NCBI GenBank assembly: GCA_964402565.1
Contig: CAYOCJ010000001.1
Span: 568,823-632,822 of the forward strand
Length of the DNA stretch: 64,000 bases
Direction: 5' to 3'
Origin: an uncultured Gammaproteobacteria bacterium
GTDB taxonomy: Bacteria; Patescibacteriota; Patescibacteriia; UBA1558; 2-01-FULL-52-15
Position numbers and translations under genes: made by a program. This document shows, piece by piece, positions 1 through 64,000 of this stretch. How positions within the stretch are numbered: position 1 is the stretch's first letter; every line of letters begins with the position of its first letter. The notes beneath the pieces were generated by a model. It was not told the origin of the DNA. It did no database searches and saw nothing but the letters and a program-made list of their open reading frames with translations.

Positions 1-538
1 CTTCGTCTTTTTGCATGCTTTCATTCAGCCACTGCCTGAAAAGGTCAGCCTTATCTTTCTTGATCTGCTTTGATTTCCAGATCAGATATCTATCCAGACG
101 GGGCGACAGACGCAATGTATATTTTATCGTGAACGACTCTTGACCGATATTTTCGTCGAGGTATTGCAAGAATGCCTTTACTTTTTTGGTCAGTGAATCT
201 GGCGAGTAAAAAACGATCTTAATGTACTTTTTTACGTCGGCATTATACGTCAACGCCTCTACAGACGCGTCGAGAATGCTGCCCTTCGCGAGCAGGTATA
301 GCACCTGCTTCTTATGTGCGAGTGCCAGTGCCAGCAAATAACCAGTGTCAGCTTCAAGCGCTGTGCCATCGATAACTAACGCATCAAGTTCATTAAAATG
401 CGTGCCGTCTAAATTACCTTTTTTAAGATCGATGTTCGTCCACACTGAAATACCGAGCCGCTTCAGTTCCTGCACGAGCTCCTGATGCAAGAGCAGCTCT
501 TTCGGTCCCGATATATTGAGAGAAATAAAAAGTTTCAT
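1..538 (-). CDS. Partial CDS (N-terminus in window, runs off the left edge). It is absent from the ORF track because no stop falls in the window. The N-terminal region looks Rossmann-like, faintly nucleoside 2-deoxyribosyltransferase-like; function unknown.
   Basis: Manual translation of the minus strand from ATG (revcomp of cat at 536-538) gives MKLFISLNISGPKELLLHQELVQELKRLGISVWTNIDLKKGNLDGTHFNELDALVIDGTALEADTGYLLALALAHKKQVLYLLAKGS... open to position 1. The ATG forms an ATGA overlap with the TGA stop of the upstream gene 535..1524. Confidence 0.35.
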   Translation of the reverse strand, partial: MKLFISLNISGPKELLLHQELVQELKRLGISVWTNIDLKKGNLDGTHFNELDALVIDGTALEADTGYLLALALAHKKQVLYLLAKGSILDASVEALTYNADVKKYIKIVFYSPDSLTKKVKAFLQYLDENIGQESFTIKYTLRLSPRLDRYLIWKSKQIKKDKADLFRQWLNESMQKDE

Positions 539-1524
539 ATGCCGTTGTTTGAGTGCTCATCTTGAATTAATGCACCGAATTCGGCGTCAGTTGCGGCCGC
601 AGCATCAGCCCACAACACTTTTGCAACTGCAGCTGCCCAGCTCATATGGACAACGCTATAGGTGTCATCATGCTGCAAAACATAATGCTGATTAAAAAGG
701 ACGATCCGTTTAAAATTTTTTCTTAAATTTTCAAGATCTTGCTGGGCAATTTTTTCGTTCGCCTGTATATGCAAAAGCAAGGTTGTATATTCCTTATTAT
801 TTTTATGTTGTAATGCACTATGCGTGATGCCAAGAGGACTCGGGCCAATGATACATACTTTTTCAGAAAGTCGTGGTGTGAACGTCGTTTCCTCTTCTGC
901 GTTTCCCACTTTGTTCAAGCTGATACCGAAATCAACCTTGCCTAAATATGTTTCATCAAAAGATCGAAACAGGTTCATTGATCTGAAATCAGATATAACT
1001 GCTTTTGCAGGGTCGATCAATTTATTGCCGAACATGATAGCAGCACTCTTGAAACTGGGATTGCTTGCAACTTGGATAGCGTTGATCAAATTTGAACGTA
1101 ATCCCAATCCGCCAGATTTGATAATTGATGAAAGATCCTGTTCAGCAAGTGCTTCAGGCGAATAACGCGAACCGGTGAATATTACAGGCTTATTGAATCC
1201 TTTCAGTGTGAATTTCGCCGCGGCTGCCGCGAGAACCATACTCTCAGCACGCACCAAAACAACGAAACCATCAAACTCCACTTTTTTGGCTGCAAGAATT
1301 CTAAGAATATTATTCAAACTTTGCAGAGAAAAAGCCTCCTTCTCTCCTTGAAGAAAAATAGGAGTAATGTCTGTCAAAAGGGCTACTTCAGGTAGCTCTG
1401 AGAACCATGTTGGAATATCAGACTCTTGATCAACGAAAAAAATGCTCTTGTTTGCTTTGATACTCACAAGAGAACCCGAAGAAAACAGCAATGCTATTTT
1501 ATATTTTTTATCAATTTTACTCAT
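535..1524 (-). CDS. L-asparaginase family protein (type I asparaginase / GatD-like amidohydrolase)
   Basis: 329 aa. Motif layout GFVVLVRAESMVLAAAAAKF...KPVIFTGSRYSP parallels the asparaginase GVVITHGTDT...PVVLTGAMRP pattern. Assignment by family-level motif recall only. Confidence 0.55.
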   Translation of the reverse strand: MSKIDKKYKIALLFSSGSLVSIKANKSIFFVDQESDIPTWFSELPEVALLTDITPIFLQGEKEAFSLQSLNNILRILAAKKVEFDGFVVLVRAESMVLAAAAAKFTLKGFNKPVIFTGSRYSPEALAEQDLSSIIKSGGLGLRSNLINAIQVASNPSFKSAAIMFGNKLIDPAKAVISDFRSMNLFRSFDETYLGKVDFGISLNKVGNAEEETTFTPRLSEKVCIIGPSPLGITHSALQHKNNKEYTTLLLHIQANEKIAQQDLENLRKNFKRIVLFNQHYVLQHDDTYSVVHMSWAAAVAKVLWADAAAATDAEFGALIQDEHSNNGI

Positions 1525-1530
1525 GTGAGT

Positions 1531-2208
1531 TTAGTTCGAACCTACAAACAAGTATTTTATTATTATAAAAACCATCGCTAGCGTAAATAATGGGCCTAGC
1601 CAAATATAATCATAAGTAAATAAAGGTAGAATAAGATTGCAAATTGATCCAAAAAAAGCTGAAATCAAAGTAGAAAATATCACAACCTTTAGTAAATTTC
1701 GGTGTGAAGATGTAGAAACTTTATATTTTTGCCATAAAGTCAGAAATCCTTTAGCAATGTAACCTAAAAAACATAAAGAAAAGGCCGCATACGGCAAAAA
1801 ATTAATTTTTGTTTGATACGAAAAATTATCAAAATTTGAATAAATGTGTTCAACCTTAAAATAAAATATTAATACCGACACAAAGAATAATCCGAGAACG
1901 TATCTAACTTTTTCGCCAAAACTTATTGGTTTAACGCTATAAGGAAAGTAATGAGAAAATATGGAAAAAGAAACAGCTATCGAGGCTGCGGAAAAATAAA
2001 TAATGGAGCTAATTGCAATTGCACTCTCAAGGCTTGATGCAGTAAAAAAAATTCCCGTTGCTAAGCTCCAAACAGCGATAAAAAAAAGCATAACTGAAAA
2101 CGATCGATTTAGGCTACTCTTAGTGTTTTTAAGAAAAATAAATATCGATAGAGCTATATTCGCTCCTGCAGTTAAAAAGAGCAGAATTAATTTGTAATCT
2201 ATAATCAT
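1531..2208 (-). CDS. Polytopic membrane protein resembling the N-terminal 7TM sensor module (HisKA_7TM-like) of the adjacent histidine kinase; a standalone paralog or fragment
   Basis: 225 aa, about 7 hydrophobic segments. N-terminus LKNTKSSLNRSFSVMLFFIAVWSL matches LFQNTKSTINRYFAVMALCNSLWSF of ORF 2324..4525. Confidence 0.5.
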   Translation of the reverse strand: MIIDYKLILLFLTAGANIALSIFIFLKNTKSSLNRSFSVMLFFIAVWSLATGIFFTASSLESAIAISSIIYFSAASIAVSFSIFSHYFPYSVKPISFGEKVRYVLGLFFVSVLIFYFKVEHIYSNFDNFSYQTKINFLPYAAFSLCFLGYIAKGFLTLWQKYKVSTSSHRNLLKVVIFSTLISAFFGSICNLILPLFTYDYIWLGPLFTLAMVFIIIKYLFVGSN

Positions 2209-2323
2209 ATAAGCCGTCTTAATATTAATAGCCGTCCATTAAAGATTAGCACTTTCAGGATTTTAGTCAAGTGCCAAGGAATATTAAAATAATTGCTAAT
2301 ATTAGCAAAAATTTTTTTAATTT

Positions 2324-4525
2324 CTATTTTGTCGACAAAACAGGATCAGGCGTAATAATTGGTATTACAAATTGAAATGAGCTTCCTTTTTCAAGCCCAT
2401 CACTCTCAACCCAAATACGACCTCCGTGCTCAGTGACCACTCTCTGCGCAATATAGAGCCCAAGACCCGATCCTTGAGTATTAACTTGTGCAATGCCTGT
2501 GCCTCTAACAAATTTTCTAAACAACGATTTTGCATCATTAGGTCTTATACCAATGCCGGTGTCTTTGCAAATAAAATGTAATTCATTCTTTTCCTCTAAA
2601 GTCACAATTTCTATGCGTCCCTTTGGGGTATACTTTATTGCATTATCTATGAGATTTAAAATTACTTCACGAACTTTATCACTATCAACAAAAAGCTTGC
2701 GCATGTTTTTTGCAGGTGAAAAACTAACTTTAAGACCTTTCGAAATAAATTGACCTTGCAACTCCTTCAAAACACTTTCAACTAATAAATTAACATCAAC
2801 GGTTGTCTTATCGAGCTTAAATCTTCCTGATTCAATTCTTGAAACGTTAAGAAAAACATTTATAAGTCGAGCCAGGCGGGACGCGCTCTCAAAAAGATCT
2901 GAAATAATTTTTCTTTGCTTCTCTGGCACAGAGCCAAAATCGCCTTCAAGCAACATTGATAAATAACCCTTAAGAGCAGATATTGGGGTTCTAAGCTGAT
3001 GTGACGCAATTGATAAAAATTCAGACTTGGCCGTATCAAGTTGTTTTAAGTGCGCATTCGCGTCTTGTAATTGTAAATTTGTTTCCTTGAGTTTTTTAGT
3101 TGCAACATTAATTTTGTCTTGCAGTTTTAAATTAAATTCGCCAATCGATTCATAAAGCTGTGACTTTTCTATCGCAACAGCTACTTGGGGAGTCAAACTG
3201 CTGAAAAAACGAACCTCATCATCTCCATAAATATCGCCCGATTGCTTTTGACCTAGAATTATTACTGCCTTTAATTGTCCTTCGAGATAAACCGGCGCAC
3301 AAAACTCTATACCCTGTCTTTCAAGCTCATCAAGAACCTGTTTTGAACGCGTTAGTTCATCGGGATCCTCCATGTCAGCAACTCTCCTATACATTTCATC
3401 TGTAATAATAACGTCTTGTTTTTCTTTCAAAAACTCGATTAAATCACTTTTTGGATTAAATTCTTTACCTCCTAACCCACTCGTCAATGATAAAAATTTT
3501 GCGTTTTTCTGAACTAAAATATCAACGGTTTTTATTTTGAGATCATATGCCAAAGCAGAACGCAGGCTCGTTAATAAAACATCTAAATCAATTTCCTTCG
3601 CGATAATTATGCTAATTTCACGTAAAACCCCTTGATAGTCGATTTTTTCTTTGAAAAAAATATCATCAGTTAATTTTGCGAGAAAACGCTTAAGCGGGTC
3701 TAGCGCAATTACTACCGCAAATGATACGACCATAAATATCAACAACTTACCATACCGTCCTGTTTGTTCTTGAAGTGTTTCCGCAATGAAAAATGATGTG
3801 AAGGCAAAAATACTTGTGACAAAAGCCACAATGAGAAAATATAAAAAACTTTTTGCTAAAAGCGTTCTTATATTCATCAGCCTGTGACGAACTATGGAGT
3901 AGGTTATGAGAGAGAGATAAATAAACGAACCGACGACATCAAACTGACTAAAATTATCAATTCCAAGTAGCGGTAAAATAAAACTTGGGATTGTAGCCAT
4001 AAAAGTAAAAATTAAAGCGCCAAAAGCTACGTAAACAATTTGCTGCCGCCTTAGTCCTTCTGCTTTAAAGCTTTCTGTAAAAAGTTTAAAGTCTACAAAT
4101 AATAATGAAAAAACAATAAATGCTGTGTAGACATAAAATAAAGGTCCAAATTGGCCTTCAAAACTTCCAAAATTAACAGTATCAACCCTTTGTATAATTA
4201 ACTTTCCATACAAACTAGTAAAAAATAGCAGAGCCGTAAAAAAAACAATTGTGCTAGTTCTAATGAAATTTTTTTCTTTTCCGATCAGATGAAATAGCCA
4301 CTCTAACCCACTACCTAATATCAGAGCTCCAAAAGCATATTGAGCGTGTACCCAGATTGGATTATGACTATAGACAGTAATAAAATTACTAAAAGACCAT
4401 AGTGAATTACACAAAGCCATCACAGCAAAATATCTGTTAATGGTGCTTTTTGTGTTTTGAAACAATACGATCCCTCCTAAGCCCAAGCTTAGGAGTGAAA
4501 TAATTGCGACAAGTGTACTTAACAT
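2324..4525 (-). CDS. Sensor histidine kinase (7TM sensor region, GAF-like region, coiled coil, HisKA, HATPase_c)
   Basis: 733 aa. H-box ASHQLRTPISALKGYLSML; N/G boxes IDNAIKYTPKGRIEI, KDTGIGI, GSGLGLYIAQRVVTEHGGRIWVES; multi-TM N-terminus. Confidence 0.85.
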   Translation of the reverse strand: MLSTLVAIISLLSLGLGGIVLFQNTKSTINRYFAVMALCNSLWSFSNFITVYSHNPIWVHAQYAFGALILGSGLEWLFHLIGKEKNFIRTSTIVFFTALLFFTSLYGKLIIQRVDTVNFGSFEGQFGPLFYVYTAFIVFSLLFVDFKLFTESFKAEGLRRQQIVYVAFGALIFTFMATIPSFILPLLGIDNFSQFDVVGSFIYLSLITYSIVRHRLMNIRTLLAKSFLYFLIVAFVTSIFAFTSFFIAETLQEQTGRYGKLLIFMVVSFAVVIALDPLKRFLAKLTDDIFFKEKIDYQGVLREISIIIAKEIDLDVLLTSLRSALAYDLKIKTVDILVQKNAKFLSLTSGLGGKEFNPKSDLIEFLKEKQDVIITDEMYRRVADMEDPDELTRSKQVLDELERQGIEFCAPVYLEGQLKAVIILGQKQSGDIYGDDEVRFFSSLTPQVAVAIEKSQLYESIGEFNLKLQDKINVATKKLKETNLQLQDANAHLKQLDTAKSEFLSIASHQLRTPISALKGYLSMLLEGDFGSVPEKQRKIISDLFESASRLARLINVFLNVSRIESGRFKLDKTTVDVNLLVESVLKELQGQFISKGLKVSFSPAKNMRKLFVDSDKVREVILNLIDNAIKYTPKGRIEIVTLEEKNELHFICKDTGIGIRPNDAKSLFRKFVRGTGIAQVNTQGSGLGLYIAQRVVTEHGGRIWVESDGLEKGSSFQFVIPIITPDPVLSTK

Positions 4526-4529
4526 CGGG

Positions 4530-5723
4530 CTAAATGACCTTTAATTTTTTCCCCACATTGAAAATTTTTTCAAAAGCTTCATCAATTTGTTCGTATGAAT
4601 GCAAAGCACTCAGCGCAAATCGAATACGTGCCATTCCTTTAGGTACAGCTGGCCATCTTACTGTGGGAGCAAAAACACCTGTTAAATAGAGTTCCTCCGC
4701 AAACTTCATCGCCAAATTTTCATCACCGATGTGAACCGGCACAATTTGAGTCACGCTCGAATAGGTGTTGAAACCGACTTCGTTTAGTTTCATCCTAAAA
4801 TACTGTGCTTTTTTCATCAAATCTTTGATCACACTATTATTGGATTGAACAAATTGAATTGCTGCTCGCACAGCTCCTACAACACCTGGGGAAAGCGAGT
4901 CCGAAAACATATAGGATCTGCAAGCCACTCTCATATAATCAATTAATGCTTTATCTCCACTTAAAAAACCCCCTGAGACCCCAAGCCCTTTACTGAAAGT
5001 GGCCATATTAAGATGAACCTTGCCTTTGCGTCCAAAGTGCTCAGCCGTTCCCGCGCCAGTATCGCCCAATACACCAATCGCATGAGCGTCATCGACCATA
5101 ACAGCGGCATCGAATGCGTCCGCTAAATCTAATATTTTATCCAAATGAGCAATATCTCCATCCATTGAAAAAACTCCATCTGTCACAATGAGTTTTCTGA
5201 AACGCTTATACCGAGAAATCTTTCTTTCTAAATCGTCAATGTTATTATGAGAATAAATCACAATTTCTGCATTACTTAGTTTACATCCGTCAACAATGCT
5301 CGCATGGTTATATTCATCACTAAAAATGACAGCTTTTTTTGCAAGAAAAGACTTTCCAAACCCAAGCAAGTTGATGTAGCCTGGTATTATGCCAGCATTT
5401 GCTCCATAGCCAGATGCAATTGTTAATGAATCTTCTGAGCCAACAAATTTTGACAGTTCCTTTTCTAATTCATTATGTATCAACATGGTTCCTGTTAGAA
5501 GACGCACGCCGCCTGTTCCTGCGCCAAACTCACGAATTGATTCTATGGCTGCTTTTTTTACTTGTTCATTATTTGCTAGACCAAGATAATTATATGAGCC
5601 CATCATTAGTATTCTTTTTTTATCTACGCTAACATATGGGCCAGTGGCTGTTTCCAAAACAATACCTTGTGGCAAACCTAATTTATTTTTTATGTAGTCG
5701 AACACTTTTTGAATTTCGTCCAT
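4530..5723 (-). CDS. PLP-dependent alpha-oxoamine synthase family enzyme (serine palmitoyltransferase / Kbl / BioF-like)
   Basis: 397 aa. Glycine-rich PLP region SGYGANAGIIP, DDAHAIGVLGDTG, and a lysine motif ATFSKGLGVSGGF that is closer to the SPT-type TFSKS than the Kbl-type TLGKA. Confidence 0.8.
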   Translation of the reverse strand: MDEIQKVFDYIKNKLGLPQGIVLETATGPYVSVDKKRILMMGSYNYLGLANNEQVKKAAIESIREFGAGTGGVRLLTGTMLIHNELEKELSKFVGSEDSLTIASGYGANAGIIPGYINLLGFGKSFLAKKAVIFSDEYNHASIVDGCKLSNAEIVIYSHNNIDDLERKISRYKRFRKLIVTDGVFSMDGDIAHLDKILDLADAFDAAVMVDDAHAIGVLGDTGAGTAEHFGRKGKVHLNMATFSKGLGVSGGFLSGDKALIDYMRVACRSYMFSDSLSPGVVGAVRAAIQFVQSNNSVIKDLMKKAQYFRMKLNEVGFNTYSSVTQIVPVHIGDENLAMKFAEELYLTGVFAPTVRWPAVPKGMARIRFALSALHSYEQIDEAFEKIFNVGKKLKVI

Positions 5724-5729
5724 ACTCGT

Positions 5730-7421
5730 CTATTGACTTTTTTCAATTATATTCCTCCTCTTCAACTTCTGACTCAACGTCAGCATATCATTTTCCATAG
5801 TCCACTTCTCTGCTACCAGCTTAAATTCTCGTACTTGCTCAAATGATTGAAAATGCTCCAACATTTTTTTTATCTCTTCCGCATACACTACGTGCACGCG
5901 CTGGTTCGACAAGACCTGCGGCATCTCGTACGTAATCTGCTCCTTCTCGCACAGCATGCGTAAATTATCTAACTCAGGAACGATCAGCGCCGCTATTGCC
6001 CGCTCCGTATCTCCGTAGACCATGGCCTGAAGGATCAAAGGGCTCTCTTCTAACGCTTGCTCAATGGGCACCGGAAAAACATTACGGCCTGTCGACAATA
6101 CGATCATTTCTTTAATACGGCCGATGATTAAAAGAAAGCCATCAGCATCTATCGAACCGAGATCGCCAGTATGAAACCACCCGTCACTATCGATCACCTC
6201 TGCAGTTAACTCAGGTGCATCATGGTAGCCTTTCATGACCGAATCTCCTTTGGCTAGTATCTCTCCGTTCGGCGCTATCCGTATTTCTGCAGATGCGAGC
6301 GGCAGCCCAACGGTACCGAACTTATGCATTTCGATCTGATTTGCGGCAAGAACAGGCGATGTTTCCGTTAAACCATAGCCTTCAAGTATGAGCACCCCAA
6401 GCGATTCAAAAAATTCCGCAATGTGTTTTGGCAGCGCTCCTCCGCCTGAAACAGCGAAACGAAGCATGCCGCCGAATGCCCCGCGCACGTTGTGAAAGAT
6501 CAGCTTCTCACCTATATAATACATCAGTGCATCGACAAACGAAAGGCGTCCCTCAAGCCTCCGTACTGCCGCGCGATGTGCCCTGATGAATAGCAGGTGT
6601 ACTATGGCGTTCGACGACAATTTTTTTATTATTTTTTCATGAACTCGTTCAAAAATTCGTGGTACGCTTACCACAATGGTCGGCTTTGCAAACTGCATGT
6701 CCTCAGCAAGCGTTTCGATGCTTCGAGCATAGGTGATCTGAGCACCCGAAAGCAGCGGTACATAATACCCTGCGGTTCGTTCGAGAATGTGTGATAACGG
6801 TAAGAACGAAAAAAAAGTATCGGACGGGAAAACAGCAATATGCTGGACTAAGGCTCGTACATTGCTCAAAATATTTACGTGCGTCAGTTCAACTCCTTTC
6901 GGCTTTCCCGTTGTGCCTGAAGTGTACACTATGGTATGTACATCGTTTGATTGCGGCTCGTAAGCTACGCTGCTGTCCGGATGTGCTGCGGTCGCATCCT
7001 GAACGATTGACTCCGATTCATATATTTTTAATGTTTTGTATGTGTTCAGCTGGCTTTGCATTGATTTTTTTAAGGCCGCATCGACGCACAAAAAAGAGCT
7101 GCCGGAGTGCTGCAAAATATGCTCTACATAATCATAGGTATATGTTGAATGGATCGGAACAGAGATGCCGCCGCATCGCGCTATGGCGAGATCTGCAATG
7201 ACCCATGCGGGGCTATTCTTCATAAACAATGCCACGCGGTCGCCAGGATGAAGACCATCCTGCAACAATCGATGTGCAAATGCGTCCACCTGCTGCAGCA
7301 AGCGTCTGTATGATATGCCGTTTTTTTCTGAATCCCCGATCGTGCTCACGGCAATACGATCACTGTGCTGTTCAGCTGATTCTCGAAAGGAGTGATACAC
7401 GGAATAACGGCCAGTAGGCAT
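5730..7421 (-). CDS. AMP-dependent acyl-CoA (or acyl-ACP) synthetase/ligase, long-chain fatty-acid type
   Basis: 563 aa. AMP-binding motif YTSGTTGKPKGVELTH, GYGLTETS, WFHTGDLG, and a C-terminal lysine region. Confidence 0.85.
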   Translation of the reverse strand: MPTGRYSVYHSFRESAEQHSDRIAVSTIGDSEKNGISYRRLLQQVDAFAHRLLQDGLHPGDRVALFMKNSPAWVIADLAIARCGGISVPIHSTYTYDYVEHILQHSGSSFLCVDAALKKSMQSQLNTYKTLKIYESESIVQDATAAHPDSSVAYEPQSNDVHTIVYTSGTTGKPKGVELTHVNILSNVRALVQHIAVFPSDTFFSFLPLSHILERTAGYYVPLLSGAQITYARSIETLAEDMQFAKPTIVVSVPRIFERVHEKIIKKLSSNAIVHLLFIRAHRAAVRRLEGRLSFVDALMYYIGEKLIFHNVRGAFGGMLRFAVSGGGALPKHIAEFFESLGVLILEGYGLTETSPVLAANQIEMHKFGTVGLPLASAEIRIAPNGEILAKGDSVMKGYHDAPELTAEVIDSDGWFHTGDLGSIDADGFLLIIGRIKEMIVLSTGRNVFPVPIEQALEESPLILQAMVYGDTERAIAALIVPELDNLRMLCEKEQITYEMPQVLSNQRVHVVYAEEIKKMLEHFQSFEQVREFKLVAEKWTMENDMLTLSQKLKRRNIIEKSQ

Positions 7422-7423
7422 AT

Positions 7424-8266
7424 TTACATTTCAATAAAGTGAGTAACCTTCTGAAAAATCTTATTCTTATTCTCCGAGCGCAGCGGATTATGGTTCAATT
7501 CCTTTAAAATGAACATTTCCTTGTATACGCTGCCAACATTATCAAAAATATACTCCGCGCTCCTCGGATGAGATATCCGGTCATCGCGCGAGTGAATGAT
7601 AAGTATCGGAACAGTCACCTCGCGCAGGTGTTTTCTCGTGACCTGTTTGACTGAATCGCGGAAGTGCCCCAAACCATTCGTAGGAAACGAAGCATAATTG
7701 CCCGTTGATTCATATGCTTCGACGCGGTATTTCGATACATAAGGCTTCCGCACCTTTGAAATGCCGAAAAGCCTGAAGACATGGTATAGAATAAAATAGT
7801 AGGTCCGCCATTTCCAAAAAATCGACGGTCCGAGGCACACAATGCCTTTGAATCGATCCGGATACCGGCGTGCCAGATCAAGTGCTATATTTGCTCCGAA
7901 CGAGTAGCCGATCAAAACTATCCTCTTTCCGGAAGCTGCTGCCTCATTCGCTACAGCCTCGACGCTTTCCATCCAGTCCTGATAATTGCTTTGGATCAGG
8001 TCGTCAATATCAGTGCCATGTCCGGCAAGGCGGGCCACCATCACATCAATACCCTGTGAATACAAAAAATCGGCAAGCTCCTTCATATCATACGGGCTGC
8101 CGGTAAACCCATGGATCAAGATTGCTACCGTATCATTGTCGCGATGCAGGTAATTATACGGCTTGGCCTTGTCTTTGACGGGATGCGCATCAGCATTGCT
8201 TCGAGACCTGAGGTTAGCCTTTTTTTGACCAAATAGCATGGCTCTAGTATACCAAGATTCGCCCAA
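7424..8266 (-). CDS. Alpha/beta-fold hydrolase (carboxylesterase / lipase-like)
   Basis: 280 aa. ILIHGFTGSP oxyanion region, nucleophile elbow GYSFG (GXSXG), and a C-terminal His region IIHSRDDRISHP. Confidence 0.7.
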   Translation of the reverse strand: MGESWYTRAMLFGQKKANLRSRSNADAHPVKDKAKPYNYLHRDNDTVAILIHGFTGSPYDMKELADFLYSQGIDVMVARLAGHGTDIDDLIQSNYQDWMESVEAVANEAAASGKRIVLIGYSFGANIALDLARRYPDRFKGIVCLGPSIFWKWRTYYFILYHVFRLFGISKVRKPYVSKYRVEAYESTGNYASFPTNGLGHFRDSVKQVTRKHLREVTVPILIIHSRDDRISHPRSAEYIFDNVGSVYKEMFILKELNHNPLRSENKNKIFQKVTHFIEM

Positions 8267-8317
8267 AATGAAAAATATGCGATCCGAGCTTCATACGAAC
8301 TATGGACGAATGTCGAC

Positions 8318-9814
8318 CTACTTAATGTGAAAAATTTTGAGCTTGGTCAGCGCCTTTTCTGCAAGATGCAAACGATCCTTGCTTTCCGCATAGAGCGTAA
8401 ACAATCGCTCTCCTTTTTTAACATGCGTGCCATATTCTTTATTTAAATACAGTCCCGCTAATTTGACCGAGGGTGCGCCAAGAATGCGGCAGACATAATT
8501 AATGCCTTTATTATCAGTAAAGATTATTTTGCCGCTCTTGGGGGCTGTATAGTACTTCTTGTGAGCGCCAAGCGTGATGTCTTCTGAATCAATATCAGGA
8601 TCTCCGCCTTGTTCCTTGATGATCTGCTGCATTTTTTTCCATGCTCTGCCGCTGTCCAGGACTTTCCAGGCAATAGTTGCACCCTGGCCTTTCTTGCAGT
8701 AGTTGATCATTTCAAGCAATTGACCTGCCAAGTGAACGGCTTTTGCGGCGAGGTCGCCAGGGCGATCTTTTTTCTGCTGCAGGACCCGCAACACATCTCG
8801 TGCTTCAAGGGCCGGACCAACGCCGAAGCCTACCGGATCAGAGGTTTTGATGATGCTCACAATGACCTTGATGCCGAAACGTTTGCCGATCGTGATGAAT
8901 TTCTCCTCCAGCATTCGCGCGGTCTTCATATCCGGAATCTTCGTCGTCGGTCCAACCGGCATATCAATAATCAGGTGGTTGACACCGGTAGCAACTTTCT
9001 TGGCCATGATCGAGACGATCATTTTGCTGTACGGCTCAAGCGACAATGGATAGCTTACTTTCAGTATCTTGTCATCCGCCGGCGCTAAACTCAATCCGCC
9101 ACCCCACACCAGGCATCCGTTGGTCTTCTTCACGATTCGTTTTATGTCCTGCACAGAGTGGCTCACGGGAGCAAGGACTTCCATAGTGTCGGCAGTTCCT
9201 GCTGGCGACGTTATCGCTCGAGATGATGTTTTCGGGATCTTGATGCCCAACGATGCAATGATAGGTATGACGACCATGGTCGTGCGATTGCCCGCAAGGC
9301 CTCCCACTGAATGCTTATCAACGACAAGACCCGGGAATTTCAAAGTGTCGCCGGTCTCAGCCATAGCCTTGGTCAGATAGTACAGCTCATCGTCCGTATA
9401 ATCATGCATGAAACCCGCAGCAACAAAATAGGTGATCTGCACTTTATTCAGCTGATCGGTGACTATGTCTGAAATAATGGAGTAGATCTCTTTATAGTTA
9501 AGCCTTTTGCCCAGCAAACGTTTCTTGATAGCCTGGACCGAACGCGCTGTCTCCTGAAAATTTACCTCGGCAATGGCATTATCTTTGATCTTGGTATTAT
9601 TCTCCCAAATGTCCTTGTAGATGCCGATGTGACCCGGCCGTACGCGCTCCTTGCTCGTATTGGCCGAAGCGATAAAGGTCGCACCATTGATAACTACTTT
9701 CAGCGTATCTCCTGCGTGAATGCCATAATGCCACGCTTCTTTCTCATTCAACATAACGATCTTCATCGATCCGGTCTCGACATCAAGCTTTTTAACCTTT
9801 AAAAAATATGACAT
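8318..9814 (-). CDS. Thymidine/AMP phosphorylase family (archaeal-type DeoA-like AMP phosphorylase with N-terminal extension)
   Basis: 498 aa. HSVGGLAGNRTTMVVIPIIASLGIKIPKTSSRAITSPAGTADTMEVL matches the pyrimidine-nucleoside phosphorylase core. The N-terminal ~90 aa extension is typical of AMP phosphorylases. Confidence 0.75.
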   Translation of the reverse strand: MSYFLKVKKLDVETGSMKIVMLNEKEAWHYGIHAGDTLKVVINGATFIASANTSKERVRPGHIGIYKDIWENNTKIKDNAIAEVNFQETARSVQAIKKRLLGKRLNYKEIYSIISDIVTDQLNKVQITYFVAAGFMHDYTDDELYYLTKAMAETGDTLKFPGLVVDKHSVGGLAGNRTTMVVIPIIASLGIKIPKTSSRAITSPAGTADTMEVLAPVSHSVQDIKRIVKKTNGCLVWGGGLSLAPADDKILKVSYPLSLEPYSKMIVSIMAKKVATGVNHLIIDMPVGPTTKIPDMKTARMLEEKFITIGKRFGIKVIVSIIKTSDPVGFGVGPALEARDVLRVLQQKKDRPGDLAAKAVHLAGQLLEMINYCKKGQGATIAWKVLDSGRAWKKMQQIIKEQGGDPDIDSEDITLGAHKKYYTAPKSGKIIFTDNKGINYVCRILGAPSVKLAGLYLNKEYGTHVKKGERLFTLYAESKDRLHLAEKALTKLKIFHIK

Positions 9815-9830
9815 GCGTGCTCAATAATCA

Positions 9831-11711
9831 TTAATTAGTTTTAGAACTAAATGCATACAGGGCCGATACCTTGATCAGGCCGTCAGCATCAGTCGTATAC
9901 GCAAACGCCCGCGTCTGAAGCGTATCCGAGGGGTTGAGCTGGGTATAGGCGGCAAGCGCGTCCTTTTCAATCTGCATGAATTTCGCACGATCCGTGACGA
10001 TCAAACCAGTGTAATTCGCATTTATCCGCATGGTCACCGCAGCATCAGGCGTCGCATTCGGGCGTACTTCATAGGTGGCGATGGTCTTATCCATGAAAGA
10101 TGCCAGCAGGTAAGTCCCCGCTTTTTCCTGCTCTGAGACATAGACAGGGAAATTATCATTCCAGAGCTGCGCCGCTAAGTAGTCTGCAATTGCAGCATTC
10201 AAGGCATCTGGCGTCGGGTCTGCATGCGTTGGCGAACTATCGCTCAAGTGCTTTATGATAAGGTCTTTGGTAGCTCCATCAATAGAGATGACTTTGTCGA
10301 TCTGATATGTCTGGCGTTTGCCCGGAAGGCCGCCTTTTTGCACTGCTTCAGGCGATAAACCTACTGAAAAATTGAATGAAACATTATTAAGCACTTCTGT
10401 GGCCGTTATTGCCGGCGTTGTTGTGGCCACAGGACCAGGATTCACATCCAGAATGGGCGGCAAGTCCGGCGGAGGCGGTGCTGGTGTTGCATATTTCAGC
10501 CAAGCGAACCAACCAACGAGATTCAAGAGGATGAAAAAAACAACCGCCAGTGCAATAGTACGCTTCTTATCTCTGCTCATCGGCCTTGCCTGCCCATTCT
10601 CCTCTTGCGCTGCACTCGTTGGAATTTTCTTTATATCAGGAATCCAGTCGTTTTCTTTATGCTTCAAAAAGTTAATGGCATCGCTGCGGTCGCCAAGCGC
10701 GATGCGTGCTAGTCCCAACACATTCAAAAAAGTCGGCGCATACCATTCTTGCGTATCAATTTTAAAGAGTGGCGATGGTGCAGCGACGGTCGTCGGCAGA
10801 CCCAAATTCGATGAAAAGTAATCATCGATCCCTGCGAGAGACGCGGTACCCCCGGCAAGAAGAACTCTGTTCACGGCAGTGCCCGTTTTTCGTTCATAGA
10901 ACTTGATGAAGACCAGTAATTCGTCTTTGAGAGGCTGTACTTGGCCCTGAATGATGAGCATTTCGGCACCGTCGCCAGAGCCGTTCGCTGAACGCAAACC
11001 GCTGGCCATTTTTCTCTGTTCCGCTTCATTCTGGCTGATCTTCAACTTTTCTGCGAGCGCTGAGGTGATATTATTGCCGGCAATATTGATATTGATCGAT
11101 TCCTGCAATGCCCCTGTTCTAAAAATTGACGCTATCGTTGTCCGTGCACCGATATCAAGCAAAAGGACTGTCTCATCAACGCGTTCATCAATGGTCGCCA
11201 TCGCCAGCGCAAGGGATTCGAGCGTTACCAGCGAAACCTTCATTGATAACCCCTGAAATAACGTTACATATTCTTGAAGCAGCGGTGCATTCGTCGCAAC
11301 GAACAGATATTCTTTTGTATCACCAAGCGTCCGCAGCATACTAAAATCCGCAGCGATTTGTTTCGCGTCGAGCGGCATAGTCTGGACCGCTTGCGAGAAC
11401 AGAGCGGATGGAATTTGCTTCGCCGGCAGTTTCGCACCGATCGAAAGCGTTTCTACGTATACGCGCGACTCGGGCAACGTTATCACTACCTCATGGGCCG
11501 AGATCGGCGTTGGCTGGGCTTGCGCCAAAAGCTGCTTCACGGCTGCGCGAAGCTTATCCTGATCTATGATCTTTCCATCCTCAATGATGCCGCTTTCAAG
11601 TACTATCCTCGACTGGCTTTTGATCCGCAGGCTGCCTTTTTCTCTCAATAATTCAAGAGCCTCAATGGAAAAATCAGAAATATTTATTGCACAGGTCTTT
11701 CGTTCTAACAT
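9831..11711 (-). CDS. pilM: Type IV pilus assembly protein PilM (actin-like ATPase) fused to a PilN-like bitopic C-terminal region
   Basis: 626 aa. PilM-like DIGARTTIASIF and LLAGGTASLAGIDDYFSSNLGLPT, then a TM helix (IALAVVFFILLNLVGWFAWL) and a ~230 aa extracytoplasmic tail. Confidence 0.65.
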   Translation of the reverse strand: MLERKTCAINISDFSIEALELLREKGSLRIKSQSRIVLESGIIEDGKIIDQDKLRAAVKQLLAQAQPTPISAHEVVITLPESRVYVETLSIGAKLPAKQIPSALFSQAVQTMPLDAKQIAADFSMLRTLGDTKEYLFVATNAPLLQEYVTLFQGLSMKVSLVTLESLALAMATIDERVDETVLLLDIGARTTIASIFRTGALQESININIAGNNITSALAEKLKISQNEAEQRKMASGLRSANGSGDGAEMLIIQGQVQPLKDELLVFIKFYERKTGTAVNRVLLAGGTASLAGIDDYFSSNLGLPTTVAAPSPLFKIDTQEWYAPTFLNVLGLARIALGDRSDAINFLKHKENDWIPDIKKIPTSAAQEENGQARPMSRDKKRTIALAVVFFILLNLVGWFAWLKYATPAPPPPDLPPILDVNPGPVATTTPAITATEVLNNVSFNFSVGLSPEAVQKGGLPGKRQTYQIDKVISIDGATKDLIIKHLSDSSPTHADPTPDALNAAIADYLAAQLWNDNFPVYVSEQEKAGTYLLASFMDKTIATYEVRPNATPDAAVTMRINANYTGLIVTDRAKFMQIEKDALAAYTQLNPSDTLQTRAFAYTTDADGLIKVSALYAFSSKTN

Positions 11712-12143
11712 CTAATCAAGTATATCTTTATAATCGATAATGGTAAATGGGTTCGTCGCGATATTCACGTTCGTATTGGTCCTTCCGACCATGCTTCCGC
11801 CCAAAGCACTGGTAGTTGTAGCACTTGCATTGATCGTGCGGGTATTGCCGGAGCCGGCGATAATTGCCGTGCAATGCGTATTCGTGTCACCTGAGTTGAC
11901 ATTCAGGCTGACAGCGCCCGATACTGTATTATCCCTTCTGAGGCGCGCTAAAGCATTATTGACGCACGAGGACGTTAGATTTCCGACCTTGCTCGCTGAT
12001 AAGCGTGAATCACTTGCTATGGCCTCATCAGCATTCATGAGCGCGATAGAAAGGCCATAAATCAAAATGAACGACGTGATGATCATGACTGAGATCAGCG
12101 CTATAATACCCCGATTCGCATGAGATGCACGAGTCGTGCTCAT
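11712..12143 (-). CDS. Small N-terminally anchored protein, possibly a non-canonical minor pilin-like component (lacks the G-F-T-L-I-E motif)
   Basis: 143 aa. N-terminal hydrophobic helix NRGIIALISVMIITSFILIYGLSIAL, a Thr/Ser/Asn-rich tail, and ATGA-coupled to neighbours inside the pilus operon. Confidence 0.35.
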   Translation of the reverse strand: MSTTRASHANRGIIALISVMIITSFILIYGLSIALMNADEAIASDSRLSASKVGNLTSSCVNNALARLRRDNTVSGAVSLNVNSGDTNTHCTAIIAGSGNTRTINASATTTSALGGSMVGRTNTNVNIATNPFTIIDYKDILD

Positions 12144-13873
12144 GGGCTTTTCCTGAATGCTGAAGTACTGCTTGTCGTGTAGGTTGCTAAGTTAAAATTT
12201 GAAGGCAATGCCTGGCTGTCATAGCCCACATTAATAGTCGTTTCTATAGCCTGCCTGGAACCGACGGTCGTAGTAGCAAATACTAGCCCTCCGGACAATA
12301 CGCGCGCCCGTGACCGATCGACCAAATCAAATGTTTCAGTGTGGGAGCTTAATGGCGGAACATCGCAAGACGAGTTTCTTCCCGCACTCGGATAATTCTG
12401 ATAGCACACTAATTGAACCCCGTATTGGTATGGCACGAGGGCGCCGCTCGTTCTCAAGCGTTTCTGAGTCCCGCTTGAATCAGATCCTGAATATATATAC
12501 TCGCCGTCGAGCACCATGCCTCTGACATCATCGGTGTCAAGAAGTGTGCCTATAATCATCCCAATACCGCTATCGCTAAACGGTCCATCGGCGGCACATG
12601 GAGCTCCATCTCCGGTACACGGCGCCAGGTCAGAAAGCTGCCGTTTTTCTATAAGCAACTCATTTACGTTTCCAAAAAACTCACCTCCGGTGAACATGTA
12701 ATTGCTGTCAATGACCATCGACCACGGAAGAGCTGCGCCTATTACTGAATAGTCTGTCAAAACAGTAGAGCCATCGGTCAATGACACTTTCGCGACATAC
12801 CAATCGTAGTATGAATCATACCCTGCCGCATAAATATAGGATGAATTAACGGCGATTGCGGTACCAGCGCTTGAGAAGGTATCGTATACCTCGCCATAGA
12901 CCGATCCGAACCCGCCGACAACATCGCCGGTTGAAAGTGTCCGTTTGACTATAACTGATCCGTCATGGTTCACGCCGGGAAAACCGCCAGTGTGGTAATA
13001 ATAATCTCCGATAAGGTACATATACGTCGAGTCAATATCAATGCCCCACAAATATCGAAAAGAATTCCCCGTGAGCGAAAGGACTCCGCCGTGTACAAAA
13101 TTCGGATCATATGCACCGCTAATTTTACTTCTTTTTTCTATGCGCCAATCATTCCCGTCATCACCCGCGATATACAGATAGTCCGAGTCCGTTTTCATAC
13201 TATGGATCGTGGCGCCGCCAGTGCTCTCGACGTATCCGTCAGAGTCGAAGCCAGTATCCAGAGTTCCGGTTGCGGCATCTCTCTTTTCAATGGCGAAGTA
13301 GAGCACGCCCTGTCCGCCGATATACAAATTACCGCTGTCATACACCAAACTTCGAATGCTAACAGCACTGGTAAGTGTTCCGAGGGTGCCGAAATGCTTT
13401 TCAAGCGACAGGTCTGACTTTCTGCGCTTCGTAATCTGATTGCCATATGCCGTGTAAATATAGGTTCCATCCATGGCTATAGCTTGAGCGCCCGGCGTCT
13501 CTGAACCGGTGGTGCCCGCAGGCTTTATTGCAATTGCGTTCGTTTCATAATCCCCAGCACAGCCCGGAGGTAAAAATTTGAGTGATGATGTCGCGAAATA
13601 GAGATATAAGGTAGATGGGTCTGTATAACACTTATTACCGGAGCTGTCAGTGACAAAACCATCAGAATTCCTTACCAAAAAATTAACTAAGGACAACACA
13701 CGTGAAGCCGCGGCATGCATATCGCTGGTGATAGAAAAACGCAGCCGGGAGCCCTGTATAATAAAAGCGATATTGGAAAGCGCGACCAGAATGAAGGCCA
13801 GCACGCCAACGTAAATAATGAGCTCTACCAGCGAAAAACCCTTTTGGATCTTTTTTTTGAAAGGAAGCTTCAT
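12140..13873 (-). CDS. Type IV pilin-like protein with a class III (prepilin) signal, fused to a large beta-propeller-like repeat domain (PilY1-like tip-adhesin architecture)
   Basis: 577 aa. N-terminus KGFSLVELIIYVGVLAFILVAL is a prepilin cleavage/assembly motif. Recurrent Y-x-Y-x-x-G blades (YIYTAYGN, YLYIAGDD, YMYLIGDYY, YIYAAGYDSYYD, YMFTGGEF, YIYSGSDS). Confidence 0.6.
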   Translation of the reverse strand: MKLPFKKKIQKGFSLVELIIYVGVLAFILVALSNIAFIIQGSRLRFSITSDMHAAASRVLSLVNFLVRNSDGFVTDSSGNKCYTDPSTLYLYFATSSLKFLPPGCAGDYETNAIAIKPAGTTGSETPGAQAIAMDGTYIYTAYGNQITKRRKSDLSLEKHFGTLGTLTSAVSIRSLVYDSGNLYIGGQGVLYFAIEKRDAATGTLDTGFDSDGYVESTGGATIHSMKTDSDYLYIAGDDGNDWRIEKRSKISGAYDPNFVHGGVLSLTGNSFRYLWGIDIDSTYMYLIGDYYYHTGGFPGVNHDGSVIVKRTLSTGDVVGGFGSVYGEVYDTFSSAGTAIAVNSSYIYAAGYDSYYDWYVAKVSLTDGSTVLTDYSVIGAALPWSMVIDSNYMFTGGEFFGNVNELLIEKRQLSDLAPCTGDGAPCAADGPFSDSGIGMIIGTLLDTDDVRGMVLDGEYIYSGSDSSGTQKRLRTSGALVPYQYGVQLVCYQNYPSAGRNSSCDVPPLSSHTETFDLVDRSRARVLSGGLVFATTTVGSRQAIETTINVGYDSQALPSNFNLATYTTSSTSAFRKSP

Positions 13874-13876
13874 ACC

Positions 13877-16800
13877 TTATTCGAAATCAATCTGGACATC
13901 GTATAGCGTCGGCGTATCGAGATTCGAGGCGCAATTCGTAAGATCAGCCCGATACTGGAAGAAACGTTTCCCCTGTAACGTACTATCTCCTGAAAGATCT
14001 TGAGACACACTGCTCCCGCTTCCGGAATATGCAGTAGCAGATGCCCATGGCGTCGACGTAGAATAATCAGCAGTAGGTCCCGTATTAGTTCCGCGCACTT
14101 TCAAGGTAAGCGCACAGCCGGTCGGAATATTTTGAGACCAGGTTATCCTGAGCGCATTACGCTGGACGACGGCAGCATAGGTAGATACATCGATCGACTG
14201 GGATACCAGATACCCGGAACCTGCGTAATTCAGAACCACGGTGCCTGGCTGCGTGGTGAAGCTCCAGCTTGTGGTATCAGCTATTCCGGCATACGCGTTT
14301 GACGAGGCATCGAGAAATGCGTAGGCATCGATCTGTATATAATACTCTGTATTGCCAGCCAAAGTGACAGACGGGTCGATGGTTATCGTATTGGTACCGC
14401 TGCCAGTAACCTGGCTTAAGCCAGCGTCAATAGCCTCAACTGATGAATCATCTGATGTTTTTTTAATGTACACAAAATAACCTGCTTGAGCTGTAACAGC
14501 CTCGCTAAACGTAAGCACTAAATTCGTGGTTGCTGAAATACCAGTAGAGTTGTCTACCGGAGAGAGCGTATTCACCGTCGGAGCAGTATTGTCGACAACC
14601 GGTATCAATAGCGTCGCAGGCGTTGCCTGATCATTTGAAAAATCGTTGACCGTCAGGCGCAGACAATACGCCCCGCCATTTGCTGATGCAGCATCGGTCC
14701 CGCTTTTCCAGGCAAAATTTAAGGTATTTGCTCCGGATGCAGTCTTGATCTTCTTCGTAGAAGCCGTACCTATCTGGTAGCTATTGGAGTTATTCAGGTC
14801 GACGGTTCCATTGGTATCATAGTACGACGCCGTAATAGGACCTCCATTCAGCTGTTCCGGATCTGGCCCTGCAAGGGTAGCCTTGGTCCAAGATCCAGTA
14901 CATGAAGAGCCGCTTTGGTATTCAATTAATGCTTTTGACAAGTCGCCATTCGGATCATTCACGGTGATGTTAACGGGGATAATACCGGATGAATTAGACG
15001 GTGCCGACCCCCAGGTACCGGTAGGACGATTGTCGAAGGTGACACTGGTCTTACTAACCGTCGTAGCAGTGTTACCAGCTAAATCAGTTGCGTCGAATGC
15101 AAAAGTATAAATAGTGCCATTGACCAAGGTTGGTGCACTGGTACAACCAGAGCTCATATTAAAATTATTATGTCCTCCGGTATTCAGTGCAGCGCCTGTA
15201 AGCGTGCAGGTTTGATTGCTTGCTGCTGTACCGCCAGTGCGCGTCATGACGATCGTGCCACTTGCGATCGCTTCACTCAAGGTATAGCTCACATCTGATG
15301 ATGTGGTCACACTATCGATGGTCGAGCTGGAGTTCGGTAATACGCCCGATATAGTCGGCGATGTGGTGTCATAGGTCACACTGGTCCGTGAAACCTGTGT
15401 CGCCGTATTGCCTGCGGCATCAGTTGCATCAAAGTTAACTGTATAAATCGTGCCGTTGACTAGCGATTGCGCACTGGTACAGCCATTGGTCGTGTCGCTC
15501 AAATCAAGGTTATTATGTGCTCCGGAGTTCAAGGCAGTCCCCTTCAATGTACACGTGTGAGTAGTCCCATCAGTCGTACCACCAGTACGAGTAAAGACAA
15601 TGGTACCGCTCGTGATAGCCTCGCTTAAGGTATAACTGACATCAGATGAGCTCGTGATGCTGTTAATAGAGGTGCTCGATGCTGGCAATACTGATGAAAA
15701 TGCAGGCGCTGTAGTATCGTAGGTGACGCTTGTCGCAGATACTGTTGTTGCAGCATTTGCAGCGGCATCTGTGCCGTTAAATGCGAAGGTGTATACAGCG
15801 CCATCGACCAGCGTCTGCGCAATGCTGCAGCCATTGGTCGTATTCGTCATATCGAAGTTGTTATGCGCTCCGCTATTCAGCGCAGTACCGACCAAGGTAC
15901 AGGTATGCGGCGAAGATCCGTCTGATGTGCCCGATGTTCTGGTGACGGTGATGGTACCGCTTGCTATTGCTTCGCTTAAGGTATAGCTGACATCTGAAGA
16001 ACTTGAAATACTATTAATAGAGGTGCTTGATGCTGGCAAGGTCGAAGAAAAAACCGGAGCTGTTTTATCTGCAACAGTCGTAATCATAGGATAATGCGGA
16101 TAGCTATCGAGCGCAGTGCCTCCTGATTTTACTACTTTGAAACAATAATTTGTGCTTGCTGGCGTTCCATTATCGATCAAAGCATAGTCCCACATACCAT
16201 TGCCATTCAGTAGCATGGTATCGACGCTATCAGTGAAGTTATTCGCTTCTTCATAGGTTTGCTTATGTATCGTCTCTGATCCATGCGTCGGGTCGCTTGC
16301 ATTACTGGTAAGCGTAGCGCCATCGGCCGGAGAATTTGCAGTATTATAGGCAACGAGAGTCGAACTGGTGACATCAGTGTAGCTGGATGGTGTTCCTCCG
16401 GATGGTGACGCACAAGTGCCAGAGCCTTTATCCACGTACTGCAGTTTAAAATCCTGACCATTCTTGTACAACGGAGAGCTTGACGCGTGAACCAGTTCAC
16501 GCAGTCTGAACTGCTGGCCATTCGTGGTCAATGAGCCATTCGTATCCTGGGAAGCCAGCGCACTTCCCACGTCGGTCGAAGCAGCATTTGCAAAAAATCG
16601 AAACCCATCTTGAGCGTAGGTCTTCGCATGCCACGCTGCATACCGGTACGTCACGCCGCTCGAGTCTGTTTCAGTATTGTTGCCGACCGTAAAGCCATCG
16701 TTAGTGGTGGTCGTAATACGCGACGCGGCATTTGAAGTACCAGAAAAGTATTGTGTATTATCCGTTGCGATAGACCCGCTCCGGTGCACGCCTGAAACTG

Positions 16801-18640
16801 CACCGGTTTGCTTGATAAGCGTAAGATCAGGCTGGAATGTCAGCCCAGTGATCGAATGGCCGGCAGATCCTGTATACGACCCCACTTTGAAATTTGTACC
16901 GGTCTTAAATGCAAACCAGTAATAGTTGCTCGCTGACGTATTTACATTTGCATCGGTACCAAGCGTAAATCCAGCGCTATCCAGAGATGTGATAGCTCCT
17001 GAAGCAATGTCAGCAGTGGCAGCAAAATGCATAGCGACAGTACCGCCAGTGGACGATGTCTTCCAGATTCCCCATGTCGCTCCAAAACTTCTGGTGACAA
17101 GCAGATCCGGTTGGAAAGGCACCCGCGTGACGCTGCGCGCAAGTCCATTCCCATAATACACACCAATGGCAAAATCAGCAGCGCCGGTATTGGTCTCGGG
17201 ATTGAATGCATTTCCGAATGCCTGCCACCGATAGACTTGCGCATTCGTGTTCACCGTCGCGTTCGTACCAAGGGTAAAACCATCAGAATCAAGTGACTTG
17301 ATCTGATTATACGTTGCAGCAGAATTTAATGATAAATTTATTGTAGTCGTCGCAAGTAAATTCATCCTATACACGGTGCCGGATCCGGCGTCACTTTTGA
17401 TAATAACCAGATCTGGCCTAAACCCAACTCCGGTAATGGCTTTATTGTCGCTTCCGTTGCCTGTATACGAACCTGTGGCCATTGTAAAGGTTCCAGACCC
17501 CGATGGGGTACTTGCCCCTCCAATGGCAATGTAGTTATACGCAATTAAATTTGTATTTGAGTTCGCTCCCGCGCCTACGCTAAATTGCGCAGAGCCAAGC
17601 GACGTAATATGAGTTGTCGCATTCGCAGTATTAGTAAAAAAGCTCGTACTATCGCCGAAGCTTTCCGTTTCGTTAAAAACAGCGGCATTCGCTCCTGCAG
17701 ATTTTGTCATAGCAAACACTGGATTCAAACCTGTGGTAGTGATGTTTTGAGATGTGCCATTCCCTGCATACGTACCTGCAGCGAATGCACCGGATACCGT
17801 CTTAAATGCAACATAGTAATACGTTACTGCATTGGTATTTACTGCTGCTGCATTCGCTACGGTAAAACTGGTTGAGTTCAGCGAGTAAAAATTCAAATGT
17901 CCTGTTTCATTCGCGGTCGCTGAAAAGAAAGCTGCTGTTCCGGAAGCATGACTTGATGATGTCCACACGCCCTGGCCGGCCGTGGTTGCCGACTTGACCA
18001 TCACGAAGGCCGGCTGAAAACCCGTGCTGATGGTCTGGCTTGCAGCGCCATTGCCTGTATACGAACCAACGCAGAATGTACCGCTGCTCGAGCAATCTGA
18101 ACCATCAAAGGCTATCCACTTATACCGGGTAATGACGGTGGTTGTCAGTGCATTGACCCCGGCATCAGTACCAAGGGTGAATCCTCCATTCGAAGCCGAG
18201 TCCAGTGATGTGATTGCGCTGCCGAAATCTGCTGTCGCCGTATCGAGTACATTAGAATTCGTGCTGGATATAGACGTTGATTTCCAGACAACGCCTTTGC
18301 CGGCGGCAGTGTCGGCCTTGATCATGACCAGGTCGGGTGCTGAGGAAAAACCTAATCCTGAAATCGATTTCGTTGCATTTGAACCTATATAGTACCCTGT
18401 TTGAACTGAGAATGTTGCAGCTTTCGCATGTTCAACTCCGGGAAAGAGATAGCCCGAGTAGCCAAAAAACGTCCACAGCAAATGGATGAAGATCGCTGTC
18501 ACATACAAGACCGTATGCTGTATCCTCCGCACATGGCGCGCATGCAGCAAATCCATTTTTTCACCAAGCGCATGCTTCCACGTCTTTTTTCGCGATACTG
18601 TCTTTATCTTCATCTTTCTTTTTGTCTTCTTTTTTTGCAT
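13877..18640 (-). CDS. Giant membrane-anchored surface protein with N-terminal ~90-aa repeats (GFTLGT modules) and C-terminal SbsA/Big-like Ig domains; putative pilus-associated adhesin
   Basis: 1587 aa. N-terminal basic stretch then one TM helix. At least six GFT(L/V)G(T/N) repeat modules. Three near-identical ~114-aa Ig-like repeats (TAPVFSSTLPASSTSINSISSSSDVSYTLSEAIASGTI...), then a further SbsA_Ig-like domain. The start codon choice is uncertain; several in-frame Met. Confidence 0.6.
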   Translation of the reverse strand: MQKKKTKRKMKIKTVSRKKTWKHALGEKMDLLHARHVRRIQHTVLYVTAIFIHLLWTFFGYSGYLFPGVEHAKAATFSVQTGYYIGSNATKSISGLGFSSAPDLVMIKADTAAGKGVVWKSTSISSTNSNVLDTATADFGSAITSLDSASNGGFTLGTDAGVNALTTTVITRYKWIAFDGSDCSSSGTFCVGSYTGNGAASQTISTGFQPAFVMVKSATTAGQGVWTSSSHASGTAAFFSATANETGHLNFYSLNSTSFTVANAAAVNTNAVTYYYVAFKTVSGAFAAGTYAGNGTSQNITTTGLNPVFAMTKSAGANAAVFNETESFGDSTSFFTNTANATTHITSLGSAQFSVGAGANSNTNLIAYNYIAIGGASTPSGSGTFTMATGSYTGNGSDNKAITGVGFRPDLVIIKSDAGSGTVYRMNLLATTTINLSLNSAATYNQIKSLDSDGFTLGTNATVNTNAQVYRWQAFGNAFNPETNTGAADFAIGVYYGNGLARSVTRVPFQPDLLVTRSFGATWGIWKTSSTGGTVAMHFAATADIASGAITSLDSAGFTLGTDANVNTSASNYYWFAFKTGTNFKVGSYTGSAGHSITGLTFQPDLTLIKQTGAVSGVHRSGSIATDNTQYFSGTSNAASRITTTTNDGFTVGNNTETDSSGVTYRYAAWHAKTYAQDGFRFFANAASTDVGSALASQDTNGSLTTNGQQFRLRELVHASSSPLYKNGQDFKLQYVDKGSGTCASPSGGTPSSYTDVTSSTLVAYNTANSPADGATLTSNASDPTHGSETIHKQTYEEANNFTDSVDTMLLNGNGMWDYALIDNGTPASTNYCFKVVKSGGTALDSYPHYPMITTVADKTAPVFSSTLPASSTSINSISSSSDVSYTLSEAIASGTITVTRTSGTSDGSSPHTCTLVGTALNSGAHNNFDMTNTTNGCSIAQTLVDGAVYTFAFNGTDAAANAATTVSATSVTYDTTAPAFSSVLPASSTSINSITSSSDVSYTLSEAITSGTIVFTRTGGTTDGTTHTCTLKGTALNSGAHNNLDLSDTTNGCTSAQSLVNGTIYTVNFDATDAAGNTATQVSRTSVTYDTTSPTISGVLPNSSSTIDSVTTSSDVSYTLSEAIASGTIVMTRTGGTAASNQTCTLTGAALNTGGHNNFNMSSGCTSAPTLVNGTIYTFAFDATDLAGNTATTVSKTSVTFDNRPTGTWGSAPSNSSGIIPVNITVNDPNGDLSKALIEYQSGSSCTGSWTKATLAGPDPEQLNGGPITASYYDTNGTVDLNNSNSYQIGTASTKKIKTASGANTLNFAWKSGTDAASANGGAYCLRLTVNDFSNDQATPATLLIPVVDNTAPTVNTLSPVDNSTGISATTNLVLTFSEAVTAQAGYFVYIKKTSDDSSVEAIDAGLSQVTGSGTNTITIDPSVTLAGNTEYYIQIDAYAFLDASSNAYAGIADTTSWSFTTQPGTVVLNYAGSGYLVSQSIDVSTYAAVVQRNALRITWSQNIPTGCALTLKVRGTNTGPTADYSTSTPWASATAYSGSGSSVSQDLSGDSTLQGKRFFQYRADLTNCASNLDTPTLYDVQIDFE
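15040..16080 (-). repeat. Three tandem near-identical ~340-nt coding repeats (Ig-like domains) inside the giant surface protein gene
   Basis: Visible DNA repetition, e.g. gtgacactggtc...gccattgaccaaggt / ...gccgttgactagcg / ...gccatcgaccagcg units, encoding TAPxFSSxLPxSS...VSxTSVTYD repeats. Boundaries approximate (+/-30 nt). Confidence 0.7.
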
Positions 18641-18642
18641 AG

Positions 18643-19263
18643 CTAGCCGGTTGTCGTGGCTAATTCAAGTCTGCCCGTCGTAGACGGAACATCAACACGA
18701 TACTGCGTTTCCCAGTTTGTCGATCCTTCGGTCCATGCAGACGTGCTCGTCGCGCCGCTCCACATGGTCTGAGACATGCGCACCGCATCATCATTCGTAA
18801 GATACGCTTCGAACTTATAATCGCTCTGTCCGGCAGCGCTAATAACAACGACGACCTTTTTCGTATATTTATCATTGACGCCGCTTCCGATGGCGCCCGT
18901 AGCCAAATCTCTCTGGACTGAACTGATATAGATAGACCTGGTCAAGCCGCTTCGAACCTCAGTTCCTGTACTGATCACCCAGTCGCCGCTTGCATTCTTA
19001 TCCAGGCGGACCGATGTCGCTGAGTCATACGAATCACCTCCGTCATTCGCTTCCAATGAGCCCCAATTTCTATCAGAGATGATCTCTAAAGCTTCCATAG
19101 CATCGTCAGCGAATCGGGCTTTTTTTTGTATATCTCCAGTCCCGGTGAATGCAGAATAACTGCCTGTTGCAAGGTAGGTAATGCCGGCGCCGAGGATCAA
19201 AAATACCCCGATTGCTATAGTCATTTCTATCAGTGAAAATCCTTTAGTACAAAGCGTAGCCAT
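18643..19263 (-). CDS. Type IV pilin / pseudopilin (prepilin-type N-terminal cleavage/methylation domain)
   Basis: 206 aa. N-terminus MATLCTKGFSLIEMTIAIGVFLILGAG is the canonical G|FSLIEM pilin motif. Confidence 0.75.
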   Translation of the reverse strand: MATLCTKGFSLIEMTIAIGVFLILGAGITYLATGSYSAFTGTGDIQKKARFADDAMEALEIISDRNWGSLEANDGGDSYDSATSVRLDKNASGDWVISTGTEVRSGLTRSIYISSVQRDLATGAIGSGVNDKYTKKVVVVISAAGQSDYKFEAYLTNDDAVRMSQTMWSGATSTSAWTEGSTNWETQYRVDVPSTTGRLELATTTG

Positions 19264-19288
19264 AGAGATAGTATATCACGCGCGCATC

Positions 19289-20551
19289 TTAATAATAATC
19301 TGCATAACCGGTGCTATCCATTTGTATGGTTGTCGTCGATACACCGTTCGCGACATAGATTTTTGAAGGTACAAACTCATTCGTGGTTGTTGTCCTGGAA
19401 AAAATGGAAAGACCTCGTATCTGCTGGGGTGTGAGCGGACGGTCATATACAAATACATCATCAAGATATGCCTGGGAATTCATGCGGTTTGTATTGTCTG
19501 AATTAAGGCCTATATAGCTTTCATTCATTGACTCCCCCGAGCAGGTAACGGTAGTCGCTGCTGCCTCATCACCATCAATATACAATTTTAATTTAGAACT
19601 AGATGCATCATACGTTGCGGCAATATGGTACCAGCTAGCTACCACAAGAGGATTCGAAGCAACCGCAGTATAGTAATCATGGCCATCGTAACATACTGCG
19701 GTCGGTTTATTTGATGCATCAATATAGATGCCTCCGGACTTGTAGTAAGCATCCGTAGTGGTCTGCGATCCGCCAATAAGCGCAGACTGTATATAGGAGC
19801 CGGTGGTTCCGACCTCCATTGCATAGGTAAAGCCGGTGCTTGCCTGATGGCCAAGAATGGTATTTGGAATATCGATCTGCTCGCCTGTTCCTGAATTTGC
19901 GACCGTTGTTTGCCGCGACCCTGAACCGCCATTAAAGCCGACTGAATATGCTGGCTGAAAATACAAAGTGCCCGATGCAGTATTATTATTCCCTGAAACA
20001 TCGAACAGATCTTGAAATGCGTACCATCCGAAATCCGGATAAAATCTGGTCATTGAATATGACTCCATCGAATAGCGCGCCACTGGGTTCGGCGGCAGAC
20101 CATAGGTGTTCATCAGATACCCTGAGTAACGCTCAAAATACGGGTCTATGCCTTCAAGATCGGTCAGGTAATTATTTGCCCGAAGGGTAACGCGTGTATC
20201 GTAGCTGCTGTCACGCGAGGCAAAATCAGTACCTTTGAAAAGCACGACGCAATCGACGGCGGTTGAAGACCCGCAATCGGTAGTGCCATTGTCCACGAGA
20301 TGTATGCCCCAATTTTCATGTTCTCGATTCGAAACTGCATACTGCCTGCCGGTCTCGAGCAAATGGACAATGTCCCGTGCATCATCAACGGTCTGGTCAG
20401 CCCCGGTCGCGAAACTATTGATGAATCGCGGCACAAAGGCTCTGAGCAAGAGCATGACAACGGCAAGAACAACGATCATCTCGAGCAAGGTAAAGCCCGC
20501 ATTTCCAGAGTGATTCTTATATGTTCGCATGCGCCTCCGCAACATAACCAA
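19289..20551 (-). CDS. Type IV pilin-like protein with a C-terminal LamG/concanavalin-A-like jelly-roll domain (minor pilin or adhesin)
   Basis: 420 aa. NAGFTLLEMIVVLAVVMLLL prepilin motif. C-terminal WYHIAATYDASSSKLKLYIDGDEAA...YLDDVFVYDRPLTPQQI is typical of LamG-like domains. Confidence 0.65.
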   Translation of the reverse strand: MVMLRRRMRTYKNHSGNAGFTLLEMIVVLAVVMLLLRAFVPRFINSFATGADQTVDDARDIVHLLETGRQYAVSNREHENWGIHLVDNGTTDCGSSTAVDCVVLFKGTDFASRDSSYDTRVTLRANNYLTDLEGIDPYFERYSGYLMNTYGLPPNPVARYSMESYSMTRFYPDFGWYAFQDLFDVSGNNNTASGTLYFQPAYSVGFNGGSGSRQTTVANSGTGEQIDIPNTILGHQASTGFTYAMEVGTTGSYIQSALIGGSQTTTDAYYKSGGIYIDASNKPTAVCYDGHDYYTAVASNPLVVASWYHIAATYDASSSKLKLYIDGDEAAATTVTCSGESMNESYIGLNSDNTNRMNSQAYLDDVFVYDRPLTPQQIRGLSIFSRTTTTNEFVPSKIYVANGVSTTTIQMDSTGYADYY

Positions 20552-20562
20552 AACAAGTTTTT

Positions 20563-21771
20563 TTATTGATGGATCCCTCCGATGATATTGCCGATCGGCA
20601 GGATGATGGACAGAGCCATAAAGGCAACCAAAAAACCAATGACCAGCAGGAGCACCGGCTCCAGAATGGTCGAGAGATTCTTCGAAAAAGAGTCAAGCTC
20701 ATCTTCATAGAACTCTGCCAGGTATTCGAAGGTTTCTGATAGATTTCCCGAAAGCTCTCCGACATTGATCATTTTCGTAACTAATGAGGGGAAAAAATGA
20801 GGGTACCGATGCAAGGTAACCGAGAGTGCTGTTCCCTTACGAACTTCCACCAGCATGGCTGCCACGCGATCCTGATACAGCGAATTGCTTAATGCGCGGG
20901 TCATGATGTCGAGCGACTCGTCGATGGTCAGTCCTCCCTGAAGCATCAATGCCATGGAACGGTTGAAGTTTGCCAGATTCGAGGTTTTACTGAATTGATG
21001 GCTAATCGGCAGATGATATACCAGCCAATGAATGTAGCGTTTGGTTTTCGGCAGTTTATTCGCGACGATCACAGCCACGATAGACCCGACAGCCGCAACG
21101 GTCACCAGGTACCAATACTTTTGCGAGAATGTCGCCACGACGATGAAAATTTTGGTCACCAATGGCAGAGCGACATTCAATGATTTGAACAATTGCAAAA
21201 ATTTCGGCAGGATGAAAATCGACAGCGTGATACCAAGGCCGCCTAATGCGATGATCACGATCGCCGGGTACATCATGGCCGACTGGATCTTGGAATGCAG
21301 GTCATGGTCCTTCTTCAGCTTGACGCTGAGGTTGATCAAATTCCTTTCCAAAGAACCGCTCTGCTCACCGATCTTCACCATGTTCACGAAAAATTCATTG
21401 AATGTGTACGGGAATAGGCGCAAGCCGTCAGAAAGCTCACTCCCTTTTCTCACGAGTTCAAGCAAACGCCGCAGGATCGATTTCATTCGTCCGCGCGACT
21501 GCTCATATAACGCTTCAATGCTCTCATCCAATACCATGCCTGACTTGATCATCAGGGATAAATGCTTGACGAAGAGCATCTTTTCTTTCAGCGGAACGAT
21601 GCCGAAGCCAGACAATGGCCGCTTGTGATATTTCTTGGAAACTGATTCCAGCGACTGCACGTCATAGCCCTGCTGCATCAATGAAAAATGCGCCTGCTTC
21701 AAATTTTCAGCATCGATATCCCCTTGGAAGATCTGCTTATTTTTATCGAGTACTCGATAATGGAATTGCAT
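20563..21771 (-). CDS. pilC: Type IV pilus / T2SS inner-membrane platform protein PilC/GspF
   Basis: 402 aa. Two T2SSF-type repeats with three TM helices. 1-nt gap to pilB downstream. Confidence 0.9.
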   Translation of the reverse strand: MQFHYRVLDKNKQIFQGDIDAENLKQAHFSLMQQGYDVQSLESVSKKYHKRPLSGFGIVPLKEKMLFVKHLSLMIKSGMVLDESIEALYEQSRGRMKSILRRLLELVRKGSELSDGLRLFPYTFNEFFVNMVKIGEQSGSLERNLINLSVKLKKDHDLHSKIQSAMMYPAIVIIALGGLGITLSIFILPKFLQLFKSLNVALPLVTKIFIVVATFSQKYWYLVTVAAVGSIVAVIVANKLPKTKRYIHWLVYHLPISHQFSKTSNLANFNRSMALMLQGGLTIDESLDIMTRALSNSLYQDRVAAMLVEVRKGTALSVTLHRYPHFFPSLVTKMINVGELSGNLSETFEYLAEFYEDELDSFSKNLSTILEPVLLLVIGFLVAFMALSIILPIGNIIGGIHQ

Positions 21772-21772
21772 A

Positions 21773-23446
21773 CTATCCTCGTACTACTCTTATTATTTCT
21801 TCAATGCTGGTCTTCCCGACCAGCACTTTCTCGAGTCCATCCTCTACCATGGTAATCATACCATGTTCGCGTGCAACCTGGCGGATCTGGTCAGCATTCG
21901 CTTTCGACACGATCAGTTCGCGAATCGCATCATCCATCGGCAATACCTCGAAAATACCGATACGACCCTGATACCCGGTTTGGCTGCAGAATGAGCACCC
22001 TTTGCCCTTATACGTACGAGCCTGGCCTTCATACACGTACTTAGAAATATCGACATCGGCACCAAAGAGCTTCGCTAATTCAGTCTCAGAAACGCTTTCA
22101 CTTGCAATGCATTTCGAGCAAATTTTGCGGACGAGGCGCTGGGCGATGATAATGTCGATGGTCGACGCGATCAGGAACGGCTCGACATGCATATCATAGA
22201 GTCGCGGCAACGTGGTCGCCGCATCGTTCGTATGCAAGGTCGAAAGCACCAAATGACCGGTCATAGCAGCATTGATCGCAATGGCAGCTGTTTCCTCATC
22301 GCGAATTTCACCGACCATGATGATGTCAGGATCTTGGCGGAGCAAGGAGCGAAGACCTGCAGCGAAGGTGAGGTTTGTTTTCGGATTGACCTGGATCTGA
22401 TTCATGCCATCCAGGTAGTATTCGACCGGATCCTCAATAGTAGAAATATTGACTTCTCTGCTATTCACGATGAGCAGCAACGCATACAAAGTCGTCGTTT
22501 TACCGCTGCCGGTAGGCCCGGTGGACAGTATCATGCCATGAGGCTTTGCAATGGCATCACGCACCAGCTGCAAACCATGCTGCGAAAGGCCTAATTCCTC
22601 GAGCGAGGTCAGGCGGGAGTCGGGCGCCAATAAACGCATGACCACTTTCTCGCCTTGCGTTGTCGGCAAAATCGAAACACGAATATCGATGTCTGCTTTA
22701 TCAATGGACATCATCATTTTGCCGTCCTGTGCTGAACGGTGTTCATCGGTTCTGAGCTTGCTCAAAATCTTGATACGCGTGATGATCAGGTCGTGAATAG
22801 CCATAGGCAAAGTGAGCACATCGTGGAGAATGCCGTCAATTCTGAAACGGATCAGCACATCTTCTTTGTGCGGTTCGATATGAATATCTGAAGCTTTATT
22901 TTGGAAGCCATATGCCACGAGCGTATCTACGATCTTGATAACCGACACATCCTCTGCCCGGGCGCCCCGCGCCTTGAGCGCATTGACCTTAATGATCTCC
23001 TCAAATTGCAATTTGATGCTTTTTCGGTACTGAACCAGAGCCTGCTCGATCAAAAGCTCAGGGCAATAGTACGGTATAACGTGTTCACCGGTCTTCTTTT
23101 CCATCATTTTGATGAACTCGTAATCCTCGGGGTCAGACATTGCCAGTTTCAAGCCTTCGGCATCACGGCGGAATGCAAGTACGAAGCGTTTGCGGGCGAC
23201 CACTTCGGGTATTTCAGTAAGCGTTTCCGGAACAATAGCTTCTTTTCGCAGGTCGATAAATTTGACCTTATAATAATTGGCAAGTAATTGGCCGATCTGG
23301 TCTGCTTTAACGACATTCCGTTCTATCAAAACATCGGTCAAACGTTTCTGTTCACGGTCAACGATACTTAATGCCTCAGAAAGCACTTCAGGGCTTGCGA
23401 GGTTCACTTTTTGTATGATCTGTACTATGGCTTCTTTAGATAGCAT
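21773..23446 (-). CDS. pilB: Type IV pilus assembly ATPase PilB/GspE family
   Basis: 557 aa. Walker A LSTGPTGSGKTTTLYALL, Asp/His boxes GEIRDEETAAIAINAAMTGHLVLSTLHTND, tetracysteine CSKC...CSFC, and an N-terminal T2SSE_N-like domain. Confidence 0.92.
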   Translation of the reverse strand: MLSKEAIVQIIQKVNLASPEVLSEALSIVDREQKRLTDVLIERNVVKADQIGQLLANYYKVKFIDLRKEAIVPETLTEIPEVVARKRFVLAFRRDAEGLKLAMSDPEDYEFIKMMEKKTGEHVIPYYCPELLIEQALVQYRKSIKLQFEEIIKVNALKARGARAEDVSVIKIVDTLVAYGFQNKASDIHIEPHKEDVLIRFRIDGILHDVLTLPMAIHDLIITRIKILSKLRTDEHRSAQDGKMMMSIDKADIDIRVSILPTTQGEKVVMRLLAPDSRLTSLEELGLSQHGLQLVRDAIAKPHGMILSTGPTGSGKTTTLYALLLIVNSREVNISTIEDPVEYYLDGMNQIQVNPKTNLTFAAGLRSLLRQDPDIIMVGEIRDEETAAIAINAAMTGHLVLSTLHTNDAATTLPRLYDMHVEPFLIASTIDIIIAQRLVRKICSKCIASESVSETELAKLFGADVDISKYVYEGQARTYKGKGCSFCSQTGYQGRIGIFEVLPMDDAIRELIVSKANADQIRQVAREHGMITMVEDGLEKVLVGKTSIEEIIRVVRG

Positions 23447-23458
23447 GGCATTGTTTCA

Positions 23459-24058
23459 TTAAAATTGCTGCGCTCCGCATTGAGGACAAAATTTAACGCC
23501 TTTATCAAGCTTGGTCCCGCACTCCGGACAAAAATTATGCGCTGAACTTTGCTTTGGCCGAGAAGGTGCTGCTGCAGCAGGCTGTTCAACTGGCTGTACA
23601 ACAGGCGCCTTTTCTACTGAAGGTGACTGAGTAGCCGCAGCAACAGGTGTTTTCACAACAGCTGGAGCTTTCGGCTTAACCTTGCTCATGTGCAGGTGAT
23701 AGTCGATGCGTTCAGCGATGATATCAAGCGTCGTATTATCTTTGACCAGGTACTCCACAGCACCAAGATCAAGCGCTCGCTTCTGGTCATCGCTCTGAGC
23801 TAAATTTGAAAGAATGATGACCGGTATAGAGCTGAGCTCATCTGATCGCTGAAGATCAGTAAGTACTTCGAAGCCGCTCTTCTTCGGCATGATAAGGTCC
23901 AGGATCACACAGTCCGGCTTCAAAGTCATGATCTTCTGAAGACCGTCTTCGCCGTCGACGGCCAATTCAACGTCAAAGCCCTTATCATGCAGCTCCGCTT
24001 GGTAGACTTTGCGGAGGAAGCTGTCATCATCAATGAAAAGAACGGTGCCTTTACTCAT
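23459..24058 (-). CDS. CheY-like response regulator receiver domain with a C-terminal zinc-ribbon
   Basis: 199 aa. LFIDDDSFLRKVY...KPDCVILDLIMPKKSGFEVL receiver motifs, and C-terminal CPECGTKLDKGVKFCPQCG. ATGA overlap with the upstream CheA-like gene. Confidence 0.8.
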   Translation of the reverse strand: MSKGTVLFIDDDSFLRKVYQAELHDKGFDVELAVDGEDGLQKIMTLKPDCVILDLIMPKKSGFEVLTDLQRSDELSSIPVIILSNLAQSDDQKRALDLGAVEYLVKDNTTLDIIAERIDYHLHMSKVKPKAPAVVKTPVAAATQSPSVEKAPVVQPVEQPAAAAPSRPKQSSAHNFCPECGTKLDKGVKFCPQCGAQQF

Positions 24059-25626
24059 ACGATATGTTCAAAAAGTACTCGATGATTCACGATCGTTACC
24101 GGTATACCCTCCTCAGATACTGCTGCGCTCGAAACAAGCTTGCTTTTTTGAACCACCGGCAGACTCTGTGCCAATAACTCCTGCTCCTGAACTCCTGACG
24201 GTAAAAAGAGAGCACATCGGCGTCCTTCATGAACCACAATAGCTACTGCAACCGCATGCAATGCTGAGGCGTCTGCCCCATCGACGAATGCGCCGATAGT
24301 GCGCACCGGGACCTTTGCATTTCGATAGCGATACTCCGTCGGAACTGCGCCATCGGAAGGTAATTGTATAATTTTTTCTACCGTAAATAAAGGCAATGCA
24401 AGATAGTAGGCGCCCCATTGCCAGGTCAATGCACGGAACAGCGTGGGAGCCAATGGAACAATCAATTCAAAGGTTGTGCCCTTATTCTTTCCCCGGTTCG
24501 CGCTTCGCATTTCCATCGTGCCATGCAAGCCTTCCAGCACGCTTCGTACAAAAGGAAGGCCGACCCCGCGACCTGAAACCAACGATGCCTGTTCCCGGGA
24601 GCTGACACCTGCGCCTATTAAGAACTGCATGCGAAGCTCAGGCTTCATTTTCATCAGTTTCTGCTTCGTAGTCCGGTTATTTCGCAAAACAGATCGTTCC
24701 AGAGCGTCCCAATCAATGCCATGTCCCGTATCGCTCACCATGACATGCATGGCGCCTGCCCGCAGGTCGAATGACAGCCGAATAACTCCGGTGTCTCCTT
24801 CGCGGAATCCATGGTCAACGGCATTTTTGATAAGCTGTACGCAGGCCTCCCGCAGTGCTTCCAGGACCTGCGATTCAAAACGCATGTCATGGTCTTTGAA
24901 TTCGAAGGTGATGAATTTCTTTTGCTGCCTTGAGAGATCACGCACGAGCCGTGATAAGAATGCGAAATATTGGCGTACCGGAATAAGTTTCATGTCGATG
25001 ATCGCTTTTCTCAGATCACTGGCATGCGTGGCGAGATTATAAAGGCCGACCTTGAGCGCACCGATATCGTTCGAATGTAGAACGCGCTGCAATTGCTGCT
25101 GGGAAATCACAATATCATTGACCAATGCATACGCATTTTCCAATTCTGCAGAACTAATGTCTACATACGAACTTAACGGTGCGTATATTGAGCTGGTGGT
25201 ATCGCTCGTTGTTTGCGCCTGAGGCGCCGCCTGATCTGCCGCGCGAGTTTTTTTCCCTGATGGCCGCAAAGTGAATGCAATAGCAGGCCCGAGGTCTATT
25301 TCACTATCTGACTCGCGGATGCTATCAAGGTTGCGCCGGAACGCATCAATCGCCATAAAGCATGCGTCAAGACTGTCGCTCCCCAGCGACCGATTCCCCT
25401 GACGAACTCCGATGAACAAATCCTCTACTTGGTGCAATGCATTTGCCAGCGCCTGGTAATTCATGGTCGCCGCATCACCTTTGAGCGCATGCAATTGCTG
25501 CAGAATCGCATCGATCCCTTTCTTGTCATGAGGATTTTTTTCAAGAAGTATCAGCACATCCTCAAGATGCTTCAATTTGAGCGCTGCCTCGGACAAAAAG
25601 AGCTGCTTGTACTGGCTTACGTGCAT
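24055..25626 (-). CDS. cheA: CheA-like chemosensory histidine kinase (Hpt, dimerisation, HATPase_c, CheW-like domains)
   Basis: 523 aa. Hpt QQLHALKGDAATMNYQALANALHQVED; kinase LIKNAVDHGFREGDTG, VSDTGHGID, SGRGVGLPFVRSVLEGLHGTMEM, GKNKGTTFELIVPLAP; C-terminal CheW-like region. Confidence 0.8.
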   Translation of the reverse strand: MHVSQYKQLFLSEAALKLKHLEDVLILLEKNPHDKKGIDAILQQLHALKGDAATMNYQALANALHQVEDLFIGVRQGNRSLGSDSLDACFMAIDAFRRNLDSIRESDSEIDLGPAIAFTLRPSGKKTRAADQAAPQAQTTSDTTSSIYAPLSSYVDISSAELENAYALVNDIVISQQQLQRVLHSNDIGALKVGLYNLATHASDLRKAIIDMKLIPVRQYFAFLSRLVRDLSRQQKKFITFEFKDHDMRFESQVLEALREACVQLIKNAVDHGFREGDTGVIRLSFDLRAGAMHVMVSDTGHGIDWDALERSVLRNNRTTKQKLMKMKPELRMQFLIGAGVSSREQASLVSGRGVGLPFVRSVLEGLHGTMEMRSANRGKNKGTTFELIVPLAPTLFRALTWQWGAYYLALPLFTVEKIIQLPSDGAVPTEYRYRNAKVPVRTIGAFVDGADASALHAVAVAIVVHEGRRCALFLPSGVQEQELLAQSLPVVQKSKLVSSAAVSEEGIPVTIVNHRVLFEHIV

Positions 25627-26051
25627 ATATAGGTAGTGATAAGTTTCGGAATGTCGATGATGGTGATCTTCCTTTTTTGATGGTCGGTATATCTGAGCGT
25701 ACAGGCGAGCAATGGTTTTTTAAAATCAGCCATGCGCGGATTTGCTATCAGCTGCCCGACTTTTTCAACTCGAATCGCATAGTACGCGCCTTCATGCCTG
25801 ACGATCACTGCCTGATTCGCATTTCGCGAAACTCCCAGATTCATGATAGGCGCACAGTCGACCACGGTCATCAATTGGCCGAGCATATAGCCCAAGCCAA
25901 GTACTGACCGAGATCGATTGCCGGGGATCGTCGTGATCTGCGCAAGCGCAGTGACGCCATCGACTTGATCGACCGGCAATGCATACCAGCGGTCTTGTAT
26001 CGTAAATGGAAGTAAGGTGGTGATTTTTTTTATGGTTGCCATTTTGATCAT
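25617..26051 (-). CDS. CheW-like coupling protein
   Basis: 144 aa. Single CheW-like domain (RWYALPVDQVDGVTALAQITTIPGNRSRSVLGLGYMLGQLMTVVDCAPIM...AVIVRHEGAYYAIRVEKVGQL). Overlaps the CheA start and the MCP stop. Confidence 0.6.
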   Translation of the reverse strand: MIKMATIKKITTLLPFTIQDRWYALPVDQVDGVTALAQITTIPGNRSRSVLGLGYMLGQLMTVVDCAPIMNLGVSRNANQAVIVRHEGAYYAIRVEKVGQLIANPRMADFKKPLLACTLRYTDHQKRKITIIDIPKLITTYICT

Positions 26052-27937
26052 TTTCGAGATCCAATAAGCGATCCTAATCGCTGTACGATCACGCTTAACT
26101 TAGAGACCGCGGTACTGTTCGTCTTTATGCCTTTTTTCTGTTCTACCGAAACTGCTTGTATTCTCGTGGCTTCGCGCAGCGTTGATTTCGCTTGCGTATG
26201 GAGGTCAGTCATGCGTAATGCGATCTGGCTGGTGCTTTCAGACTGCTTTGCAACCTGTTTGTCGATAGCCTGTACACTCAACGCAATTTGCATTGCATCT
26301 TTCGACATCTTATTCAAGCTTTCCAGAGCGCGCGTAATGACTGTGAGGCTGTCGACCGCTTCAGAGCGTTCCCGCGATGATGCTTCCTTGCTGCGAAGCA
26401 GCTGTTGCTGTATGGACTTAACCAGCTCATTGATATGCTCGCTGGCCTCTCTGCTCAGCAATGAGAGCTTGCCTACTTCCGATGCAAGGCTCGAAACGCT
26501 ATGCATGCCGCGGTCCGTAGAGCTTGCTTCGATCGTAGCATTTAAACTTGCGTACGTCGTAGCCTGTGCAAGCGAACGAACATCGGCAGCGATCGAATCT
26601 ACTTGTTCGCTATACCTGCCGAGAGTAGTAATGAGCCCTTCGTGGGCTGTTGCAAGCTTCTTAATGCTCGCAATGCTCGTACGCGCCTCCTCTGCGTCAC
26701 GCTGGCCTTTGACTGCCAAGGCATCGATCAACTGTACACTGGCTGCCGCTTTCGCCGTTAATTTCCGGATATCCGCAAGCGAATCGGCGATCTTGGTCCC
26801 ATCAGTATCAACAGCTTTCATATTCTTCAATTGGTCCTTATAGTTCGTGAGCAAGCTCGTTGCAACAGCTTCCTGCGAGATCATGGTCGCCTCTGCCGTT
26901 GCAATGCCTGACTGTATGGCTCCGGTCGACGAGGTAATATCGGTGATGGTTTTAAAAATCGGCTTCACCAAAATACGGCTGATGAGCCCGACGAAAATAT
27001 ATAAAATGCCGAGCATCAAAATAAGCGAACCAATATAGGTCAAAAGCTGTAAACGCTCCTGCTCTTTCAGCCTCCCGATAATTTCATTGCGATCGACCAT
27101 GGTGACGAGGTACTGGGGAGAACCTGCGATCGAGACCGGCGAAATATGTATCATGACGGTATGCCCTGCGAAGGTCGTTTGCGCGATAATGCCATTGTTC
27201 GGCCTGCTTTGCTCGAGCCATGCAGACAGCGGAACGGTTGCCGCTCCCTGATCCGGAATTCCCAGATCAAAAGGCTGAGTTATCAAAACGCCAGTCGTAT
27301 CCGTCAGAAAAATATCCGCGTGTTTTGCAAGCCGGTCAGTGTCGATCGCGGCGTCAGATCCTACGCCTTGGAGCGCAAATGCTTGATCGCTGACGCCTTC
27401 AGCGAGGAACTCGTCAATATCTTGAATGGGATAGCGGATGACGATCCATTGATTCCCGGTGTCGACGCGTCTGCCTATGAAAACCGAATCCTTCGAAAAA
27501 TGAACCGCAGATTGCAGGTCAGTCGGCTGCGGGACCCATAAGTCTGATTCATTGGTGCTGAGCTGATACTGCGTCTGCAGCGAGCCGCTCGAAGAGATGC
27601 CATATATGATGCCGCGCGAAGCAAGGCCGCTTTGATCCCGCACTACCCCAGCAAGCGCCTGATCAAGAGCTTTCGGCGATGTCAGGCCTGATTCACGGGC
27701 TTCGGTCTGCAATGCGATAGCTTCAGCAATTTTTTGCCGTTCATCGAGATAGCGTCTGATCTGAGATGCTTTGACCGATGAAAAAAGCCCAAGCTCCCGC
27801 TGTGCCGAAAGAATGATCGCCTGTCGTTGGAAATAATAGCCAAGACTGCCCACTATGCATGCCGGAAAAATACCAGCCACCAAAAACCACAGTGCAAATA
27901 TGGCATTTAACCTGCTATTGGCTCTCTCGATCATCAT
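26048..27937 (-). CDS. Methyl-accepting chemotaxis protein-like transducer (two TM helices, ~270-aa extracytoplasmic sensor, HAMP, divergent MCP signalling domain)
   Basis: 629 aa. TM helices near residues 10-35 and 300-325. Signalling core TTYASLNATIEASSTDRGMHSVSSLASEVGKLSLLSREASEHINELV resembles the MCP hairpin tip [33 protein letters not shown] but is divergent. Confidence 0.7.
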   Translation of the reverse strand: MMIERANSRLNAIFALWFLVAGIFPACIVGSLGYYFQRQAIILSAQRELGLFSSVKASQIRRYLDERQKIAEAIALQTEARESGLTSPKALDQALAGVVRDQSGLASRGIIYGISSSGSLQTQYQLSTNESDLWVPQPTDLQSAVHFSKDSVFIGRRVDTGNQWIVIRYPIQDIDEFLAEGVSDQAFALQGVGSDAAIDTDRLAKHADIFLTDTTGVLITQPFDLGIPDQGAATVPLSAWLEQSRPNNGIIAQTTFAGHTVMIHISPVSIAGSPQYLVTMVDRNEIIGRLKEQERLQLLTYIGSLILMLGILYIFVGLISRILVKPIFKTITDITSSTGAIQSGIATAEATMISQEAVATSLLTNYKDQLKNMKAVDTDGTKIADSLADIRKLTAKAAASVQLIDALAVKGQRDAEEARTSIASIKKLATAHEGLITTLGRYSEQVDSIAADVRSLAQATTYASLNATIEASSTDRGMHSVSSLASEVGKLSLLSREASEHINELVKSIQQQLLRSKEASSRERSEAVDSLTVITRALESLNKMSKDAMQIALSVQAIDKQVAKQSESTSQIALRMTDLHTQAKSTLREATRIQAVSVEQKKGIKTNSTAVSKLSVIVQRLGSLIGSRK

Positions 27938-28074
27938 GTGTTACAAAATAAAAAATCGACCAACTATAGCCGATCAGGACATAAGCAGGTGCAACCCCGG
28001 CGCACGCGAACCTGCTCGTTTTTTTTGTGCATAGATTAGCTTATCTTTTGTTTTAATTTCGATTTTATTATACT

Positions 28075-28103
28075 CATTTCTCAAAAAAAACACAAACCCC
28101 TTT
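28075..28103 (-). promoter_or_regulatory. Possible sigma70-type promoter for the MCP-led operon (-35 TTGTGT, 17-nt spacer, -10 TATAAT on the minus strand), about 150 nt upstream of the MCP start
   Basis: Minus-strand read ttgtgttttttttgagaaatgagtataat. Coordinates approximate. Confidence 0.3.
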
Positions 28104-28119
28104 GCACCCTGCTGCTTTC

Positions 28120-28581
28120 TTACTTGATAACTTTATCAACGGTGACTTGTTGTCCGAAAAAAGTATCGCAAGCTCCGAGCATCACATGATCACCGCTTTG
28201 CTGGACATACATTCTTGATTCCGTCGTTGAGTTGCTGAGCGGATCGAGAAGCATTTCTTTCATATACCCAGGCACCAAGGTCTTTGCGAGATCGACGCAG
28301 GGAATATCCTTCGAAAGCGCAGGACAATAAGCTTTACACTCATTGGTATTAGCAATCATTGATGGTTGAGAGGGCAATGCGGGTAATGTTCCGCCATGGT
28401 CCGAAGCATAGTATTGCAATGCCTGCGCAATCACGTCCAAATACCGCTGTCGCTCGTGATTTACCTGTTCACGCCACTGCACCGGATAATTGCTTATGGA
28501 TAATAAAACCAGCACGACAATAATGGATGCGTATACTGCGGCTATGATCTTTAAACCGATCGATAGATGTTTTTTTGGCAT
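28120..28581 (-). CDS. Hypothetical N-terminally anchored secreted protein
   Basis: 153 aa. TM helix LKIIAAVYASIIVVLVLLSI; no recognisable domain. Confidence 0.35.
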   Translation of the reverse strand: MPKKHLSIGLKIIAAVYASIIVVLVLLSISNYPVQWREQVNHERQRYLDVIAQALQYYASDHGGTLPALPSQPSMIANTNECKAYCPALSKDIPCVDLAKTLVPGYMKEMLLDPLSNSTTESRMYVQQSGDHVMLGACDTFFGQQVTVDKVIK

Positions 28582-28584
28582 ACT

Positions 28585-29601
28585 CTAGTTTGACGTCGAG
28601 ATGATAGCCCTGGCTGCATCCCACATGGAGCTGTCGCCTTTTGTTTTAAGCAAATACCACCACTCCACTCCCCAAAAATAAGCCTGCTTGAAACCGGTCC
28701 TTCGTGCAAGCTCAGCATTTGTCTGCAGCTGCTGCACCGTGAATGATTTCGCAGCTTCCTCGGGACCTATATCCTGTACTTTCTTGAAATGTGCTGGCCA
28801 TGGTTCTGCCTGCAGCTCTGCAACGATAGCTGATTGAGGTGACTTGCCCGCAAATTTCGCTTTTACATCATACAGCCATGCGGGCCATGGCCAGCGGAAA
28901 TAGCCAAAATAATTATTCCACACAACTCGGTAAATGGTAATGCCAAGAATATCAGAAAAGTGGGCGGCCTTTCGCCATGTATTCAGCTCGCCAGAATCTG
29001 TCAAAATAAGCGGGCGCGGATCAGCGAGCCGCAAGTTGTTTATCTCAGTTTTGATCAAGTCTTCATCAGCTTTCGGGCATTCGCCAAACCATGAAAAGAA
29101 GTATTCATTTTCAAGCTGCCAGGCGCTGATCGATGATACGCTCTTGAAATGTTCAATTGCAGCCTTTGACATCGCCAGATGCGCCTGCTTCATATCAGCG
29201 TCTGAAAGCGAGTTTGACCACCCAGGCTGATGGCATTCGGGCCAGCGCGGCAAGCGGCGCCCGATATTCAAAATAAAATGTACATTGCGTTTCGTACCTT
29301 CTGCAAGCATCCAATCATAGTCGGAAAAATCGTAGGTTCCTTTCGTCCGCTCAATATCGTCCCAATACACGGGCAATCGCACCTGTTTGACCCCAAGGTC
29401 ATCAAGCATACTCGTATATGCAGCGCGCCAATCTAAGCCAAGCTCTTCTGCATATTTTTTTGAGAATGTCACTCCCCAGAAATGCTCCGGAACTTTTGAT
29501 TGCTGCAGCGTAAGGTGATGGCCCGCGAACTTGAAATACCAAAAACCCCAAACAATACAAAGAAACAAGATCAAAAATTTCTTAGAATGTCTGCGGCTCA
29601 T
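28585..29601 (-). CDS. Membrane-anchored glycoside hydrolase, clan GH-A TIM barrel (GH42/GH35-like beta-galactosidase/glycanase fold)
   Basis: 338 aa. VRLPVYWDDIERTKGTYDFSDYDWMLAEG resembles the GH-A N-terminal strand region. WQLENEYFF resembles the acid/base NEY(G) motif. N-terminal TM anchor. Confidence 0.45.
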   Translation of the reverse strand: MSRRHSKKFLILFLCIVWGFWYFKFAGHHLTLQQSKVPEHFWGVTFSKKYAEELGLDWRAAYTSMLDDLGVKQVRLPVYWDDIERTKGTYDFSDYDWMLAEGTKRNVHFILNIGRRLPRWPECHQPGWSNSLSDADMKQAHLAMSKAAIEHFKSVSSISAWQLENEYFFSWFGECPKADEDLIKTEINNLRLADPRPLILTDSGELNTWRKAAHFSDILGITIYRVVWNNYFGYFRWPWPAWLYDVKAKFAGKSPQSAIVAELQAEPWPAHFKKVQDIGPEEAAKSFTVQQLQTNAELARRTGFKQAYFWGVEWWYLLKTKGDSSMWDAARAIISTSN

Positions 29602-29604
29602 GCA

Positions 29605-30549
29605 TTAAATGGCTACGAAGTAGAGACCTATGCCGATGAAAATGAGTGCGGCAATTTTCTGCAGGATAACAGGAGCGCTAATATGTTCCTGCAATAATTT
29701 TGGCTTGAAAAATGTAATGAGCGCCGCAAACAAAAGAATGAATACATACTGGAAACTTTGCAGTGCTGATACGAGCGCAACGCTGACATGCGGGAACGAT
29801 ATGACATAACGCTGGCCGACAAATCCAATAGCTCCTAAACCCTGGCTTGCTAACCAAATCACTTTCATGCGGAATGAAAGCGGTTTCAGGCTGTTCGCGA
29901 TCGATGCACGAATGGATTTTGAAAAGGCTAAGAACACGAGCGCGACTGCAGTTCCAAGCTGTGGCCAGACCAGGCTATTCATGAAACCCTCTTCGCGGGA
30001 TAAGTATTGCGTCAGAACAAGAAAAAGAGAGAACGATAACGAGGCAGCAAGGGCATAGATGGTACCCCATCTCCTTGGCTGGCTTGTTTTTCCGCGAGGT
30101 GTAATGGAAATAATGATGGTTCCGATAACTAAAAATAAGAAAGCAAGGAACTTCGCTGTATCAAGCGGATCGTAGCTAAAGGTCATGAAAAAAGCCAAGA
30201 TCGGCATGCTGCCGCCTATGACAGGCAATACGCGCGATGCTTCTCCTTTTTGCAATGCCGTATACAGCAAGTAGATCGCCAGTGTAAAAATAATGCCGAC
30301 AAAAATTGCGACGAGCGTATGCCACAAAGTCATGAAGGTCAGAAGTCCGAATGGCATCGGCCGGCTGTCAATGAATTGGCTGACCATGACATCAATGACC
30401 AGCAAAGCCACAACGCCGACGCTCATCACCGAAACCCAGGTCGCATAGACGATACTTTCAGTGACAATGCTGGACAAAAAAATTTTATCAACCAGATTGC
30501 TGATGGATAAAATAAAGTATGAAATCAATATAATGTAGAGCCAATTCAT
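29605..30549 (-). CDS. Polytopic membrane protein (about 10 TM; DMT/EamA-like transporter fold guessed)
   Basis: 314 aa, highly hydrophobic throughout, two roughly repeated halves. Confidence 0.35.
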   Translation of the reverse strand: MNWLYIILISYFILSISNLVDKIFLSSIVTESIVYATWVSVMSVGVVALLVIDVMVSQFIDSRPMPFGLLTFMTLWHTLVAIFVGIIFTLAIYLLYTALQKGEASRVLPVIGGSMPILAFFMTFSYDPLDTAKFLAFLFLVIGTIIISITPRGKTSQPRRWGTIYALAASLSFSLFLVLTQYLSREEGFMNSLVWPQLGTAVALVFLAFSKSIRASIANSLKPLSFRMKVIWLASQGLGAIGFVGQRYVISFPHVSVALVSALQSFQYVFILLFAALITFFKPKLLQEHISAPVILQKIAALIFIGIGLYFVAI

Positions 30550-30604
30550 GCAATAGGGCCATTGATTGAATACCTAGTAGTATAGCATATAAAGCTGGGG
30601 TATA

Positions 30605-30640
30605 ACAAAAGACTTTATGCACGCATAAAGTCTTTTCGCA
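30605..30640 (-). terminator. Intrinsic terminator-like hairpin downstream of the Cys-rich small ORF
   Basis: Near-perfect 13-14 bp inverted repeat aaaagactttatgc/gcataaagtctttt (30607-30636), followed on the minus strand by a U-rich run (cttttguuaua). Confidence 0.4.
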
Positions 30641-30655
30641 AGGCCGGAAAAATGC

Positions 30656-30775
30656 CTATTTACCGCACGGACAAGCGTTTCCGCATGAGCACTCTGGCGC
30701 TCCCGCGGTGCCGCATGCGCAACCGCAATCGCACCCTTCAGCGCCGCAATTGCATGATTTTTTTTCTTCGTCCAT
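30656..30775 (-). CDS. Unannotated 39-aa cysteine-rich peptide, metallothionein-like (10 Cys arranged as CxC motifs)
   Basis: Manual translation of the minus strand: MDEEKKSCNCGAEGCDCGCACGTAGAPECSCGNACPCGK* (ATG = revcomp of cat 30773-30775; TAG = revcomp of cta 30656-30658). Below the 60-aa ORF-track threshold. The track ORF 30574..30786 is in another frame. Confidence 0.5.
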   Translation of the reverse strand: MDEEKKSCNCGAEGCDCGCACGTAGAPECSCGNACPCGK

Positions 30776-30798
30776 GGTGTTCTCAATTAATGATCTTC

Positions 30799-30827
30799 AG
30801 TATAGGATACCGCGGCGAAGCTGTGAA
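30799..30827 (-). promoter_or_regulatory. Sigma70-like promoter for the Cys-rich peptide gene (-35 TTCACA, 17 nt, -10 TATACT; ~23-nt leader)
   Basis: Minus-strand read ttcaca-gcttcgccgcggtatcc-tatact-gaagatcattaattgagaacacc-ATG. Confidence 0.4.
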
Positions 30828-30842
30828 CGCAAGCAATATTCA

Positions 30843-32183
30843 TTATAACTGCTCGATGACCGAGCGCAATTCTCGCATATGACTGCCTTCGTACTCTTCT
30901 CGTGTAATATGCGCAGCTGCATACAATGCATTCAGCGGCTTGCTGTCTTTCACCTGGTAATGACGAGGATAATGATATTCGATAGGTCCATTGTCGAGCA
31001 CGATAATGTGCTGCCGCTGGAGATAATCTCTTAGTGCCTGATCATTGCCATGGCTTCGGAATCCGCCTTGCACCGCAAGCGCCGCCAATGCGTCGTGATC
31101 AAGCATCACCGTATACGGAATATGAAAAATCTTCATCAGTTCAATATAGACATCGATATTGCTCTTACCATGGACATGTATCACCTTGATATCATCCGGC
31201 CCCTGATAAAACCGGTCAATCAAACCGCGCATCAAGATCCGGTCAGACACTCCCTCGACAAGCAGGACCTTATCGGCGAAGAACATTTCCAGATTATCAG
31301 CGTTCAGCTCCTGCACGAGTCGCTCCTGATCAAATTGACTCGGGTTTTGAGCGAGTGAATATACGTGACTACCGTCAGCATCTTTGAGCACACGATACAC
31401 TTGCCGCAATGTATACGCGGTCACAAATAAGGGTGAATGCGTCGTCATGATGATCTGGCAGGTTGCCCTGCTGCTCAGAATCTTGAGCAGCTTCTTGATC
31501 ATACCCGGATGTAAGTGGATTTCAGGCTCATCGATCATGACGATGGAGTATTCAGGATGCAGCGCATACAGCAAAATGACTAGCACACGCCGAAAGCCGC
31601 CGCCAAGCCGGTCGATCGTAATGCTTTTTGGCCCTACTGATACTGAACCAAATCCGGCAGATGAATCATCCACAATACTATTGATGCTTTCAACTTCCGG
31701 GAAATGGTCATGCAATAGATTTGTTAATACACCGAACTGCTGCGGGTATTTTTGAGCAAAAGAAGTATAATCTTTTTCTATCTGAAAAAAATCAGAAAAA
31801 TCCTCATACCTGAGCATTTTACACCTGCGGCTCAAGGTGGTCATTAACTCTGGTGAAAGTTTCCGCGAATGATCATCAGACGCATTGACTTCATAGTGCG
31901 TGCCTTTGAAGAAGACGCGCTGGCCGCCATGCAGCAGATCCTGGCCATGCGATCCTAACTCCAGCGTCATCATGATCTCAGAACGATAGTGGTGTAGCCG
32001 GGTAGGAGACAACTCTGGATGCAAAACAAAATCTATGGCGTCCAGAATATTGGTTTTGCCGCAATTATTCGGGCCAATAAATACATTAAAATTCGGCGAA
32101 AGCGGTATGCTGACGGGGTGAATAAAGCTCTTATAAGACCCTATCCAGAGATCCGAAATGACCATGCAACAAGTATAGCACAC
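30843..32183 (-). CDS. OLD-family (overcoming lysogenization defect) ABC-type ATPase with C-terminal TOPRIM nuclease domain; candidate anti-phage defence nuclease
   Basis: 446 aa. Walker A FIGPNNCGKTNILDAIDF, signature-like LGGGFRRVL, Walker B with the OLD/AAA_21 hallmark IVMIDEPEIHLHP, H-loop MTTHSP. TOPRIM-like VLLVEGVSDRIL and VMLDHDALAA (DxD). The likely true start is a few codons downstream (MVISDLW). Confidence 0.7.
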   Translation of the reverse strand: MCYTCCMVISDLWIGSYKSFIHPVSIPLSPNFNVFIGPNNCGKTNILDAIDFVLHPELSPTRLHHYRSEIMMTLELGSHGQDLLHGGQRVFFKGTHYEVNASDDHSRKLSPELMTTLSRRCKMLRYEDFSDFFQIEKDYTSFAQKYPQQFGVLTNLLHDHFPEVESINSIVDDSSAGFGSVSVGPKSITIDRLGGGFRRVLVILLYALHPEYSIVMIDEPEIHLHPGMIKKLLKILSSRATCQIIMTTHSPLFVTAYTLRQVYRVLKDADGSHVYSLAQNPSQFDQERLVQELNADNLEMFFADKVLLVEGVSDRILMRGLIDRFYQGPDDIKVIHVHGKSNIDVYIELMKIFHIPYTVMLDHDALAALAVQGGFRSHGNDQALRDYLQRQHIIVLDNGPIEYHYPRHYQVKDSKPLNALYAAAHITREEYEGSHMRELRSVIEQL

Positions 32184-32251
32184 TGCGATACACCAAACCG
32201 CCCTGCGCCGGGTCGGCGCAGGGCGGTTCTAACAGCGATTACAATGTCTGG

Positions 32252-33598
32252 TTACCTGATAAAAAACGAGCCCAAAATCCTAATATGTTCGCCTATGGCC
32301 TCAACCGCATGGATGTGAACATAGAATGCGCTCGCGACAACCAGGATAAGTGCCAGCGCATTCAGAATGATATGCGCATGCTGTACCTTGATCTTTACGA
32401 CGATATTGACCAGCAATAATCCAACCAAAGATAGTAAGAATACAAATAAGAAACGGTCAGCCCATGCAATAGCGTGCTGCAGCCACGTCCCTTTGCTCAG
32501 GACAACGCCGGTCTTGAACTGGTCAACGATCTGTCCCTGTTCATTGGTCACCGCTTCACCCAAGACTTCTATCTCAGGCTGCAATGCTGCAAGCGTAGCA
32601 GGATCCAATCGAGTCGGCTCTGCCGAAGGTTGTCCGGTAACGGTTGTTGGATTTGGCTGAACGACCGGCTGCGGTGCTGGCGCAGGTTGAGGCTGCGTTA
32701 CGATAGGCGTTGGAGCTGGTGCCGGTTTCGGAGCTGGCTGCGGAGTCGGTTTCGGCTTCACGACCGGCTGCGGTGCTGGCGCAGGGGTTGGCGTTGGCGC
32801 AGGCACAGGAGTCGGCGTTGGCTTTACTTCAGCCACTGGCGCGGGAGGCGTGTCAGCAGACACAACCTTGGTGACCGGTTGCTTCTGTGTGCCAAAAAAT
32901 ACAACCATCAGATTCGTCTGATGCCCGTCCAAATTACCGCTTAGTGTAGCAATACCGATCTCTTCATAGGCAGCATTCAGCAAATTTTTGTCATGCGTCG
33001 GGCTAGCCTGAAACGCTTTGAAAACTGAGTTTGCGGTAAGAAAATCCATGCCAAGGTTCTCACCCATTGCTTTAAAATCATAGCGAGCCGGATCCAGCCA
33101 CTGCCACGGTTTCTTGCCATCCGGGCCATAGTGGCTGAAATAATTCTCAGCGATCATGTCATTGCCTTTCGCCGTTGCTGCTTCTTCAAGATATGAGTTC
33201 ACGGCGAGTTCATGCCCTCCCCGCTCGACCCGGTATTGATTGATGAGCGTATACATCTGTGAGCGAATATCCTGCTCCAGTCGTCCGAGATTCGGATAGA
33301 GCACGAATAAAGTCGAGATCAAAGCGACTTTAATAAAGACGACCAACAGCATGATGTGCTTTACTGAACGAGCCTGAAAGACTTTTGGCTGATAGCCATT
33401 ACGCTCATGCGGTATGACAAAATCAACCAGCGCTCGCGATGCCGTATGCAGGCGCAGTGAAAAGATCTCACTTAGTTTGTCGCGTTCTTCTTGAGGCATA
33501 TGACGATACATAATCCAACTCACCAAAGCTGCACCGCTGAACAATAACTTGATCAATGGGTGATGCTTATGCGGTTTATTATCTTCAGTATTGCCCAT
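32252..33598 (-). CDS. Membrane protein with extracellular CAP/SCP/PR-1-like domain and a proline-rich (PAPxP) linker
   Basis: 448 aa. CAP-like region GHELAVNSYLEEAATAKGNDMIAENYFSHYGPDGKKPWQW...ENLGMDF...AYEEIGIA. ~70-aa low-complexity linker PTPTPVPAPTPTPAPAPQPVVKPKPTPQPAPKPAPAPTP. TM helices at both ends. Confidence 0.6.
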   Translation of the reverse strand: MGNTEDNKPHKHHPLIKLLFSGAALVSWIMYRHMPQEERDKLSEIFSLRLHTASRALVDFVIPHERNGYQPKVFQARSVKHIMLLVVFIKVALISTLFVLYPNLGRLEQDIRSQMYTLINQYRVERGGHELAVNSYLEEAATAKGNDMIAENYFSHYGPDGKKPWQWLDPARYDFKAMGENLGMDFLTANSVFKAFQASPTHDKNLLNAAYEEIGIATLSGNLDGHQTNLMVVFFGTQKQPVTKVVSADTPPAPVAEVKPTPTPVPAPTPTPAPAPQPVVKPKPTPQPAPKPAPAPTPIVTQPQPAPAPQPVVQPNPTTVTGQPSAEPTRLDPATLAALQPEIEVLGEAVTNEQGQIVDQFKTGVVLSKGTWLQHAIAWADRFLFVFLLSLVGLLLVNIVVKIKVQHAHIILNALALILVVASAFYVHIHAVEAIGEHIRILGSFFIR

Positions 33599-33607
33599 AT
33601 GATATCT

Positions 33608-33636
33608 ATAATACCATATTTATTTGCATTTGTCAA
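33608..33636 (-). promoter_or_regulatory. Consensus sigma70 promoter (-35 TTGACA, 17 nt, -10 TATTAT) about 9 nt upstream of the ATG of 32252..33598; implies a leaderless or near-leaderless mRNA
   Basis: Minus-strand read ttgaca-aatgcaaataaatatgg-tattat-agatatcat-ATG. Plus coordinates -35 33631-33636, -10 33608-33613, ATG 33596-33598. Confidence 0.5.
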
Positions 33637-33662
33637 AGCAGAGCTTACTAACAGGGCTAACC

Positions 33663-34307
33663 TTAGAGCTGTACAGGATATGCTTCGACTACAATACGAT
33701 TTTTACTCGTAAATTTGGGCGTGCAGCTGAATAAGGTCAGCTTTGGAGTCTTGGTATTTGCAAGGATGTCTACCTTGCTTGGTTTCACGATCGAGACTTT
33801 AGCTACAGCGTAATGATACTCCTTGCCCTCCCATGTCAGAGAGATAGGATCGCCGACCTTCATTTTGTCGATGTCCCAGAATGTTTTTGTACTTGGAGGA
33901 CGCCACATGTATCGATGTGCAGAGATCACCGTATTGCCGCCCTTTGCAGGCGTAGATGTGCCAGGCACATGCCATAAACCCTTGTTCAGAGTTTTTTCGC
34001 TTTTTCCTTCTAGCACGGCACTGTTCACGCCCATGCGGGAAACTACCAGAGTGTTCGTCACTTGTTTAACCGGCGGCTTTGTCGGAACAATTACTTTCTT
34101 CACCGTAGCAGCCTGAACAACCGGCACAGGGAATGAAAGATTCTGTGAAGTCACCGTTGCTGTTACCGCTTGCTCATCTTCGTTCGCATATGTCTGCAAA
34201 GCTGCATGAGCGCCGAGTACACCTACGCCAAACCCTGCTGCTAAGGCGAGTAGCGAGATGACCGCTACGAAGCGGACTGAGAATTTATTGCGATTGTCGA
34301 TAGGCAT
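33663..34307 (-). CDS. Sortase (transpeptidase, sortase family)
   Basis: 214 aa. N-terminal TM anchor. Catalytic His region GGNTVISAHRYM (cf. sortase NTVLAGHR), Cys motif LTLFSCTP (cf. LTLITCTP), downstream Arg NRIVVEA. Confidence 0.75.
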   Translation of the reverse strand: MPIDNRNKFSVRFVAVISLLALAAGFGVGVLGAHAALQTYANEDEQAVTATVTSQNLSFPVPVVQAATVKKVIVPTKPPVKQVTNTLVVSRMGVNSAVLEGKSEKTLNKGLWHVPGTSTPAKGGNTVISAHRYMWRPPSTKTFWDIDKMKVGDPISLTWEGKEYHYAVAKVSIVKPSKVDILANTKTPKLTLFSCTPKFTSKNRIVVEAYPVQL

Positions 34308-37300
34308 AAAAGAATGAGCTTATTGAAGTCGAGATAAAGAGAACTGTCAAGACTAATAGCCAAGCGCCGACATTTTCGCCACCGGTATCCGGCAATGTCT
34401 TGAATGGCGCTTCAACACCCAAGACGACTGGTTTGAAGACCTGTACATTGACCGAATCTTCGACCGGCTGGCCATTTCGAATGGTTGCGGTCGCGTGATT
34501 GACATAGGTACCCGTTGCTACTGAATTATCAATATGCACCGCATAGGTAGTTGTCTGTACCGAGCCGACGCTCATCGGAGCAAAGTCCCATGTCTTGAAT
34601 CCAGTGCCACCGTCAACGAAGGTAAAGCCAGATGGCAATGTGTCTGATAATTTAGGATCATACGCAACCGTGTTGCCTGTATTCTTGATCACAACCGTAT
34701 AGGTAACAGTGTCGCCAGCTTCTACGGTGTTTTTATCTACGGTCTTATCGATAGAGATGGTAGGTACTGAGAAGAATCCTCCGCCACCACCGCCTCCTCC
34801 TCCACCTCCGCCACCACCGCCACAATTTGATGTGCATGATGGATTCGAATTTGAAGGCGTCACACATTGGCCATCGCTGTTAACTACCATACCCTCAGGC
34901 ACGGTGCTTTGAACACCATCGATATTCGGACACATGTCGGTCGGCGGCACCGGTTTCGGTGCATTGAATGCTACACAGTAGTAGGTATTTCCAGCTGAGA
35001 CAGCTTCAATATTGTCATAGTTGTCATAATGGTTCGTATCCTTATGGCAATAGATCTCAGCAGTTACATTATCTGCATTAGGACTTTGCGGCGGATAGGT
35101 GAACGGAATGTAGCCATCCTTTAATACTTCACGAACCCACAGCGATGGAGCTCCTTCAAGGTCGCTGATCGTTGCAGTAGCGACGCCTTCGGCATTAGTA
35201 ACACCGAACGTTTTCCAGTCGCTATAGTTCGTACCGGTAGTAGTATTTGGTCCGCAATAGGGTGCATCGCACATACCAGTAGAATCTCCGGCAGCCGTAG
35301 CCTCACCTATGAAGTCGCCTTTTAATTTATCAACGCCTTCCTGGCCGTCCTTATCGCCGAAACCCCATTGGAAGTTCCAATCAGGAGTCAGGTAGCAATG
35401 CGGATGATCTGCAATAAAGGCTGCTGATGTAGTTGAGGTAATATTCGGCATGCCAGTTTCTCCCCAATTCGGGAGGTCTGCTTCTGAATCGCAGACGATC
35501 TTTGTAGCAATGACGGAGACCGGCTCTATCGTACATTGCGATGAGCAGCCATCACCATTTGCAGTATTTCCGTCATCACAGGCTTCACCAGCTTCCATGA
35601 TGCCGTTTCCGCATTGCGGGCCGGTAACTGGCGGCTGGAAGTTAGCCAGTTTGCATTGATAATCAGATGAACCGTCAGCAAGTATGGTGCAGGAGCCGGT
35701 AACCGGAGTCCAGCCATCTTGCATAACCTCGCGGACCATATAGTCCCCTTGTTCTAAGTTATTGAAGCAATATCCGGTATCGGTAGTAACCGCAGTATCT
35801 ACCAGCGTATAGGGATCATCACCGCAGGTATAGGTCCAGCCATGGCCTGTAATAGCGAGACAGTTTTCATTATCCTGGAGTATTTTTTTATTCTTTATGG
35901 TTTCATCGCTGACGCCGGAAATAGTGTCAGTAATTGAACCGATGATATTTGAGATAATGCTTGGCGCATTTTTCTTATAGAGCTGAATGGTCCAGCCAGA
36001 GAGGTTCTCTTCACCTGGATCCTGAACCGCATTTTGGTTCTTATCATTGAATTTAACTCCGCAAATATTCGAAGTATTCGTTGCCTGCAACGTGCATTGC
36101 TCGGTACAAACCTGATGATCGCCGACGCCGTCAGTGCCATCGCATTGTTCGTCGCCATTCTTGACGCCATCACCGCAATACGGGACAGCCTCTATTTGGC
36201 ATTGATCAGTACAGATTTGATGATCGCCGACGCCGTCTGTGCCATCGCATTGCTCATTAGCATTTTTGATATGATCTCCACAGTATGGAAGATCCTGAAT
36301 AGTGCATTGCTGTGTGCAGGATTGATGATCGCCAACGCCGTCAGTGCCATCGCATTGTTCGTCGCCATTCTTGACGCCATCACCGCAAAAATCGGTACAG
36401 ATCAAGGTGCATTGCAGTGTGCAGGATTGATGATCGCCAACGCCGTCAGTGCCATCGCATTGTTCGTCGCCATTCTTGATATTGTCGCCACAGTACGGGA
36501 CATTCTCCAGAGTGCATTGGCTCGTGCAGCTTTGATGCGGGCCGACGCCGTCAGTGCCATCGCATTGTTCAGTGCCCTCTTTCACATGATTACCGCAGCT
36601 TGGAGCTATGATAGTCGTAGGCTCATCAACGCATACCCAGCGATTATACTCCTGAGTCCAGAAGCATGCGCGGTTATTCAGCACATCTCCGTTCACGACA
36701 GACTCAGACACATGCATCTTGATATGGACTTCGTTTATCTCGCCAGGCGGCACTTCACCGAAGTTCCAATGGTTATTACCATCGACTGGTGACGGGATGC
36801 TTGAGATATAGGATGTACGATTGTCGTAGTACTCTTTGATCTCAACTCCCCCGCCGGTGCAGTAACCGGTGCCGGTATTTGTAAGGCGTAATGTGTAGGT
36901 CAATTCAGAACCAGGCGCTACCGGATCAGCACTATCTGTTTTAACGAGTTCCATACGGCAGAATGGTTCAAGCTTACAATACTTGTTGCATCCGTCGCCG
37001 TTATTGTTATTGCCATCGTCACACTGTTCTGCTTTACCTTCTCCGTTCGGATTTTGTATCGTTCCGTCGCCGCAATAGCTGAGATTTTCAAGCGTGCACT
37101 GGCTCGTACAACGCTGATGCGGACCGACACCGTCTGTGCCGTCACATTGCTCAGTGCCTTCTTTCACATTATTTCCGCATTGAGCTGCGTAAATACATTG
37201 AGGCTTTTTTGGATTTTCAGTTTCGTAAAAAGTATATATGCGTTCACCGATCGTTGCCGAATCCTGCAATTGCTGCAAGGTGGCAGAACCATCAGCCATA

Positions 37301-37893
37301 ACTTGCTCGAGTTTTGTCAACGCTTGTTTGATCGTCGACTGGTCATTCAAGTTCAACCTATCAAAAGCAGAATCGCCATTATCACCGCCTGAAACCAAAG
37401 CATTCAATTGCAAATGGCCTGCGGCAATATTCGATTCATCAGCTAACAAAAATTGGCTCAGCTTACAGCGAGTAGCCGGAATGTCTCCTCCGCTGCAAAC
37501 GGTAGCTAATTCGGTACAGATCTGGCTTGCTCCAATACTGGAGTATACGCCTGAGAAATACTGTGATGACATATTCCTGATCTGCGTCTTCCAGACGCTT
37601 TCGCCGGTGCCATTATGGCAGCCATCATTATTTTTATAATAGCCCTTTGACTTTGCATCACAGGCAGGCCCTGAAGAACTCGTGGCCAGCGCCAGGGACG
37701 TCAATTTGCTCAAAATCCCCGTACTGCCTGCAGCACGATAGACCAAAGGTGATGCCATTGGTAAAACAATATTCACGCTCAAAAAGATGACAGCTATTGT
37801 TTTAAGTAATGATTTCTTACGCATAGGCTTATTTTTTACCCTATAATTTTGCTTAAAATTAGGCTTTTTTAATGGGAAATTAATAAATAACAT
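34285..37893 (-). CDS. LPXTG cell-wall-anchored surface protein: signal peptide, multiple Myxococcus-type cysteine-rich repeats (CGDG...EQCDDGN...GDGC), poly-Gly linker, DUF11-like beta domain, LPDTG sorting signal
   Basis: 1202 aa. Repeats such as YCGDGVKNGDEQCDGTDGVGDHQSCTQQCT and CGNGIMEAGEACDDGNTANGDGCSSQCT. CGGGGGGGGGGGGGGGFF tract. TYTVVIKNTGNTVAYDPKLSDTLPSGFTF (DUF11-like). C-terminal FKTLPDTGGENVGAWLLVLTVLFISTSISSFFYAYRQSQ (LPXTG, hydrophobic segment, charged tail). Stop overlaps the sortase start. Confidence 0.8.
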   Translation of the reverse strand: MLFINFPLKKPNFKQNYRVKNKPMRKKSLLKTIAVIFLSVNIVLPMASPLVYRAAGSTGILSKLTSLALATSSSGPACDAKSKGYYKNNDGCHNGTGESVWKTQIRNMSSQYFSGVYSSIGASQICTELATVCSGGDIPATRCKLSQFLLADESNIAAGHLQLNALVSGGDNGDSAFDRLNLNDQSTIKQALTKLEQVMADGSATLQQLQDSATIGERIYTFYETENPKKPQCIYAAQCGNNVKEGTEQCDGTDGVGPHQRCTSQCTLENLSYCGDGTIQNPNGEGKAEQCDDGNNNNGDGCNKYCKLEPFCRMELVKTDSADPVAPGSELTYTLRLTNTGTGYCTGGGVEIKEYYDNRTSYISSIPSPVDGNNHWNFGEVPPGEINEVHIKMHVSESVVNGDVLNNRACFWTQEYNRWVCVDEPTTIIAPSCGNHVKEGTEQCDGTDGVGPHQSCTSQCTLENVPYCGDNIKNGDEQCDGTDGVGDHQSCTLQCTLICTDFCGDGVKNGDEQCDGTDGVGDHQSCTQQCTIQDLPYCGDHIKNANEQCDGTDGVGDHQICTDQCQIEAVPYCGDGVKNGDEQCDGTDGVGDHQVCTEQCTLQATNTSNICGVKFNDKNQNAVQDPGEENLSGWTIQLYKKNAPSIISNIIGSITDTISGVSDETIKNKKILQDNENCLAITGHGWTYTCGDDPYTLVDTAVTTDTGYCFNNLEQGDYMVREVMQDGWTPVTGSCTILADGSSDYQCKLANFQPPVTGPQCGNGIMEAGEACDDGNTANGDGCSSQCTIEPVSVIATKIVCDSEADLPNWGETGMPNITSTTSAAFIADHPHCYLTPDWNFQWGFGDKDGQEGVDKLKGDFIGEATAAGDSTGMCDAPYCGPNTTTGTNYSDWKTFGVTNAEGVATATISDLEGAPSLWVREVLKDGYIPFTYPPQSPNADNVTAEIYCHKDTNHYDNYDNIEAVSAGNTYYCVAFNAPKPVPPTDMCPNIDGVQSTVPEGMVVNSDGQCVTPSNSNPSCTSNCGGGGGGGGGGGGGGGFFSVPTISIDKTVDKNTVEAGDTVTYTVVIKNTGNTVAYDPKLSDTLPSGFTFVDGGTGFKTWDFAPMSVGSVQTTTYAVHIDNSVATGTYVNHATATIRNGQPVEDSVNVQVFKPVVLGVEAPFKTLPDTGGENVGAWLLVLTVLFISTSISSFFYAYRQSQ
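34775..34835 (-). repeat. In-frame (GGN)n simple-sequence tract encoding about 15 consecutive glycines
   Basis: Plus strand ccgccaccaccgcctcctcctccacctccgccaccaccgcc (purine/pyrimidine-skewed triplet repeat). Coordinates approximate. Confidence 0.7.
36090..36610 (-). repeat. Tandem ~114-nt coding repeats (about 4.5 copies) encoding the Cys-rich CGDG...EQCDGTDGVGDHQxCT modules
   Basis: Repeated DNA units gattgatgatcgccaacgccgtcagtgccatcgcattgttcgtcgccattcttga... visible by eye. Further degenerate copies occur near 37000-37200. Confidence 0.7.
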
Positions 37894-37947
37894 AGAAAAA
37901 TACCATATATCTATGGTATTGTCAAGGGGGGGGCACTATATAATCGA

Positions 37948-39303
37948 TCAATAGGGCAAAATAGTCCCCAATTGCTTCATGTCGGTTATCTTTTCAGCTA
38001 TGATCTTCTCAATATTGAAGGTGCCGAATTTGGGAGCTTCTATAAAGCCCTGAAGTGCTGCTTCGGCAAGCCAGCCGCTGTCCAACCAGTCAAAAAGCCA
38101 CTCTGAGGTATAGTCCGGGTCTTCTTGATATGCCCCGCAACCGATTGATTCTACCCAAAGCCGGTTAAATCGCTCCTGCGAGCCGATGGGAGGCGCTATG
38201 ACCAGCGGAATACCGAGTGCAGCGTAAAAGCTCAGTTCAGATGGCTTGGTCCACAGAATATCAGTTGTCCGCAAAGCTTGGTCGAATTTCTTGAAGTACT
38301 CGAATTTCGAATTTGCGAACACGATATGGATATGCTTATCAAGCTCATGCATCAACCCCATGGAGCGGACCGCATCATTGAAAAACTTGCTGACTTCATT
38401 ATGTATCCCTGCAACCATGGTAAAACTTATCTGGTGTTGAAGGATCTTATTTTTTAAGCTCCTCAAAATTTGAACAGCTAGTTCGCGTTGTGCTCCTGCA
38501 CCGCCGACGGGGAAGGTGAGCGTTAATGGATGCAGCGAGTGACGCGGCAATGCGTGAGCACCCAAATGCTCTTTGACGGTCTCATGGTACTGCTTATAGT
38601 AATTTCTTTTCGGATCAAGATTCACGAGGCGGTAAAGAATATCCTGTTTCAGGCGTGTCAATCGATCATTGCCCAAATTTTCTAATGGCAATGGAAATCC
38701 GGTAAGAAAAATATTATCTTCTTTGATGCCGTAGAGCTTGAGGCGATTTGCGACGCGATAGGTCGGCGCAAAATAGCGTATGCGAGAACGAGAAGGGTAT
38801 TGCGGCACCCACGCGCGGCTGATATCAGTATCCGTCGCTAAGCAGTATATGTCTCCCGGATATTCGAAATGCTCAGCCATGAATGCAGGAATGAAGAACG
38901 TGCAGATTAACGGCAATGGTTTTTTTGAAAGTTTTTCGATCAAATGCTTGCCCCAATTTGAATTGCGGATCAGCGACATGATCTGCGTCACCTGCAAAGT
39001 CGGCGCTGAGAGATCGCGCTTCGGATAGAATGGCGGTATGCTCTGCAGGGTATCGTACAACTCGAACACCTCTTCGCCGATCAAAGGAACTTGTTTGAAG
39101 CGTGAGATGAATTCATAGAAGCGGCGCGAGTTCCGCCAAATTTTCCGATCATGCACGGGGATGCCAGGGTAATTATTTGCATTCAAAATATCGCCCTCGG
39201 CGAGATACCTCAAAGGAAATGCAGCACGCTGATGCCCATATCCCATATCGACGCTGATGACCCATGCTTTCGGGTGTGTATGTGTTTTTGTTTCCTCCTG
39301 CAT
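37948..39303 (-). CDS. GT-B glycosyltransferase, MGDG-synthase / UgtP (GT28)-like, putative glycolipid synthase
   Basis: 451 aa. N-terminal VISVDMGYGHQRAAFPL resembles the MGDG_synth G-x-GH-x-x-A motif. C-terminal ILWTKPSELSFYAALGIPLVIAPPIGSQERFN resembles the GT-B nucleotide-sugar-binding half. Confidence 0.5.
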   Translation of the reverse strand: MQEETKTHTHPKAWVISVDMGYGHQRAAFPLRYLAEGDILNANNYPGIPVHDRKIWRNSRRFYEFISRFKQVPLIGEEVFELYDTLQSIPPFYPKRDLSAPTLQVTQIMSLIRNSNWGKHLIEKLSKKPLPLICTFFIPAFMAEHFEYPGDIYCLATDTDISRAWVPQYPSRSRIRYFAPTYRVANRLKLYGIKEDNIFLTGFPLPLENLGNDRLTRLKQDILYRLVNLDPKRNYYKQYHETVKEHLGAHALPRHSLHPLTLTFPVGGAGAQRELAVQILRSLKNKILQHQISFTMVAGIHNEVSKFFNDAVRSMGLMHELDKHIHIVFANSKFEYFKKFDQALRTTDILWTKPSELSFYAALGIPLVIAPPIGSQERFNRLWVESIGCGAYQEDPDYTSEWLFDWLDSGWLAEAALQGFIEAPKFGTFNIEKIIAEKITDMKQLGTILPY

Positions 39304-39312
39304 ACTACTGTA

Positions 39313-39639
39313 TCACCATAGATACAAACTTATTCTCCACAAGAGATAGCCGCTGCTGATGCCGACAATATTGGTCGTCATATCGTACCAATCAAAGTGA
39401 TCGCCAGGGCGCATCATATCGTGCAGTTCCTTGGCTACGCCGAGCAAAATGACCGCCGGAAGCACCAGCAAGCTATTCCAGATCAACAGGCCGAAAAAAG
39501 TTAATGCCAGAGATGCGGTAAAATGAACTGTTTTATCGTAGCGGCCGAAATAGACGCCTTTAAAAAAATCCAATAGCGTAGTCATGTCGTCATAATTATA
39601 ACATAAAAAAACAGCCCGTAGGCCTAGCTTACCTAGCAC
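39313..39639 (-). CDS. Small membrane protein, VanZ-like family (tentative)
   Basis: 108 aa, 3 TM. AKELHDMMRPGDHFDWYDMTTNIVGISSG resembles the VanZ E-x-H...R...D...N...G pattern. Confidence 0.4.
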   Translation of the reverse strand: MLGKLGLRAVFLCYNYDDMTTLLDFFKGVYFGRYDKTVHFTASLALTFFGLLIWNSLLVLPAVILLGVAKELHDMMRPGDHFDWYDMTTNIVGISSGYLLWRISLYLW

Positions 39640-39647
39640 GCAGCGTA

Positions 39648-39842
39648 CTAGACAGCAACCGGAGTTTCCGGCGACTTTTTTTCCTGCTCCTCTACTTTCT
39701 TTGCATGTTCTTCGATGGCCGCTTTGGTGATGTCATGAAAAGGATTGTCAGTGTATTCTGACATGAGCTTTTGGTACTCTGGATCAGGATTCGGCTCCTT
39801 GGTCACGAGCGGCTCTAATGATGGATTGACGGTGTCTGACAT
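39648..39842 (-). CDS. Small acidic hypothetical protein
   Basis: 64-aa ORF, no recognisable domain; tightly packed between genes. Confidence 0.25.
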   Translation of the reverse strand: MSDTVNPSLEPLVTKEPNPDPEYQKLMSEYTDNPFHDITKAAIEEHAKKVEEQEKKSPETPVAV

Positions 39843-39882
39843 AGTATCGAAACACTACCACAATGTACGCAGTTCCTGCAAC

Positions 39883-40344
39883 CTATGCATACCGGTCGAC
39901 GCGGAAGCAGAAAAATAACAAAATGCTGATCAAAAGGAAAGCAACGAATGACATCAGCGGTATCGTAATGAAGCCCAAGAAGCTGATGTCGATGGTCGAG
40001 CATGCTATGCTGCCTTTCGTGCAGTTAATGAAGGAGTTCTCTGCTGCCGGTTTATACATCTGTATGAGATAGTGATATCCGGCGATAATCGCTCCTATGC
40101 AGCTCATCGGTAAAATATATTTCGGAAAATTCGCATCACGCAACCGAAGCGCAACGACAGACAGCAGGACGATCGGGTACATCAGGATGCGTTGATACCA
40201 GCAGAGCTCGCAAGGCGTGAGTCCAACGATCTCGCTGAAATACAGACTGCCAAGCATTGCAGTCGCAGAAATGAGAAGAACGCACAAATATAAATTTCGT
40301 TTCGACAATACTCTCATACGTGTTTCAAGTATAGCATAGAACAT
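39883..40344 (-). CDS. Disulfide bond formation protein B family (DsbB/BdbC-like thiol-disulfide oxidoreductase)
   Basis: 153 aa, 4 TM. Signature GLTPCELCWYQRILMYP (cf. BdbC PCVLCWYQRICMYP) and a second Cys pair NCTKGSIACS. Confidence 0.75.
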   Translation of the reverse strand: MFYAILETRMRVLSKRNLYLCVLLISATAMLGSLYFSEIVGLTPCELCWYQRILMYPIVLLSVVALRLRDANFPKYILPMSCIGAIIAGYHYLIQMYKPAAENSFINCTKGSIACSTIDISFLGFITIPLMSFVAFLLISILLFFCFRVDRYA

Positions 40345-40379
40345 GCGCTGATAATAGTTCAGGGCCCAGATATCACGTG

Positions 40380-40860
40380 TGTAATACCTGGGCCCTAGTC
40401 GCTTGGGATCAGTGCTCCTGCATGGGGAAATTCTCCCCCATCAGGATGCGATTTGCTTCATCCTCCAGCTCTTCGTCCCTGAGGACGCGCTCGTCGTCAT
40501 CCGACGGGGTCTCGCTCTGAACGAGATAGAGATGGGGATTGCCGGGTTCGACGAGAAGGTCAGGATGGGCGTCCAGGAGTTGATCGAGACTGGTCTCGTG
40601 GCCATTGTTGCCTTCGGCATCCCAGTGACGTACGAATCGTGCGCCTTCCCCGATGCGCCGATGCGCACAGGGTATGCCCTGCGATCCTTCGCCGGCCATG
40701 GCTGACGCCATGGAAAGCATGTCTCCGGGAAACCGGGGGTTGACGCCGCTGGCGCCAAGCATGTAGCCGACTTCGACCCGTTCTGCGCCTTCATCCAAAA
40801 GTTCTCGTTGCTCGACTGTCAATCGATCCCTCAGCATACCGTTCCTCCTCCTTTTTTCGT
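40380..40860. other. Compositionally anomalous high-GC (~58-60%) island of ~480 bp in a ~42-46% GC context; contains mutually overlapping ORFs on both strands (40403..40705 + and 40409..40837 -)
   Basis: Direct inspection of base composition versus flanks. Third-codon-position GC is ~75% in the plus frame (TTG start) and ~65% in the minus frame (ATG start), so the coding strand is ambiguous. Confidence 0.5.
40409..40837 (-). CDS. Hypothetical acidic protein encoded in the high-GC island (strand/frame uncertain; alternative is + 40403..40705)
   Basis: 142-aa ORF with ATG start. No recognisable motif; very acidic C-terminus. Confidence 0.25.
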   Translation of the reverse strand: MLRDRLTVEQRELLDEGAERVEVGYMLGASGVNPRFPGDMLSMASAMAGEGSQGIPCAHRRIGEGARFVRHWDAEGNNGHETSLDQLLDAHPDLLVEPGNPHLYLVQSETPSDDDERVLRDEELEDEANRILMGENFPMQEH

Positions 40861-40955
40861 AGCATCCACTACCAGAAAACGGTTGACTTAACGATACGCC
40901 GTTTTTTTAACTTGTCAATACATTCTAAACATGGTCTGGTTTTTCAGCAGATATT

Positions 40956-41507
40956 CTAGCGAATTTTATCAAGAATGTGCCTACTCTCGTCAGGGTTAAA
41001 CCCTTTTAACGCTAACCATGCATACACCTTGGAGTTTATTTGGTATTTCTTTTTTGGATCAGCTCCGTATTTCTCGTGAAGTCTCTGGTATTTGATCTTT
41101 GCAGCCGAGGTAATCTTTTCTAAATCCTGCTTTCCGCCATTTTCCTCAAATTCTTTTAACACGTCGTCAACAATGTGCATTGGAAGCTTGCGAGACATCA
41201 TTTTCCTGCGAATAACCCGCATACCGTCTTTTTTATCTTTCAATAGCTCGAAGAGGCGAGCAGCATACTTTCTATCGTCAACCAGCCCCTGCTGGCACAG
41301 TTTCTCAACTACTTTCTGAGCATTTTCCTTAGTATAAAAAACATAGCGGATCGTATCAGGGTACAATTTTTTTAGCCGAACGATTCGGTCTACCAGACGC
41401 TTTTCAGAAACTTCGCCATCGGCAAGCCAGGCGAGCATCTTTTGATAGATATGCTGAAGGTCAGGATCGTCGAATGTTTGCCGATCTGTCATAGAGAGAT
41501 TATACAC
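40956..41507 (-). CDS. recX: RecX-like regulatory protein (RecA regulator family)
   Basis: 183 aa. All-helical, with three-fold repeated ~45-aa helical modules and a basic/acidic pattern typical of RecX; weak motif-level match. Confidence 0.5.
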   Translation of the reverse strand: MYNLSMTDRQTFDDPDLQHIYQKMLAWLADGEVSEKRLVDRIVRLKKLYPDTIRYVFYTKENAQKVVEKLCQQGLVDDRKYAARLFELLKDKKDGMRVIRRKMMSRKLPMHIVDDVLKEFEENGGKQDLEKITSAAKIKYQRLHEKYGADPKKKYQINSKVYAWLALKGFNPDESRHILDKIR

Positions 41508-42149
41508 CAGATCCTAAAATTATTTTGCAAGTCGATGTTAAATGATATAATTACCTTAGAAACGTTAGCTAAGTACAGAGAAAAAAGCCGTCATAAAAAA
41601 GTTTTTTAAAAAAATACACAGGCAGAAAACACAAACCATAGAATAAAAAATGAGCGCCGTCGGTTTCCAAAAACGGCTCTCAATACGGTGTAAGACTAAG
41701 ACCAAAATAAAGCTTATCAACTTAGACCTACATCACTATGGCTACTATCAAACGATGGTTCAAACGGTTTCGAAAAAATGATTGGGATGAAAATCTCCGG
41801 CTGTACGGATTAAAATAGTAATGAACGTTCTTTCAAAAAAACGTACGTGTGAAGCTTGAAAAGCGATCACAGGTGCTCAACATAGGACGATGCGTAGGAG
41901 TGATTATGGATTTATGTACCAGTTTCGAGAGCAATCATGGTCCAAACTCTGTTCCCTGTCGGGAAAATGTTTCGTTAGAAAACAAATCAGAATGTGCTCT
42001 TTGCGAGCACAGTGAGGTGAGTCAGATGCGGAATAGCACGCGGCGCATGAGAATCGAAGACGAATTGGTCACAACATCTCATGGCCTACTCCCCATGACT
42101 CTATGGGCAGGGGGCTAAGTAAGATCGCCCCCTCCCAAATTCAAAACAT

Positions 42150-42299
42150 ATGACATACGAAAATCAAGCGCTCGTAACTAATATCTTATTCATTCTAGAA
42201 GGTGCGGTGCTTTTAATTGCCGCGAATTGGGCCGGTTGGATGATACTGTCTATCGGAGGGCTTATGATGATTGAAACGATCAGAATTAGATCCATTTGA
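42150..42299 (+). CDS. Possible 49-aa small hydrophobic protein inside the long non-coding stretch (speculative)
   Basis: Manual translation MTYENQALVTNILFILEGAVLLIAANWAGWMILSIGGLMMIETIRIRSI*. One or two predicted TM segments; no Shine-Dalgarno. Confidence 0.2.
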   Translation: MTYENQALVTNILFILEGAVLLIAANWAGWMILSIGGLMMIETIRIRSI

Positions 42300-42388
42300 T
42301 GCCCAGGAAACAAACACCAGCGCAGATTGGCAATCGCCCTTTAATTCATTTATAGTTAGTGTGTGTTTAAAAAAAATTTAACGCACTG

Positions 42389-43141
42389 ATGAAACATCTC
42401 GTTGACATAACCTACGAAACCTATACAAGCGGCGCTATAACCGTGCCTTGCGTTATTGCCCAACCAAAAGAGAGCGGATCCTATCCCTGTATTATTTATA
42501 ATCGCGGAGGTAATCGGGAATTTGGAAAAATTACCCCTGCATATGGCGAATATTTAGTAGAAAGAATTGCTTCATGGGGATATATAGTTGTTGCATCTCA
42601 ATATCGCGGGCTTATTGGTGAAGAAGGTGCCGACGAATTTGGCGGGGCAGATGTTGATGACGTAGTCAATCTAATTAGCGTGCTTAAAAGCTTACCAAAT
42701 GCAGACACACAGCGAATTGGGATGTTTGGCTGGAGTCGTGGAGGCATGATGGTTTACCTGGCTTTGAAAAAAATGCATTTCATCAAAGCAGCTGTCTCAG
42801 TTGCAGGAGTTGCTGATTTACTAGAAACTGCGAAACGCCGGCCTGAAATGAAAAAAATATTTGAAGAGCTGATCAGCACCGGACCAGACCTGGAAGAAAA
42901 ACTCAAGGAACGCTCAATAGTATACTGGCCTGAGAAGCTACCAAAAGTACCGCTACTCCTCATGCATGGCACCGCTGATTGGCGTGTCAACTATGAACAA
43001 AGTGTACAGCTTGCAAACGAGCTCACAAAACGTAACTTTCCTGTAACTCTCAAATTATTTACCGGGGGCGATCATGCCCTGACAGACTATGATGATGAAG
43101 TTTGGAAAATGACAAAAGAATGGTTTGAAAAATATGCTTAA
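42389..43141 (+). CDS. Alpha/beta hydrolase of the prolyl-oligopeptidase (S9) / dienelactone-hydrolase type
   Basis: 250 aa. Nucleophile elbow GWSRGG (GXSXG), LLMHGTADWRV (Asp region), C-terminal GGDHAL (His). Confidence 0.7.
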   Translation: MKHLVDITYETYTSGAITVPCVIAQPKESGSYPCIIYNRGGNREFGKITPAYGEYLVERIASWGYIVVASQYRGLIGEEGADEFGGADVDDVVNLISVLKSLPNADTQRIGMFGWSRGGMMVYLALKKMHFIKAAVSVAGVADLLETAKRRPEMKKIFEELISTGPDLEEKLKERSIVYWPEKLPKVPLLLMHGTADWRVNYEQSVQLANELTKRNFPVTLKLFTGGDHALTDYDDEVWKMTKEWFEKYA

Positions 43142-44354
43142 CAAAAAAAATAACTCAGAAAAAAAATTCTATATAACTCTCCTGGCTGCTATTATTGCTT
43201 TGAGCGGGTTTTTGATGATTGAAAATTCACTAACATACCAAAACGAAGGAAATAGCCTATCGATTCAAAAACCTGCCACACGCTCCTCTGCTACACGTCT
43301 TCTAGTTAAGTACACTAGGTTTAAACCCTCAACTGAAGAATATCGCATTATTAACTCTCAGGGTGTAGTTTTAGAAAAATTAGATTTCTCGCCAGAAAAA
43401 TACAGTATTGTAGCCGACCCAACGGGGAGTAATATCATTAGACGCTCACCAAATAAAATTGAGATAGCTTCAGGTTCAAAAAATAGAACATTTAAAACTA
43501 TAGTTGAAAATGATAAGGGCATTTCTGATATTATTTTTTCCAGCGATGGCACAAAAATAGCTTACACAACGTCAAGTGTGCTTAAAAAGAATCAAGACGA
43601 CATTCCGCTTGCAGGCAAAAGCACTCTTTTTATAGTCGATGCTGATGGCCGCAATAACAAAAAAATTATGGATATCGAGCTCTATTCGAAATTGGTAGGA
43701 TTCAATGCCGCGGACGGGACCATGCTCTATTCAGTATGCGGTTTTGACTTGTGTGATAATTTTTCTAAACTGACCGCAGTTAGTACAGAAAATTTTACAC
43801 GTAAACGCATAGGATCTTTTGATGCTTTCAATGGCTATGCCCTCATGAGTGACCTAAGTAAAATGTATTATTCTGATGGCAAGACTAAGGATATTATGCA
43901 ATATGATTTTCAAAGCGGCACATCTTCAAAGATTTTCTCACTACATGAAAATGGAATAGATCAAGGAGACAACACTCCCTCCATTGGTCGTTTTTTTGTA
44001 TCCCCTGATCAAACAACATTGATCTTCACTGCATATAATACAGGGTCGAGCGGCGCTGAGATTACATACGAAATGAACTTAAATACTAATCAAGTTCGAG
44101 AAATACTACATGACAAAAAATACTACAATATTGGGCCAGAAGGATGGTCGCCTGATGGCAAGCTCATCTTATTCAACACCTTTTGTTATGGCTGCGGAAA
44201 AAAATTTGGTTACGACAACGAGGGTGAATACTATTTTATGAACTATGAAACAGGGCAACTATATAAGTTCTTCACGTCAGAAATGATTTCATATTTAGAT
44301 CAAACCATTCATAACGAGAGCATGCATCTCGAAACGTGGCTGCGGGGTAATTAG
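43125..44354 (+). CDS. N-terminally anchored protein with TolB-like PD40/WD40-like beta-propeller repeats
   Basis: 409 aa. TM helix ITLLAAIIALSGFLMI. Repeats like IIFSSDGTKIAYTTSS, LFIVDADGRNNKKIMD, FFVSPDQTTLIFTAYN, GWSPDGKLILFN. The start may be the second Met (43134). Confidence 0.5.
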   Translation: MKNMLNKKNNSEKKFYITLLAAIIALSGFLMIENSLTYQNEGNSLSIQKPATRSSATRLLVKYTRFKPSTEEYRIINSQGVVLEKLDFSPEKYSIVADPTGSNIIRRSPNKIEIASGSKNRTFKTIVENDKGISDIIFSSDGTKIAYTTSSVLKKNQDDIPLAGKSTLFIVDADGRNNKKIMDIELYSKLVGFNAADGTMLYSVCGFDLCDNFSKLTAVSTENFTRKRIGSFDAFNGYALMSDLSKMYYSDGKTKDIMQYDFQSGTSSKIFSLHENGIDQGDNTPSIGRFFVSPDQTTLIFTAYNTGSSGAEITYEMNLNTNQVREILHDKKYYNIGPEGWSPDGKLILFNTFCYGCGKKFGYDNEGEYYFMNYETGQLYKFFTSEMISYLDQTIHNESMHLETWLRGN

Positions 44355-44484
44355 CGGATTGAAATTAAATTTTTTTTCGACATTTGAATTCCGTTGTAAC
44401 GAAAACAGGGCTATCAACGGCATTCAAGAAATAACTCTTGACTGTCTGTGCTTGTTCTTTGACAGGCGATAAAGGACGGAAGCG

Positions 44485-46614
44485 ATGCAAAAACCAGTGT
44501 TTTGTTTCTTCGTGCTGCTCTATTGTTCACTTGCATTTGGCCAGTCTCCAATTGATCTCAAACTTCCTTTTCCGAATGGCGAAACATGGACGATGACACA
44601 AGGATACAATCAAGGGTCCCACATTGCTTATGCGTCGTCTGATGAGCGCTATGCTGTAGATTTTGCCAGCAGTTGTGGCTCGACATGGGGCAAGCCGGTG
44701 CTCGCGGCTGCAGCAGGAACAGTCCATATCGTTTCAACGACAGACAACGATGATTGGGGAGTCAACCTCTGGATCGTACATGAGGGTGGATGTAGGACCC
44801 GTTATGCGCACATGATTGTCGGATCACTCTTCGTACGTGAGGGAGAGTTTGTTACGCAGGGTCAAATTATCGGACTGACTGGCAAAACAGGTTATACCAT
44901 CCCTTCAGGTTGTCAAAACAACGGAGGTTCACATATTCATCTAGTCCTACAGTGCCTAGTGAATGGCGCGTATGTTGGTAAAAAGCCGGAACCGATTTCT
45001 GGTTATACTGATTTTACCAGAAATCAAGTTCCATATACCTCCAACAACGGCAATATAATCGGGCATTGGAATACCGGATGGAAACTTGATGGATCCTCTG
45101 AGGCTTTCTACCGAGCTTATGCGCGTAACCCACATGCGAACTTTGGCCTCCCAACTGCTGACGCAGGCAATCCAAACGGAGCCTTTGTCCATCAATGGAA
45201 TAACACTTCAATCAACGATCTCTTTGTTCAAAACTTTGACGATCCTGATTTTGAAAAGCGAGGTGTGATTCTTTGGAAACAAAGCTCTCCCGCGAATGCG
45301 TATGTGGTACGAGGCGGCTTCTGGGAACTATACCGCTACAATAACGGACCTGTCACCTATGGCGCTCCGGTCACTGACGAGGGTTGCTGGTACAACAATG
45401 GTATCGTATCTGCACTCCCCAATTTCAACTTCCCGGCAGCACAGCTATTCCAAAAGGCAAATGGCAGCACAGGCATCATGGTCTGGAATCCAAACTGGGT
45501 TCAAGGTACTACGGTCAGGTTCATCGACAATATCCCGAATGTACCCTACACTATCGGACCATGTCCTTCACAGACCAGTCAAACAACTTCTCAAAACATC
45601 TTCGCTTCGGCCTTCCAGACAGATCCTTCAACGGTCAAAGTCACAGTCAATAATGCAAGTAAACTCGCCTATGACACGTATGAGTTGATCAGAAATGACG
45701 TGCCTGTAGGCGGCGGCTCGTTAGGCAGTGTCACAAAGATCACTGATCCTTCAGTCATCGAAGGTACGGCCTATGACTACCAGGTCCGCGGAACTATCAA
45801 TGGCCATACCGTGGCCTTGTCGAACCAAATACCCTTAGACACCGCTTGCAACCCGGTAACTATGTCTGATTGTGACGGGATCGATGGCAGTGCAGACAAT
45901 TGCCCGAGCGTCGATAATGCTGATCAAAAAAACTCAGACACCGACGTCTTTGGCGATGCCTGCGACAATTGTCCGACCGTCTACAACCCAAGCCAGGCAG
46001 ACAGCGACGCGGATGGCATCGGCGATGCCTGCGACCCATGCCCCTATGGGTCCTGCCTGGTAACCGTGTTCAGCGACAATTTCAACCGAGCTGCGCTCGG
46101 CACGAACTGGGAAGCCTGCAGCACTGCAAGCATCATCAATAATACTTTGCAGCTGCAGAACACTTCAGGCCCGACGAATTGTCCAGATGTCGGCCAAAGC
46201 TTTGCGCAGGCAACGCTCGTCGTTCCTGGCGATGAGATTCGCGATGGCGCAGTTCAATTCGATCTCAATACCGGCGGTCCGACACGTGCCAATAATGTTT
46301 TTCGGATCGGCTTCGGTGCATTCAGTGTGTATATCAACCAGGATAGCGCCACTGACAATGCGTGCCGGAGAAGGGTTGAACTGCGGGCTTTTGACACTGC
46401 TATCACCATGGCCTGTGGCATAACCATCAATCCAGGACGGTACGAATTCAGCGTGTCAGGTAATGCAATTCGGTTCAGAAATGTCTCTGGCGGAACCGTG
46501 ATCAACCAGACTGCGACATACGATCTTCAAACAACGGCAGGCCCGCTCGTGACAAGTGTTAACGAGGACACAACCACCGTAGACAATATCACCTTACAGA
46601 GGCGAGTTCCTTAA
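44485..46614 (+). CDS. Secreted multidomain M23 (LytM-type) metallopeptidase with LGFP-like repeats, thrombospondin type-3 (Ca-binding) repeats and a C-terminal lectin-like domain
   Basis: 709 aa. Signal peptide [21 protein letters not shown]23 motifs [15 protein letters not shown]...GTVH...RTRYAHM...[24 protein letters not shown]3 repeats [59 protein letters not shown]. Confidence 0.75.
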
Positions 46615-46622
46615 CGTCACTA

Positions 46623-46660
46623 ACCCTGCATTGCGAAAGCGATGCAGGGTTATCTTTTTG
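46623..46660 (+). terminator. Rho-independent terminator of the M23 peptidase gene
   Basis: ccctgcattgcgaaagcgatgcaggg imperfect hairpin (8-10 bp stem) followed by ttatcttttt. Confidence 0.5.
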
Positions 46661-46668
46661 TAATAGCA

Positions 46669-47076
46669 TTATGTGCGCAACCTCTTCGACTGTTGAGTCA
46701 CAGCGTACACGCTCAAGACAGCTACATAGGTCGTGACCATTTCAAATGTTACCTGGTACCGTCCTCCGCTCAGGACGCTGGTCAGCACAAAAAAGACGAA
46801 AACCGCAGTCCAGATATGCACGAAATATTCTCCGGCGAAATGCGAGGTGAATTTCTTGTCTTTCCATCGCAAGAATTCCTTCTGCCCTACATAGATCGTC
46901 AATACTGCAGGATAAATAATCGCGATCAAGCTGTCTGCAGACTCGAACTGCGCGCGCCAGAAGAAATGCAAAAAATATACAACGAAAGTGACAATGGACC
47001 AGCCATTGACCATATGCTTCCAAAAAAGAAAGCTTTTTAACCGTCGTTCGTTTTTTACGCTATTGAACATACTCAT
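46669..47076 (-). CDS. Hypothetical 4-TM membrane protein
   Basis: The track ORF 46669..47127 overlaps the upstream gene by 55 nt. An internal Met (MSMFNS...) at 47076 gives a classic ATGA overlap with the stop of 47073..47531 and is the likelier start. Confidence 0.35.
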   Translation of the reverse strand: MSMFNSVKNERRLKSFLFWKHMVNGWSIVTFVVYFLHFFWRAQFESADSLIAIIYPAVLTIYVGQKEFLRWKDKKFTSHFAGEYFVHIWTAVFVFFVLTSVLSGGRYQVTFEMVTTYVAVLSVYAVTQQSKRLRT

Positions 47077-47531
47077 GGATGTAACTGTGCATGCCACAGT
47101 AAGCGCTCTACTGGCCGATAATCCCATGCTTCGCGATGCGGCGTAGCCTTTGTAGCATTATTGTTGACGCCAATCCCCTTGCCAATATAGAAACCCAGAT
47201 GTCGATGCGACCTGCCTGACGGAAATGCTCGCGGCGCATACACAATCACACAGCCGATGCGCGGTCTTTTAATGTCGCGCCACCCTGAACGTATCAGATC
47301 ATTCTCTGCTGCAGTTACTGTCGTATGCAACTCCTTGACCAGGTCGAACATTTTTAAGATCGAGGTCAGATAAAAAGCGCAGGCTAGATTTCCATTCTCA
47401 AGGACTTCGACATTCTTTCCGTCTATCTTGAAATAGCATTCACGAAACATCGTTGACCCTACTGAACCGCGGATCACAGCCAAATAGGTCTTGTGGATCA
47501 AGTGCTGCGGTTTTTGCTCTTGCGTCGGCAT
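47073..47531 (-). CDS. Hypothetical protein, possibly a papain-fold (NlpC/P60/CHAP-like) hydrolase
   Basis: 152 aa. Candidate Cys (LACAFYL) and His (SHRHLGFYIGKG, cf. HVGIYxG of NlpC/P60) separated by ~60 aa; weak. Confidence 0.3.
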   Translation of the reverse strand: MPTQEQKPQHLIHKTYLAVIRGSVGSTMFRECYFKIDGKNVEVLENGNLACAFYLTSILKMFDLVKELHTTVTAAENDLIRSGWRDIKRPRIGCVIVYAPRAFPSGRSHRHLGFYIGKGIGVNNNATKATPHREAWDYRPVERLLWHAQLHP

Positions 47532-47536
47532 ACGAA

Positions 47537-50068
47537 TTATCGGGTTTCTTTTTCAGCAAAACGATAATATAAATTCTTTGCGGTTTCGGTAACGATAAAA
47601 TAGCTGCCAACGACGATGAAGAGTTCAATCAAGTGCTCAGGCTTGGGACTGATGAATTTAAATATGGTATGCCCCACCGACGTGAATGGAATAATAATGG
47701 TGGCAATGAATGCAGTTCCTGACAGCCAATATAAAATAGGTGACGCCTGTTTTGCTTTCCAAATAGGCAGCCTCGTGCGGATCGAAAACAAGAATACCAG
47801 CTCAGTCAAGATGCTTCCGATGAACCAGTTCGTTTGCAGAACCTCCGGAGAAATGCGGAAGAAAAGGCCGAACATGATGAAATCAAAAACGGTGCTTACG
47901 ACGCCAAGCAAAGTCGCGATGAGCACAATCTCTTTCACATCATAGCTTTTTGGTTTTTTGAGCTCCATGGTATCAGTGGTATCGGTAGCTATCGCGATCA
48001 TGGGAAAATCCGACAGCAAATTCACCAACAGGATCTGCAAGGCAAGCATCGGAAGAAAATCTACGATCAGCGACGCGACAGCGACGGCATAAAAATTTCC
48101 GAAATTTGAAGCAAGAGTTGCTTTGATGTACTTCACGGTATTCACGAAAACCGACCGGCCTTCTTGAATGCCGTCAACGATGACCTGCAGGCTTTTTTTC
48201 AACAGAATAATATCAGCAGTTTCCTGCGCAATATCTGAAGCGCCCTGTACAGCGAGACCGACATTTGCAATTTTCAACGCCGGCGCGTCATTGATCCCTT
48301 CTCCCAAGAAACCGACCTCGTGTTTCTCCTGCAATATTTGAATGATTTTGAACTTTTGCTGCGGCGATACGCGCGCGAATACATTAAATGAATGAGCGGC
48401 AGCAACCTGCTTTTCATGCGACAATTCCTGGAATGCAGCGCCGGTGATAACGTCAGTGAACTTTTCAACCAGGCCTATCTGCTGGGCCACGGAGCCGGCA
48501 ACTTCAGGACTATCCCCGGTCAATATCTTCACCGCAACGCCGAGCGATTTTGCTTTCCGGAGCGATTCTTTCGTCGTTTTCTTCAGTGGGTCCACGAATG
48601 AAATAATACCGACGAATTGCAAATCTTTTTCTTCGTGCTCAATCGCATGCCCATGATCGCCATGCAGATCTTTCTGAGCTACAGCGATAACGCGGTAGCC
48701 CTGCTTGCCGGCATCGACAAGCCATTTCGAGATCACCTCATGAACGCCTGCCGGGATCTTGGAGCATAATGGCAGTATGTCCTCGGGCGCTCCCCGTACG
48801 ATCAATTGACTGGCCTGCGCCTTCTCTACGATCACGGTATTTCTTCTGCGGGCAGGGTCAAAAGGTATTTCATCAACGCGTTTAAATCCATGCAGGTCTT
48901 TGCGCTCATGCGCCGAGAGTTTATTCCATAGCGCCAGATCAAATGCGTTATTCGGTTCTTTTTCTTTTTCAGTCAGAAAAGGCGCGGCAATGCTTGCAAT
49001 GAACACAACATTTGCATTGCTGGGTGCGAAAACCTGCGCGACGCTCAATACATTCTCAGTGAGCGTACCGGTCTTATCGGTACACAATACATCAATGCTG
49101 CCCAGATCTTCGATGGAAGATAAACGCTTCACGACGACATGGTGCTTGGCAAGATGCAAACCGCCCCTCGACAATGAAAATGTGGTGACCACGGGCAATG
49201 CTTCAGGTATGACGCTCACTGCCAGGGCGATGGCAAAAATGAAAAGCTCAGGGATATCGATGGACGGCCCTTTGATCAAAATATTCGCCACGACAATGAA
49301 AGCCAATGTAATGAGGACCAGGCGCAAGATAAAAGAGCTGAAACGCGCAATGCCCTTGGCGAAGGTGCTGACACGGACAGTCTCTGTCGCAAGTTTACTG
49401 ATATCTCCCATGACGGTCCGGACACCGGTCGCACAGACGATCCCTAAGCCTTTACCGCTAACCACAGCAGTACCAGAAAAACCCATGTTCGCAGCTTTAA
49501 ATATCTCGGCAGTCGGCTGGGATAATGCTTCTGATTGCTTCCGAATAGGCACCGACTCTCCGGTAAGAATCGACTCATCCACCATGAAGTTCGTTGCCCG
49601 AAGTAAGCGGATATCCGCAGAGATGATGTCGCCCGGTTCAAGTACCACAATATCGCCGACGATCAATTCTCTGCTGGGTATCATCTGCTCTGCTCCGTCA
49701 CGTATGACACGCGACCGGCGGACAACATACTGTTTCAATAGCTGCAAGGTCTGCTCTGATCGATATTCCTGATAAAAACCGATCCCCGCATTGATGATCA
49801 CGAATAGGACGATCATCGAACCATCGATATACTCCTTGAGTATAATAGCAACGATCGCAGCGCTGATCAGAAGATAAATGAATGGCGAAGTGAACTGCCG
49901 CTTCAGCAGGTCAAACCACGTAGTCGGCTTGGTCCTGATCTCGTTGAAACCTTGTGAACCTAAAAGTTTGCGGGCCTCAGCCTGAGCGATGCCGTGCTCG
50001 ATCGACGAATGATAGCGTGCGGTCAATTCATTCTCCGAAATGACCGTTAATTGGGAAAAATCTGCCAT
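47537..50068 (-). CDS. P-type cation-transporting ATPase (type II, Ca2+/Mg2+-like)
   Basis: 843 aa. Phosphorylation site CTDKTGTLTEN, TM4 IPEALPVV (cf. SERCA PEGLPAV), hinge GEGINDAPALKIANVGLAV, TGDSPEVA; 8-10 TM. Confidence 0.85.
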   Translation of the reverse strand: MADFSQLTVISENELTARYHSSIEHGIAQAEARKLLGSQGFNEIRTKPTTWFDLLKRQFTSPFIYLLISAAIVAIILKEYIDGSMIVLFVIINAGIGFYQEYRSEQTLQLLKQYVVRRSRVIRDGAEQMIPSRELIVGDIVVLEPGDIISADIRLLRATNFMVDESILTGESVPIRKQSEALSQPTAEIFKAANMGFSGTAVVSGKGLGIVCATGVRTVMGDISKLATETVRVSTFAKGIARFSSFILRLVLITLAFIVVANILIKGPSIDIPELFIFAIALAVSVIPEALPVVTTFSLSRGGLHLAKHHVVVKRLSSIEDLGSIDVLCTDKTGTLTENVLSVAQVFAPSNANVVFIASIAAPFLTEKEKEPNNAFDLALWNKLSAHERKDLHGFKRVDEIPFDPARRRNTVIVEKAQASQLIVRGAPEDILPLCSKIPAGVHEVISKWLVDAGKQGYRVIAVAQKDLHGDHGHAIEHEEKDLQFVGIISFVDPLKKTTKESLRKAKSLGVAVKILTGDSPEVAGSVAQQIGLVEKFTDVITGAAFQELSHEKQVAAAHSFNVFARVSPQQKFKIIQILQEKHEVGFLGEGINDAPALKIANVGLAVQGASDIAQETADIILLKKSLQVIVDGIQEGRSVFVNTVKYIKATLASNFGNFYAVAVASLIVDFLPMLALQILLVNLLSDFPMIAIATDTTDTMELKKPKSYDVKEIVLIATLLGVVSTVFDFIMFGLFFRISPEVLQTNWFIGSILTELVFLFSIRTRLPIWKAKQASPILYWLSGTAFIATIIIPFTSVGHTIFKFISPKPEHLIELFIVVGSYFIVTETAKNLYYRFAEKETR

Positions 50069-50090
50069 AGTTTGTAGCTATAGTATAGCA

Positions 50091-50123
50091 CAAAAGCCCT
50101 GCCAGATGGCAGGGCTTTTAATC
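50091..50123 (-). terminator. Intrinsic terminator-like hairpin downstream of 50136..51671 (and just upstream of the P-type ATPase start)
   Basis: aaagccctgcca-gat-ggcagggcttt: perfect 12-bp stem, A/T-rich flanks. Confidence 0.45.
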
Positions 50124-50135
50124 AAAATATCTATG

Positions 50136-51671
50136 TTATTTCAGTTCGTCTCCCAATGGGTAGGCTTTGAGATGTGTCGCGCTGATATCAACCACATCCA
50201 ATGCATTGAATCCTTTGTTTCGGAAAACCGCATCAGACGCAAATGGATGCGCGCTTCCATTGCTCAGTAAATAAACCGTTGCGGAACCCGGCACATGCAC
50301 AAGCACTGCATCAGGGTATTGATTGAGTTCGCCTTTCTCTACCGAGACGATATCACTCCAGCGGTTCGCCGGGTACGAGGAAAAGGCGGCTGAAGAAGGA
50401 ATGGCTAATTTGAGAATGCGGTTATCCGGACGGCGATACAAATGATAGACCGTATTGCTGTCTTCTGCTTTCATTAAATGAACCAATGGATATTTCTCTA
50501 AGGCGCTCGAAGAAACTTGCTGTGGCGCCCTGCCCTCGTCGTATCGTGCTAATGAACTCTTTCCGGTTAGCCTGTATAGCTGATTCATAATGACGGCATA
50601 GATATCTGCCGAACCGGCAACGCGATACAATGCTGTTGCAGGATCGGTTGTAAGCGTCGTAAACCCAAGGACCAATACTTTTTCTGGTGCGGTTATAGAG
50701 ACGGTTGGAGCAGGAGCACCCTTCGTCTTGAATGTATAGGTATCCGAAGTAGCATACGCACCAAACACATCAGCAGACTGTACATAGAATGAATAGGTAG
50801 TGTCCGGTTTTAAGTTCGGTATATATGAACTATGGAAAAAATCACGGAACTTCGACGTCTGGTCGATCGTATTTGCATAGACGCCTGGTGCCCATACGAC
50901 GATGACACCGTTCGAGAGTTTATTCGTATTCCAAGATATAGTCACGTAATCCTGCCCGAGCTGCGGATCGTTGATGGTCAGCGGCCTGATATCAGAGATC
51001 GCGAACAGGGTTTTTTCGGATTCAGTGTTAAAGAGAGTAGTAAAAGTCATGTCGCTATAGTACGCTGTATTGCCGGCTGCATCAGCAGAAACAACCTGAA
51101 AATGATAAGTCGTGCCTGGCGCAAGGCCTCCGAGCGTAACGTCATGCAACTTTAAGTAGCCGCCCCAGCCAGCTGCAGACGCATATGCTGATGTAGCGCC
51201 AAATTTAACGACCGAGTTCGCAATTTCATTCGTTTCCCATTGAAACGTGGCTGATGTTGCAGTTACATACGGCACATGTACATTGCTGATAATCGGCAGC
51301 GAGGTATCGATGTATTCAGTCGTCTTGAACGTCCGGTCAAAGGTAGAAACCTTTTGACCATTGATCCCTGAAGTTACCGAAAAGTGATAGGTACTTAAAG
51401 GCGTCAAACTGGTAATAGTAATTTCATGGCTCGTCCGCAATTCAGAACCAGTCGTTAAATACACGCCGTAACTTGTATCTAAACCAAAATCGATCCGGCT
51501 GGTGGATGCGATATTCGTGTTCCAGCGCACCACTGCTTTTGTATCAGTGATATTCGACACAGAAACATCGCTTATCTGCATTGCCGTTTGAGCAGTGGCC
51601 GGTAAAGCAAAATAGGCCACAGAGACTCCTATAGCCAAAACGGACAAATATTTTTTCGCTTGATTATGCAT
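50136..51671 (-). CDS. Secreted protein with three fibronectin type III / purple-acid-phosphatase-N-like domains and a C-terminal domain of unknown function
   Basis: 511 aa. Signal peptide LSVLAIGVSVAYFALPATAQT. Repeated Fn3-like units (VVRWNTN...TYHFSVTS; FQWETN...TYHFQVVSADAAGN; ISWNTN...TYSFYVQSADVFG). Confidence 0.55.
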   Translation of the reverse strand: MHNQAKKYLSVLAIGVSVAYFALPATAQTAMQISDVSVSNITDTKAVVRWNTNIASTSRIDFGLDTSYGVYLTTGSELRTSHEITITSLTPLSTYHFSVTSGINGQKVSTFDRTFKTTEYIDTSLPIISNVHVPYVTATSATFQWETNEIANSVVKFGATSAYASAAGWGGYLKLHDVTLGGLAPGTTYHFQVVSADAAGNTAYYSDMTFTTLFNTESEKTLFAISDIRPLTINDPQLGQDYVTISWNTNKLSNGVIVVWAPGVYANTIDQTSKFRDFFHSSYIPNLKPDTTYSFYVQSADVFGAYATSDTYTFKTKGAPAPTVSITAPEKVLVLGFTTLTTDPATALYRVAGSADIYAVIMNQLYRLTGKSSLARYDEGRAPQQVSSSALEKYPLVHLMKAEDSNTVYHLYRRPDNRILKLAIPSSAAFSSYPANRWSDIVSVEKGELNQYPDAVLVHVPGSATVYLLSNGSAHPFASDAVFRNKGFNALDVVDISATHLKAYPLGDELK

Positions 51672-51741
51672 AGTAAAATTGCTATTTTAGGCTAACTATA
51701 GACTATACTATATAGTTCTATTTTTGTCAAGAGATGCTTGT

Positions 51742-51770
51742 TTGCCTCAAAGACAAAACGGACATATACT
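51742..51770 (+). promoter_or_regulatory. Sigma70-like promoter of the desaturase gene (-35 TTGCCT, 17 nt, -10 TATACT)
   Basis: ttgcct-caaagacaaaacggaca-tatact. A Shine-Dalgarno aaggaga lies 7 nt before the in-frame GTG at 51850. Confidence 0.4.
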
Positions 51771-51810
51771 TCGTCAACCGTTCTTTTCATTGCAGTGAAC
51801 AATCACCTAC

Positions 51811-52638
51811 GTGTCCCCCGCAAGGGACTCTATAAGAAGGAGACGACCTGTGTGGCGGATACTTTTTGCCCTTGCCTGCGCTGTACCGATTCTCTACATC
51901 ACCACCCTCACCACAACCATCTACCTGCACCGCGGGCTTACGCACGGGAGCCTTGAGTTCCACCCAGCCTTGGATCTCGCAATACGATTCTACAAGTGGA
52001 TTCAAACCGGATTGATCCGGCGGGAATGGGTAGCGGTGCATCGTAAGCATCATGCCCACACTGATGAAGAAGGCGATCCGCATAGCCCGTACCAGTATGG
52101 CGTGTGGAAAGTCACGTTCGCGAACGTCAAGTACTACCGCAGGGAAACCCAGAATCCTGAGACAGTCAAAGTGTATGCGAAGGACATCAAGCGAGACTGG
52201 TTCGATAACTTCTTCGATCACAGCCTCGTCGGAATTGCGCTCGGCATCACCATCTGGTGCTTCATCTTCGGTCTCTGGGCCGGGATCATCGCCTTTGCGG
52301 TGCATGGCGTGGCGTATGTCTTTCTTTCGGGAGCCATCAATGGCCTTGGTCACAGTGACCATCATGGTTACCGTAACTGGCCAAATACGGCGCGGAACCT
52401 CAGGTGGCTTGCCTGGCTGACCGGAGGCGAAGGCCTCCACAACAATCATCATGGCGCTCAGCGTTCTCCAAAGCTCTCAATGGCACCGGGAGAATCTGAC
52501 CCTGCGTGGTGGGCAATACGAGTTCTTGCCTGGATAGGACTGATTAAGATCAAAGGCAAAACCATCGACCTTCCTCGCCGCGGCGCGATCGCAAACGATC
52601 CTCCGAATACGCCGCATGCGTTCACTGCGACCCACTAG
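51811..52638 (+). CDS. Acyl-CoA (stearoyl-CoA-type) delta-9 fatty acid desaturase, membrane di-iron enzyme
   Basis: 275 aa. His boxes HRGLTHGS, WVAVHRKHHAHTDEEGDPHSP, GEGLHNNHHG, as in SCD/DesC. The GTG at 51811 is the track start; the GTG at 51850 (preceded by aaggaga) is the likelier start. Confidence 0.85.
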   Translation: MSPARDSIRRRRPVWRILFALACAVPILYITTLTTTIYLHRGLTHGSLEFHPALDLAIRFYKWIQTGLIRREWVAVHRKHHAHTDEEGDPHSPYQYGVWKVTFANVKYYRRETQNPETVKVYAKDIKRDWFDNFFDHSLVGIALGITIWCFIFGLWAGIIAFAVHGVAYVFLSGAINGLGHSDHHGYRNWPNTARNLRWLAWLTGGEGLHNNHHGAQRSPKLSMAPGESDPAWWAIRVLAWIGLIKIKGKTIDLPRRGAIANDPPNTPHAFTATH

Positions 52639-52642
52639 GCTT

Positions 52643-52678
52643 AGGCCCGCTGGTGCTAACCGGCGGGCCTCCTTTTTT
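52643..52678 (+). terminator. Rho-independent terminator of the desaturase gene
   Basis: aggcccgc-(12-nt loop)-gcgggcct followed by ccttttttag. Confidence 0.55.
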
Positions 52679-52694
52679 AGCATACCTTTTAGTA

Positions 52695-52930
52695 TTGACC
52701 ATTCTGATAGACTTTCATATGATTACAACTGTCCGCGGCCCGCAAGGCTCCCAGGAGAGAGGAAGGCCAACAACAACCCCGTTCTTTTAAGGACTGCTGT
52801 GCCGATTGGCACACAGGGCGTCCCAAGACGAAAGAGCGCCGATCAGCTACGGCACGCCGGACTGATCGAAGCGACCCTTGGGGTTTTACTACGCTAAAGG
52901 CTCCTGTCCTCGACCAGGAGCCTTTTAAAT
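52695..52930 (+). ncRNA. Candidate ~200-nt small RNA or structured leader: own sigma70-like promoter (-35 TTGACC 52695-52700, 17 nt, -10 TATGAT 52718-52723), ORF-free GC-rich body, ending in an intrinsic-terminator-like hairpin (52897-52930)
   Basis: No ATG in the ~200-nt body. Multiple local hairpins (gtgcc-gatt-ggcac; gatcag...ctgatc). Terminal aaggctcctg-tcctcgac-caggagcctt then ttttaaattt. No match recognised to SRP, RNase P, tmRNA or tRNA motifs. Confidence 0.3.
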
Positions 52931-52941
52931 TTCATCAATAA

Positions 52942-52970
52942 TTGACCTAAACGAGTTTATTAGGTATAGT
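52942..52970 (+). promoter_or_regulatory. Consensus sigma70 promoter of typA (-35 TTGACC, 17 nt, -10 TATAGT), only 10 nt upstream of the ATG; leaderless or near-leaderless transcript
   Basis: ttgacc-taaacgagtttattagg-tatagt-gttgcgagtt-ATG (52981). Confidence 0.5.
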
Positions 52971-54816
52971 GTTGCGAGTTATGTCAGACCAATCACAAGA
53001 AAACATCAGAAATATCGCGATCATCGCTCACGTTGACCATGGAAAGACAACCCTGGTCGACGCTCTTTTGAAACAGTCGAATACATTCCGTAATGCTGAA
53101 GCTATGGGCACGACGATCATGGATTCAAATGAGCTGGAACGCGAGCGAGGTATTACTATTTTCAGCAAAAATGCTGCTATTGCATGGAAGGGCATCAAGA
53201 TAAACATCGTTGATACTCCTGGCCACGCAGATTTTGGCGGCGAGGTAGAACGCATCATGAATCTGGTAGATGCCTGTTTATTGCTGGTTGATGCAAAAGA
53301 AGGTCCGATGCCACAAACAAAATTCGTATTGAAAAAAGCCATTGATGCCGGACATAAGATCATTGTGGTCATCAATAAAGTAGACCGCAGGGATGCGCGG
53401 CCAGACTGGGTACTGAATAAAACTTTTGACCTGTTCGTACATTTGAATGCATCAGACGAGCAGACTAATTTTCCGGTGCTTTACGCATCGGCAGTTCAGG
53501 GTCTCGCGGGAACCGATCACGCACTCGAGTCAATGAAAGATATATCGCCTATCCTGGATACGGTCATTGCCGAAGTGCCGAAACCGACAGGCGACCCGTC
53601 GAAACCGCTTCAAATTTCTGTCGTGAACGTCCGCTATGATAACTATAAGGGTCGTACTGCTATCGGGCGTGTCATGAACGGATCGGTGAGCAAAGGCCAG
53701 CCGGTCGTGCATATTGATCGCAACGGCGTCACTGCTCCGGCGAAAATTACCTCGATCATGGTCTTTGACGGCTTAGGAACCAAGGAAATAGACAGCGTCT
53801 CTGCCGGCGAGATCGTTGCTGTAAGCGGCATCGAAGATATTACCATTGGTGAAACGATCGCCGACGCAAATGAACCGAAAGCGCTGCCAGTCATGCAGAT
53901 AGAAGAACCGACCGTGAAGATGACCTTCGGGGTCAATACGTCGCCATTTGCCGGAACTGAAGCGACCTATTCAACATCGAGGAATTTGGAAGAGCGCCTG
54001 AACAGAGAATTGCAAAATGATGTTGCGCTCAGAGTTGAACGCGGGGCAGGTGAAGGCGCCTTCGTCGTTTCGGGCCGCGGAGAATTGCACCTCGCTATCC
54101 TTATTGAAAAGATGCGCCGCGAGGGCTACGAAATGCAAGTATCCCGACCGCATGTCATCTTCAAAGAAGAGAACGGGATTGTCGAAGAACCATTCGAGCA
54201 GGTATATATTGAAACGCCTGAAAACTTCTCCGGAGTCATTATCGAAAAGATGAGCAAACGAAAAGGCGAAATGAAGGATATGCGCGTCGAAGATACGGTT
54301 GCCTACATGGAATTTGAAATACCTACCCGAGGTTTCATCGGCTATCGAAATGAATTCATCACTGATACGAAAGGCCAGGGTATTATTAACTCCCTGGTCC
54401 TCGGCTACCGCCGTGAGATCGGCGATATTGAATCAAAAACACATGGTTCGCTTATCTCAATGGAACAAGGCGAAACGGTCGCTTACTCATTAGACAATTT
54501 GCAAGAACGCGGCACGCTGTTCATCGGCCCAGGCGTACCTGTCTACGCAGGCATGGTCATCGGCCAAAATTCCCGGGCAGAAGATATGGAAGTGAACCCG
54601 ATCAAAGCAAAGAAGCTCTCAAACATGCGGAGCAAAGGCGATGGCGCAGGCATCAGATTGGATGAGCCGCATACTATGGACCTTGAAGCATCGCTTGAAT
54701 ATATCGGCGAGGACGAACTGGTTGAAGTCACGCCAAAAAATATCCGTATTCGAAAAACACATCTCGACCCGCATGCTCGCAAGCGTTACAACGCTGAAGT
54801 ACAGGGAAAGCGCTAA
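52969..54816 (+). CDS. typA: Translational GTPase TypA/BipA
   Basis: 615 aa. G1 IAIIAHVDHGKTTLVDALL, G3 DTPGHADFGGEVERI, G4 INKVDR; EF-G-like domain order with the BipA-specific C-terminal domain. The likely true start is ATG 52981 (MSDQSQEN...). Confidence 0.95.
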   Translation: MLRVMSDQSQENIRNIAIIAHVDHGKTTLVDALLKQSNTFRNAEAMGTTIMDSNELERERGITIFSKNAAIAWKGIKINIVDTPGHADFGGEVERIMNLVDACLLLVDAKEGPMPQTKFVLKKAIDAGHKIIVVINKVDRRDARPDWVLNKTFDLFVHLNASDEQTNFPVLYASAVQGLAGTDHALESMKDISPILDTVIAEVPKPTGDPSKPLQISVVNVRYDNYKGRTAIGRVMNGSVSKGQPVVHIDRNGVTAPAKITSIMVFDGLGTKEIDSVSAGEIVAVSGIEDITIGETIADANEPKALPVMQIEEPTVKMTFGVNTSPFAGTEATYSTSRNLEERLNRELQNDVALRVERGAGEGAFVVSGRGELHLAILIEKMRREGYEMQVSRPHVIFKEENGIVEEPFEQVYIETPENFSGVIIEKMSKRKGEMKDMRVEDTVAYMEFEIPTRGFIGYRNEFITDTKGQGIINSLVLGYRREIGDIESKTHGSLISMEQGETVAYSLDNLQERGTLFIGPGVPVYAGMVIGQNSRAEDMEVNPIKAKKLSNMRSKGDGAGIRLDEPHTMDLEASLEYIGEDELVEVTPKNIRIRKTHLDPHARKRYNAEVQGKR

Positions 54817-54824
54817 CGTAAGAA

Positions 54825-54897
54825 CAGTGCGGTTGCTTATGCTGAACACCCTGCAGATCGGTCCCGGTGTGAAGCGTATGCAACCGCACTGATTATT
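54825..54897. terminator. Bidirectional terminator region between convergent typA and the L,D-transpeptidase gene
   Basis: 12-bp inverted repeat cagtgcggttgc (54825-54836) / gcaaccgcactg (54880-54891) enclosing a structured ~40-nt loop, followed by attattt. Confidence 0.45.
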
Positions 54898-55633
54898 TAA
54901 TGGAAACCTTTGTACCAACTTGCGCGAACCAGTAGAGCGGTTCCATATTCTCATAGCTTACATTCACACAACCATGGCTCATCGGGTGACCGAAGTTATG
55001 ATGCCAATAGGCGCCGTGAATATAATATCGATACTTGCCTGTCGTAAAGTGTAAATTCCATTTCGTATTCGGCAAATCATACCCTGGGCCTCCATAATGC
55101 TTCACCGGGACTTTATCAAGCACTTTAAACTCACCCACGGGCGTTGGCATAGTCTTCACGCCGCTTGAGATAGGAAAAGAAGCCATCTCGACATCTCCAA
55201 AGAAGTATTTTAAATGCTGTGTTTTAAGATCAACCTCGATACGTTTCTCTTCTTGAATTTTATCGCTATTCAAAGGATCAAATCCTGCAGCAACCTCATC
55301 CCCGTCAGAAAATCCGTCGCCATCAGTATCAGGGTTTTTGAGATCGGTGCCTAGTTTGATCTCCCATGCGTCATTCAGGCCATCCTTATCTGAATCAACC
55401 TGCATAAGTTTTTTCTTATCGCCGAACAAGGGCGAATAGCCCTGAGCGATCTCATCGCCATCACTATATCCGTCGCCGTCCGTGTCCGCTAACAGCGGAT
55501 CGGTCCCATACATATGAAGCTCATCATCATCGGAAAGTCCGTCATGATCGGTATCCACAATATCCTGTGCACGAGCGATGTGGCACACTGATGCTATCAA
55601 AAGCACTACGAATACATACAGCGCTTTTTTCAT
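54893..55633 (-). CDS. Secreted L,D-transpeptidase (YkuD domain) preceded by acidic Ca-binding D-x-D-x-DG repeats
   Basis: 246 aa. Signal peptide ALYVFVVLLIASVCHIARAQD. Repeats DTDHDGLSDDDE, DTDGDGYSDGDE, DTDGDGFSDGDE. Catalytic HGAYWHHNFGHPMSHGCVNV (cf. YkuD SHGCVR). Confidence 0.8.
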   Translation of the reverse strand: MKKALYVFVVLLIASVCHIARAQDIVDTDHDGLSDDDELHMYGTDPLLADTDGDGYSDGDEIAQGYSPLFGDKKKLMQVDSDKDGLNDAWEIKLGTDLKNPDTDGDGFSDGDEVAAGFDPLNSDKIQEEKRIEVDLKTQHLKYFFGDVEMASFPISSGVKTMPTPVGEFKVLDKVPVKHYGGPGYDLPNTKWNLHFTTGKYRYYIHGAYWHHNFGHPMSHGCVNVSYENMEPLYWFAQVGTKVSIK

Positions 55634-55678
55634 ATAAGCAGTATAGCATACTCGTCCTGGTTGAAGACATCCGTCAGT

Positions 55679-55707
55679 TTGAAAGCCGAAAAAAATTGAT
55701 ATATACT
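55679..55707 (+). promoter_or_regulatory. Consensus sigma70 promoter (-35 TTGAAA, 17 nt, -10 TATACT) 6 nt upstream of the pilin ATG; leaderless mRNA
   Basis: ttgaaa-gccgaaaaaaattgata-tatact-gtatgc-ATG (55714). Confidence 0.5.
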
Positions 55708-55713
55708 GTATGC

Positions 55714-56553
55714 ATGAAGAGACATGGATTCACACTTATTGAAATTCTGATTGTAGGAACGATCATTGTATTTTTGGCGCTCGCAGCATTATTTACGGTA
55801 AATTATTTCATTGATCGTGCCCAAATAGCTGCTACAAAGGCAAATGTGCGCCAGCTCGCTATAGCCATTAAACAATTGCAGATCGATACGCGCCAATGGC
55901 CTGAACGATCGTACGCGAGCCCCTCGAATCCCACGGAAGGTCCTATCATATGCAATATTGCTGAAGCGAATTTCAGATCTCCGATGCAAGTCTGCGTCCC
56001 GCCCACAGGCGGATGTGATTATCAGAACCAGGCGACTAGCGATTGCTTGACTCCAAACTCAGGTTCTCTGCCATTGCATGAGTACGCCCAGGGCATCGGA
56101 AATATCGCAGGCGCACTTGATGATTATCAGGATGATAACGGCAACTATCCGCATCCGGAGTGGACAGATCTAGAAGACAGCTGGGCACCAAGTTTATGGG
56201 CCGGATTAACCGGAAACCCGGGACGCAAATCATGTACGAAAACATTTACCAAAACCTGCACCACGGATGCACAATGTCCGACCGGTGAAAAATGCTATGA
56301 CAATGCGGCTTACTTTAATCGCCTGAACGATATGAATCCATATCCTAATTGGCGCGGGCCCTATATCTCGCAACCGATGTATGATGCCTGGGGCAGGCCG
56401 TTTTTTGCAGATTGCAATTACAAGCTTCCCAATACGAGCGACAAATACGCTTTTGCTTTCGGATCGCTAGGACCTGACGGCGTGAAAAGCACCAGCGATG
56501 ATATCGTGTTATATAATAGCTCGGTCACTCAAGCAAGCGGACCAAGCTGTTAA
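55714..56553 (+). CDS. Type IV pilin (prepilin-type N-terminus) with ~250-aa Cys-containing globular domain; candidate major pilin
   Basis: N-terminus MKRHGFTLIEILIVGTIIVFLALAALF is the canonical G|FTLIE motif. The track ORF 55567..56553 starts at an upstream GTG; the ATG at 55714 with the promoter immediately upstream is preferred. Confidence 0.7.
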   Translation: MKRHGFTLIEILIVGTIIVFLALAALFTVNYFIDRAQIAATKANVRQLAIAIKQLQIDTRQWPERSYASPSNPTEGPIICNIAEANFRSPMQVCVPPTGGCDYQNQATSDCLTPNSGSLPLHEYAQGIGNIAGALDDYQDDNGNYPHPEWTDLEDSWAPSLWAGLTGNPGRKSCTKTFTKTCTTDAQCPTGEKCYDNAAYFNRLNDMNPYPNWRGPYISQPMYDAWGRPFFADCNYKLPNTSDKYAFAFGSLGPDGVKSTSDDIVLYNSSVTQASGPSC

Positions 56554-56578
56554 TCTCTGATGCAGTTGCGTTACATCG

Positions 56579-56908
56579 CTAAATGCCGCTGGCGCTGATA
56601 TCGTTCAATAATTTAAAATAGTCGCCATAGAGCTTCGCGAGGATCCAGAGATTGAAGATCAGAGAAACGATCGTAATAATGATGATGGCAATGCCGATGC
56701 GTCTCGCAAGGGCATTTTTTTGCCGTGCGTATTTGATGCCCCAGCCAAGTCCAAAAGGCGGAAACAATGCGCTGATAATATACATCACGGCCTGCTTTGT
56801 TGCGGTTGTTGAAAGCTCGGATCGCAGCTGCTTTCCGCATTTCATGCAAAAAACAGCATCGGGCGGATTTTGAGTCGAACAAAATGGGCAGAGTAATTGC
56901 GCTTCCAT
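56579..56908 (-). CDS. Zinc-ribbon domain membrane protein
   Basis: 109 aa. N-terminal CPFCSTQNPPDAVFCMKCG zinc ribbon followed by two TM helices. Confidence 0.45.
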   Translation of the reverse strand: MEAQLLCPFCSTQNPPDAVFCMKCGKQLRSELSTTATKQAVMYIISALFPPFGLGWGIKYARQKNALARRIGIAIIIITIVSLIFNLWILAKLYGDYFKLLNDISASGI

Positions 56909-56909
56909 A

Positions 56910-57839
56910 CTACTGCATCCTACCGCTGTTTCGCGCTGCCAGCAAGACCGAGGGCGCTGTAGCGCTTAAGGCGAGTATTTCTCCGTCGGTGAATTCTCCG
57001 TCTCTCTTTGCCGCGCAAAGCAACGCTCCGACAACATTTTGATCTTCAAGCACCGGCACGGCCATAAGCCGGGGCCGCGCGTATGGCATAGCGCGGTGCA
57101 TAGGTTTGAAATCGGCCGCAATGATGCGAAAGGGCTTCTGTGTCTTGAATACTTCGGATAATACTGTATCTTTATCCAAATTTTCTTCAGCGCCGATCAA
57201 ATGCTCATAGTACCCGAAATCAGAAAGAATTTTGAGTGATTGTCCTGATGCATTGAATGAAGCAAAGAGGGCTTTTTCTGCATTAAATGATAAGGCCAGC
57301 ATTTTAACCATCTCGTCCAGCTCTTGTCCGCGCGGCTGTTCATTCAGGATAGTCGACAAGCCGATCAATAAAGCCATAGTCCTCTGCCTTTCCCTGGAGC
57401 GGATGGCTTGTATGCGCCCCAGCTGATACAAGATTGACCGCTCGCCGACAGCTGAACGTTTTGCCAGTTCCAATGTTTTTAACACTGAGAACTCTATGAC
57501 CTCGGTCACCTCATCGCGTGCATGCACGTGATACGGATATCTCTTGCCGGGCTCAAGCAAGGTCGTATATCCCCATAAGTTGTGCTTATCGAGAATTTCT
57601 ACCGGAATGCGTATCAGATCAGTGTTCCGCTGCGGGTTGGTAAAGACAAAGCTGATCTCTATCTTGCCTTTCAGTATGAATAAGATCTTGGCATTTGCAG
57701 TGCCGGCATGATAGATTGATTCATCAGGAATATATGACTTGAGCGTGCCTGAAGAAACGAAAAATTCGAGGTCACGAATATTAACCCCGTCGAACAATTG
57801 GCTTTGAGCTAATGCATGCAGCGCCTCCTGCGAGTCCAT
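56910..57839 (-). CDS. Regulatory protein with N-terminal cyclic-nucleotide-binding (Crp-like) domain and C-terminal GAF-like domain
   Basis: 309 aa. cNMP-binding-like LFDGVNIRDLEFFVSSGTLKSYIPDESIYHAGTANAKILFILKGKIEI. C-terminal alpha/beta region compatible with GAF; no DNA-binding HTH recognised. Confidence 0.45.
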   Translation of the reverse strand: MDSQEALHALAQSQLFDGVNIRDLEFFVSSGTLKSYIPDESIYHAGTANAKILFILKGKIEISFVFTNPQRNTDLIRIPVEILDKHNLWGYTTLLEPGKRYPYHVHARDEVTEVIEFSVLKTLELAKRSAVGERSILYQLGRIQAIRSRERQRTMALLIGLSTILNEQPRGQELDEMVKMLALSFNAEKALFASFNASGQSLKILSDFGYYEHLIGAEENLDKDTVLSEVFKTQKPFRIIAADFKPMHRAMPYARPRLMAVPVLEDQNVVGALLCAAKRDGEFTDGEILALSATAPSVLLAARNSGRMQ

Positions 57840-57990
57840 GTCGATAGTTACCTGTCAATAATCAGTTGCTTGTCACCACAGAAAATGCTTCTGTCTTGTA
57901 TGATATATATTCAATCACGATGGACCCAATATATCAAGCAACTGAGTAATCCTCCTCTTTCAATAATACCGAACAGCATGTATCATTCGG

Positions 57991-59340
57991 ATGATGTCAA
58001 CATGGTCTAACGCACTGCCTGCCTTCGTCAAGAACTCTCCAAGCGCTATCTGTTTGGCAATTTTTTTTCTTTTTTTCGTGATATATAACCTGAACCTGGC
58101 CTACGAAACGAGCGGCGATATACGAGGAACTGAATTAACGCCTGTGTCTATTATTAATGAGGGTAACTTGGAATTTAGCGAATTCTCAGACGGGACACCA
58201 GGCCAATACTGGTTCTATGCAGACCCTGCGACACAGTTGGTTGTATCAGTGTACCCAATCTTTACCGGCATTCTGGTGACGCCTGTCTATTGGATCGCAC
58301 ACATACTCGGCATAGATATCACGTCACTAGCGCATCAAAAATTCCTTGCAAAATTTTGCAGTGCAGCGATCGCCTCGCTGACGGTCGTGCTCATGTACCT
58401 GCTGGTACTCGAGGTAAGTACACAACGCACTGCTTTTCTTATGGCAGGACTCTTCGGATTAGGAACGGACATATGGGCCACTGCAAGCCGCGGACTTTGG
58501 CAGCACGGACCGGGGGTTCTGTTCATCATACTGAGCTTGCTCTTTCTATTACGTGGCAAAAAAAATAAAAACTATCTTCCCTGGGTCGGGCTCTGGATGG
58601 GATGCGCTGTCTGGACCAGGCCGGCTAATGTATTATTGCTATTGCCTCTCGCATTGTACGTTTTATTCCGTCATCGTCAATACGCTGCAAAATTTATTAC
58701 GCTTGGCGCGTTACCAGTACTTATGATGTGCCTGTATTCCTGGACATACTTCCATGAAATAAAAAATCTTGGGCAGGCGCAGGTCATAGAATTCAGCGGC
58801 AACTTTTTCCAGGGGCTTGTCGGCCTGCTTATATCGCCGAGCCACGGCATTTTGACGCATGCGCCAGTATTCATTTTTGCCTTTGCCTCTTTTTATTATG
58901 CTTTTCAGAACAGAAAAAAAGATCCGCTCTATCTGCTCCTTGTCATTGGATCTTTATTATTCCTGTTCTTCATAGCCAAATGGCCGATGTGGTGGGGCGG
59001 ATGGAGCTATGGATATCGATTACTCATCGAGCTGAGTCCTTTTCTTATGTTGCTTTCAGCCTACTGGTGGCATCATGTCCTCCGGCATAATAAGATCATG
59101 GCGAGCTGTTTCATTGTGCTCGCGCTTCTATCGGTCGGGATAGAAACTGTCGGGGCTTTTTTCAGCCCATGCAGATACGGCAACCGGACCGTCACGCTTG
59201 AAGACCAGAGCGGCTTATGGGACATAACATCGCATCCTCTACTGAGCTGTATCAATCGCGCGTCATTCTGCGATCCATCAAAGCGGCTCGATGTGTTATT
59301 CCATTGGAACAGTCCGTACAAAACTATTTGCAGGCAATAA
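57991..59340 (+). CDS. Polytopic membrane protein, GT-C-fold glycosyltransferase-like (PMT/ArnT-type), tentative
   Basis: 449 aa, >=10 TM. Conserved acidic/aromatic residues in the first extracytoplasmic loop (FSEFSDGTPGQYWFYADP). Confidence 0.35.
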   Translation: MMSTWSNALPAFVKNSPSAICLAIFFLFFVIYNLNLAYETSGDIRGTELTPVSIINEGNLEFSEFSDGTPGQYWFYADPATQLVVSVYPIFTGILVTPVYWIAHILGIDITSLAHQKFLAKFCSAAIASLTVVLMYLLVLEVSTQRTAFLMAGLFGLGTDIWATASRGLWQHGPGVLFIILSLLFLLRGKKNKNYLPWVGLWMGCAVWTRPANVLLLLPLALYVLFRHRQYAAKFITLGALPVLMMCLYSWTYFHEIKNLGQAQVIEFSGNFFQGLVGLLISPSHGILTHAPVFIFAFASFYYAFQNRKKDPLYLLLVIGSLLFLFFIAKWPMWWGGWSYGYRLLIELSPFLMLLSAYWWHHVLRHNKIMASCFIVLALLSVGIETVGAFFSPCRYGNRTVTLEDQSGLWDITSHPLLSCINRASFCDPSKRLDVLFHWNSPYKTICRQ

Positions 59341-59363
59341 GGTCCTTTACATTGCGCTTCACG

Positions 59364-61001
59364 TCACGGCGCAGTATGCGGGGCGACCTTATTCAGGTAG
59401 ATATATTGTATCGGTGAGAACAGCGTGCTGACTTTCCTTTTTTCAAGTACTTCATAGCCGCCGAGCGGAGAAAAAGAAAGTATGTATTTCATTTGATGCC
59501 CCGGTGTCAGCTCTTTGACATACCACGGAGCCCAGGTTGGTGTTTCGGAACCTAATAGTATTCCCTTTCCGTACAAATGCCAGCCATTCCACTCATAGCC
59601 TCCTTCAATATCAGACACAGCGACTCCTCTGCTCAGGAGTACATTGCCCAGGTCCCATCGAACTCGATTCCAAGATAGATAATCGTACGTTCCGATCGCG
59701 CTGCATGATGCTAGTACAATAAGCATTACCACAAAAGCCGTTGGCGACCATTTCACCGTTCGAAGCACAGAACCGCAATACAGCGCCACAACTGGCAGCA
59801 CAGCAAGTAGATATCGGTCAAATGAGAAAATGGGCAGCAAAATGACCATATACAGTACAAAAAAGTAGCTGACAAACCTAGTGTCCTGCAGATTATTTCT
59901 TGCATTGAGCATAACTAAAGCCATGAGTACAAGATTGAACGTGAGCGCGGCCGTCAATATGAACGGCCACACTGTCAGGGAATCTATTGCTATGTCTCCT
60001 TGCATGACTGAAGAAGCCGGACCAAGGCCTGTGATGTTAATAATATTTCCCATCGAAGGGAAAAATGCATGGTTCACCGCAGCATATATCAAAACGACGG
60101 CGCCAAGACCGGTGAGCACCCAACATTGCCGCGTACGCAGCCACGAGAGATTTTTTGCCAAAATCGATATTGAAACAGGCGTTAAAAATAATGAGAATAG
60201 GAGTAAGAAATCCCAGCCATTCGTAATGATATGTTGGGCATATGACAGGCCCTGATATAAAAACCTGGCCCCGACTGTAGTCGGCAGCGCATGCAGCATA
60301 AAAAGTATAGAGTAGAACATTACCAGTATTATTCCTGGCAATACAAAGGCAAGTAAAAACTGGCGCAGATGAAATGGTCTTTTCCGAAGCAGGTAGTAAG
60401 CTCCTGCACTGACGAATAGAACGATATTCGTCTGCCGTATAAAAAAACCTAAAACGGAAAGCGCTGATCCGAGCGTAAGGTATGTTACTTTGCTTTCTTT
60501 AAATCCCAGGAAATACCAGTACAGCGAGGCGACAAGAAAAAAGAGAGATGGAATATCGCTCATAAACGTGTAAGAAAGGTTCATGAAGATGGGATTAGCC
60601 CAGATCAGGAGTGCCAAAAGCAAACTCGATACAACAGGAACATCGCATTTTCGCAACAAGCGGTACATCAAAATAATAATTCCCCACGAAAAGACGATTG
60701 TACTTATCCTGAACAGGCTGAACGAAAATCCGAACACCGTTCCTAACACCGCACCATAGGCCATCAGTATATGTGAATTCGGTGATATCCAATCAGGATA
60801 ACTCAGGACGCCGAATTTCAAAAAATTATATATCGTTACTGTATGTACCCAGTCATCGTTCAAGGCAAATTCTCCCAACGGGCTAATGACAATGATCTGA
60901 ACAAGAAACAAAAAACCAAGGACGATATATGCATGTCTATCCCTTATTGCCCTGTATCCTCTGCTTATGCTGCGCGGCTGTTCCACGACCGTTCGTGTCA
61001 A
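59364..61001 (-). CDS. Polytopic membrane protein, GT-C-fold glycosyltransferase-like (ArnT/PMT family-like)
   Basis: 545 aa, about 12 TM with C-terminal soluble domain. First loop NDDWVHTVTIYNF (acidic loop typical of GT-C). Confidence 0.4.
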   Translation of the reverse strand: MTRTVVEQPRSISRGYRAIRDRHAYIVLGFLFLVQIIVISPLGEFALNDDWVHTVTIYNFLKFGVLSYPDWISPNSHILMAYGAVLGTVFGFSFSLFRISTIVFSWGIIILMYRLLRKCDVPVVSSLLLALLIWANPIFMNLSYTFMSDIPSLFFLVASLYWYFLGFKESKVTYLTLGSALSVLGFFIRQTNIVLFVSAGAYYLLRKRPFHLRQFLLAFVLPGIILVMFYSILFMLHALPTTVGARFLYQGLSYAQHIITNGWDFLLLFSLFLTPVSISILAKNLSWLRTRQCWVLTGLGAVVLIYAAVNHAFFPSMGNIINITGLGPASSVMQGDIAIDSLTVWPFILTAALTFNLVLMALVMLNARNNLQDTRFVSYFFVLYMVILLPIFSFDRYLLAVLPVVALYCGSVLRTVKWSPTAFVVMLIVLASCSAIGTYDYLSWNRVRWDLGNVLLSRGVAVSDIEGGYEWNGWHLYGKGILLGSETPTWAPWYVKELTPGHQMKYILSFSPLGGYEVLEKRKVSTLFSPIQYIYLNKVAPHTAP

Positions 61002-62371
61002 TAATAATTAACCCGATAAGTTCTGCCTGCTTCGTCCCATATCAATTCGGCAGAACCATGCGCATAGTTCGGGTGATCATTCGAATGAAGGAAAATAATG
61101 TCTTCATCGCCCAATGCCGTCAGCGTACGGAAAGCGCCTACGATCGACGCCACATTAGATTCGAAAGGCCTATAAGGAGCTATGTATACTGGTCGTATAC
61201 CCTGTATGCCAATATCACGTACAGCTTTCTGTAACGTCCGTCCGCTGGCATACACGTATGGATAATCCCGAGAAACAATATATATCCATGAGCATGCATT
61301 AACGAGCAGCAGCATAATGTAACATGCCATGGAATATTTTTTAAATTTAAATACTTCAGTGAAAATGGCTCCAGCAATAATGCCAGCCCCTACTCTCGGT
61401 AAATAAGCATAACGCGAGGCTAGCGGCCCCCACCAATGTACTGTTGAAAAAAATAGTGTCGGGAGGGCTGTAATGAGTATCCACAATAATCCATATCCTA
61501 TCGTTCTATTCCTTACGAGACCTAGCAAAACCAATATACATACGCACATAGCCGTCAAGATAGCACCGGTTGTGCCAACCATCGTAAAAACAGGTAAGAA
61601 CAAGTCAGCAATAAGAAAAGGCAATTTGACTATACTCAGGATATTTGGATGCCACCAGCCTTCCGAAACCGTCAATGCAGAATGCTGCCAAATGTATTGT
61701 TGGACAATATACATCATAGTAACTGTTCCAACAGATGCGATCAGAGCCCAATGCAGCCAGCTTTTTTCTATTTTCTTTTTTGAAGAAAAATGATAAAAAC
61801 CTGACACCACAAGCAGAAACGGTGTAATGACCGCTATTTCTTTCGTGCCGAATGCACACAAAACAAAAATAAAAGTGAGACAAGCATGTTGTGCGCGTTT
61901 AGATTCAAGGAACGTATTGTATGCAATGACTGATGCGAGGATGAATACGGTCGCTATGCTATGCAAGTTTGCTGCGATCCAAACGATAGGTTCATACGCT
62001 GAACCTGCCACAGCAACAAAACACAATGCTACGATGGACGCGGATGTCTTTTTTGTAAGTTGATACGTAAGGACACCGGTCAGAAAACTGACTAACGTGT
62101 GTACAACAAGACCCGCCAAAAAATAAATCCATGTTGCGTAGCCAAATAATGAAAAAAATACTGAATAAAATGCGTTCAGTGCGGGTGAATAAAAACTAGA
62201 AACTCGATAAGTTAGAATTTTCCAGACATCATTATCTAATAGCTGGCCATGCCATAACCAAGTAAAATCATCAGAGAAAAAGCTGCCATAGAACATGGTC
62301 CATGAGAATAATAAAAACGTAATTATACTCGCGATCAGAAGAAATGTAATATAAAGCTTGCGGGAGCTCAT
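60998..62371 (-). CDS. Polytopic membrane protein, GT-C-like
   Basis: 457 aa, about 11 TM, ATGA-coupled to 59364..61001. First loop FFSDDFTWLWHG. Confidence 0.35.
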   Translation of the reverse strand: MSSRKLYITFLLIASIITFLLFSWTMFYGSFFSDDFTWLWHGQLLDNDVWKILTYRVSSFYSPALNAFYSVFFSLFGYATWIYFLAGLVVHTLVSFLTGVLTYQLTKKTSASIVALCFVAVAGSAYEPIVWIAANLHSIATVFILASVIAYNTFLESKRAQHACLTFIFVLCAFGTKEIAVITPFLLVVSGFYHFSSKKKIEKSWLHWALIASVGTVTMMYIVQQYIWQHSALTVSEGWWHPNILSIVKLPFLIADLFLPVFTMVGTTGAILTAMCVCILVLLGLVRNRTIGYGLLWILITALPTLFFSTVHWWGPLASRYAYLPRVGAGIIAGAIFTEVFKFKKYSMACYIMLLLVNACSWIYIVSRDYPYVYASGRTLQKAVRDIGIQGIRPVYIAPYRPFESNVASIVGAFRTLTALGDEDIIFLHSNDHPNYAHGSAELIWDEAGRTYRVNYY

Positions 62372-62602
62372 GGAATAATGGTATCACAGTTCTCTACGTG
62401 CGTCCCTAATGAAAAAATGCCCAAATATGTTGAGCATCTTTTCATGGCAGGCCACCTCGAGTTGGAACCGTGGGGAAGCTTGACCTGGTTAGCTTTTCTA
62501 ATGCCTTTTCAGTATACCAGATCGACGCGCCTCGAGCACTAGTCAGCTGTGGTCAGGGCAACCATTTTTTGTATACTCCTCATACCCGATGATACTTCCG
62601 CA

Positions 62603-62630
62603 TTGACCCTATTTATAGACTTGATACAAT
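62603..62630 (+). promoter_or_regulatory. Consensus sigma70 promoter (-35 TTGACC, 16 nt, -10 TACAAT) 7 nt upstream of the ATG at 62638; leaderless mRNA
   Basis: ttgacc-ctatttatagacttga-tacaat-catagca-ATG. Confidence 0.5.
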
Positions 62631-62637
62631 CATAGCA

Positions 62638-63000
62638 ATGATCAACCAGCCTCAAAACACTACCATGAAAAATACTAGACTCAAAAAGATACTGCGCTCA
62701 ACTTGGTTTACTCCTTTACTAGTTTTAATAGTTGGTACTTTATGGATAATTCTCAAAAACTTTGAATCGCAAAAATCTCATTACTATATTCCTTGGTTGC
62801 TGTGGTTATTAGTGTTTCCTGTTATTATTTTTAGCTCAGTTCTAGTTGCTATTTCAATTGCAGCCAGTAAAAAATATAAAAACTGGTTTTTGGGCTTAAT
62901 AACTTTCATTGTAGTATATCTAATCGCATTAATGCTGTTTAGCTCTTCCTCCCTATTCGGTGCCAGTTTACGGGCACCATTTACTTTGTTTATAAGATAG
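62638..63000 (+). CDS. Small 3-TM hypothetical membrane protein
   Basis: 120-aa ORF with a strong promoter directly upstream; hydrophobic. Confidence 0.4.
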   Translation: MINQPQNTTMKNTRLKKILRSTWFTPLLVLIVGTLWIILKNFESQKSHYYIPWLLWLLVFPVIIFSSVLVAISIAASKKYKNWFLGLITFIVVYLIALMLFSSSSLFGASLRAPFTLFIR

Positions 63001-63026
63001 ACACTATAATTGTTGGGGAAAAGAAG

Positions 63027-63056
63027 CCCCGCCTAGCGAAAGCCGCCAGGCGGGGG
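63027..63056. terminator. Bidirectional terminator-like GC hairpin between convergent genes
   Basis: ccccgcct-agcgaaagccgcc-aggcgggg flanked by A/T runs. Confidence 0.4.
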
Positions 63057-63078
63057 AAATTAATTCAATGAACAAGTG

Positions 63079-64000
63079 TTACGGGCAGGAGTAGATCGCT
63101 CGTTGCCCAAGGAACGCTGATCCGTAGGTACCTCTCGAACAGAGTGATACTCCACGAACCAGGTAGTAGAAGGTTTGAGCTGCATTAGGTTGAGTCAAGT
63201 CAGTTGCTTGTGTTGCTGTAAGGTCGTTTGCCTCGCAGATTGCACCACCGTAGTTGCCAGCCTGACGCAGATCTGAGAGAAGCCCTCTCACGACGCCGTA
63301 TGTAACTGATGATCCGTCGGGATTTGTGACTCCGCTCCACGACAACGTTGTGTGGTCCGAGAAGATGAGATTCGCAACTTCAGGAACCTGACTCCAGAGC
63401 GATGCATTGAGCGGGTTACAATCCAAGGTGTTTGCAACCCCATCGCCATCGATGTCTGGGTCACAGTTGTCGCCGATACCATCGTTGTCGATATCGCTCT
63501 GGAAGGCGTCGGGAGTTGTCGGACACAGATCACACACATCACCGAACCCATCGTGATCCGTGTCGATCTGGGTAGGGTTACTTACCGTTGGGCAGTTGTC
63601 GCAAGCATCGCCGATACCATCTGAATCCGTATCAGCCTGATTCAGGTTGCTGACGAAGGGACAGTTATCGGTGCTACTTGCGATGGTGTCACCATCAGGA
63701 TCGTCTTTCTGGAAATCTGATGCCAAATAGCTTGCCGTGGTGTAAACGTTTTGTTCGCTATCGGCGGGTACCAGGTCTCGTTCGGATCTCCTGATGGTGA
63801 GATCAGTGAGGGTGTAAGGACCGTTGACTCCGTGGTTTCGGATGGCCACCCCATCGAATGATAGGGTGATTGTGTGCGAACCAGTAGACAGCTGTTGGCT
63901 TTGCGTATGTGCTACAGTGATCAATGCATTACCGGAATACTGCAAGCTGCCTTTAAGGTCATAGCTACCAGCTTGTGTAACCGTCACACCAACTGCGATA
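63079..64000 (-). CDS. Partial CDS (N-terminus beyond the window): secreted protein with thrombospondin type-3 Ca-binding repeats and beta-sandwich domains
   Basis: TSP3 repeats [61 protein letters not shown]...[20 protein letters not shown]. The ORF is open to the window end; the track start at 63987 is only the first in-window Met. Confidence 0.55.

Follow-up and report, generated by a model that had tools for sequence, protein, structure and literature searches.

The window, a 64-kb stretch of DNA analyzed as a whole, comes from a candidate phyla radiation (CPR) bacterium and contains a type IV pilus operon in which one gene encodes a giant protein of 1587 aa (hereafter, the giant). From the response-regulator gene to the PilM gene, the members of this operon overlap or are separated by gaps of 0 to 25 nt. 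Rfam and tRNA scans of the 64-kb window returned no RNA genes, and the counts from a promoter and terminator scan did not exceed the shuffled expectation. The genes around the giant are as follows, with the basis of each assignment in brackets; arrows within motifs mark the signal boundary.

9831-11711, minus strand: PilM-fusion protein, 626 aa (domain search)
11712-12143, minus strand: p143, a pilin-like protein of 143 aa without Glu5 (motif and domain search)
12140..13873, minus strand: pilin577, a pilin of 577 aa, KG↓FSLVE (motif)
13877..18640, minus strand: the giant, whole ORF of 1587 aa with an ATG start (ORF reading)
18643..19263, minus strand: pilin206, a canonical prepilin of 206 aa, KG↓FSLIE (motif and homology)
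19289..20551, minus strand: pilin420, a modular pilin of 420 aa with a Laminin_G_3 (ConA-like lectin) module (domain search)
20563-21771, minus strand: PilC (T2SSF; domain search)
21773-23446, minus strand: PilB (T2SSE; domain search)

A preliminary description of this DNA had placed the giant between two pilin genes, and this is borne out: both flanking genes carry a G↓FSL(I/V)E signal, the TAG stop of pilin206 is followed after 2 nt by the ATG of the giant, and pilin577 starts 3 nt past the stop of the giant. The ORF itself is real, with the start set by NCBI and Logan at Met10, giving 1578 aa. A separately assembled Logan contig from SRR12313479, which may derive from the window's own reads, spans positions 11877-20613 and agrees with the window at all 8737 nt (0 mismatches). 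Collapse of the repeats during assembly, a concern raised in the same description, is unlikely because the repeats are too diverged and the Logan contig is identical. The sequence of the giant had no match in the PDB at E≤1. Its parts are arranged as follows.

18416..18640, minus strand: leader, aa 1-75, basic at 1-42, hydrophobic at 43-66, then PGVEHAKA↓ATF; a Sec-type signal or signal-anchor
16628..18415, minus strand: six all-beta DUF7483 modules, aa 76-671 (Pfam, module HMM, AF2, PHROG, and BFVD)
16070..16603, minus strand: middle domain, aa 680-857, without a Pfam assignment (common to a subset of the DUF7483 family)
15035..16069, minus strand: three Ig-like units in tandem, 112-117 aa each (BLAST and pairwise comparison)
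15719-16069, minus strand: unit R1, aa 858-974
15371-15718, minus strand: unit R2, aa 975-1090
15035-15370, minus strand: unit R3, aa 1091-1202
14594..15028, minus strand: 145-aa domain of no family, aa 1205-1349 (sequence comparison)
14252..14593, minus strand: Big_5 bacterial Ig-like domain, aa 1350-1463 (Pfam)
13880..14245, minus strand: C-terminal beta-sandwich, aa 1466-1587 (the last 122 aa), with two conserved Cys (AF2 and exhaustive representative search)

The giant has a single hydrophobic segment, at aa 43-66, and the AF2 model is helical over aa 28-58. The protein had been described as single-TM and membrane anchored; the one N-terminal segment is present, but anchoring is uncertain because an A-x-A↓ATF site is conserved family-wide. 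This site precedes module 1 across 49 members of the DUF7483 family, some of which have classical signal peptides of 25-35 aa, suggesting that it is a site of signal-peptide cleavage. The prepilin motif G↓FxxxE is absent from the leader, and Pfam gave no N_methyl match. Thus, the giant was ruled out as a pilin, since the class III signal (G↓F/M-x-x-x-E plus a hydrophobic helix) borne by the three flanking pilins is missing. We also ruled out a sortase substrate, as the C terminus (...TLYDVQIDFE) has no LPXTG, hydrophobic segment, or basic tail. There was likewise no sign of an RTX/T1SS adhesin, given the N-terminal Sec-type leader and no RTX-type repeat listed by Pfam.

The N-terminal half is built from six modules (aa 78-179, 187-280, 285-373, 386-476, 489-579, and 582-671 by the module HMM), with i-E values of 2e-32 to 1e-40 against our in-house HMM and pairwise identities of 28-47%. 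The modules were revealed by chunked BLAST, which was required because a self-BLASTP of the whole giant gave only the trivial match; the GFT(L/V)G motif lies at aa 153, 258, ~352, 454, 557, and 649. At least six motif-bearing modules of ~90 aa had been expected; six modules and the motif were found, but the period is ~100 aa. Contrary to the earlier statement that they belong to no assignable family, Pfam DUF7483 (PF24299) matched with 86.2 bits (E 3e-24, five stretches), well above its gathering cut-off of 27 bits, and PHROG 24898, annotated as "tail fiber protein," matched with an E of 5.5e-18. Modules 1 and 4 are 47% identical and modules 2 and 5 are 41% identical, so that the array is probably a duplicated three-module unit. 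The AF2 model of this region (pLDDT 87, pTM 0.82) predicts that the six modules form a single rigid body. When the N-terminal half was compared with the PDB by Foldseek, no match was convincing (TM≤0.17), and the results merely hinted at arrays of the multi-jelly-roll or beta-sandwich type.

The relatives of this array are found in phages and in Patescibacteria. Besides PHROG 24898, PHROG 19943 matches the modules (tail fibre and virion proteins), tblastn retrieved cyanophage and pelagiphage sequences at 26-37% identity, and BFVD gave matches with E of 1e-41 to 1e-30, including three-module alignments with an rmsd of ~3 Å. The neighbouring operon genes that we examined included no other phage gene. 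Homologues of the giant number 356 at E≤1e-10, and every named one belongs to Patescibacteria; across this set the N-terminal array is constant and the C termini vary (FN3, LamG, Big_5, and Calx-beta). We fetched 75 genomic loci of these homologues. A Beta-lactamase2/Peptidase_S11-like gene lies directly upstream of the DUF7483 giant in 22 of 71 loci, and WxLIP_PGBD+LysM, cohesin, and dockerin proteins are encoded nearby elsewhere, whereas the usual partners (Bla-like, WxLIP/LysM, and cohesin) were not found within the 64-kb window. Our literature search found no paper that mentions DUF7483.

The middle domain that follows was found in 21 target ORFs of the fetched loci (duplicates included), with 75% identity in the orthologue P0002 and 60% in P0069. 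Beyond it, three tandem Ig-like units had been proposed at 15040-16080, and we place them at 15035-16069. The accompanying claim that they are nearly identical in DNA did not hold. Pairwise DNA identities among R1-R3 are 68%, 61%, and 64% (66.7% over 705 nt by blastn), the longest common exact run is 14 nt, and Tandem Repeats Finder reported no array within the gene. Amino acid identity (62-74%) equals or exceeds DNA identity in every pair, suggesting that the duplications are old and that their silent sites have diverged heavily. As to their family, the SbsA/Big-like label fits in its second part: Big_5 (PF13205) scored 60.9 bits (cut-off, 23.6), its best stretch being aa 1350-1463, but Pfam gave no SbsA_Ig match at E≤1. 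Big_3_3 (PF13750) reached 26.2 bits, slightly under its cut-off of 27, so that the tandem units are Ig-like and not formal members. The 145-aa domain is missing from P0002 and is 67% identical in P0121, where the Big_5 domain is 66% identical.

These data bear on the idea that the giant is an adhesin whose length varies because near-identical tandem repeats in its DNA recombine. Such repeats, the original attraction of the locus for their implied rapid length variation, are not present in the window genome, and the Logan contig carries the same three units; we consider this explanation very unlikely, contradicted as it is for the window. What stands of it is that stalk length varies between lineages. 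A 68%-identical orthologue in genome L001 has five units versus three in the window, and two of its unit pairs are 89-93% identical in DNA with exact runs of 245-290 nt; therefore, stalk copy number changes on evolutionary time scales. Other relatives lack the stalk altogether (L074) or have a different head (P0121).

The last domain ties the giant to the pilus. AF2 models it as a beta-sandwich of ~120 aa (pLDDT 91.6), and the top Foldseek matches are carbohydrate-binding modules (CBMs), lectin domains, and sugar-binding domains, all weak (E 5e-3 or worse, TM 0.4-0.54). The domain is rare: of 1.84 billion representatives searched, only 35 matched at E≤1e-3, and in all but a few weak ones it lies at the extreme C terminus. 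Eleven of the 35 carriers are pilin206-like pilins, the N termini of which are homologous to pilin206 (E 1e-6 to 3e-45, over ~200 aa). The simplest of these, P0133 (317 aa), consists of a pilin206-like part and the C-terminal domain alone, joined by a linker of ~15 aa, while in the long fused pilin P0149 the domain is distal, 700-800 aa from the stem. P0149 and P0124 fill the operon slot held here by pilin206 and the giant, and homologues of pilin577 come next whichever form, fused or split, is present. Based on these sequence comparisons, the last domain of the giant is best read as the beta-sandwich end of a modular type IV pilin whose stem may survive as pilin206. A programmed frameshift fusing the two products was ruled out: their ORFs are in different frames, and the relative frames differ between genomes, the gap being 2 nt in the window and 1 nt in L001 and L084.

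The split form occurs in four genomes, in which the leader (43-50% identity across comparisons), the C-terminal domain, and the adjacency of pilin206 are constant and the head and stalk vary. In a second lineage (L025, L027, L037, and L045), a pilin206-family pilin is followed by a Bla-like gene and next by a giant that ends in the same domain. At least two divergent Patescibacteria lineages share the arrangement of pilin206 and giant. Of 66 complete DUF7483 giants, 9 are pilus linked, and 7 of these 9 have the C-terminal domain versus 0 of the 57 others (Fisher p = 5e-8, a value that ignores phylogeny and comes from two or three independent lineages only). Scans of metagenome contigs with pilin577 and with an alignment of the C-terminal domain gave no matches. 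The earlier suggestion of a pilus-associated or co-exported adhesin is therefore supported in part, by the tight packing, the pilin-type C-terminal domain, and the recurrence in at least two lineages.

The chimeric architecture, together with a pilin206 that looks truncated relative to its fused homologues, might also be read as a non-functional relic, formed by chance when a surface-protein gene inserted into a pilin gene. This is highly improbable, as an intact ORF of 4.7 kb persists, its domains are 61-84% conserved with P0002, the leader is likewise conserved, and intact counterparts exist in the four genomes and the second lineage.

We conclude that the giant probably functions in attachment, in connection with the pilus. 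As a specific model, to which we give a probability of about one-half, we propose that it is a modular protein for attachment, exported by Sec to the cell exterior and produced along with the type IV pilus, and a chimera with its N-terminal end at the envelope. Its front would come from a Patescibacteria surface-protein family (leader, rigid six-module DUF7483 body, and conserved middle domain) and its end would be the detached terminal beta-sandwich of a split modular pilin, with the stem encoded directly upstream as pilin206; the five Ig-sized domains in between would serve as a spacer. The hydrophobic segment might hold the N-terminal end at the envelope if it stays uncleaved; if the leader is cut at AKA↓ATF, the DUF7483 body might do so. 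The stalk would then project the CBM-like C-terminal domain outward, where it may bind a glycan on a partner cell or substrate. It is conceivable that first contact and its retraction fall to the pilus and that the giant then consolidates this contact. Some observations run against this model: the Foldseek matches of the C-terminal domain are weak, and its beta-sandwich could equally serve protein-protein contact; should the leader be cleaved, the giant shows no anchoring motif such as LPXTG and the window lacks the usual DUF7483 partners; and the constant leader and C-terminal domain with a variable head in the split lineage fit the C terminus as the attachment end.

The same observations can be accommodated if the giant is pilus borne and PilY1-like, with a cleaved leader, a C-terminal domain docked on pilin206 or on a minor-pilin tip complex, and the DUF7483 body and Ig stalk as a distal, exchangeable head. 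To this possibility we give clearly less credence. By Rosetta-stone logic, the contiguity of the pilin206-like part and the C-terminal domain in P0133, their occurrence as the two ends of single pilins, and their common slot point to contact between them, and the constant features of the split lineage, the stop-to-ATG gap of 1-2 nt in three genomes, and the confinement of the domain to pilus-linked giants among the 66 are consistent with it. Cleavage at A-x-A would release the giant from the membrane, and TM7x PilX1 and PilX2 offer an analogy (PMC11623550). However, the distance between domain and stem in long fused pilins such as P0149 indicates that contact with the stem is not needed, the C-terminal fold resembles glycan-binding modules, Pfam found no PilY1/PilC domain, and the hydrophobic segment of 24 residues is long for a cleaved signal. 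In its most explicit form, a two-piece plug-in pilus adhesin, the split pilin stem would be joined by a Sec-exported 160-kDa cargo that re-docks via its C-terminal domain and catches the host with the DUF7483 head; we put this forward only tentatively. The giant could instead be an envelope or S-layer-like structural protein, its operon position reflecting envelope-pilus co-assembly and not adhesion. The wide distribution of the DUF7483 family in Patescibacteria, its usual envelope-protein neighbours (such as the recurrent upstream Bla-like gene), and the predicted rigidity of the array agree with such a role. We regard it as unlikely, because mosaic, highly variable C termini with an Ig-repeat stalk are typical of adhesins and not of lattice proteins, the module is common to phage tail-fibre proteins, and the usual envelope partners are missing from the window.

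Patescibacteria spend their lives on the surfaces of other microbes, and of their attachment organelles type IV pili have the best support. The present locus ties together a surface family with hundreds of members, an array common to phage receptor-binding proteins, and a specific pilin, and it provides the first contextual functional lead for DUF7483. It predicts that the 122-aa terminal domain is a pilus-linked element, that pilin206 is its partner or ancestor, and that head and stalk are variable. If the re-docking arrangement were true, an ultrasmall CPR bacterium would present an exchangeable head, like that of a phage tail fibre, on a retractile filament.

The closest relatives of the giant are the other DUF7483 giants (PF24299; annotated as "hypothetical" or "beta strand repeat-containing protein"), which share the A-x-A↓ATF leader and a six-module array (37-50% identical); the middle domain is often present too, and the C-terminal region varies. 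They lie mostly beside Beta-lactamase2/Peptidase_S11-like, WxLIP/LysM, cohesin, and dockerin genes and not in pilus operons, and most lack the pilin-type C-terminal domain. Phage tail-fibre and virion proteins (cyanophage, pelagiphage, and uncultured Caudovirales) have a similar multi-module DUF7483 beta array, whereas the giant is cellular, has a secretion leader, and lies in a pilus operon. In monoderm fibrillar adhesins, an Ig-like stalk connects an anchor with an adhesive tip. The giant resembles them in its Ig-like repeat stalk, its distinct terminal domain, and a stalk length that varies between relatives, but it has no LPXTG/sortase signal and its stalk repeats are diverged in the window genome. 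PilY1/PilC are tip-associated non-pilin adhesins of type IVa pili and, like the giant, are large non-pilin proteins that have a Sec-type leader and whose genes lie among those of minor pilins; their beta-propeller and vWA domains were not detected in the giant by Pfam or NCBIfam.

Modular type IV pilins consist of a stem with grafted lectin or other modules, as in PilB and PilC of Streptococcus sanguinis. PilX1 and PilX2 of TM7x (Saccharibacteria) are further examples; they are without predicted PilD signal peptides, and the authors of that study suggested that, like PilY1, they could prime the polymerisation of the pilus (PMC11623550). Adhesins are named only in general terms in the Southlakia Tn-seq paper. 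The CPR modular pilins P0124, P0133, and P0149, presumed to act in adhesion on or beside the pilus, are like the giant in operon position and terminal domain. Modular pilins unite stem and module in one polypeptide, whereas the giant, without a prepilin signal or stem, has its own Sec-type leader, and the stem is the separate pilin206 gene.

The open reading frame of the giant protein (13877-18640, minus strand), which encodes 1587 aa from the first ATG and 1578 aa from Met10 in public gene calls, is real. A Logan contig (SRR12313479) was identical to positions 11877-20613 of the window, with 0 mismatches in 8737 nt, and thus an assembly artefact at the giant is unlikely. The gene belongs to a pilus operon whose genes all lie on the same strand, overlapping or spaced by 0 to 25 nt.

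Genes of the pilus operon
26048-27937, MCP
24055-25626, CheA-like kinase
23459-24058, response regulator with Zn-ribbon
21773-23446, PilB
20563-21771, PilC
19289-20551, 420-aa LamG pilin
18643-19263, 206-aa pilin (pilin206)
13877-18640, minus strand, the giant
12140-13873, 577-aa pilin (pilin577)
11712-12143, 143-aa pilin-like protein
9831-11711, PilM fusion

The pilin206 gene ends with a TAG stop 2 nt before the ATG of the giant, whose TAA stop is followed after 3 nt by the ATG of pilin577; the giant is encoded so as to be expressed together with the pilus. The chemosensory set (23459-27937) lies on the same strand directly upstream of pilB. Its genes encode an MCP, a likely CheW, an Hpt+HATPase kinase resembling CheA, and a response regulator that carries a fused zinc ribbon. 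The set is kept in relatives (721-5202 of L001, the locus of the orthologue P0002, and the contig of the related protein P0149) and appears to be a Chp-like sensory system that would act with the pilus in a genome of the candidate phyla radiation (CPR) type. Besides, PilM is encoded as one 626-aa fusion protein in the window and as two calls (524 aa and 87 aa) in L001 (16891-18790).

Domains of the giant (residues)
1-75, leader: basic stretch, hydrophobic segment at 43-66, then PGVEHAKA↓ATF
76-671, six all-beta modules (M1 to M6) of ~100 aa with a G-F-T-(L/V)-G motif (module HMM i-E 2e-32 to 1e-40)
680-857, conserved domain without a Pfam name
858-1202, three tandem Ig-like units
1205-1349, 145-aa domain without an assigned family
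1350-1463, Big_5
1466-1587, terminal beta-sandwich

A preliminary description had left the modules without a family. Pfam DUF7483 matched the giant at 86 bits (cut-off, 27), and by this threshold the giant is a member of that family; its modules also matched the PHROG families "tail fiber protein" (E 5.5e-18) and "virion structural protein" (E 1.7e-13). The SbsA-like Ig domains of the same description were not recovered, as the Pfam search gave no SbsA_Ig match in the giant. Pairwise identities among the six modules ranged from 28 to 47%, and the closest pairs were M1 with M4 and M2 with M5, which suggests that a three-module unit was duplicated. According to an AF2 model of residues 1-700 (pLDDT 87, pTM 0.82, 49-sequence alignment), the modules would form one rigid body, not beads on a string. 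The giant was also considered as a pilin, a PilY1/PilC homologue, and a sortase substrate, and all three assignments were rejected.

Homologues of the giant at E<=1e-10 numbered 356, and all named ones are from Patescibacteria, including Colwellbacteria, Parcubacteria, Dojkabacteria, and Paceibacterota. The N-terminal array is common to the family members, and the C-terminal part differs (FN3, LamG, Big_5, or Calx-beta). Scanning one genome per species yielded 75 loci, and clustering of the neighbour genes placed a Beta-lactamase2/Peptidase_S11-like gene directly upstream of the giant in 22 of 71 loci, overlapping its start in the loci examined in detail. Around it lie genes for WxLIP_PGBD+LysM, cohesin, dockerin, and small signal-peptide proteins (e.g., L002, L006, L007, L009, and L034, among others); this conserved neighbourhood is an uncharacterised Patescibacteria cell-surface gene cluster. 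Pilus genes are lacking within 10 kb in most loci, and therefore pilus linkage is the exception in the DUF7483 family. Several contigs with typical Patescibacteria genes, as well as the window's closest relatives, were deposited as "uncultured Gammaproteobacteria" or "Pseudomonadales" (L008, L013-L015, L040, L043, L045, L074, and others), and these labels look unreliable. The array also occurs in virion proteins of cyanophages and pelagiphages (26-37% identity) and, with E values of 1e-41 to 1e-30, aligned with predicted phage structures (~3 Å rmsd over three modules). No PDB structure matched the array convincingly in Foldseek, and a literature search for DUF7483 found no paper.

An exhaustive search of the terminal 122 aa against 1.84 billion representatives detected the domain in only 35 proteins (E<=1e-3), always at the extreme C-terminus except in a few of the weakest matches. 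In 11 of these 35, the N-terminal ~200 aa are homologous to the entire pilin206, nine at 35-41% identity (E 3e-22 to 3e-45) and two at 23-24% (E 1e-9 and 2e-6). The 317-aa P0133 consists of a pilin206-like stem and the terminal domain, and nothing more. Such fused pilins fill the same operon slot as pilin206 and the giant: the locus of P0149 (1004 aa) reads MCP, CheW, CheA, response regulator, PilB, PilC, pilin, P0149, pilin, 294-aa gene, PilM, and a pilin577 homologue comes after P0124. From the shared slot and the homology, it follows that one modular pilin elsewhere corresponds to two genes here, namely the pilin206 stem and a giant that carries the end domain of the pilin. This split state was found in four genomes, with a different second gene in each.

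Second gene of the split state
Window: array, middle domain, three Ig units, 145-aa domain, Big_5, end domain
P0002 (L001): array, middle domain, five Ig units, end domain
L074: only the array and the end domain (~765 aa)
P0121 (L084): leader, Ig, 145-aa domain, Big_5, and end domain as in the window; different head without DUF7483

A profile search placed the terminal domain at the extreme C-terminus of giants in a second lineage as well (L025, L027, L037, and L045; E 1.5e-5 to 2.5e-3). Three of these four loci have the order PilB, PilC, pilin, pilin206-family pilin, Bla-like gene, giant, pilin; the gene calls of L027 contain no pilin206-family gene. Among 66 giants whose 3' ends are complete, 7/9 pilus-linked ones had the domain, whereas 0/57 others had it (Fisher p = 5e-8, with no correction for common ancestry; two or three lineages are involved). 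The association is strong, and the terminal domain is a marker of pilus linkage. The giant is a chimera in which a DUF7483 surface protein is joined to an end domain detached from the adjacent pilin.

The AF2 model of the terminal domain (pLDDT 91.6) is a compact beta-sandwich, in which two cysteines are conserved. Its best Foldseek matches were carbohydrate-binding modules (a mannanase CBM, CBM61, and CBM32) and the sugar-binding domains of PNGase and Fbs1, followed by an ephrin-receptor ligand-binding domain and a phage baseplate protein, with probabilities near 1 but weak E values (5e-3 or worse) and TM scores of 0.4-0.54. These matches are a hint that the domain may bind glycans.

The preliminary description regarded three Ig units as nearly identical in DNA, which did not hold: pairwise identities were 68%, 61%, and 64%, the longest exact run in common was 14 nt, blastn gave 66.7% over 705 nt, and Tandem Repeats Finder reported no array in the gene. 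Amino acid identity (62-74%) equalled or exceeded DNA identity in each pair, suggesting old duplications under purifying selection; the units are poor present-day substrates for homologous recombination. The proposed recombination-driven length variation therefore fails within the window, with its units 61-68% identical, but has support between lineages, since P0002 (L001 10001-14740) carries five Ig units (residues 858-1455) versus three plus two other Ig-sized domains in the window giant, at nearly equal total length (1579 versus 1587 aa). In P0002, units r2/r3 share 93% DNA identity with a 290-nt exact run, and r1/r4 share 89% with a 245-nt run. These pairs seem to indicate recent duplication or gene conversion, although they could reflect MAG misassembly; the units run A-B-B'-A'-C, an unusual order if they arose by simple tandem duplication.

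The giant is probably exported by Sec and extracellular. Whether it is membrane-anchored, as first described, is uncertain: the hydrophobic segment at 43-66 is present, but the leader ends in the family-wide A-x-A↓ATF(S/Q)(M/V)QTGYY, which makes cleavage by signal peptidase I plausible, and short-leader members have a classical 25-35-aa signal peptide. When the leaders of P0011, P0049, P0121, P0123, P0126, and the window giant (residues 40-75) were compared, many combined a basic stretch with a hydrophobic segment whose end reads W-x-F-x-G-(W/Y)-P, followed by a Pro-rich spacer and A-x-A; other members have a conserved ~50-aa segment (DRNVVDxLYxAxKDPNVIDK) between the TM segment and A-x-A. Such patterns may represent a dedicated sorting or processing signal in secreted CPR proteins.

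Elsewhere in the window, an OLD-family/GajA-like ATPase-TOPRIM nuclease gene (30843-32183; PADLOC Old, E 5.6e-38) is followed by three genes (28120-30549) that gave no family match, and a GajB-like partner was not recognised. A second large surface-type protein (34285-37893, 1202 aa) has DUF11, DUF7507, and SdrD_B-like domains and weakly matches (E 3e-5) a dockerin-bearing family adjoining DUF7483 giants elsewhere. G+C is 35-39% at 1-6000 and 41% at 42001-44000, versus ~48% elsewhere; the left end may not be foreign DNA, since its aminotransferase and histidine kinase genes also flank the L001 operon.

We put at about 0.5 the probability that the giant, a chimera co-encoded with the pilus, is also a cell-attached fibril, whose N-terminal body would sit at the envelope with the lectin-like terminal domain distal. 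This fits the family order of a constant N-terminus and a variable C-terminus, and the distal position of the terminal domain in long fused pilins. A less probable alternative is that the giant docks on the pilus like PilY1, its terminal domain re-associating with pilin206 and the DUF7483 body serving as an exchangeable distal head. In the split lineage, the leader and end domain are indeed constant while head and stalk vary; the 15-aa linker of P0133, gene junctions of 1-2 nt, and the likely leader cleavage point the same way. By analogy, PilX1 and PilX2 of TM7x, large adhesin candidates without predicted PilD signal peptides, may act like PilY1 (PMC11623550). The known kinds nearest to the giant are pilus-operon adhesins and modular pilins, and in its mode of action it may resemble a fibrillar adhesin or PilY1; the reading as a two-piece pilin is the more novel one.

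Follow-up and report, generated by a model that had tools for sequence, protein, structure and literature searches.

A conserved Cys-rich small gene of Candidatus Komeilibacteria encoding a putative metallothionein-like peptide

A small Cys-rich ORF between two minus-strand genes

The window that we have analyzed (the whole stretch of DNA, 64,000 nucleotides long) carries genes for a type IV pilus, chemotaxis, a sortase and large surface proteins. Near its middle, a gap of 294 nt between two minus-strand genes holds a small Cys-rich ORF, and the features of this locus are the following, in the direction of transcription (loci of relatives are designated by L and a number).

30843..32183, minus strand: upstream neighbor, OLD-family nuclease (AAA_15/AAA_21 ATPase plus OLD-like TOPRIM), syntenic in L002-L008, L010-L012 and L134
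30799..30827, minus strand: promoter-like site TTCACA-17-TATACT (-35 TTCACA at 30827..30822, -10 TATACT at 30804..30799)
30656..30775, minus strand: small CDS of 39 aa plus stop, Cys-rich metallothionein-like peptide MDEEKKSCNCGAEGCDCGCACGTAGAPECSCGNACPCGK, based on the ORF list, eight syntenic homologues and the coding substitution pattern
30607..30636, minus strand: hairpin with a 13-bp perfect stem and a 4-nt loop (CGUG), 19 nt past the stop codon
30579..30608, minus strand: second promoter-like site, TTGTTA-18-(TG)TATACT, between the hairpin and the membrane-protein gene
29605..30549, minus strand: downstream neighbor, 314-aa polytopic membrane protein, DMT/EamA-like by its homologues' annotations, conserved at all loci

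The initial annotation had described here a 39-aa ORF with ten Cys, different in frame from the ORF-track entry at the same place, and the ORF list agrees on both counts: the sequence is exactly as claimed, begins with ATG and has 10 Cys among its 39 aa, while the 70-aa ORF at 30574..30786 (minus strand) is read in another frame. When all six-frame stop-to-stop segments of the window were scanned, the highest Cys density per 32 residues was that of this ORF (10 Cys), and the next most Cys-dense stretches were off-frame readings within real, large genes. The Cys/Gly codon pattern of the ORF had an expectation of 0.00 in shuffles of the window. The same ORF, without any difference, was found in L001, a separate assembly of this organism (Logan SRR12313479).

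Conservation among relatives

For the downstream membrane protein, the homologues have "Candidatus Komeilibacteria bacterium" as source name and are annotated as "DMT-like permease" or "EamA family transporter". The window is therefore assigned to a CPR/Patescibacteria genome, and its pilus, chemotaxis, sortase and surface-protein genes agree with this. Relatives were sampled as the contigs encoding nine of these homologues, 48–61% identical to the protein of the window. The gene order across them was CAP-domain protein, OLD nuclease, gap and membrane protein, and in the gap we found seven further Cys-rich ORFs on the same strand. Together with the window this makes eight distinct versions of 35–45 aa, all at the same syntenic position in contigs of the Komeilibacteria lineage. 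The peptides of the relatives are:

L002: MQIAHLAAAEPKCNCDRCDCGCSCATDGSEECACGYACSCGH (same sequence in L003, L004, L005 and L008)
L006: MLYAAEGSCDCGMTECDCGCSCGRETIECPCGAKCSCGH
L007: METKSDCGTTGCDCGCSCDQESKECPCGEKCPCGH
L011: MANRLSNTPDGGCNCGADGCGCGCKCGMPENDGGCSCGTCSCGKG
L133: MDNDSMNCTGKCGTTGCDCGCTCGNETHKGACECGPGGCSCNCDK
L134: MAQQLNHGPEGCNCGTEGCECGCKCGLPDHTGGCSCGEQCSCGK
L135: MSDETCNCGAKGCECGCSCGLPENDGQCECGGNCSCGCSQ

All eight ORFs start with ATG and end in a stop codon, and in all eight the membrane-protein gene follows directly on the 3' side, on the same strand. The relatives' peptides are 44–53% identical to that of the window. Nine Cys and two Gly do not change anywhere in the alignment, giving the family motif C-x-C-G-x3-C-x-C-G-C-x-C-x(6-8)-C-x-C-G-x(1-3)-C-x-C. 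Most members have a tenth Cys, and three a His at the C-terminus.

The pattern of substitutions is that of a coding sequence. At the invariant Cys positions TGC and TGT alternate, and at the invariant Gly positions GGA, GGC and GGT. In the codon alignment of the eight versions, which was made in the Cys frame so that the figures that follow are somewhat biased, pS was between 0.58 and 0.93 (synonymous sites essentially saturated) versus a pN between 0.20 and 0.46, the mean pairwise difference at codon positions 1, 2 and 3 was 0.37, 0.33 and 0.63, and in the columns with the same amino acid these values became 0.025, 0.017 and 0.50. The conservation of start, stop, length and flanking signals is independent of the choice of alignment frame. 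Conservation and codon pattern taken together therefore indicate that the ORF is almost certainly a real protein-coding gene under purifying selection. The initial annotation had named loss of the frame or a non-coding pattern of substitutions in relatives as grounds for giving up the ORF, and had asked for a check of the Cys positions in related genomes; the frame is kept in the eight versions, the pattern is coding, and nine Cys are invariant across the eight syntenic ORFs.

The same data bear on the reading of the ORF as a chance product of a GC-rich intergenic stretch, or as a by-product of a non-coding RNA or an antisense gene. One antisense frame is likewise free of stops over the span of the ORF in the eight sequences, a 76-aa ORF on the plus strand (30652..30882) overlaps it, and the ORF has never been picked by gene callers. 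However, the openness of the antisense frame is due to the sense composition, rich in TGY and GGN codons, and this frame has no conserved boundaries and would cross the promoter into the 3' end of the OLD gene. The start, the stop, the length and the nine Cys have been kept at about 50% amino-acid identity with synonymous sites saturated, the triplet periodicity fits the Cys frame, promoter and terminator are oriented for it, and the Rfam search gave no match in the window. A chance ORF is thus largely refuted already, and we regard it as extremely improbable.

Expression signals

The initial annotation had assigned to the ORF a promoter of its own. In a scan of the 1.5 kb at 30000..31500, the site TTCACA-17-TATACT was the best sigma-70-like match of the region (10/12), with its -10 hexamer ending 23 nt before the ATG, and promoter-like sites recur in the relatives, where inspection by eye gave TATACT-like -10 boxes, often TG-extended, roughly 23–50 nt 5' of the ATG. 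The formal promoter scan flagged sites in the window, L134 and L135. When the eight upstream sequences were compared by eye, nothing convincing as a conserved operator or palindrome was found besides the -10 box. Shine-Dalgarno complementarity was weak or absent.

The hairpin at 30607..30636, claimed before as a terminator, does have the 13-bp perfect stem, and is probably an intrinsic terminator of a non-canonical, AU-rich type. The 60-nt segment that contains it has a folding energy of -16.1 kcal/mol (z = -3.5), which no shuffle out of 200 equaled. A simple terminator scan did not flag it, because the stem is AU-rich and the U-run lies inside the 3' arm. A stem-loop is found 3' of the stop codon in six of the eight loci, with the canonical form followed by a T-run in L011 and L134. 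The hairpin is missing from the two others (L006 and L007), where 16–17 nt separate the end of the ORF from the ATG of the membrane-protein gene, so that both genes are presumably co-transcribed. In the window, the second promoter-like site lies between the hairpin and the membrane-protein gene, and similar TATACT/TATAAT boxes are found in the same gap of L011, L133 and L134.

Promoter, short ORF, hairpin and a same-strand gene, found in this order in six of the eight loci, are also the layout that a leader ORF acting in cis would have: a shortage of Cys-tRNA would stall ribosomes at the ten Cys codons, and the stalling would set the read-through of the terminator into the DMT/EamA-like gene. 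By its homologues' annotations the downstream gene belongs to the DMT/EamA superfamily, which includes the Escherichia coli cysteine/O-acetylserine exporter EamA. However, selection goes beyond the Cys codons, since two Gly and the precise spacing never vary and pN is much lower than pS. L006 and L007 lack the terminator, with the ORF only 16–17 nt from the transporter ATG; in three relatives (L009, L010 and L012) the transporter gene occurs without the ORF; and the second promoter-like site is located 3' of the hairpin. Moreover, the minimum free energy folds of the ORF plus gap of six loci gave the hairpin alone and no evident antiterminator in this small set of sequences. A Cys-codon leader is therefore quite improbable in our view.

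Neighboring genes

The membrane-protein gene and the two genes that follow it, at 28585..29601 (338 aa) and 28120..28581 (153 aa), all on the minus strand, form a tightly packed block in all the relatives, located upstream of an MCP-domain gene. None of the three had a Pfam match at E <= 0.001. On the other side, the OLD-family nuclease gene is context only and stands outside the system. Its synteny 5' of the small ORF is kept across Komeilibacteria, an unusual stability for a defense-type gene, and in L006 a gene with an AbiEii domain (255..863) is also found near the OLD nuclease locus. Further upstream, the CAP-domain (PF00188) protein at 32252..33598 (minus strand) has a long linker rich in Pro, Thr, Ala and Val (PAPVAEVKPTPTPVPAPTPTPAPAPQP...), which accounts for the local GC maximum of 0.68 at about 32620..32860.

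As a partner for metal buffering, the initial annotation had pointed to a P-type ATPase elsewhere in the window. This link is rejected: the gene, at 47537..50068 (minus strand), has the domains Cation_ATPase_N, E1-E2_ATPase and Cation_ATPase_C, i.e., it codes for a P2-type cation pump and not a heavy-metal P1B pump, and it is 17 kb away. Within the window, neither a metal-sensing regulator nor a recognizable operator or metal-transport gene was found adjacent to the ORF. The slot itself gives a weak hint that it carries metal-homeostasis cargo. In two of the three relatives that have the DMT-like gene and no Cys-rich ORF, the same place between the OLD and DMT-like genes is occupied by a gene for a VIT1-family (PF01988) metal transporter (L010 2118..2855 and L012 2256..2999), and in both its start and the stop codon of the OLD gene share 4 nt.

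The alternative that the initial annotation had offered, a precursor of a Cys-rich secreted or modified peptide, remains unsupported. If it were a RiPP such as a SCIFF/ranthipeptide or a lanthipeptide, or else a bacteriocin or disulfide-rich signal, the product would be a short Cys-rich peptide transcribed on its own beside a transporter-like membrane-protein gene, as is the case here, and a DsbB gene is present within the window (39883..40344). However, the N-terminus before the first Cys has only 3–13 residues and is variable and hydrophilic, with no signal peptide, conserved leader or cleavage motif, the conserved neighborhood contains no radical-SAM, lanthipeptide (LanM), YcaO or peptidase gene that could act in maturation, and the DMT-like neighbor is also found without the ORF. 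We consider such a precursor highly improbable.

A broader possibility, which we view as rather improbable, joins the ORF and the DMT/EamA-like permease in a two-gene thiol/metal module. The product would sequester metal, while the translation of its ten Cys codons, together with the hairpin, would also sense the cysteine or metal status and tune read-through into the transporter gene; the locus would be a swappable slot for metal homeostasis, taken by a VIT1 transporter gene in other Komeilibacteria.

Database searches and misannotation

The initial annotation had called the ORF unannotated, and exact look-ups bear this out: the product and all eight family members are missing from the gene and protein collections, with none of the eight peptides in a collection of 15 billion proteins and no gene on record with the product of the window. 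The absence of a conserved gene from 15 billion sequences is explained by its being too short and too compositionally biased. A word-indexed search of 5.8 billion protein clusters with the single peptide gave no candidate. With the eight-member profile, the sole match in these clusters was P0026, at E = 9.4. This 63-aa protein (MCQPKTHPKAMGIEGCDCGCSCGPTFRHF...) has the nonapeptide GCDCGCSCG in common with the family, followed by a charged helical tail, and is probably an unrelated small metal-binding protein. A phmmer search of 1.84 billion representatives gave no match at E <= 0.001, with the limited sensitivity of a compositionally biased query of 39 aa.

Nucleotide collections gave a similar picture. 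Among genome contigs, a scan with exact motif patterns of the peptide alone gave nothing, and the four-member profile, in a scan limited to exact motifs, recovered only a Komeilibacteria genome already sampled (L008). For metagenome contigs, no relatives were confirmed by the profile scan limited to exact motif patterns, and with a degenerate DNA pattern there were no family members among the matches listed, mainly GC/TG microsatellites. Viral contigs and a plasmid tblastn gave nothing, the viral and plasmid scans being partly limited to exact motif patterns. Among the collections scanned, the family has so far been seen only in contigs of the Komeilibacteria lineage (groundwater, uncultured).

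Two other Cys-rich ORFs came out of the pattern scan of metagenome contigs. The contig L082 (Ga0308178_1021170, 67% GC) has at its end, on the minus strand, a partial ORF ...GCPCGCSCSCGTDCPCGADGCGCGCGCE* that may be another metallothionein-like gene, outside the family. In L075 (JAEEGL011817390.1) 7605..8118, a Cys/His-rich ORF has (CGCGEGH)n repeats and then a hydrophobic anchor, and is not a family member.

In two of the relatives the small gene has been hidden by the misannotation of its neighbor's start. The annotated DMT-like genes of L006 (3001..4029; P0003, GCA_016204595.1) and L135 (232..1320; P0011, GCA_017973895.1) code for 342 and 362 aa, respectively, versus 314 aa elsewhere. These over-extended starts cross the small ORF in another frame, and the conserved N-terminus (M-x-WLYIIL...) is found about 28–48 codons later.

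Resemblance to metallothioneins

Among the operational criteria for metallothioneins are a low mass (well below 10 kDa), a Cys content of roughly 15–30% in CxC, CC or CxxC motifs, and scarce aromatic residues, next to a high content of metal held in thiolate clusters. All eight peptides have 35–45 residues, with 22.2–27.5% Cys and 5–7 CxC motifs each (never CC), no aromatic residue in six members and a single Tyr in two, 0–2 His, and an acidic net charge of -1 to -5. The family has therefore the size, the Cys content and the scarcity of aromatics of a metallothionein.

The search of the peptide against known metallothionein families, the other side of the comparison, came out negative. The window peptide had no match at E <= 10 in Pfam and NCBIfam. 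The Pfam scan of the eight members gave a lone contact with Metallothio_5 (PF02067) in one of them, at a non-significant E = 1.7, and none reached the gathering score of the Pfam metallothionein families (PF00131, PF01439, PF02066-PF02069, PF11403 and others). The family profile found none of the PDB sequences at E <= 10. On the other hand, in hhalign the family profile scored 30.5 against Drosophila MtnA and 27.7 against the Neurospora Cu-metallothionein, by one-against-one statistics and with reference sequences that we take to be those of these two proteins. The part aligned was the C-x-C-G-x-x-C-x-C-G block that they share with the family. Over 100 composition-preserving shuffles for each, the mean was about 13 (sd 3.6) and the maxima 22.1 (MtnA) and 24.2 (Cu-MT), all below the real scores, indicating that the order of the residues, beyond their composition, resembles known Cu-thioneins. 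The metallothionein-like CxC composition put forward in the initial annotation is thus supported by Cys content, motifs and the comparison of hhalign scores with shuffles, and the peptide may bind metal.

Among the closest known proteins are the fungal and insect Cu-metallothioneins, i.e., the Cu-MT of Neurospora crassa (MT family 8) and Drosophila MtnA (PF02067). These have 26–40 aa (35–45 aa here), with Cys at about 25%, CxC dominant, few or no aromatics and a C-x-C-G-x-x-C-x-C-G stretch common to both. However, no HMM match was significant (the E = 1.7 contact of one of the eight members being the best), they have no counterpart of the N-terminal C-x-C-G-x3-C-x-C-G-C-x-C block of the present family, and they are eukaryotic while its host is bacterial (CPR). 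The simplest explanation of the likeness would be convergence.

Among bacterial metallothioneins, the BmtA/SmtA type (PF02069, Metallothio_Pro; Synechococcus SmtA and Pseudomonas MTs) also consists of small, Cys-rich, cytosolic proteins. SmtA-type proteins have about 55 aa, a zinc-finger-like fold, conserved aromatics and His ligands, and a Zn4Cys9His2 cluster, whereas the alignment of the present family shows no conserved His or aromatic and there was no match to PF02069. MymT, the copper metallothionein of Mycobacterium tuberculosis, was likewise a small bacterial Cys-rich peptide overlooked by genome annotation. It has 53 aa, and its Cys motifs and length differ from those of the present family; protein searches found no sequence similarity and no copper-responsive regulator was identified in the window. 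The beta-domain of vertebrate metallothioneins (PF00131) is similar in having about 30 residues with nine Cys, suiting M(II)3Cys9, and CxC pairs, but there is no Pfam or PDB sequence match, and the present protein is a single domain with another Cys register. From its sequence, the family is most likely metallothionein-like by operational criteria, yet a sequence family of its own with no record in the databases searched.

Proposed function

Our best reading, which we hold to be probable on balance, is that of a new, lineage-restricted bacterial family of metallothionein-like peptides that would buffer or detoxify metal. The small gene would be transcribed on its own in the genome of a Candidatus Komeilibacteria (CPR/Patescibacteria), and its acidic product has 35–45 residues, nearly all of them Cys, Gly and other small or polar amino acids. 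In a metal-thiolate cluster, the nine invariant thiolates would wrap thiophilic ions, either Zn(II)/Cd(II) or Cu(I), with the tenth Cys of most members and the C-terminal His of three as possible extra ligands. With nine Cys, the cluster could be of the M(II)3Cys9 type or hold about six Cu(I) ions, and in this way the peptide would buffer or detoxify cytosolic metal. That it acts as a single-domain thiolate-cluster protein seems to us somewhat likelier than the contrary. Metal binding, the identity of the metal, the stoichiometry and the physiological role are inferred.

AlphaFold2, run on the single sequence without metal, gave a beta-hairpin-like model with two short strands and moderate confidence (pLDDT 72.8), for which Foldseek found no fold match in the PDB. 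This model, a prediction for the metal-free chain, speaks neither for nor against a cluster protein. A compact beta-hairpin-like model (pLDDT 73) could also be read as a metal-bound or redox-active mini-protein instead of a metal buffer, for instance a double zinc-knuckle module binding a partner protein or nucleic acid, a small peptide with an Fe-S or redox function, or a reservoir of thiols. Two isolated Cys4 sites could be made from nine or ten Cys, and the strict adjacency to one membrane-protein gene, in 8/8 loci, could reflect a protein partnership. However, no CxxC or CPxC knuckle is conserved, and the Cys come in CxC pairs, never as CC. Such pairs characterize clusters with bridging thiolates rather than isolated Zn or Fe-S sites. 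In addition, neither a zinc-ribbon or ferredoxin family match nor a fold match was obtained. We consider a mini-protein of this kind unlikely.

Significance

As of 2020 only two bacterial metallothioneins had been functionally investigated, SmtA, with a role in zinc detoxification, and MymT, crucial in copper detoxification (PMC7387436). The present family would be a further bacterial metallothionein-like family, unrelated to them in sequence, and the first noted in CPR/Patescibacteria; among the open-access papers searched, none had both "metallothionein" and "candidate phyla radiation". The CPR/Patescibacteria are uncultured bacteria of extremely small size whose genomes are reduced. The finding is moderately surprising in bacterial metallobiology and in small-protein annotation, without amounting to a system of a new kind. 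Should the peptide prove to bind metal, it would tell us how streamlined symbionts deal with thiophilic metals, and there would be a case for systematic six-frame searches for Cys-rich micro-ORFs.

What the first reader, a model, noticed from the sequence alone, without database searches (positions are those of the whole stretch)
30843..32183. Stand-alone OLD-family ATPase-TOPRIM nuclease: candidate anti-phage defence gene
The ORF combines an ABC-type ATPase (GPNNCGKTN, LGGGF signature, and the OLD/AAA_21 hallmark DEPEIHLHP Walker B) with a C-terminal TOPRIM-like region (VLLVEGVSDR ... LDHD). This is the architecture of OLD nucleases, the P2 Old / class 1 OLD type. The related Gabija GajA and PARIS AriA pair with a partner, but no partner (UvrD-like helicase or AriB) is adjacent here. 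At 446 aa it is shorter than typical class-1 OLD proteins (~580 aa). It sits between unrelated housekeeping-type genes and next to a tiny Cys-rich ORF, which is a defence-island-like context.
Basis: partly seen in the sequence, partly recalled or inferred. Interest (0 to 1): 0.65.

Follow-up and report, generated by a model that had tools for sequence, protein, structure and literature searches.

The report
Compact single-gene OLD nuclease in CPR bacterium
The gene encodes an intact but unusually short ATP-driven OLD-family nuclease from a little-studied branch found only in ultra-small bacteria and archaea; it stands alone, but it sits stably among housekeeping genes, not in a defence island, so an anti-phage role is plausible and unproven.

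Summary
A minus-strand ORF (30843..32183; the true start is probably ATG 32165, giving 440 aa) encodes an ABC-ATPase plus OLD-type TOPRIM protein. Every quoted motif is present. Pfam AAA_15, AAA_21 and OLD-like_TOPRIM all exceed their cut-offs. The best PADLOC model is Old, and the best structural match is the class 1 Thermus scotoductus OLD (6P74). All experimentally defined ATPase and two-metal nuclease residues are present and invariant across 27 homologs.

It is not a typical P2-Old/class 1 protein. It belongs to a small, discrete family (about 417-484 aa) restricted to Patescibacteria (CPR), with longer cousins in DPANN archaea. This is the uncharacterised clade U2 of a published OLD phylogeny. 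The shortness comes mainly from a reduced dimerisation insert in the ATPase.

No partner gene is conserved across four or more genomic contexts, so it is truly stand-alone. The context is not defence-island-like: neighbours are envelope, pilus, tRNA and ribosomal genes, with zero PADLOC hits. OLD clades coincide with context groups, which indicates vertical inheritance, yet 80 of 80 related DUF6938 loci lack the gene. Function is either lineage-fixed defence or Cran1-like DNA housekeeping. It is a new member of a known kind, of moderate-low interest.

The parts
30843..32165 (-). OLD-family ATPase-TOPRIM gene, 440 aa from the probable ATG start. The mechanical ORF extends to the GTG at 32183 (446 aa).
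   Evidence: ORF. Pfam AAA_15, AAA_21 and OLD-like_TOPRIM. PADLOC Old 5.6e-38. Start inferred from alignment A1 and the upstream -10 box.
31314..32165 (-). ABC ATPase domain (about residues 7-290 in 446-aa numbering). Walker A is G37-N45 with K43. The signature-like motif is LGGGF 193-197. Walker B is D218/E219, the D-loop His is H225 and the H-loop His is H249. The helical insert is short (helices 132-145 and 147-160) where Ts OLD carries its four-helix dimerisation domain.
   Evidence: Invariant columns in A1. Mapping to Ts OLD K34/E276/H283/H310 via the profile alignment and PMC7049728. Secondary structure of the AF2 model.
30843..31283 (-). OLD-type TOPRIM nuclease domain plus short C-terminal helices (about residues 301-446). 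Metal A ligands are E310, D362 and D364. Metal B ligands are D314 and E402. Invariant K415 (or variable R407) is a candidate transition-state residue.
   Evidence: PF20469 covers residues 301-364. Alignment to Ts OLD E377/D381/D431/D433/E480. Invariance in A1. Four-stranded TOPRIM core in the model.
32171..32179 (-). TGcTATACT extended -10-like box ending 6 nt before the ATG. This geometry suggests a leaderless-type transcription start.
   Evidence: Sequence. A TATACT/TATAAT hexamer lies at the same distance (-12) in 8 loci (window, L003, L006, L007, L014, L016, L017, L026) and at -13/-14 in L024 and L001, covering several context groups.
32200..32232 (-). GC-rich hairpin followed by UUUGGUGU after the upstream CAP-domain gene. 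It is a likely intrinsic terminator that insulates the OLD gene.
   Evidence: Fold energy -35.9 kcal/mol, z = -5.8, and 0 of 200 shuffles fold as well.
30656..30775 (-). 39-aa Cys-rich (metallothionein-like by composition) small ORF downstream of OLD. It is probably a real but separate gene and not an obligate partner.
   Evidence: ORF. The Cys pattern is conserved in L001 and L003, an analogous ORF occurs in L010, and no such ORF is found in the other 21 OLD loci. Promoter-like site 30827-30799. Hairpin after the ORF. No Pfam or PADLOC hit.

Best explanation
The gene encodes a catalytically intact, compact OLD-family enzyme. Its N-terminal ABC ATPase head carries a much reduced dimerisation insert and is fused to a class-1-like TOPRIM two-metal nuclease. 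The protein belongs to a discrete clade confined to Patescibacteria, with longer relatives in DPANN archaea (clade U2 of a published OLD phylogeny).

The gene works as a single-gene unit. In this genome it has its own leaderless-type promoter and is insulated by a terminator upstream.

Inferred mechanism, by homology to Ts OLD, P2 Old and Vc OLD: ATP binding and hydrolysis by dimerised ATPase heads gate a Mg2+-dependent TOPRIM active site that nicks or cleaves nucleic acid (DNA or structured RNA such as tRNA). The most likely biological role is a chromosomally fixed, single-gene anti-phage or anti-mobile-element system of the class-1-like kind, inherited vertically within CPR lineages and lost in others.

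Shown here: architecture, residue conservation, fold, clade membership, lack of a partner, synteny and the patchy distribution. Inferred: enzymatic activity, substrate, trigger and the defence role.
For: Domains: Pfam AAA_15, AAA_21 and OLD-like_TOPRIM are above their cut-offs. The best PADLOC model is Old (5.6e-38), ahead of GajA and AriA.

Fold: the AF2 model has pLDDT 88 and pTM 0.87. The top Foldseek PDB hit is 6P74, the Ts OLD class 1 structure (E 1.6e-20), followed by GajA and retron Eco8 OLD. The family profile against PDB also ranks 6P74 first (1.4e-27).

Catalytic residues: those validated by mutagenesis in Ts OLD (PMC7049728) align to K43, D218/E219, H225 and H249, and to E310/D362/D364 and D314/E402. 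All are invariant in 27 homologs at about 40% identity.

Single gene: the neighbours differ among context groups. These are CAP>OLD>EamA, DUF6938>OLD>EamA, DSP-phosphatase>OLD>MnmA, HAD>OLD and MacB>OLD.

Accessory character: 0 of 80 metagenomic DUF6938 loci (52-63% identical to the window's DUF6938) carry OLD. In about 35 of them DUF6938 abuts EamA or the GH-like gene directly.

Literature: class 1 OLDs are single genes typically not next to other defence genes (PMC10568477). Vc OLD and P2 Old give abortive-infection defence.
Against: No experiment exists for any member of this clade.

The context is entirely housekeeping, with zero PADLOC hits in 10 neighbours. In another lineage the gene lies just upstream of the MnmA-AlaRS-IF1-S13-S11-S4-RpoA region.

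OLD clades coincide exactly with genomic-context groups, and the tree topology is largely congruent with the neighbouring DUF6938 gene. That indicates long-term vertical inheritance, not the frequent horizontal transfer typical of defence genes.

OLD diverges at a rate similar to its housekeeping neighbours: 38-42% identity, against 30-36% for EamA, 44-48% for the GH-like protein and 47-51% for DUF6938.

No close relative was found in 2.9 million viral contigs.

There is a precedent for a vertically inherited OLD clade with a non-defence role, Cran1.
Confidence: 0.55

Rival explanations
1. It is a housekeeping DNA- or chromosome-processing OLD, analogous to Cran1. The enzyme would be a vertically inherited ATP-regulated nickase used in replication, chromosome maintenance or repair, or in processing of imported DNA, in genome-reduced CPR and DPANN symbionts. 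It would not be an immune gene.
For: OLD clades equal context groups, the two EamA-linked groups are sisters, and the topology is largely congruent with the neighbour DUF6938. The gene is embedded among envelope, pilus, tRNA and ribosomal genes. The length is uniform and there are 58 invariant columns. There are no viral relatives and no defence neighbours. Cran1 (clade U11) shows that such a pattern can mean a non-defence role. The clade is restricted to ultra-small symbionts.
Against: The gene is absent from 80 of 80 related DUF6938 loci, including lineages that branch between the two OLD-bearing clades. It might lie elsewhere in those genomes, which could not be checked. It occupies at least four different loci across Patescibacteria. 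Only about 26 clusters at 50% identity exist, a small number for a core CPR gene. Class 1 OLDs are also typically isolated from defence islands, so the context does not discriminate strongly.
Confidence: 0.3
2. It is a two-component unit with a neighbour. One candidate partner is the downstream Cys-rich peptide, acting as a metal-binding regulator or antitoxin. The other is the upstream DUF6938 glycosyltransferase-like protein, to which OLD is translationally coupled in one clade.
For: A Cys-rich small ORF lies 10-68 nt after OLD in the window, L001, L003 and the distant L010. The background is 1 such ORF in 750 kb of OLD-less loci. The DUF6938 stop overlaps or abuts the OLD start in many loci.
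Against: No Cys-rich ORF was found in the other 21 of 25 OLD loci, and it has its own promoter-like site. DUF6938 occurs without OLD in 80 of 80 other loci, where it often abuts or overlaps EamA instead. OLD occurs without DUF6938 in the MnmA, HAD and MacB contexts. DUF6938 weakly resembles diglucosyl-diacylglycerol synthases.
Confidence: 0.05
3. It is a RecF/SMC-like housekeeping ABC ATPase with no nuclease function.
For: There are weak N-terminal matches to SMC_N, RecF, SMC and Rad50 models.
Against: The TOPRIM domain is detected at 9.6e-16 with all metal ligands invariant. The full-length fold match is to OLD, GajA and Eco8. The SMC and RecF matches cover only the Walker A region and lie far below the curated cut-offs.
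Confidence: 0.02

Closest known systems
Clade U2 of OLD-family proteins (Yang et al. 2025, EMBO Rep, PMC12796447; uncharacterised; CPR bacteria plus DPANN archaea)
   Same: There is full-length similarity to U2 CPR members: 37-40% identity with E about 1e-80 to MFA5030183 and OIP80295, and 33% to a Kerfeldbacteria member. The family profile retrieves U2 members as its top non-self hits: P0124 = OIP80295, P0129 = MBI2427004 and P0137 = Nanoarchaeota MBU0666826. The signature motifs QELNADN.EMFFAD.VLLVEG and IDEPEIHLHP are shared.
   Different: The DPANN members are about 526-538 aa, with a much longer ATPase insert. The window protein belongs to the shortest subgroup (about 420-450 aa). No function is known for U2, so membership gives no mechanism.
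Class 1 OLD nucleases (Thermus scotoductus OLD, PDB 6P74; P2 Old; Vibrio cholerae Vc OLD; E. coli YbjD)
   Same: [quoted passage not shown] The TOPRIM lacks the class 2 helical insert and the large C-terminal helical domain. [quoted passage not shown] Class 1 gives the best structural and profile match.
   Different: It is about 85 aa shorter than Ts OLD and about 140 aa shorter than P2 Old. Most of the deficit lies between Walker A and the signature motif: 134 aa here against 199 aa in Ts OLD, which reduces the four-helix dimerisation domain to two short helices. It keeps a canonical Walker B Asp (D218) where Ts OLD has Glu. It retains an LGGGF signature-like motif, whereas Ts OLD is described as lacking a defining ABC signature. 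The Ser of the metal B triad is not conserved (Pro in the window). Sequence identity is only about 18%. It lies outside the 500-600 aa class 1 range.
Gabija GajA (class 2 OLD)
   Same: The ATPase-TOPRIM architecture is the same. GajA gives strong PADLOC and Foldseek matches.
   Different: No GajB/UvrD-like helicase gene is adjacent here or in any of about 27 homologous loci. The protein lacks the class 2 TOPRIM helical insert and is 130-200 aa shorter.
Cran1 / class 5 OLD of Sulfolobales (clade U11)
   Same: It is a lineage-restricted OLD clade with vertical inheritance and housekeeping neighbours, and the ATPase and TOPRIM are intact.
   Different: It is a different clade (U2, not U11) in bacterial hosts. 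Here the gene is patchy between lineages, whereas Cran1 is conserved across the whole order. Essentiality and expression are untested.
PARIS AriA/AriB (class 4) and retron Eco8 OLD (class 3)
   Same: The ABC ATPase is homologous (AriA 1.2e-27 in PADLOC; Eco8 model 3.4e-21 in NCBIfam).
   Different: The ATPase and TOPRIM are fused, so no separate AriB exists. There is no reverse transcriptase or ncRNA nearby, with no Rfam hit in the window. The NCBIfam score of 75 bits is far below the Eco8 cut-off of 250.

Membership tests
OLD family (ATPase-TOPRIM nucleases) | N-terminal ABC-type ATPase with Walker A, Walker B, D-loop and H-loop | tested here: met
   AAA_15 1.4e-26 and AAA_21 1.9e-24. K43, D218/E219, H225 and H249 are invariant and align to Ts K34/E276/H283/H310.
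OLD family (ATPase-TOPRIM nucleases) | C-terminal OLD-type TOPRIM domain with conserved Glu and DxD plus second-metal ligands | tested here: met
   PF20469 9.6e-16, 58.5 bits against a cut-off of 23.2. E310, D314, D362, D364 and E402 are invariant and align to Ts E377/D381/D431/D433/E480.
OLD family (ATPase-TOPRIM nucleases) | Overall fold matches solved OLD structures | tested here: met
   AF2 model pLDDT 88.4. The top Foldseek hit is 6P74 at E 1.6e-20, followed by GajA and Eco8 OLD.
OLD family (ATPase-TOPRIM nucleases) | Metal-dependent nuclease and ATPase activity | not testable with these tools
   This requires purified protein. Only residue conservation is available.
Class 1 OLD | Single isolated gene with no helicase, RT or AriB partner | tested here: met
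   The neighbours are CAP-domain, EamA-like and other envelope-type genes. No gene is conserved next to OLD across the context groups.
Class 1 OLD | Length about 500-600 aa (cut-off used in PMC12392090, after Dot et al. 2023) | tested here: not met
   440 aa (446 as the mechanical ORF). The whole family is 417-484 aa. The length criterion is quoted.
Class 1 OLD | Four-helix dimerisation domain inserted in the ATPase (Ts OLD) | tested here: inconclusive
   Only two 14-residue helices (132-145 and 147-160) plus a low-confidence loop (171-177) occupy the equivalent position. The Walker A to signature spacing is 134 aa against 199 aa. Whether this still mediates dimerisation cannot be told from a monomer model.
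Class 1 OLD | TOPRIM without the class 2 helical insert or the C-terminal helical domain | tested here: met
   The model has a four-stranded core (strands 305-309, 332-336, 357-361 and 393-395) with only short helices after residue 401. This fits the description of Ts OLD.
Class 1 OLD | Phylogenetic placement within the class 1 clade | tested here: not met
   The closest published sequences are labelled U2, not class 1, in Dataset EV1 of PMC12796447. The profile search shows a discrete family, with a drop from more than 230 bits to 184 bits or less for generic OLDs.
Clade U2 (Yang et al. 2025) | Closest similarity to U2 reference sequences, better than to other clades | tested here: met
   BLASTP gives 40%, 37% and 33% identity over 373-398 aligned columns to three U2 CPR members (E 1e-57 to 1e-81), against E 3e-21 (U4) and 7e-13 (U3). 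The reference sequences were truncated to 400 aa in the held file.
Gabija (class 2 OLD) | GajB UvrD-like helicase gene immediately downstream | tested here: not met
   Downstream lie a 39-aa ORF and an EamA-like transporter. No helicase was found next to OLD in any homologous locus examined.
PARIS (class 4) / retron (class 3) | Separate AriB TOPRIM gene, or RT plus ncRNA | tested here: not met
   The TOPRIM is fused. There are no Rfam hits in the 64 kb. No RT or AriB is among the neighbours. The NCBIfam Eco8 score is 75.5 against a cut-off of 250.
Defence island resident | Neighbouring genes are known or candidate defence or mobile-element genes, and the locus is variable | tested here: not met
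   There are 0 PADLOC hits for 10 neighbours. No tRNA genes were found in the 64-kb window and no integrase- or transposase-type domain was seen among the genes scanned. GC content is not anomalous. Synteny is conserved across lineages. The OLD gene itself is present or absent between lineages.

The most novel reading that the evidence does not exclude
The U2 OLD clade, confined to the ultra-small episymbiotic CPR bacteria and DPANN archaea and inherited vertically inside housekeeping neighbourhoods, is not an immune gene. Instead it would be a domesticated ATP-gated nickase with a cellular DNA function, such as chromosome or replication maintenance as for Cran1, or processing of DNA taken up through the adjacent type IV pilus machinery for nucleotide salvage. 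This would make it a second, independent case of OLD recruitment to housekeeping, and the first in bacteria.
Probability: 0.25. Interest if true: 0.65.

Novelty: new member of a known kind. Interest (0 to 1): 0.35.

Why it matters
OLD nucleases are a major effector family in bacterial immunity (P2 Old, Gabija, retron Eco8, PARIS). Their stand-alone members are the least understood, and one archaeal clade was recently shown to act in the cell cycle and not in defence. This gene is a clean example of an uncharacterised clade (U2) limited to genome-reduced CPR and DPANN organisms, which carry few recognised defence systems. Its minimal size, with a reduced dimerisation insert and a fully conserved catalytic core, makes it an attractive minimal OLD for structural and biochemical work. 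Its evolutionary pattern, stable within lineages, absent between them and always among housekeeping genes, makes the 'defence or housekeeping' question directly testable. As an annotation matter it is ordinary: a correctly recognised OLD-family gene whose defence-island context was over-read.

Tried and rejected
1. NCBIfam gave no match above any curated cut-off; the best was retron Eco8 effector at 75 bits against a cut-off of 250. No equivalog name can be assigned.

2. tRNA and Rfam scans of the whole window found nothing. There is no retron ncRNA and no tRNA-linked integration site.

3. The IMG/VR scan with the family alignment gave only distant partial OLD hits, the best at E 8e-15. A phage origin is rejected.

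4. I considered DUF6938 as a functional partner, because its stop overlaps the OLD start in many loci. I rejected it because 80 of 80 further DUF6938 loci lack OLD and OLD occurs elsewhere without DUF6938. DUF6938 weakly resembles diglucosyl-diacylglycerol synthases.

5. I considered the Cys-rich ORF as a partner. I rejected it as obligate because it follows OLD in only 4 of 25 loci. It has no Pfam or PADLOC family.

6. The low-GC stretches of the window (1-5 kb, 41-44 kb, 60-63 kb) were checked for mobile or defence content. They encode asparaginase-like, histidine kinase, aminotransferase, peptidase and glycosyltransferase proteins.

7. The simple terminator scan missed the strong hairpin after the CAP gene. 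It was found by reading the sequence and confirmed by folding.

9. I did not obtain model coordinates, so the identity of the residue equivalent to Ts R487 (K415 or R407) remains a guess.
Full report
OBSERVATION

The ORF is real. It lies at 30843..32183 on the minus strand and is 446 aa with a GTG start.
- GPNNCGKTN (residues 37-45)
- LGGGF (193-197)
- DEPEIHLHP (218-226)
- VLLVEGVSDR (306-315)
- LDHD (361-364)

Homologs begin at the residue aligned with M7 (alignment A1). The six extra codons overlap a TGcTATACT -10-like box. The gene is therefore most likely 30843..32165, giving 440 aa from an ATG.

A GC-rich hairpin followed by a U-rich tract (-35.9 kcal/mol, z = -5.8) ends the upstream CAP-domain gene. 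A TATACT or TATAAT hexamer sits exactly 6 nt before the OLD ATG in the window and seven other loci, and 7-8 nt before it in two more. These ten loci cover several genomic-context groups. This suggests an independently transcribed, leaderless-type unit.

WHAT THE PROTEIN IS

- Pfam: AAA_15 (1.4e-26), AAA_21 (1.9e-24), OLD-like_TOPRIM PF20469 (9.6e-16; residues 301-364) and SMC_N, all above their cut-offs.
- PADLOC: Old ranks first (5.6e-38), ahead of many GajA models and AriA.
- NCBIfam: no curated cut-off is reached.
- Structure: an AlphaFold2 model built on 27 homologs is confident (pLDDT 88.4, pTM 0.87). Its best PDB match is the class 1 OLD of Thermus scotoductus, 6P74 (E 1.6e-20), followed by Gabija GajA and retron Eco8 OLD. 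SMC and Rad50 heads match only the ATPase part. A family-profile search of PDB sequences gives the same ranking, with 6P74 at 1.4e-27.

I used that alignment together with the mutational data in Schiltz et al. 2020 (PMC7049728). The Ts OLD residues map as follows:
- ATPase residues K34, E276, H283 and H310 correspond to K43, D218/E219, H225 and H249.
- Metal A ligands E377, D431 and D433 correspond to E310, D362 and D364.
- Metal B ligands D381 and E480 correspond to D314 and E402.

All of these are invariant among 27 homologs that are only about 40% identical. The third metal B ligand (Ts S478) is variable here; it is Pro in the window. The equivalent of Ts R487 is probably invariant K415 or variable R407, which I could not resolve. 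The enzyme therefore looks catalytically competent in both domains.

WHY IT IS SHORT

The profile alignment places Ts residues 46-245 opposite residues 49-183 here, which is 199 aa against 134 aa. In the model this region holds only two 14-residue helices and a disordered loop, where Ts OLD has a four-helix dimerisation domain. The TOPRIM has the plain four-stranded core with short terminal helices, as in class 1. It has no class 2 insert and no C-terminal helical domain.

The shortness is a property of the family and not a truncation. Close homologs are uniformly 415-451 aa. In an exhaustive search of 1.84 billion representatives:
- About 26 clusters at 50% identity match end to end, at 417-484 aa and more than 300 bits.
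- A handful of proteins of about 530 aa score 234-317 bits.
- Scores then drop to 184 bits or less for ordinary 600-690-aa OLD/GajA proteins.

WHICH FAMILY

All named close homologs come from Patescibacteria (Komeilibacteria, Nomurabacteria, Parcubacteria). The window is probably from a Komeilibacteria-like organism.

The OLD phylogeny of Yang et al. 2025 (PMC12796447) defines eleven uncharacterised clades. Its Dataset EV1 labels Kerfeldbacteria, Parcubacteria and Patescibacteria sequences, together with Nanoarchaeota, Woesearchaeota and other DPANN sequences, as clade U2.

The window protein matches U2 CPR members over the whole held length, at 37-40% identity and E about 1e-80. It matches U3 and U4 far more weakly. 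My profile's top non-self hits are those very U2 sequences: P0124 = OIP80295, P0129 = MBI2427004 and P0137 = Nanoarchaeota MBU0666826 at 526 aa.

The protein is therefore a member of clade U2. It is closest in fold to class 1, but it fails the 500-600 aa class 1 length criterion and does not sit among the sequences labelled class 1.

CONTEXT AND EVOLUTION

The neighbours in the window are a DUF6938 protein, a DUF11/DUF4215 surface protein, a sortase and a CAP-domain protein upstream. Downstream lie the Cys-rich ORF, an EamA-like transporter, a GH-like protein, a pilin-like protein and an MCP-CheW-CheA-response regulator-PilB cluster. The DUF6938 protein weakly resembles diglucosyl-diacylglycerol synthases. 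None of ten neighbours hits any PADLOC model. The 64-kb window has no tRNA or Rfam hit, GC content is unremarkable, and no integrase- or transposase-type domain appeared among the genes I scanned.

Among 21 full-length homologs found in GTDB species representatives, plus loci fetched by exact protein look-up, the gene occurs in a few fixed contexts:
- CAP>OLD>EamA>GH-like (Komeilibacteria-like)
- DUF6938>OLD>EamA>GH-like (Nomurabacteria-like; the DUF6938 stop often overlaps the OLD start)
- DSP-phosphatase>OLD>MnmA>AlaRS>IF1, followed in L247 by S13-S11-S4-RpoA
- HAD>OLD
- MacB>OLD

No neighbour is common to all contexts, so the gene is truly stand-alone.

A neighbour-joining tree of the OLD proteins recovers these context groups as clades. 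The two EamA-linked groups are sisters, and the internal topology largely mirrors that of DUF6938. Relative to the window, OLD identity (38-42%) lies between that of EamA (30-36%) and those of GH-like (44-48%) and DUF6938 (47-51%) in the same loci. This is the signature of long-term vertical co-inheritance.

The gene is nevertheless not universal. I fetched 80 metagenomic loci through DUF6938, all 52-63% identical to the window's copy. That is closer than the Nomurabacteria-like carriers. None has an OLD homolog within the flank held. In about 35 of them DUF6938 abuts EamA or GH-like directly. In the DUF6938 tree the carriers form two separate monophyletic clades separated by OLD-less lineages. 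The simplest reading is one old insertion upstream of EamA followed by several losses; relocation elsewhere in those genomes is an alternative I could not check. No close relative exists in IMG/VR.

THE CYS-RICH ORF

The ORF at 30656..30775 (-) encodes MDEEKKSCNCGAEGCDCGCACGTAGAPECSCGNACPCGK. All ten Cys are conserved in L001, and the pattern is kept in L003. A different Cys-rich 48-aa ORF follows OLD in the distant L010. No such ORF was found in the other 21 OLD loci, and the background is one such ORF in 750 kb of OLD-less loci. It has its own promoter-like site and a following hairpin, and no Pfam or PADLOC family. It is probably a real small gene but not an obligate partner.

MECHANISM

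Shown here: an intact ABC ATPase head and an intact two-metal TOPRIM site in one polypeptide, with no partner gene.

Inferred from Ts OLD, P2 Old, Vc OLD and GajA: ATP binding and hydrolysis by head-to-head ATPase dimers controls access of the TOPRIM site to nucleic acid. The enzyme then nicks or cleaves DNA (Ts OLD, Vc OLD, Cran1) or structured RNA (P2 Old cuts tRNA anticodon stems). Substrate and trigger cannot be inferred from sequence.

ROLE

Two readings remain.

Defence (about 0.55). This is supported by homology to Old, single-gene organisation, between-lineage patchiness and multiple loci. Class 1 OLDs are characteristically not in defence islands.

Housekeeping, Cran1-like (about 0.3). 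This is supported by clade-equals-context vertical inheritance, housekeeping neighbours including a ribosomal-operon flank, a neighbour-like substitution rate, absence from viruses and restriction to genome-reduced symbionts.

A two-component unit with DUF6938 or the Cys-rich peptide is largely excluded by distribution. The RecF/SMC-only alternative is excluded by the TOPRIM evidence.

VERDICT

The assignment to the P2 Old/class 1 type needs refining to the uncharacterised CPR/DPANN clade U2. The 'defence-island-like context' is not supported. The defence role is plausible but untested. This is a new member of a known kind. Interest is moderate-low (0.35), with some upside if the clade proves to be a second case of OLD domestication for a cellular function.

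Noticed in passing
window 30656-30775 (-); L001 2074-2232; L003 9348-9530; L010 8364-8510: A 39-aa ORF with 10 Cys (CxC repeats, metallothionein-like by composition) lies just after OLD. The Cys pattern is conserved in two related loci, and an unrelated-sequence Cys-rich ORF sits at the same position in a distant locus. It has no Pfam or PADLOC family. It has its own promoter-like site and a following hairpin.
   Followed up: partly
window 32171-32179 (-) and the equivalent positions in L001, L003, L006, L007, L014, L016, L017, L024, L026: A TATACT/TATAAT -10 hexamer lies 6 nt (7-8 nt in L001 and L024) upstream of the OLD ATG in loci from several context groups. This implies leaderless transcripts. 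Similar TATACT boxes also precede the Cys-rich ORF and the EamA-like gene.
   Followed up: partly
window 37948-39303 (-), 29605-30549 (-), 28585-29601 (-); L166-L245: A conserved envelope-type block, DUF6938 (GT-B-like, weak match to diglucosyl-DAG synthase) > EamA-like transporter > GH-like membrane-anchored protein, is widespread in Patescibacteria and often has overlapping stop and start codons. OLD (and in Komeilibacteria also CAP, sortase and surface-protein genes) is inserted into it.
   Followed up: partly
window 21773-27937 (-): A chemosensory-like cluster (MCP, CheW, Hpt-HATPase CheA-like, and a response regulator with zinc-ribbon per the precomputed Pfam on the L001/L003 homologs) lies directly next to a PilB/T2SSE ATPase. 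It is conserved in the Komeilibacteria loci L001 and L003. This is a Chp/Pil-type control module in a CPR genome.
   Followed up: no
window 34285-37893 (-) and 33663-34307 (-): A 1202-aa surface protein has about seven Cys-rich 'CGDG..EQCDGTDGVG.HQ.CT.QCT' repeats (DUF4215-type), a run of 15 glycines, a DUF11 domain and a C-terminal TM anchor. Its gene overlaps a sortase gene. Comparable sortase and surface-protein genes sit upstream of OLD in L006, L007, L017 and L026.
   Followed up: no
L010 8571-9005 (-) and 9180-10295 (+): In one Nomurabacteria-like locus the OLD-EamA gap carries extra inserted genes: a 144-aa Cys/His-rich ORF that looks like a possible transposase or regulator, and a 371-aa pilin-like secreted protein. 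The site downstream of OLD can therefore accept insertions.
   Followed up: no
L016, L021, L024, L025, L247 (upstream of OLD): In the MnmA-context lineage, OLD is preceded by a conserved 466-aa unknown protein (DUF8128 in L247), a TrwB/HerA-like coupling-protein ATPase and a dual-specificity phosphatase. It was not tested whether these form a functional module with OLD.
   Followed up: no
window 40956-41507 (-): A 183-aa protein shows weak RecX-like three-helix repeats (below the Pfam cut-offs).
   Followed up: no
GTDB record titles of L006, L010-L012, L016-L018, L022, L024, L026: Several MAGs carrying this CPR-type gene cluster are titled 'uncultured Gammaproteobacteria bacterium'. Their gene content (DUF6938, EamA, PilB synteny identical to Patescibacteria loci) suggests placeholder or erroneous taxonomy labels.
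   Followed up: no
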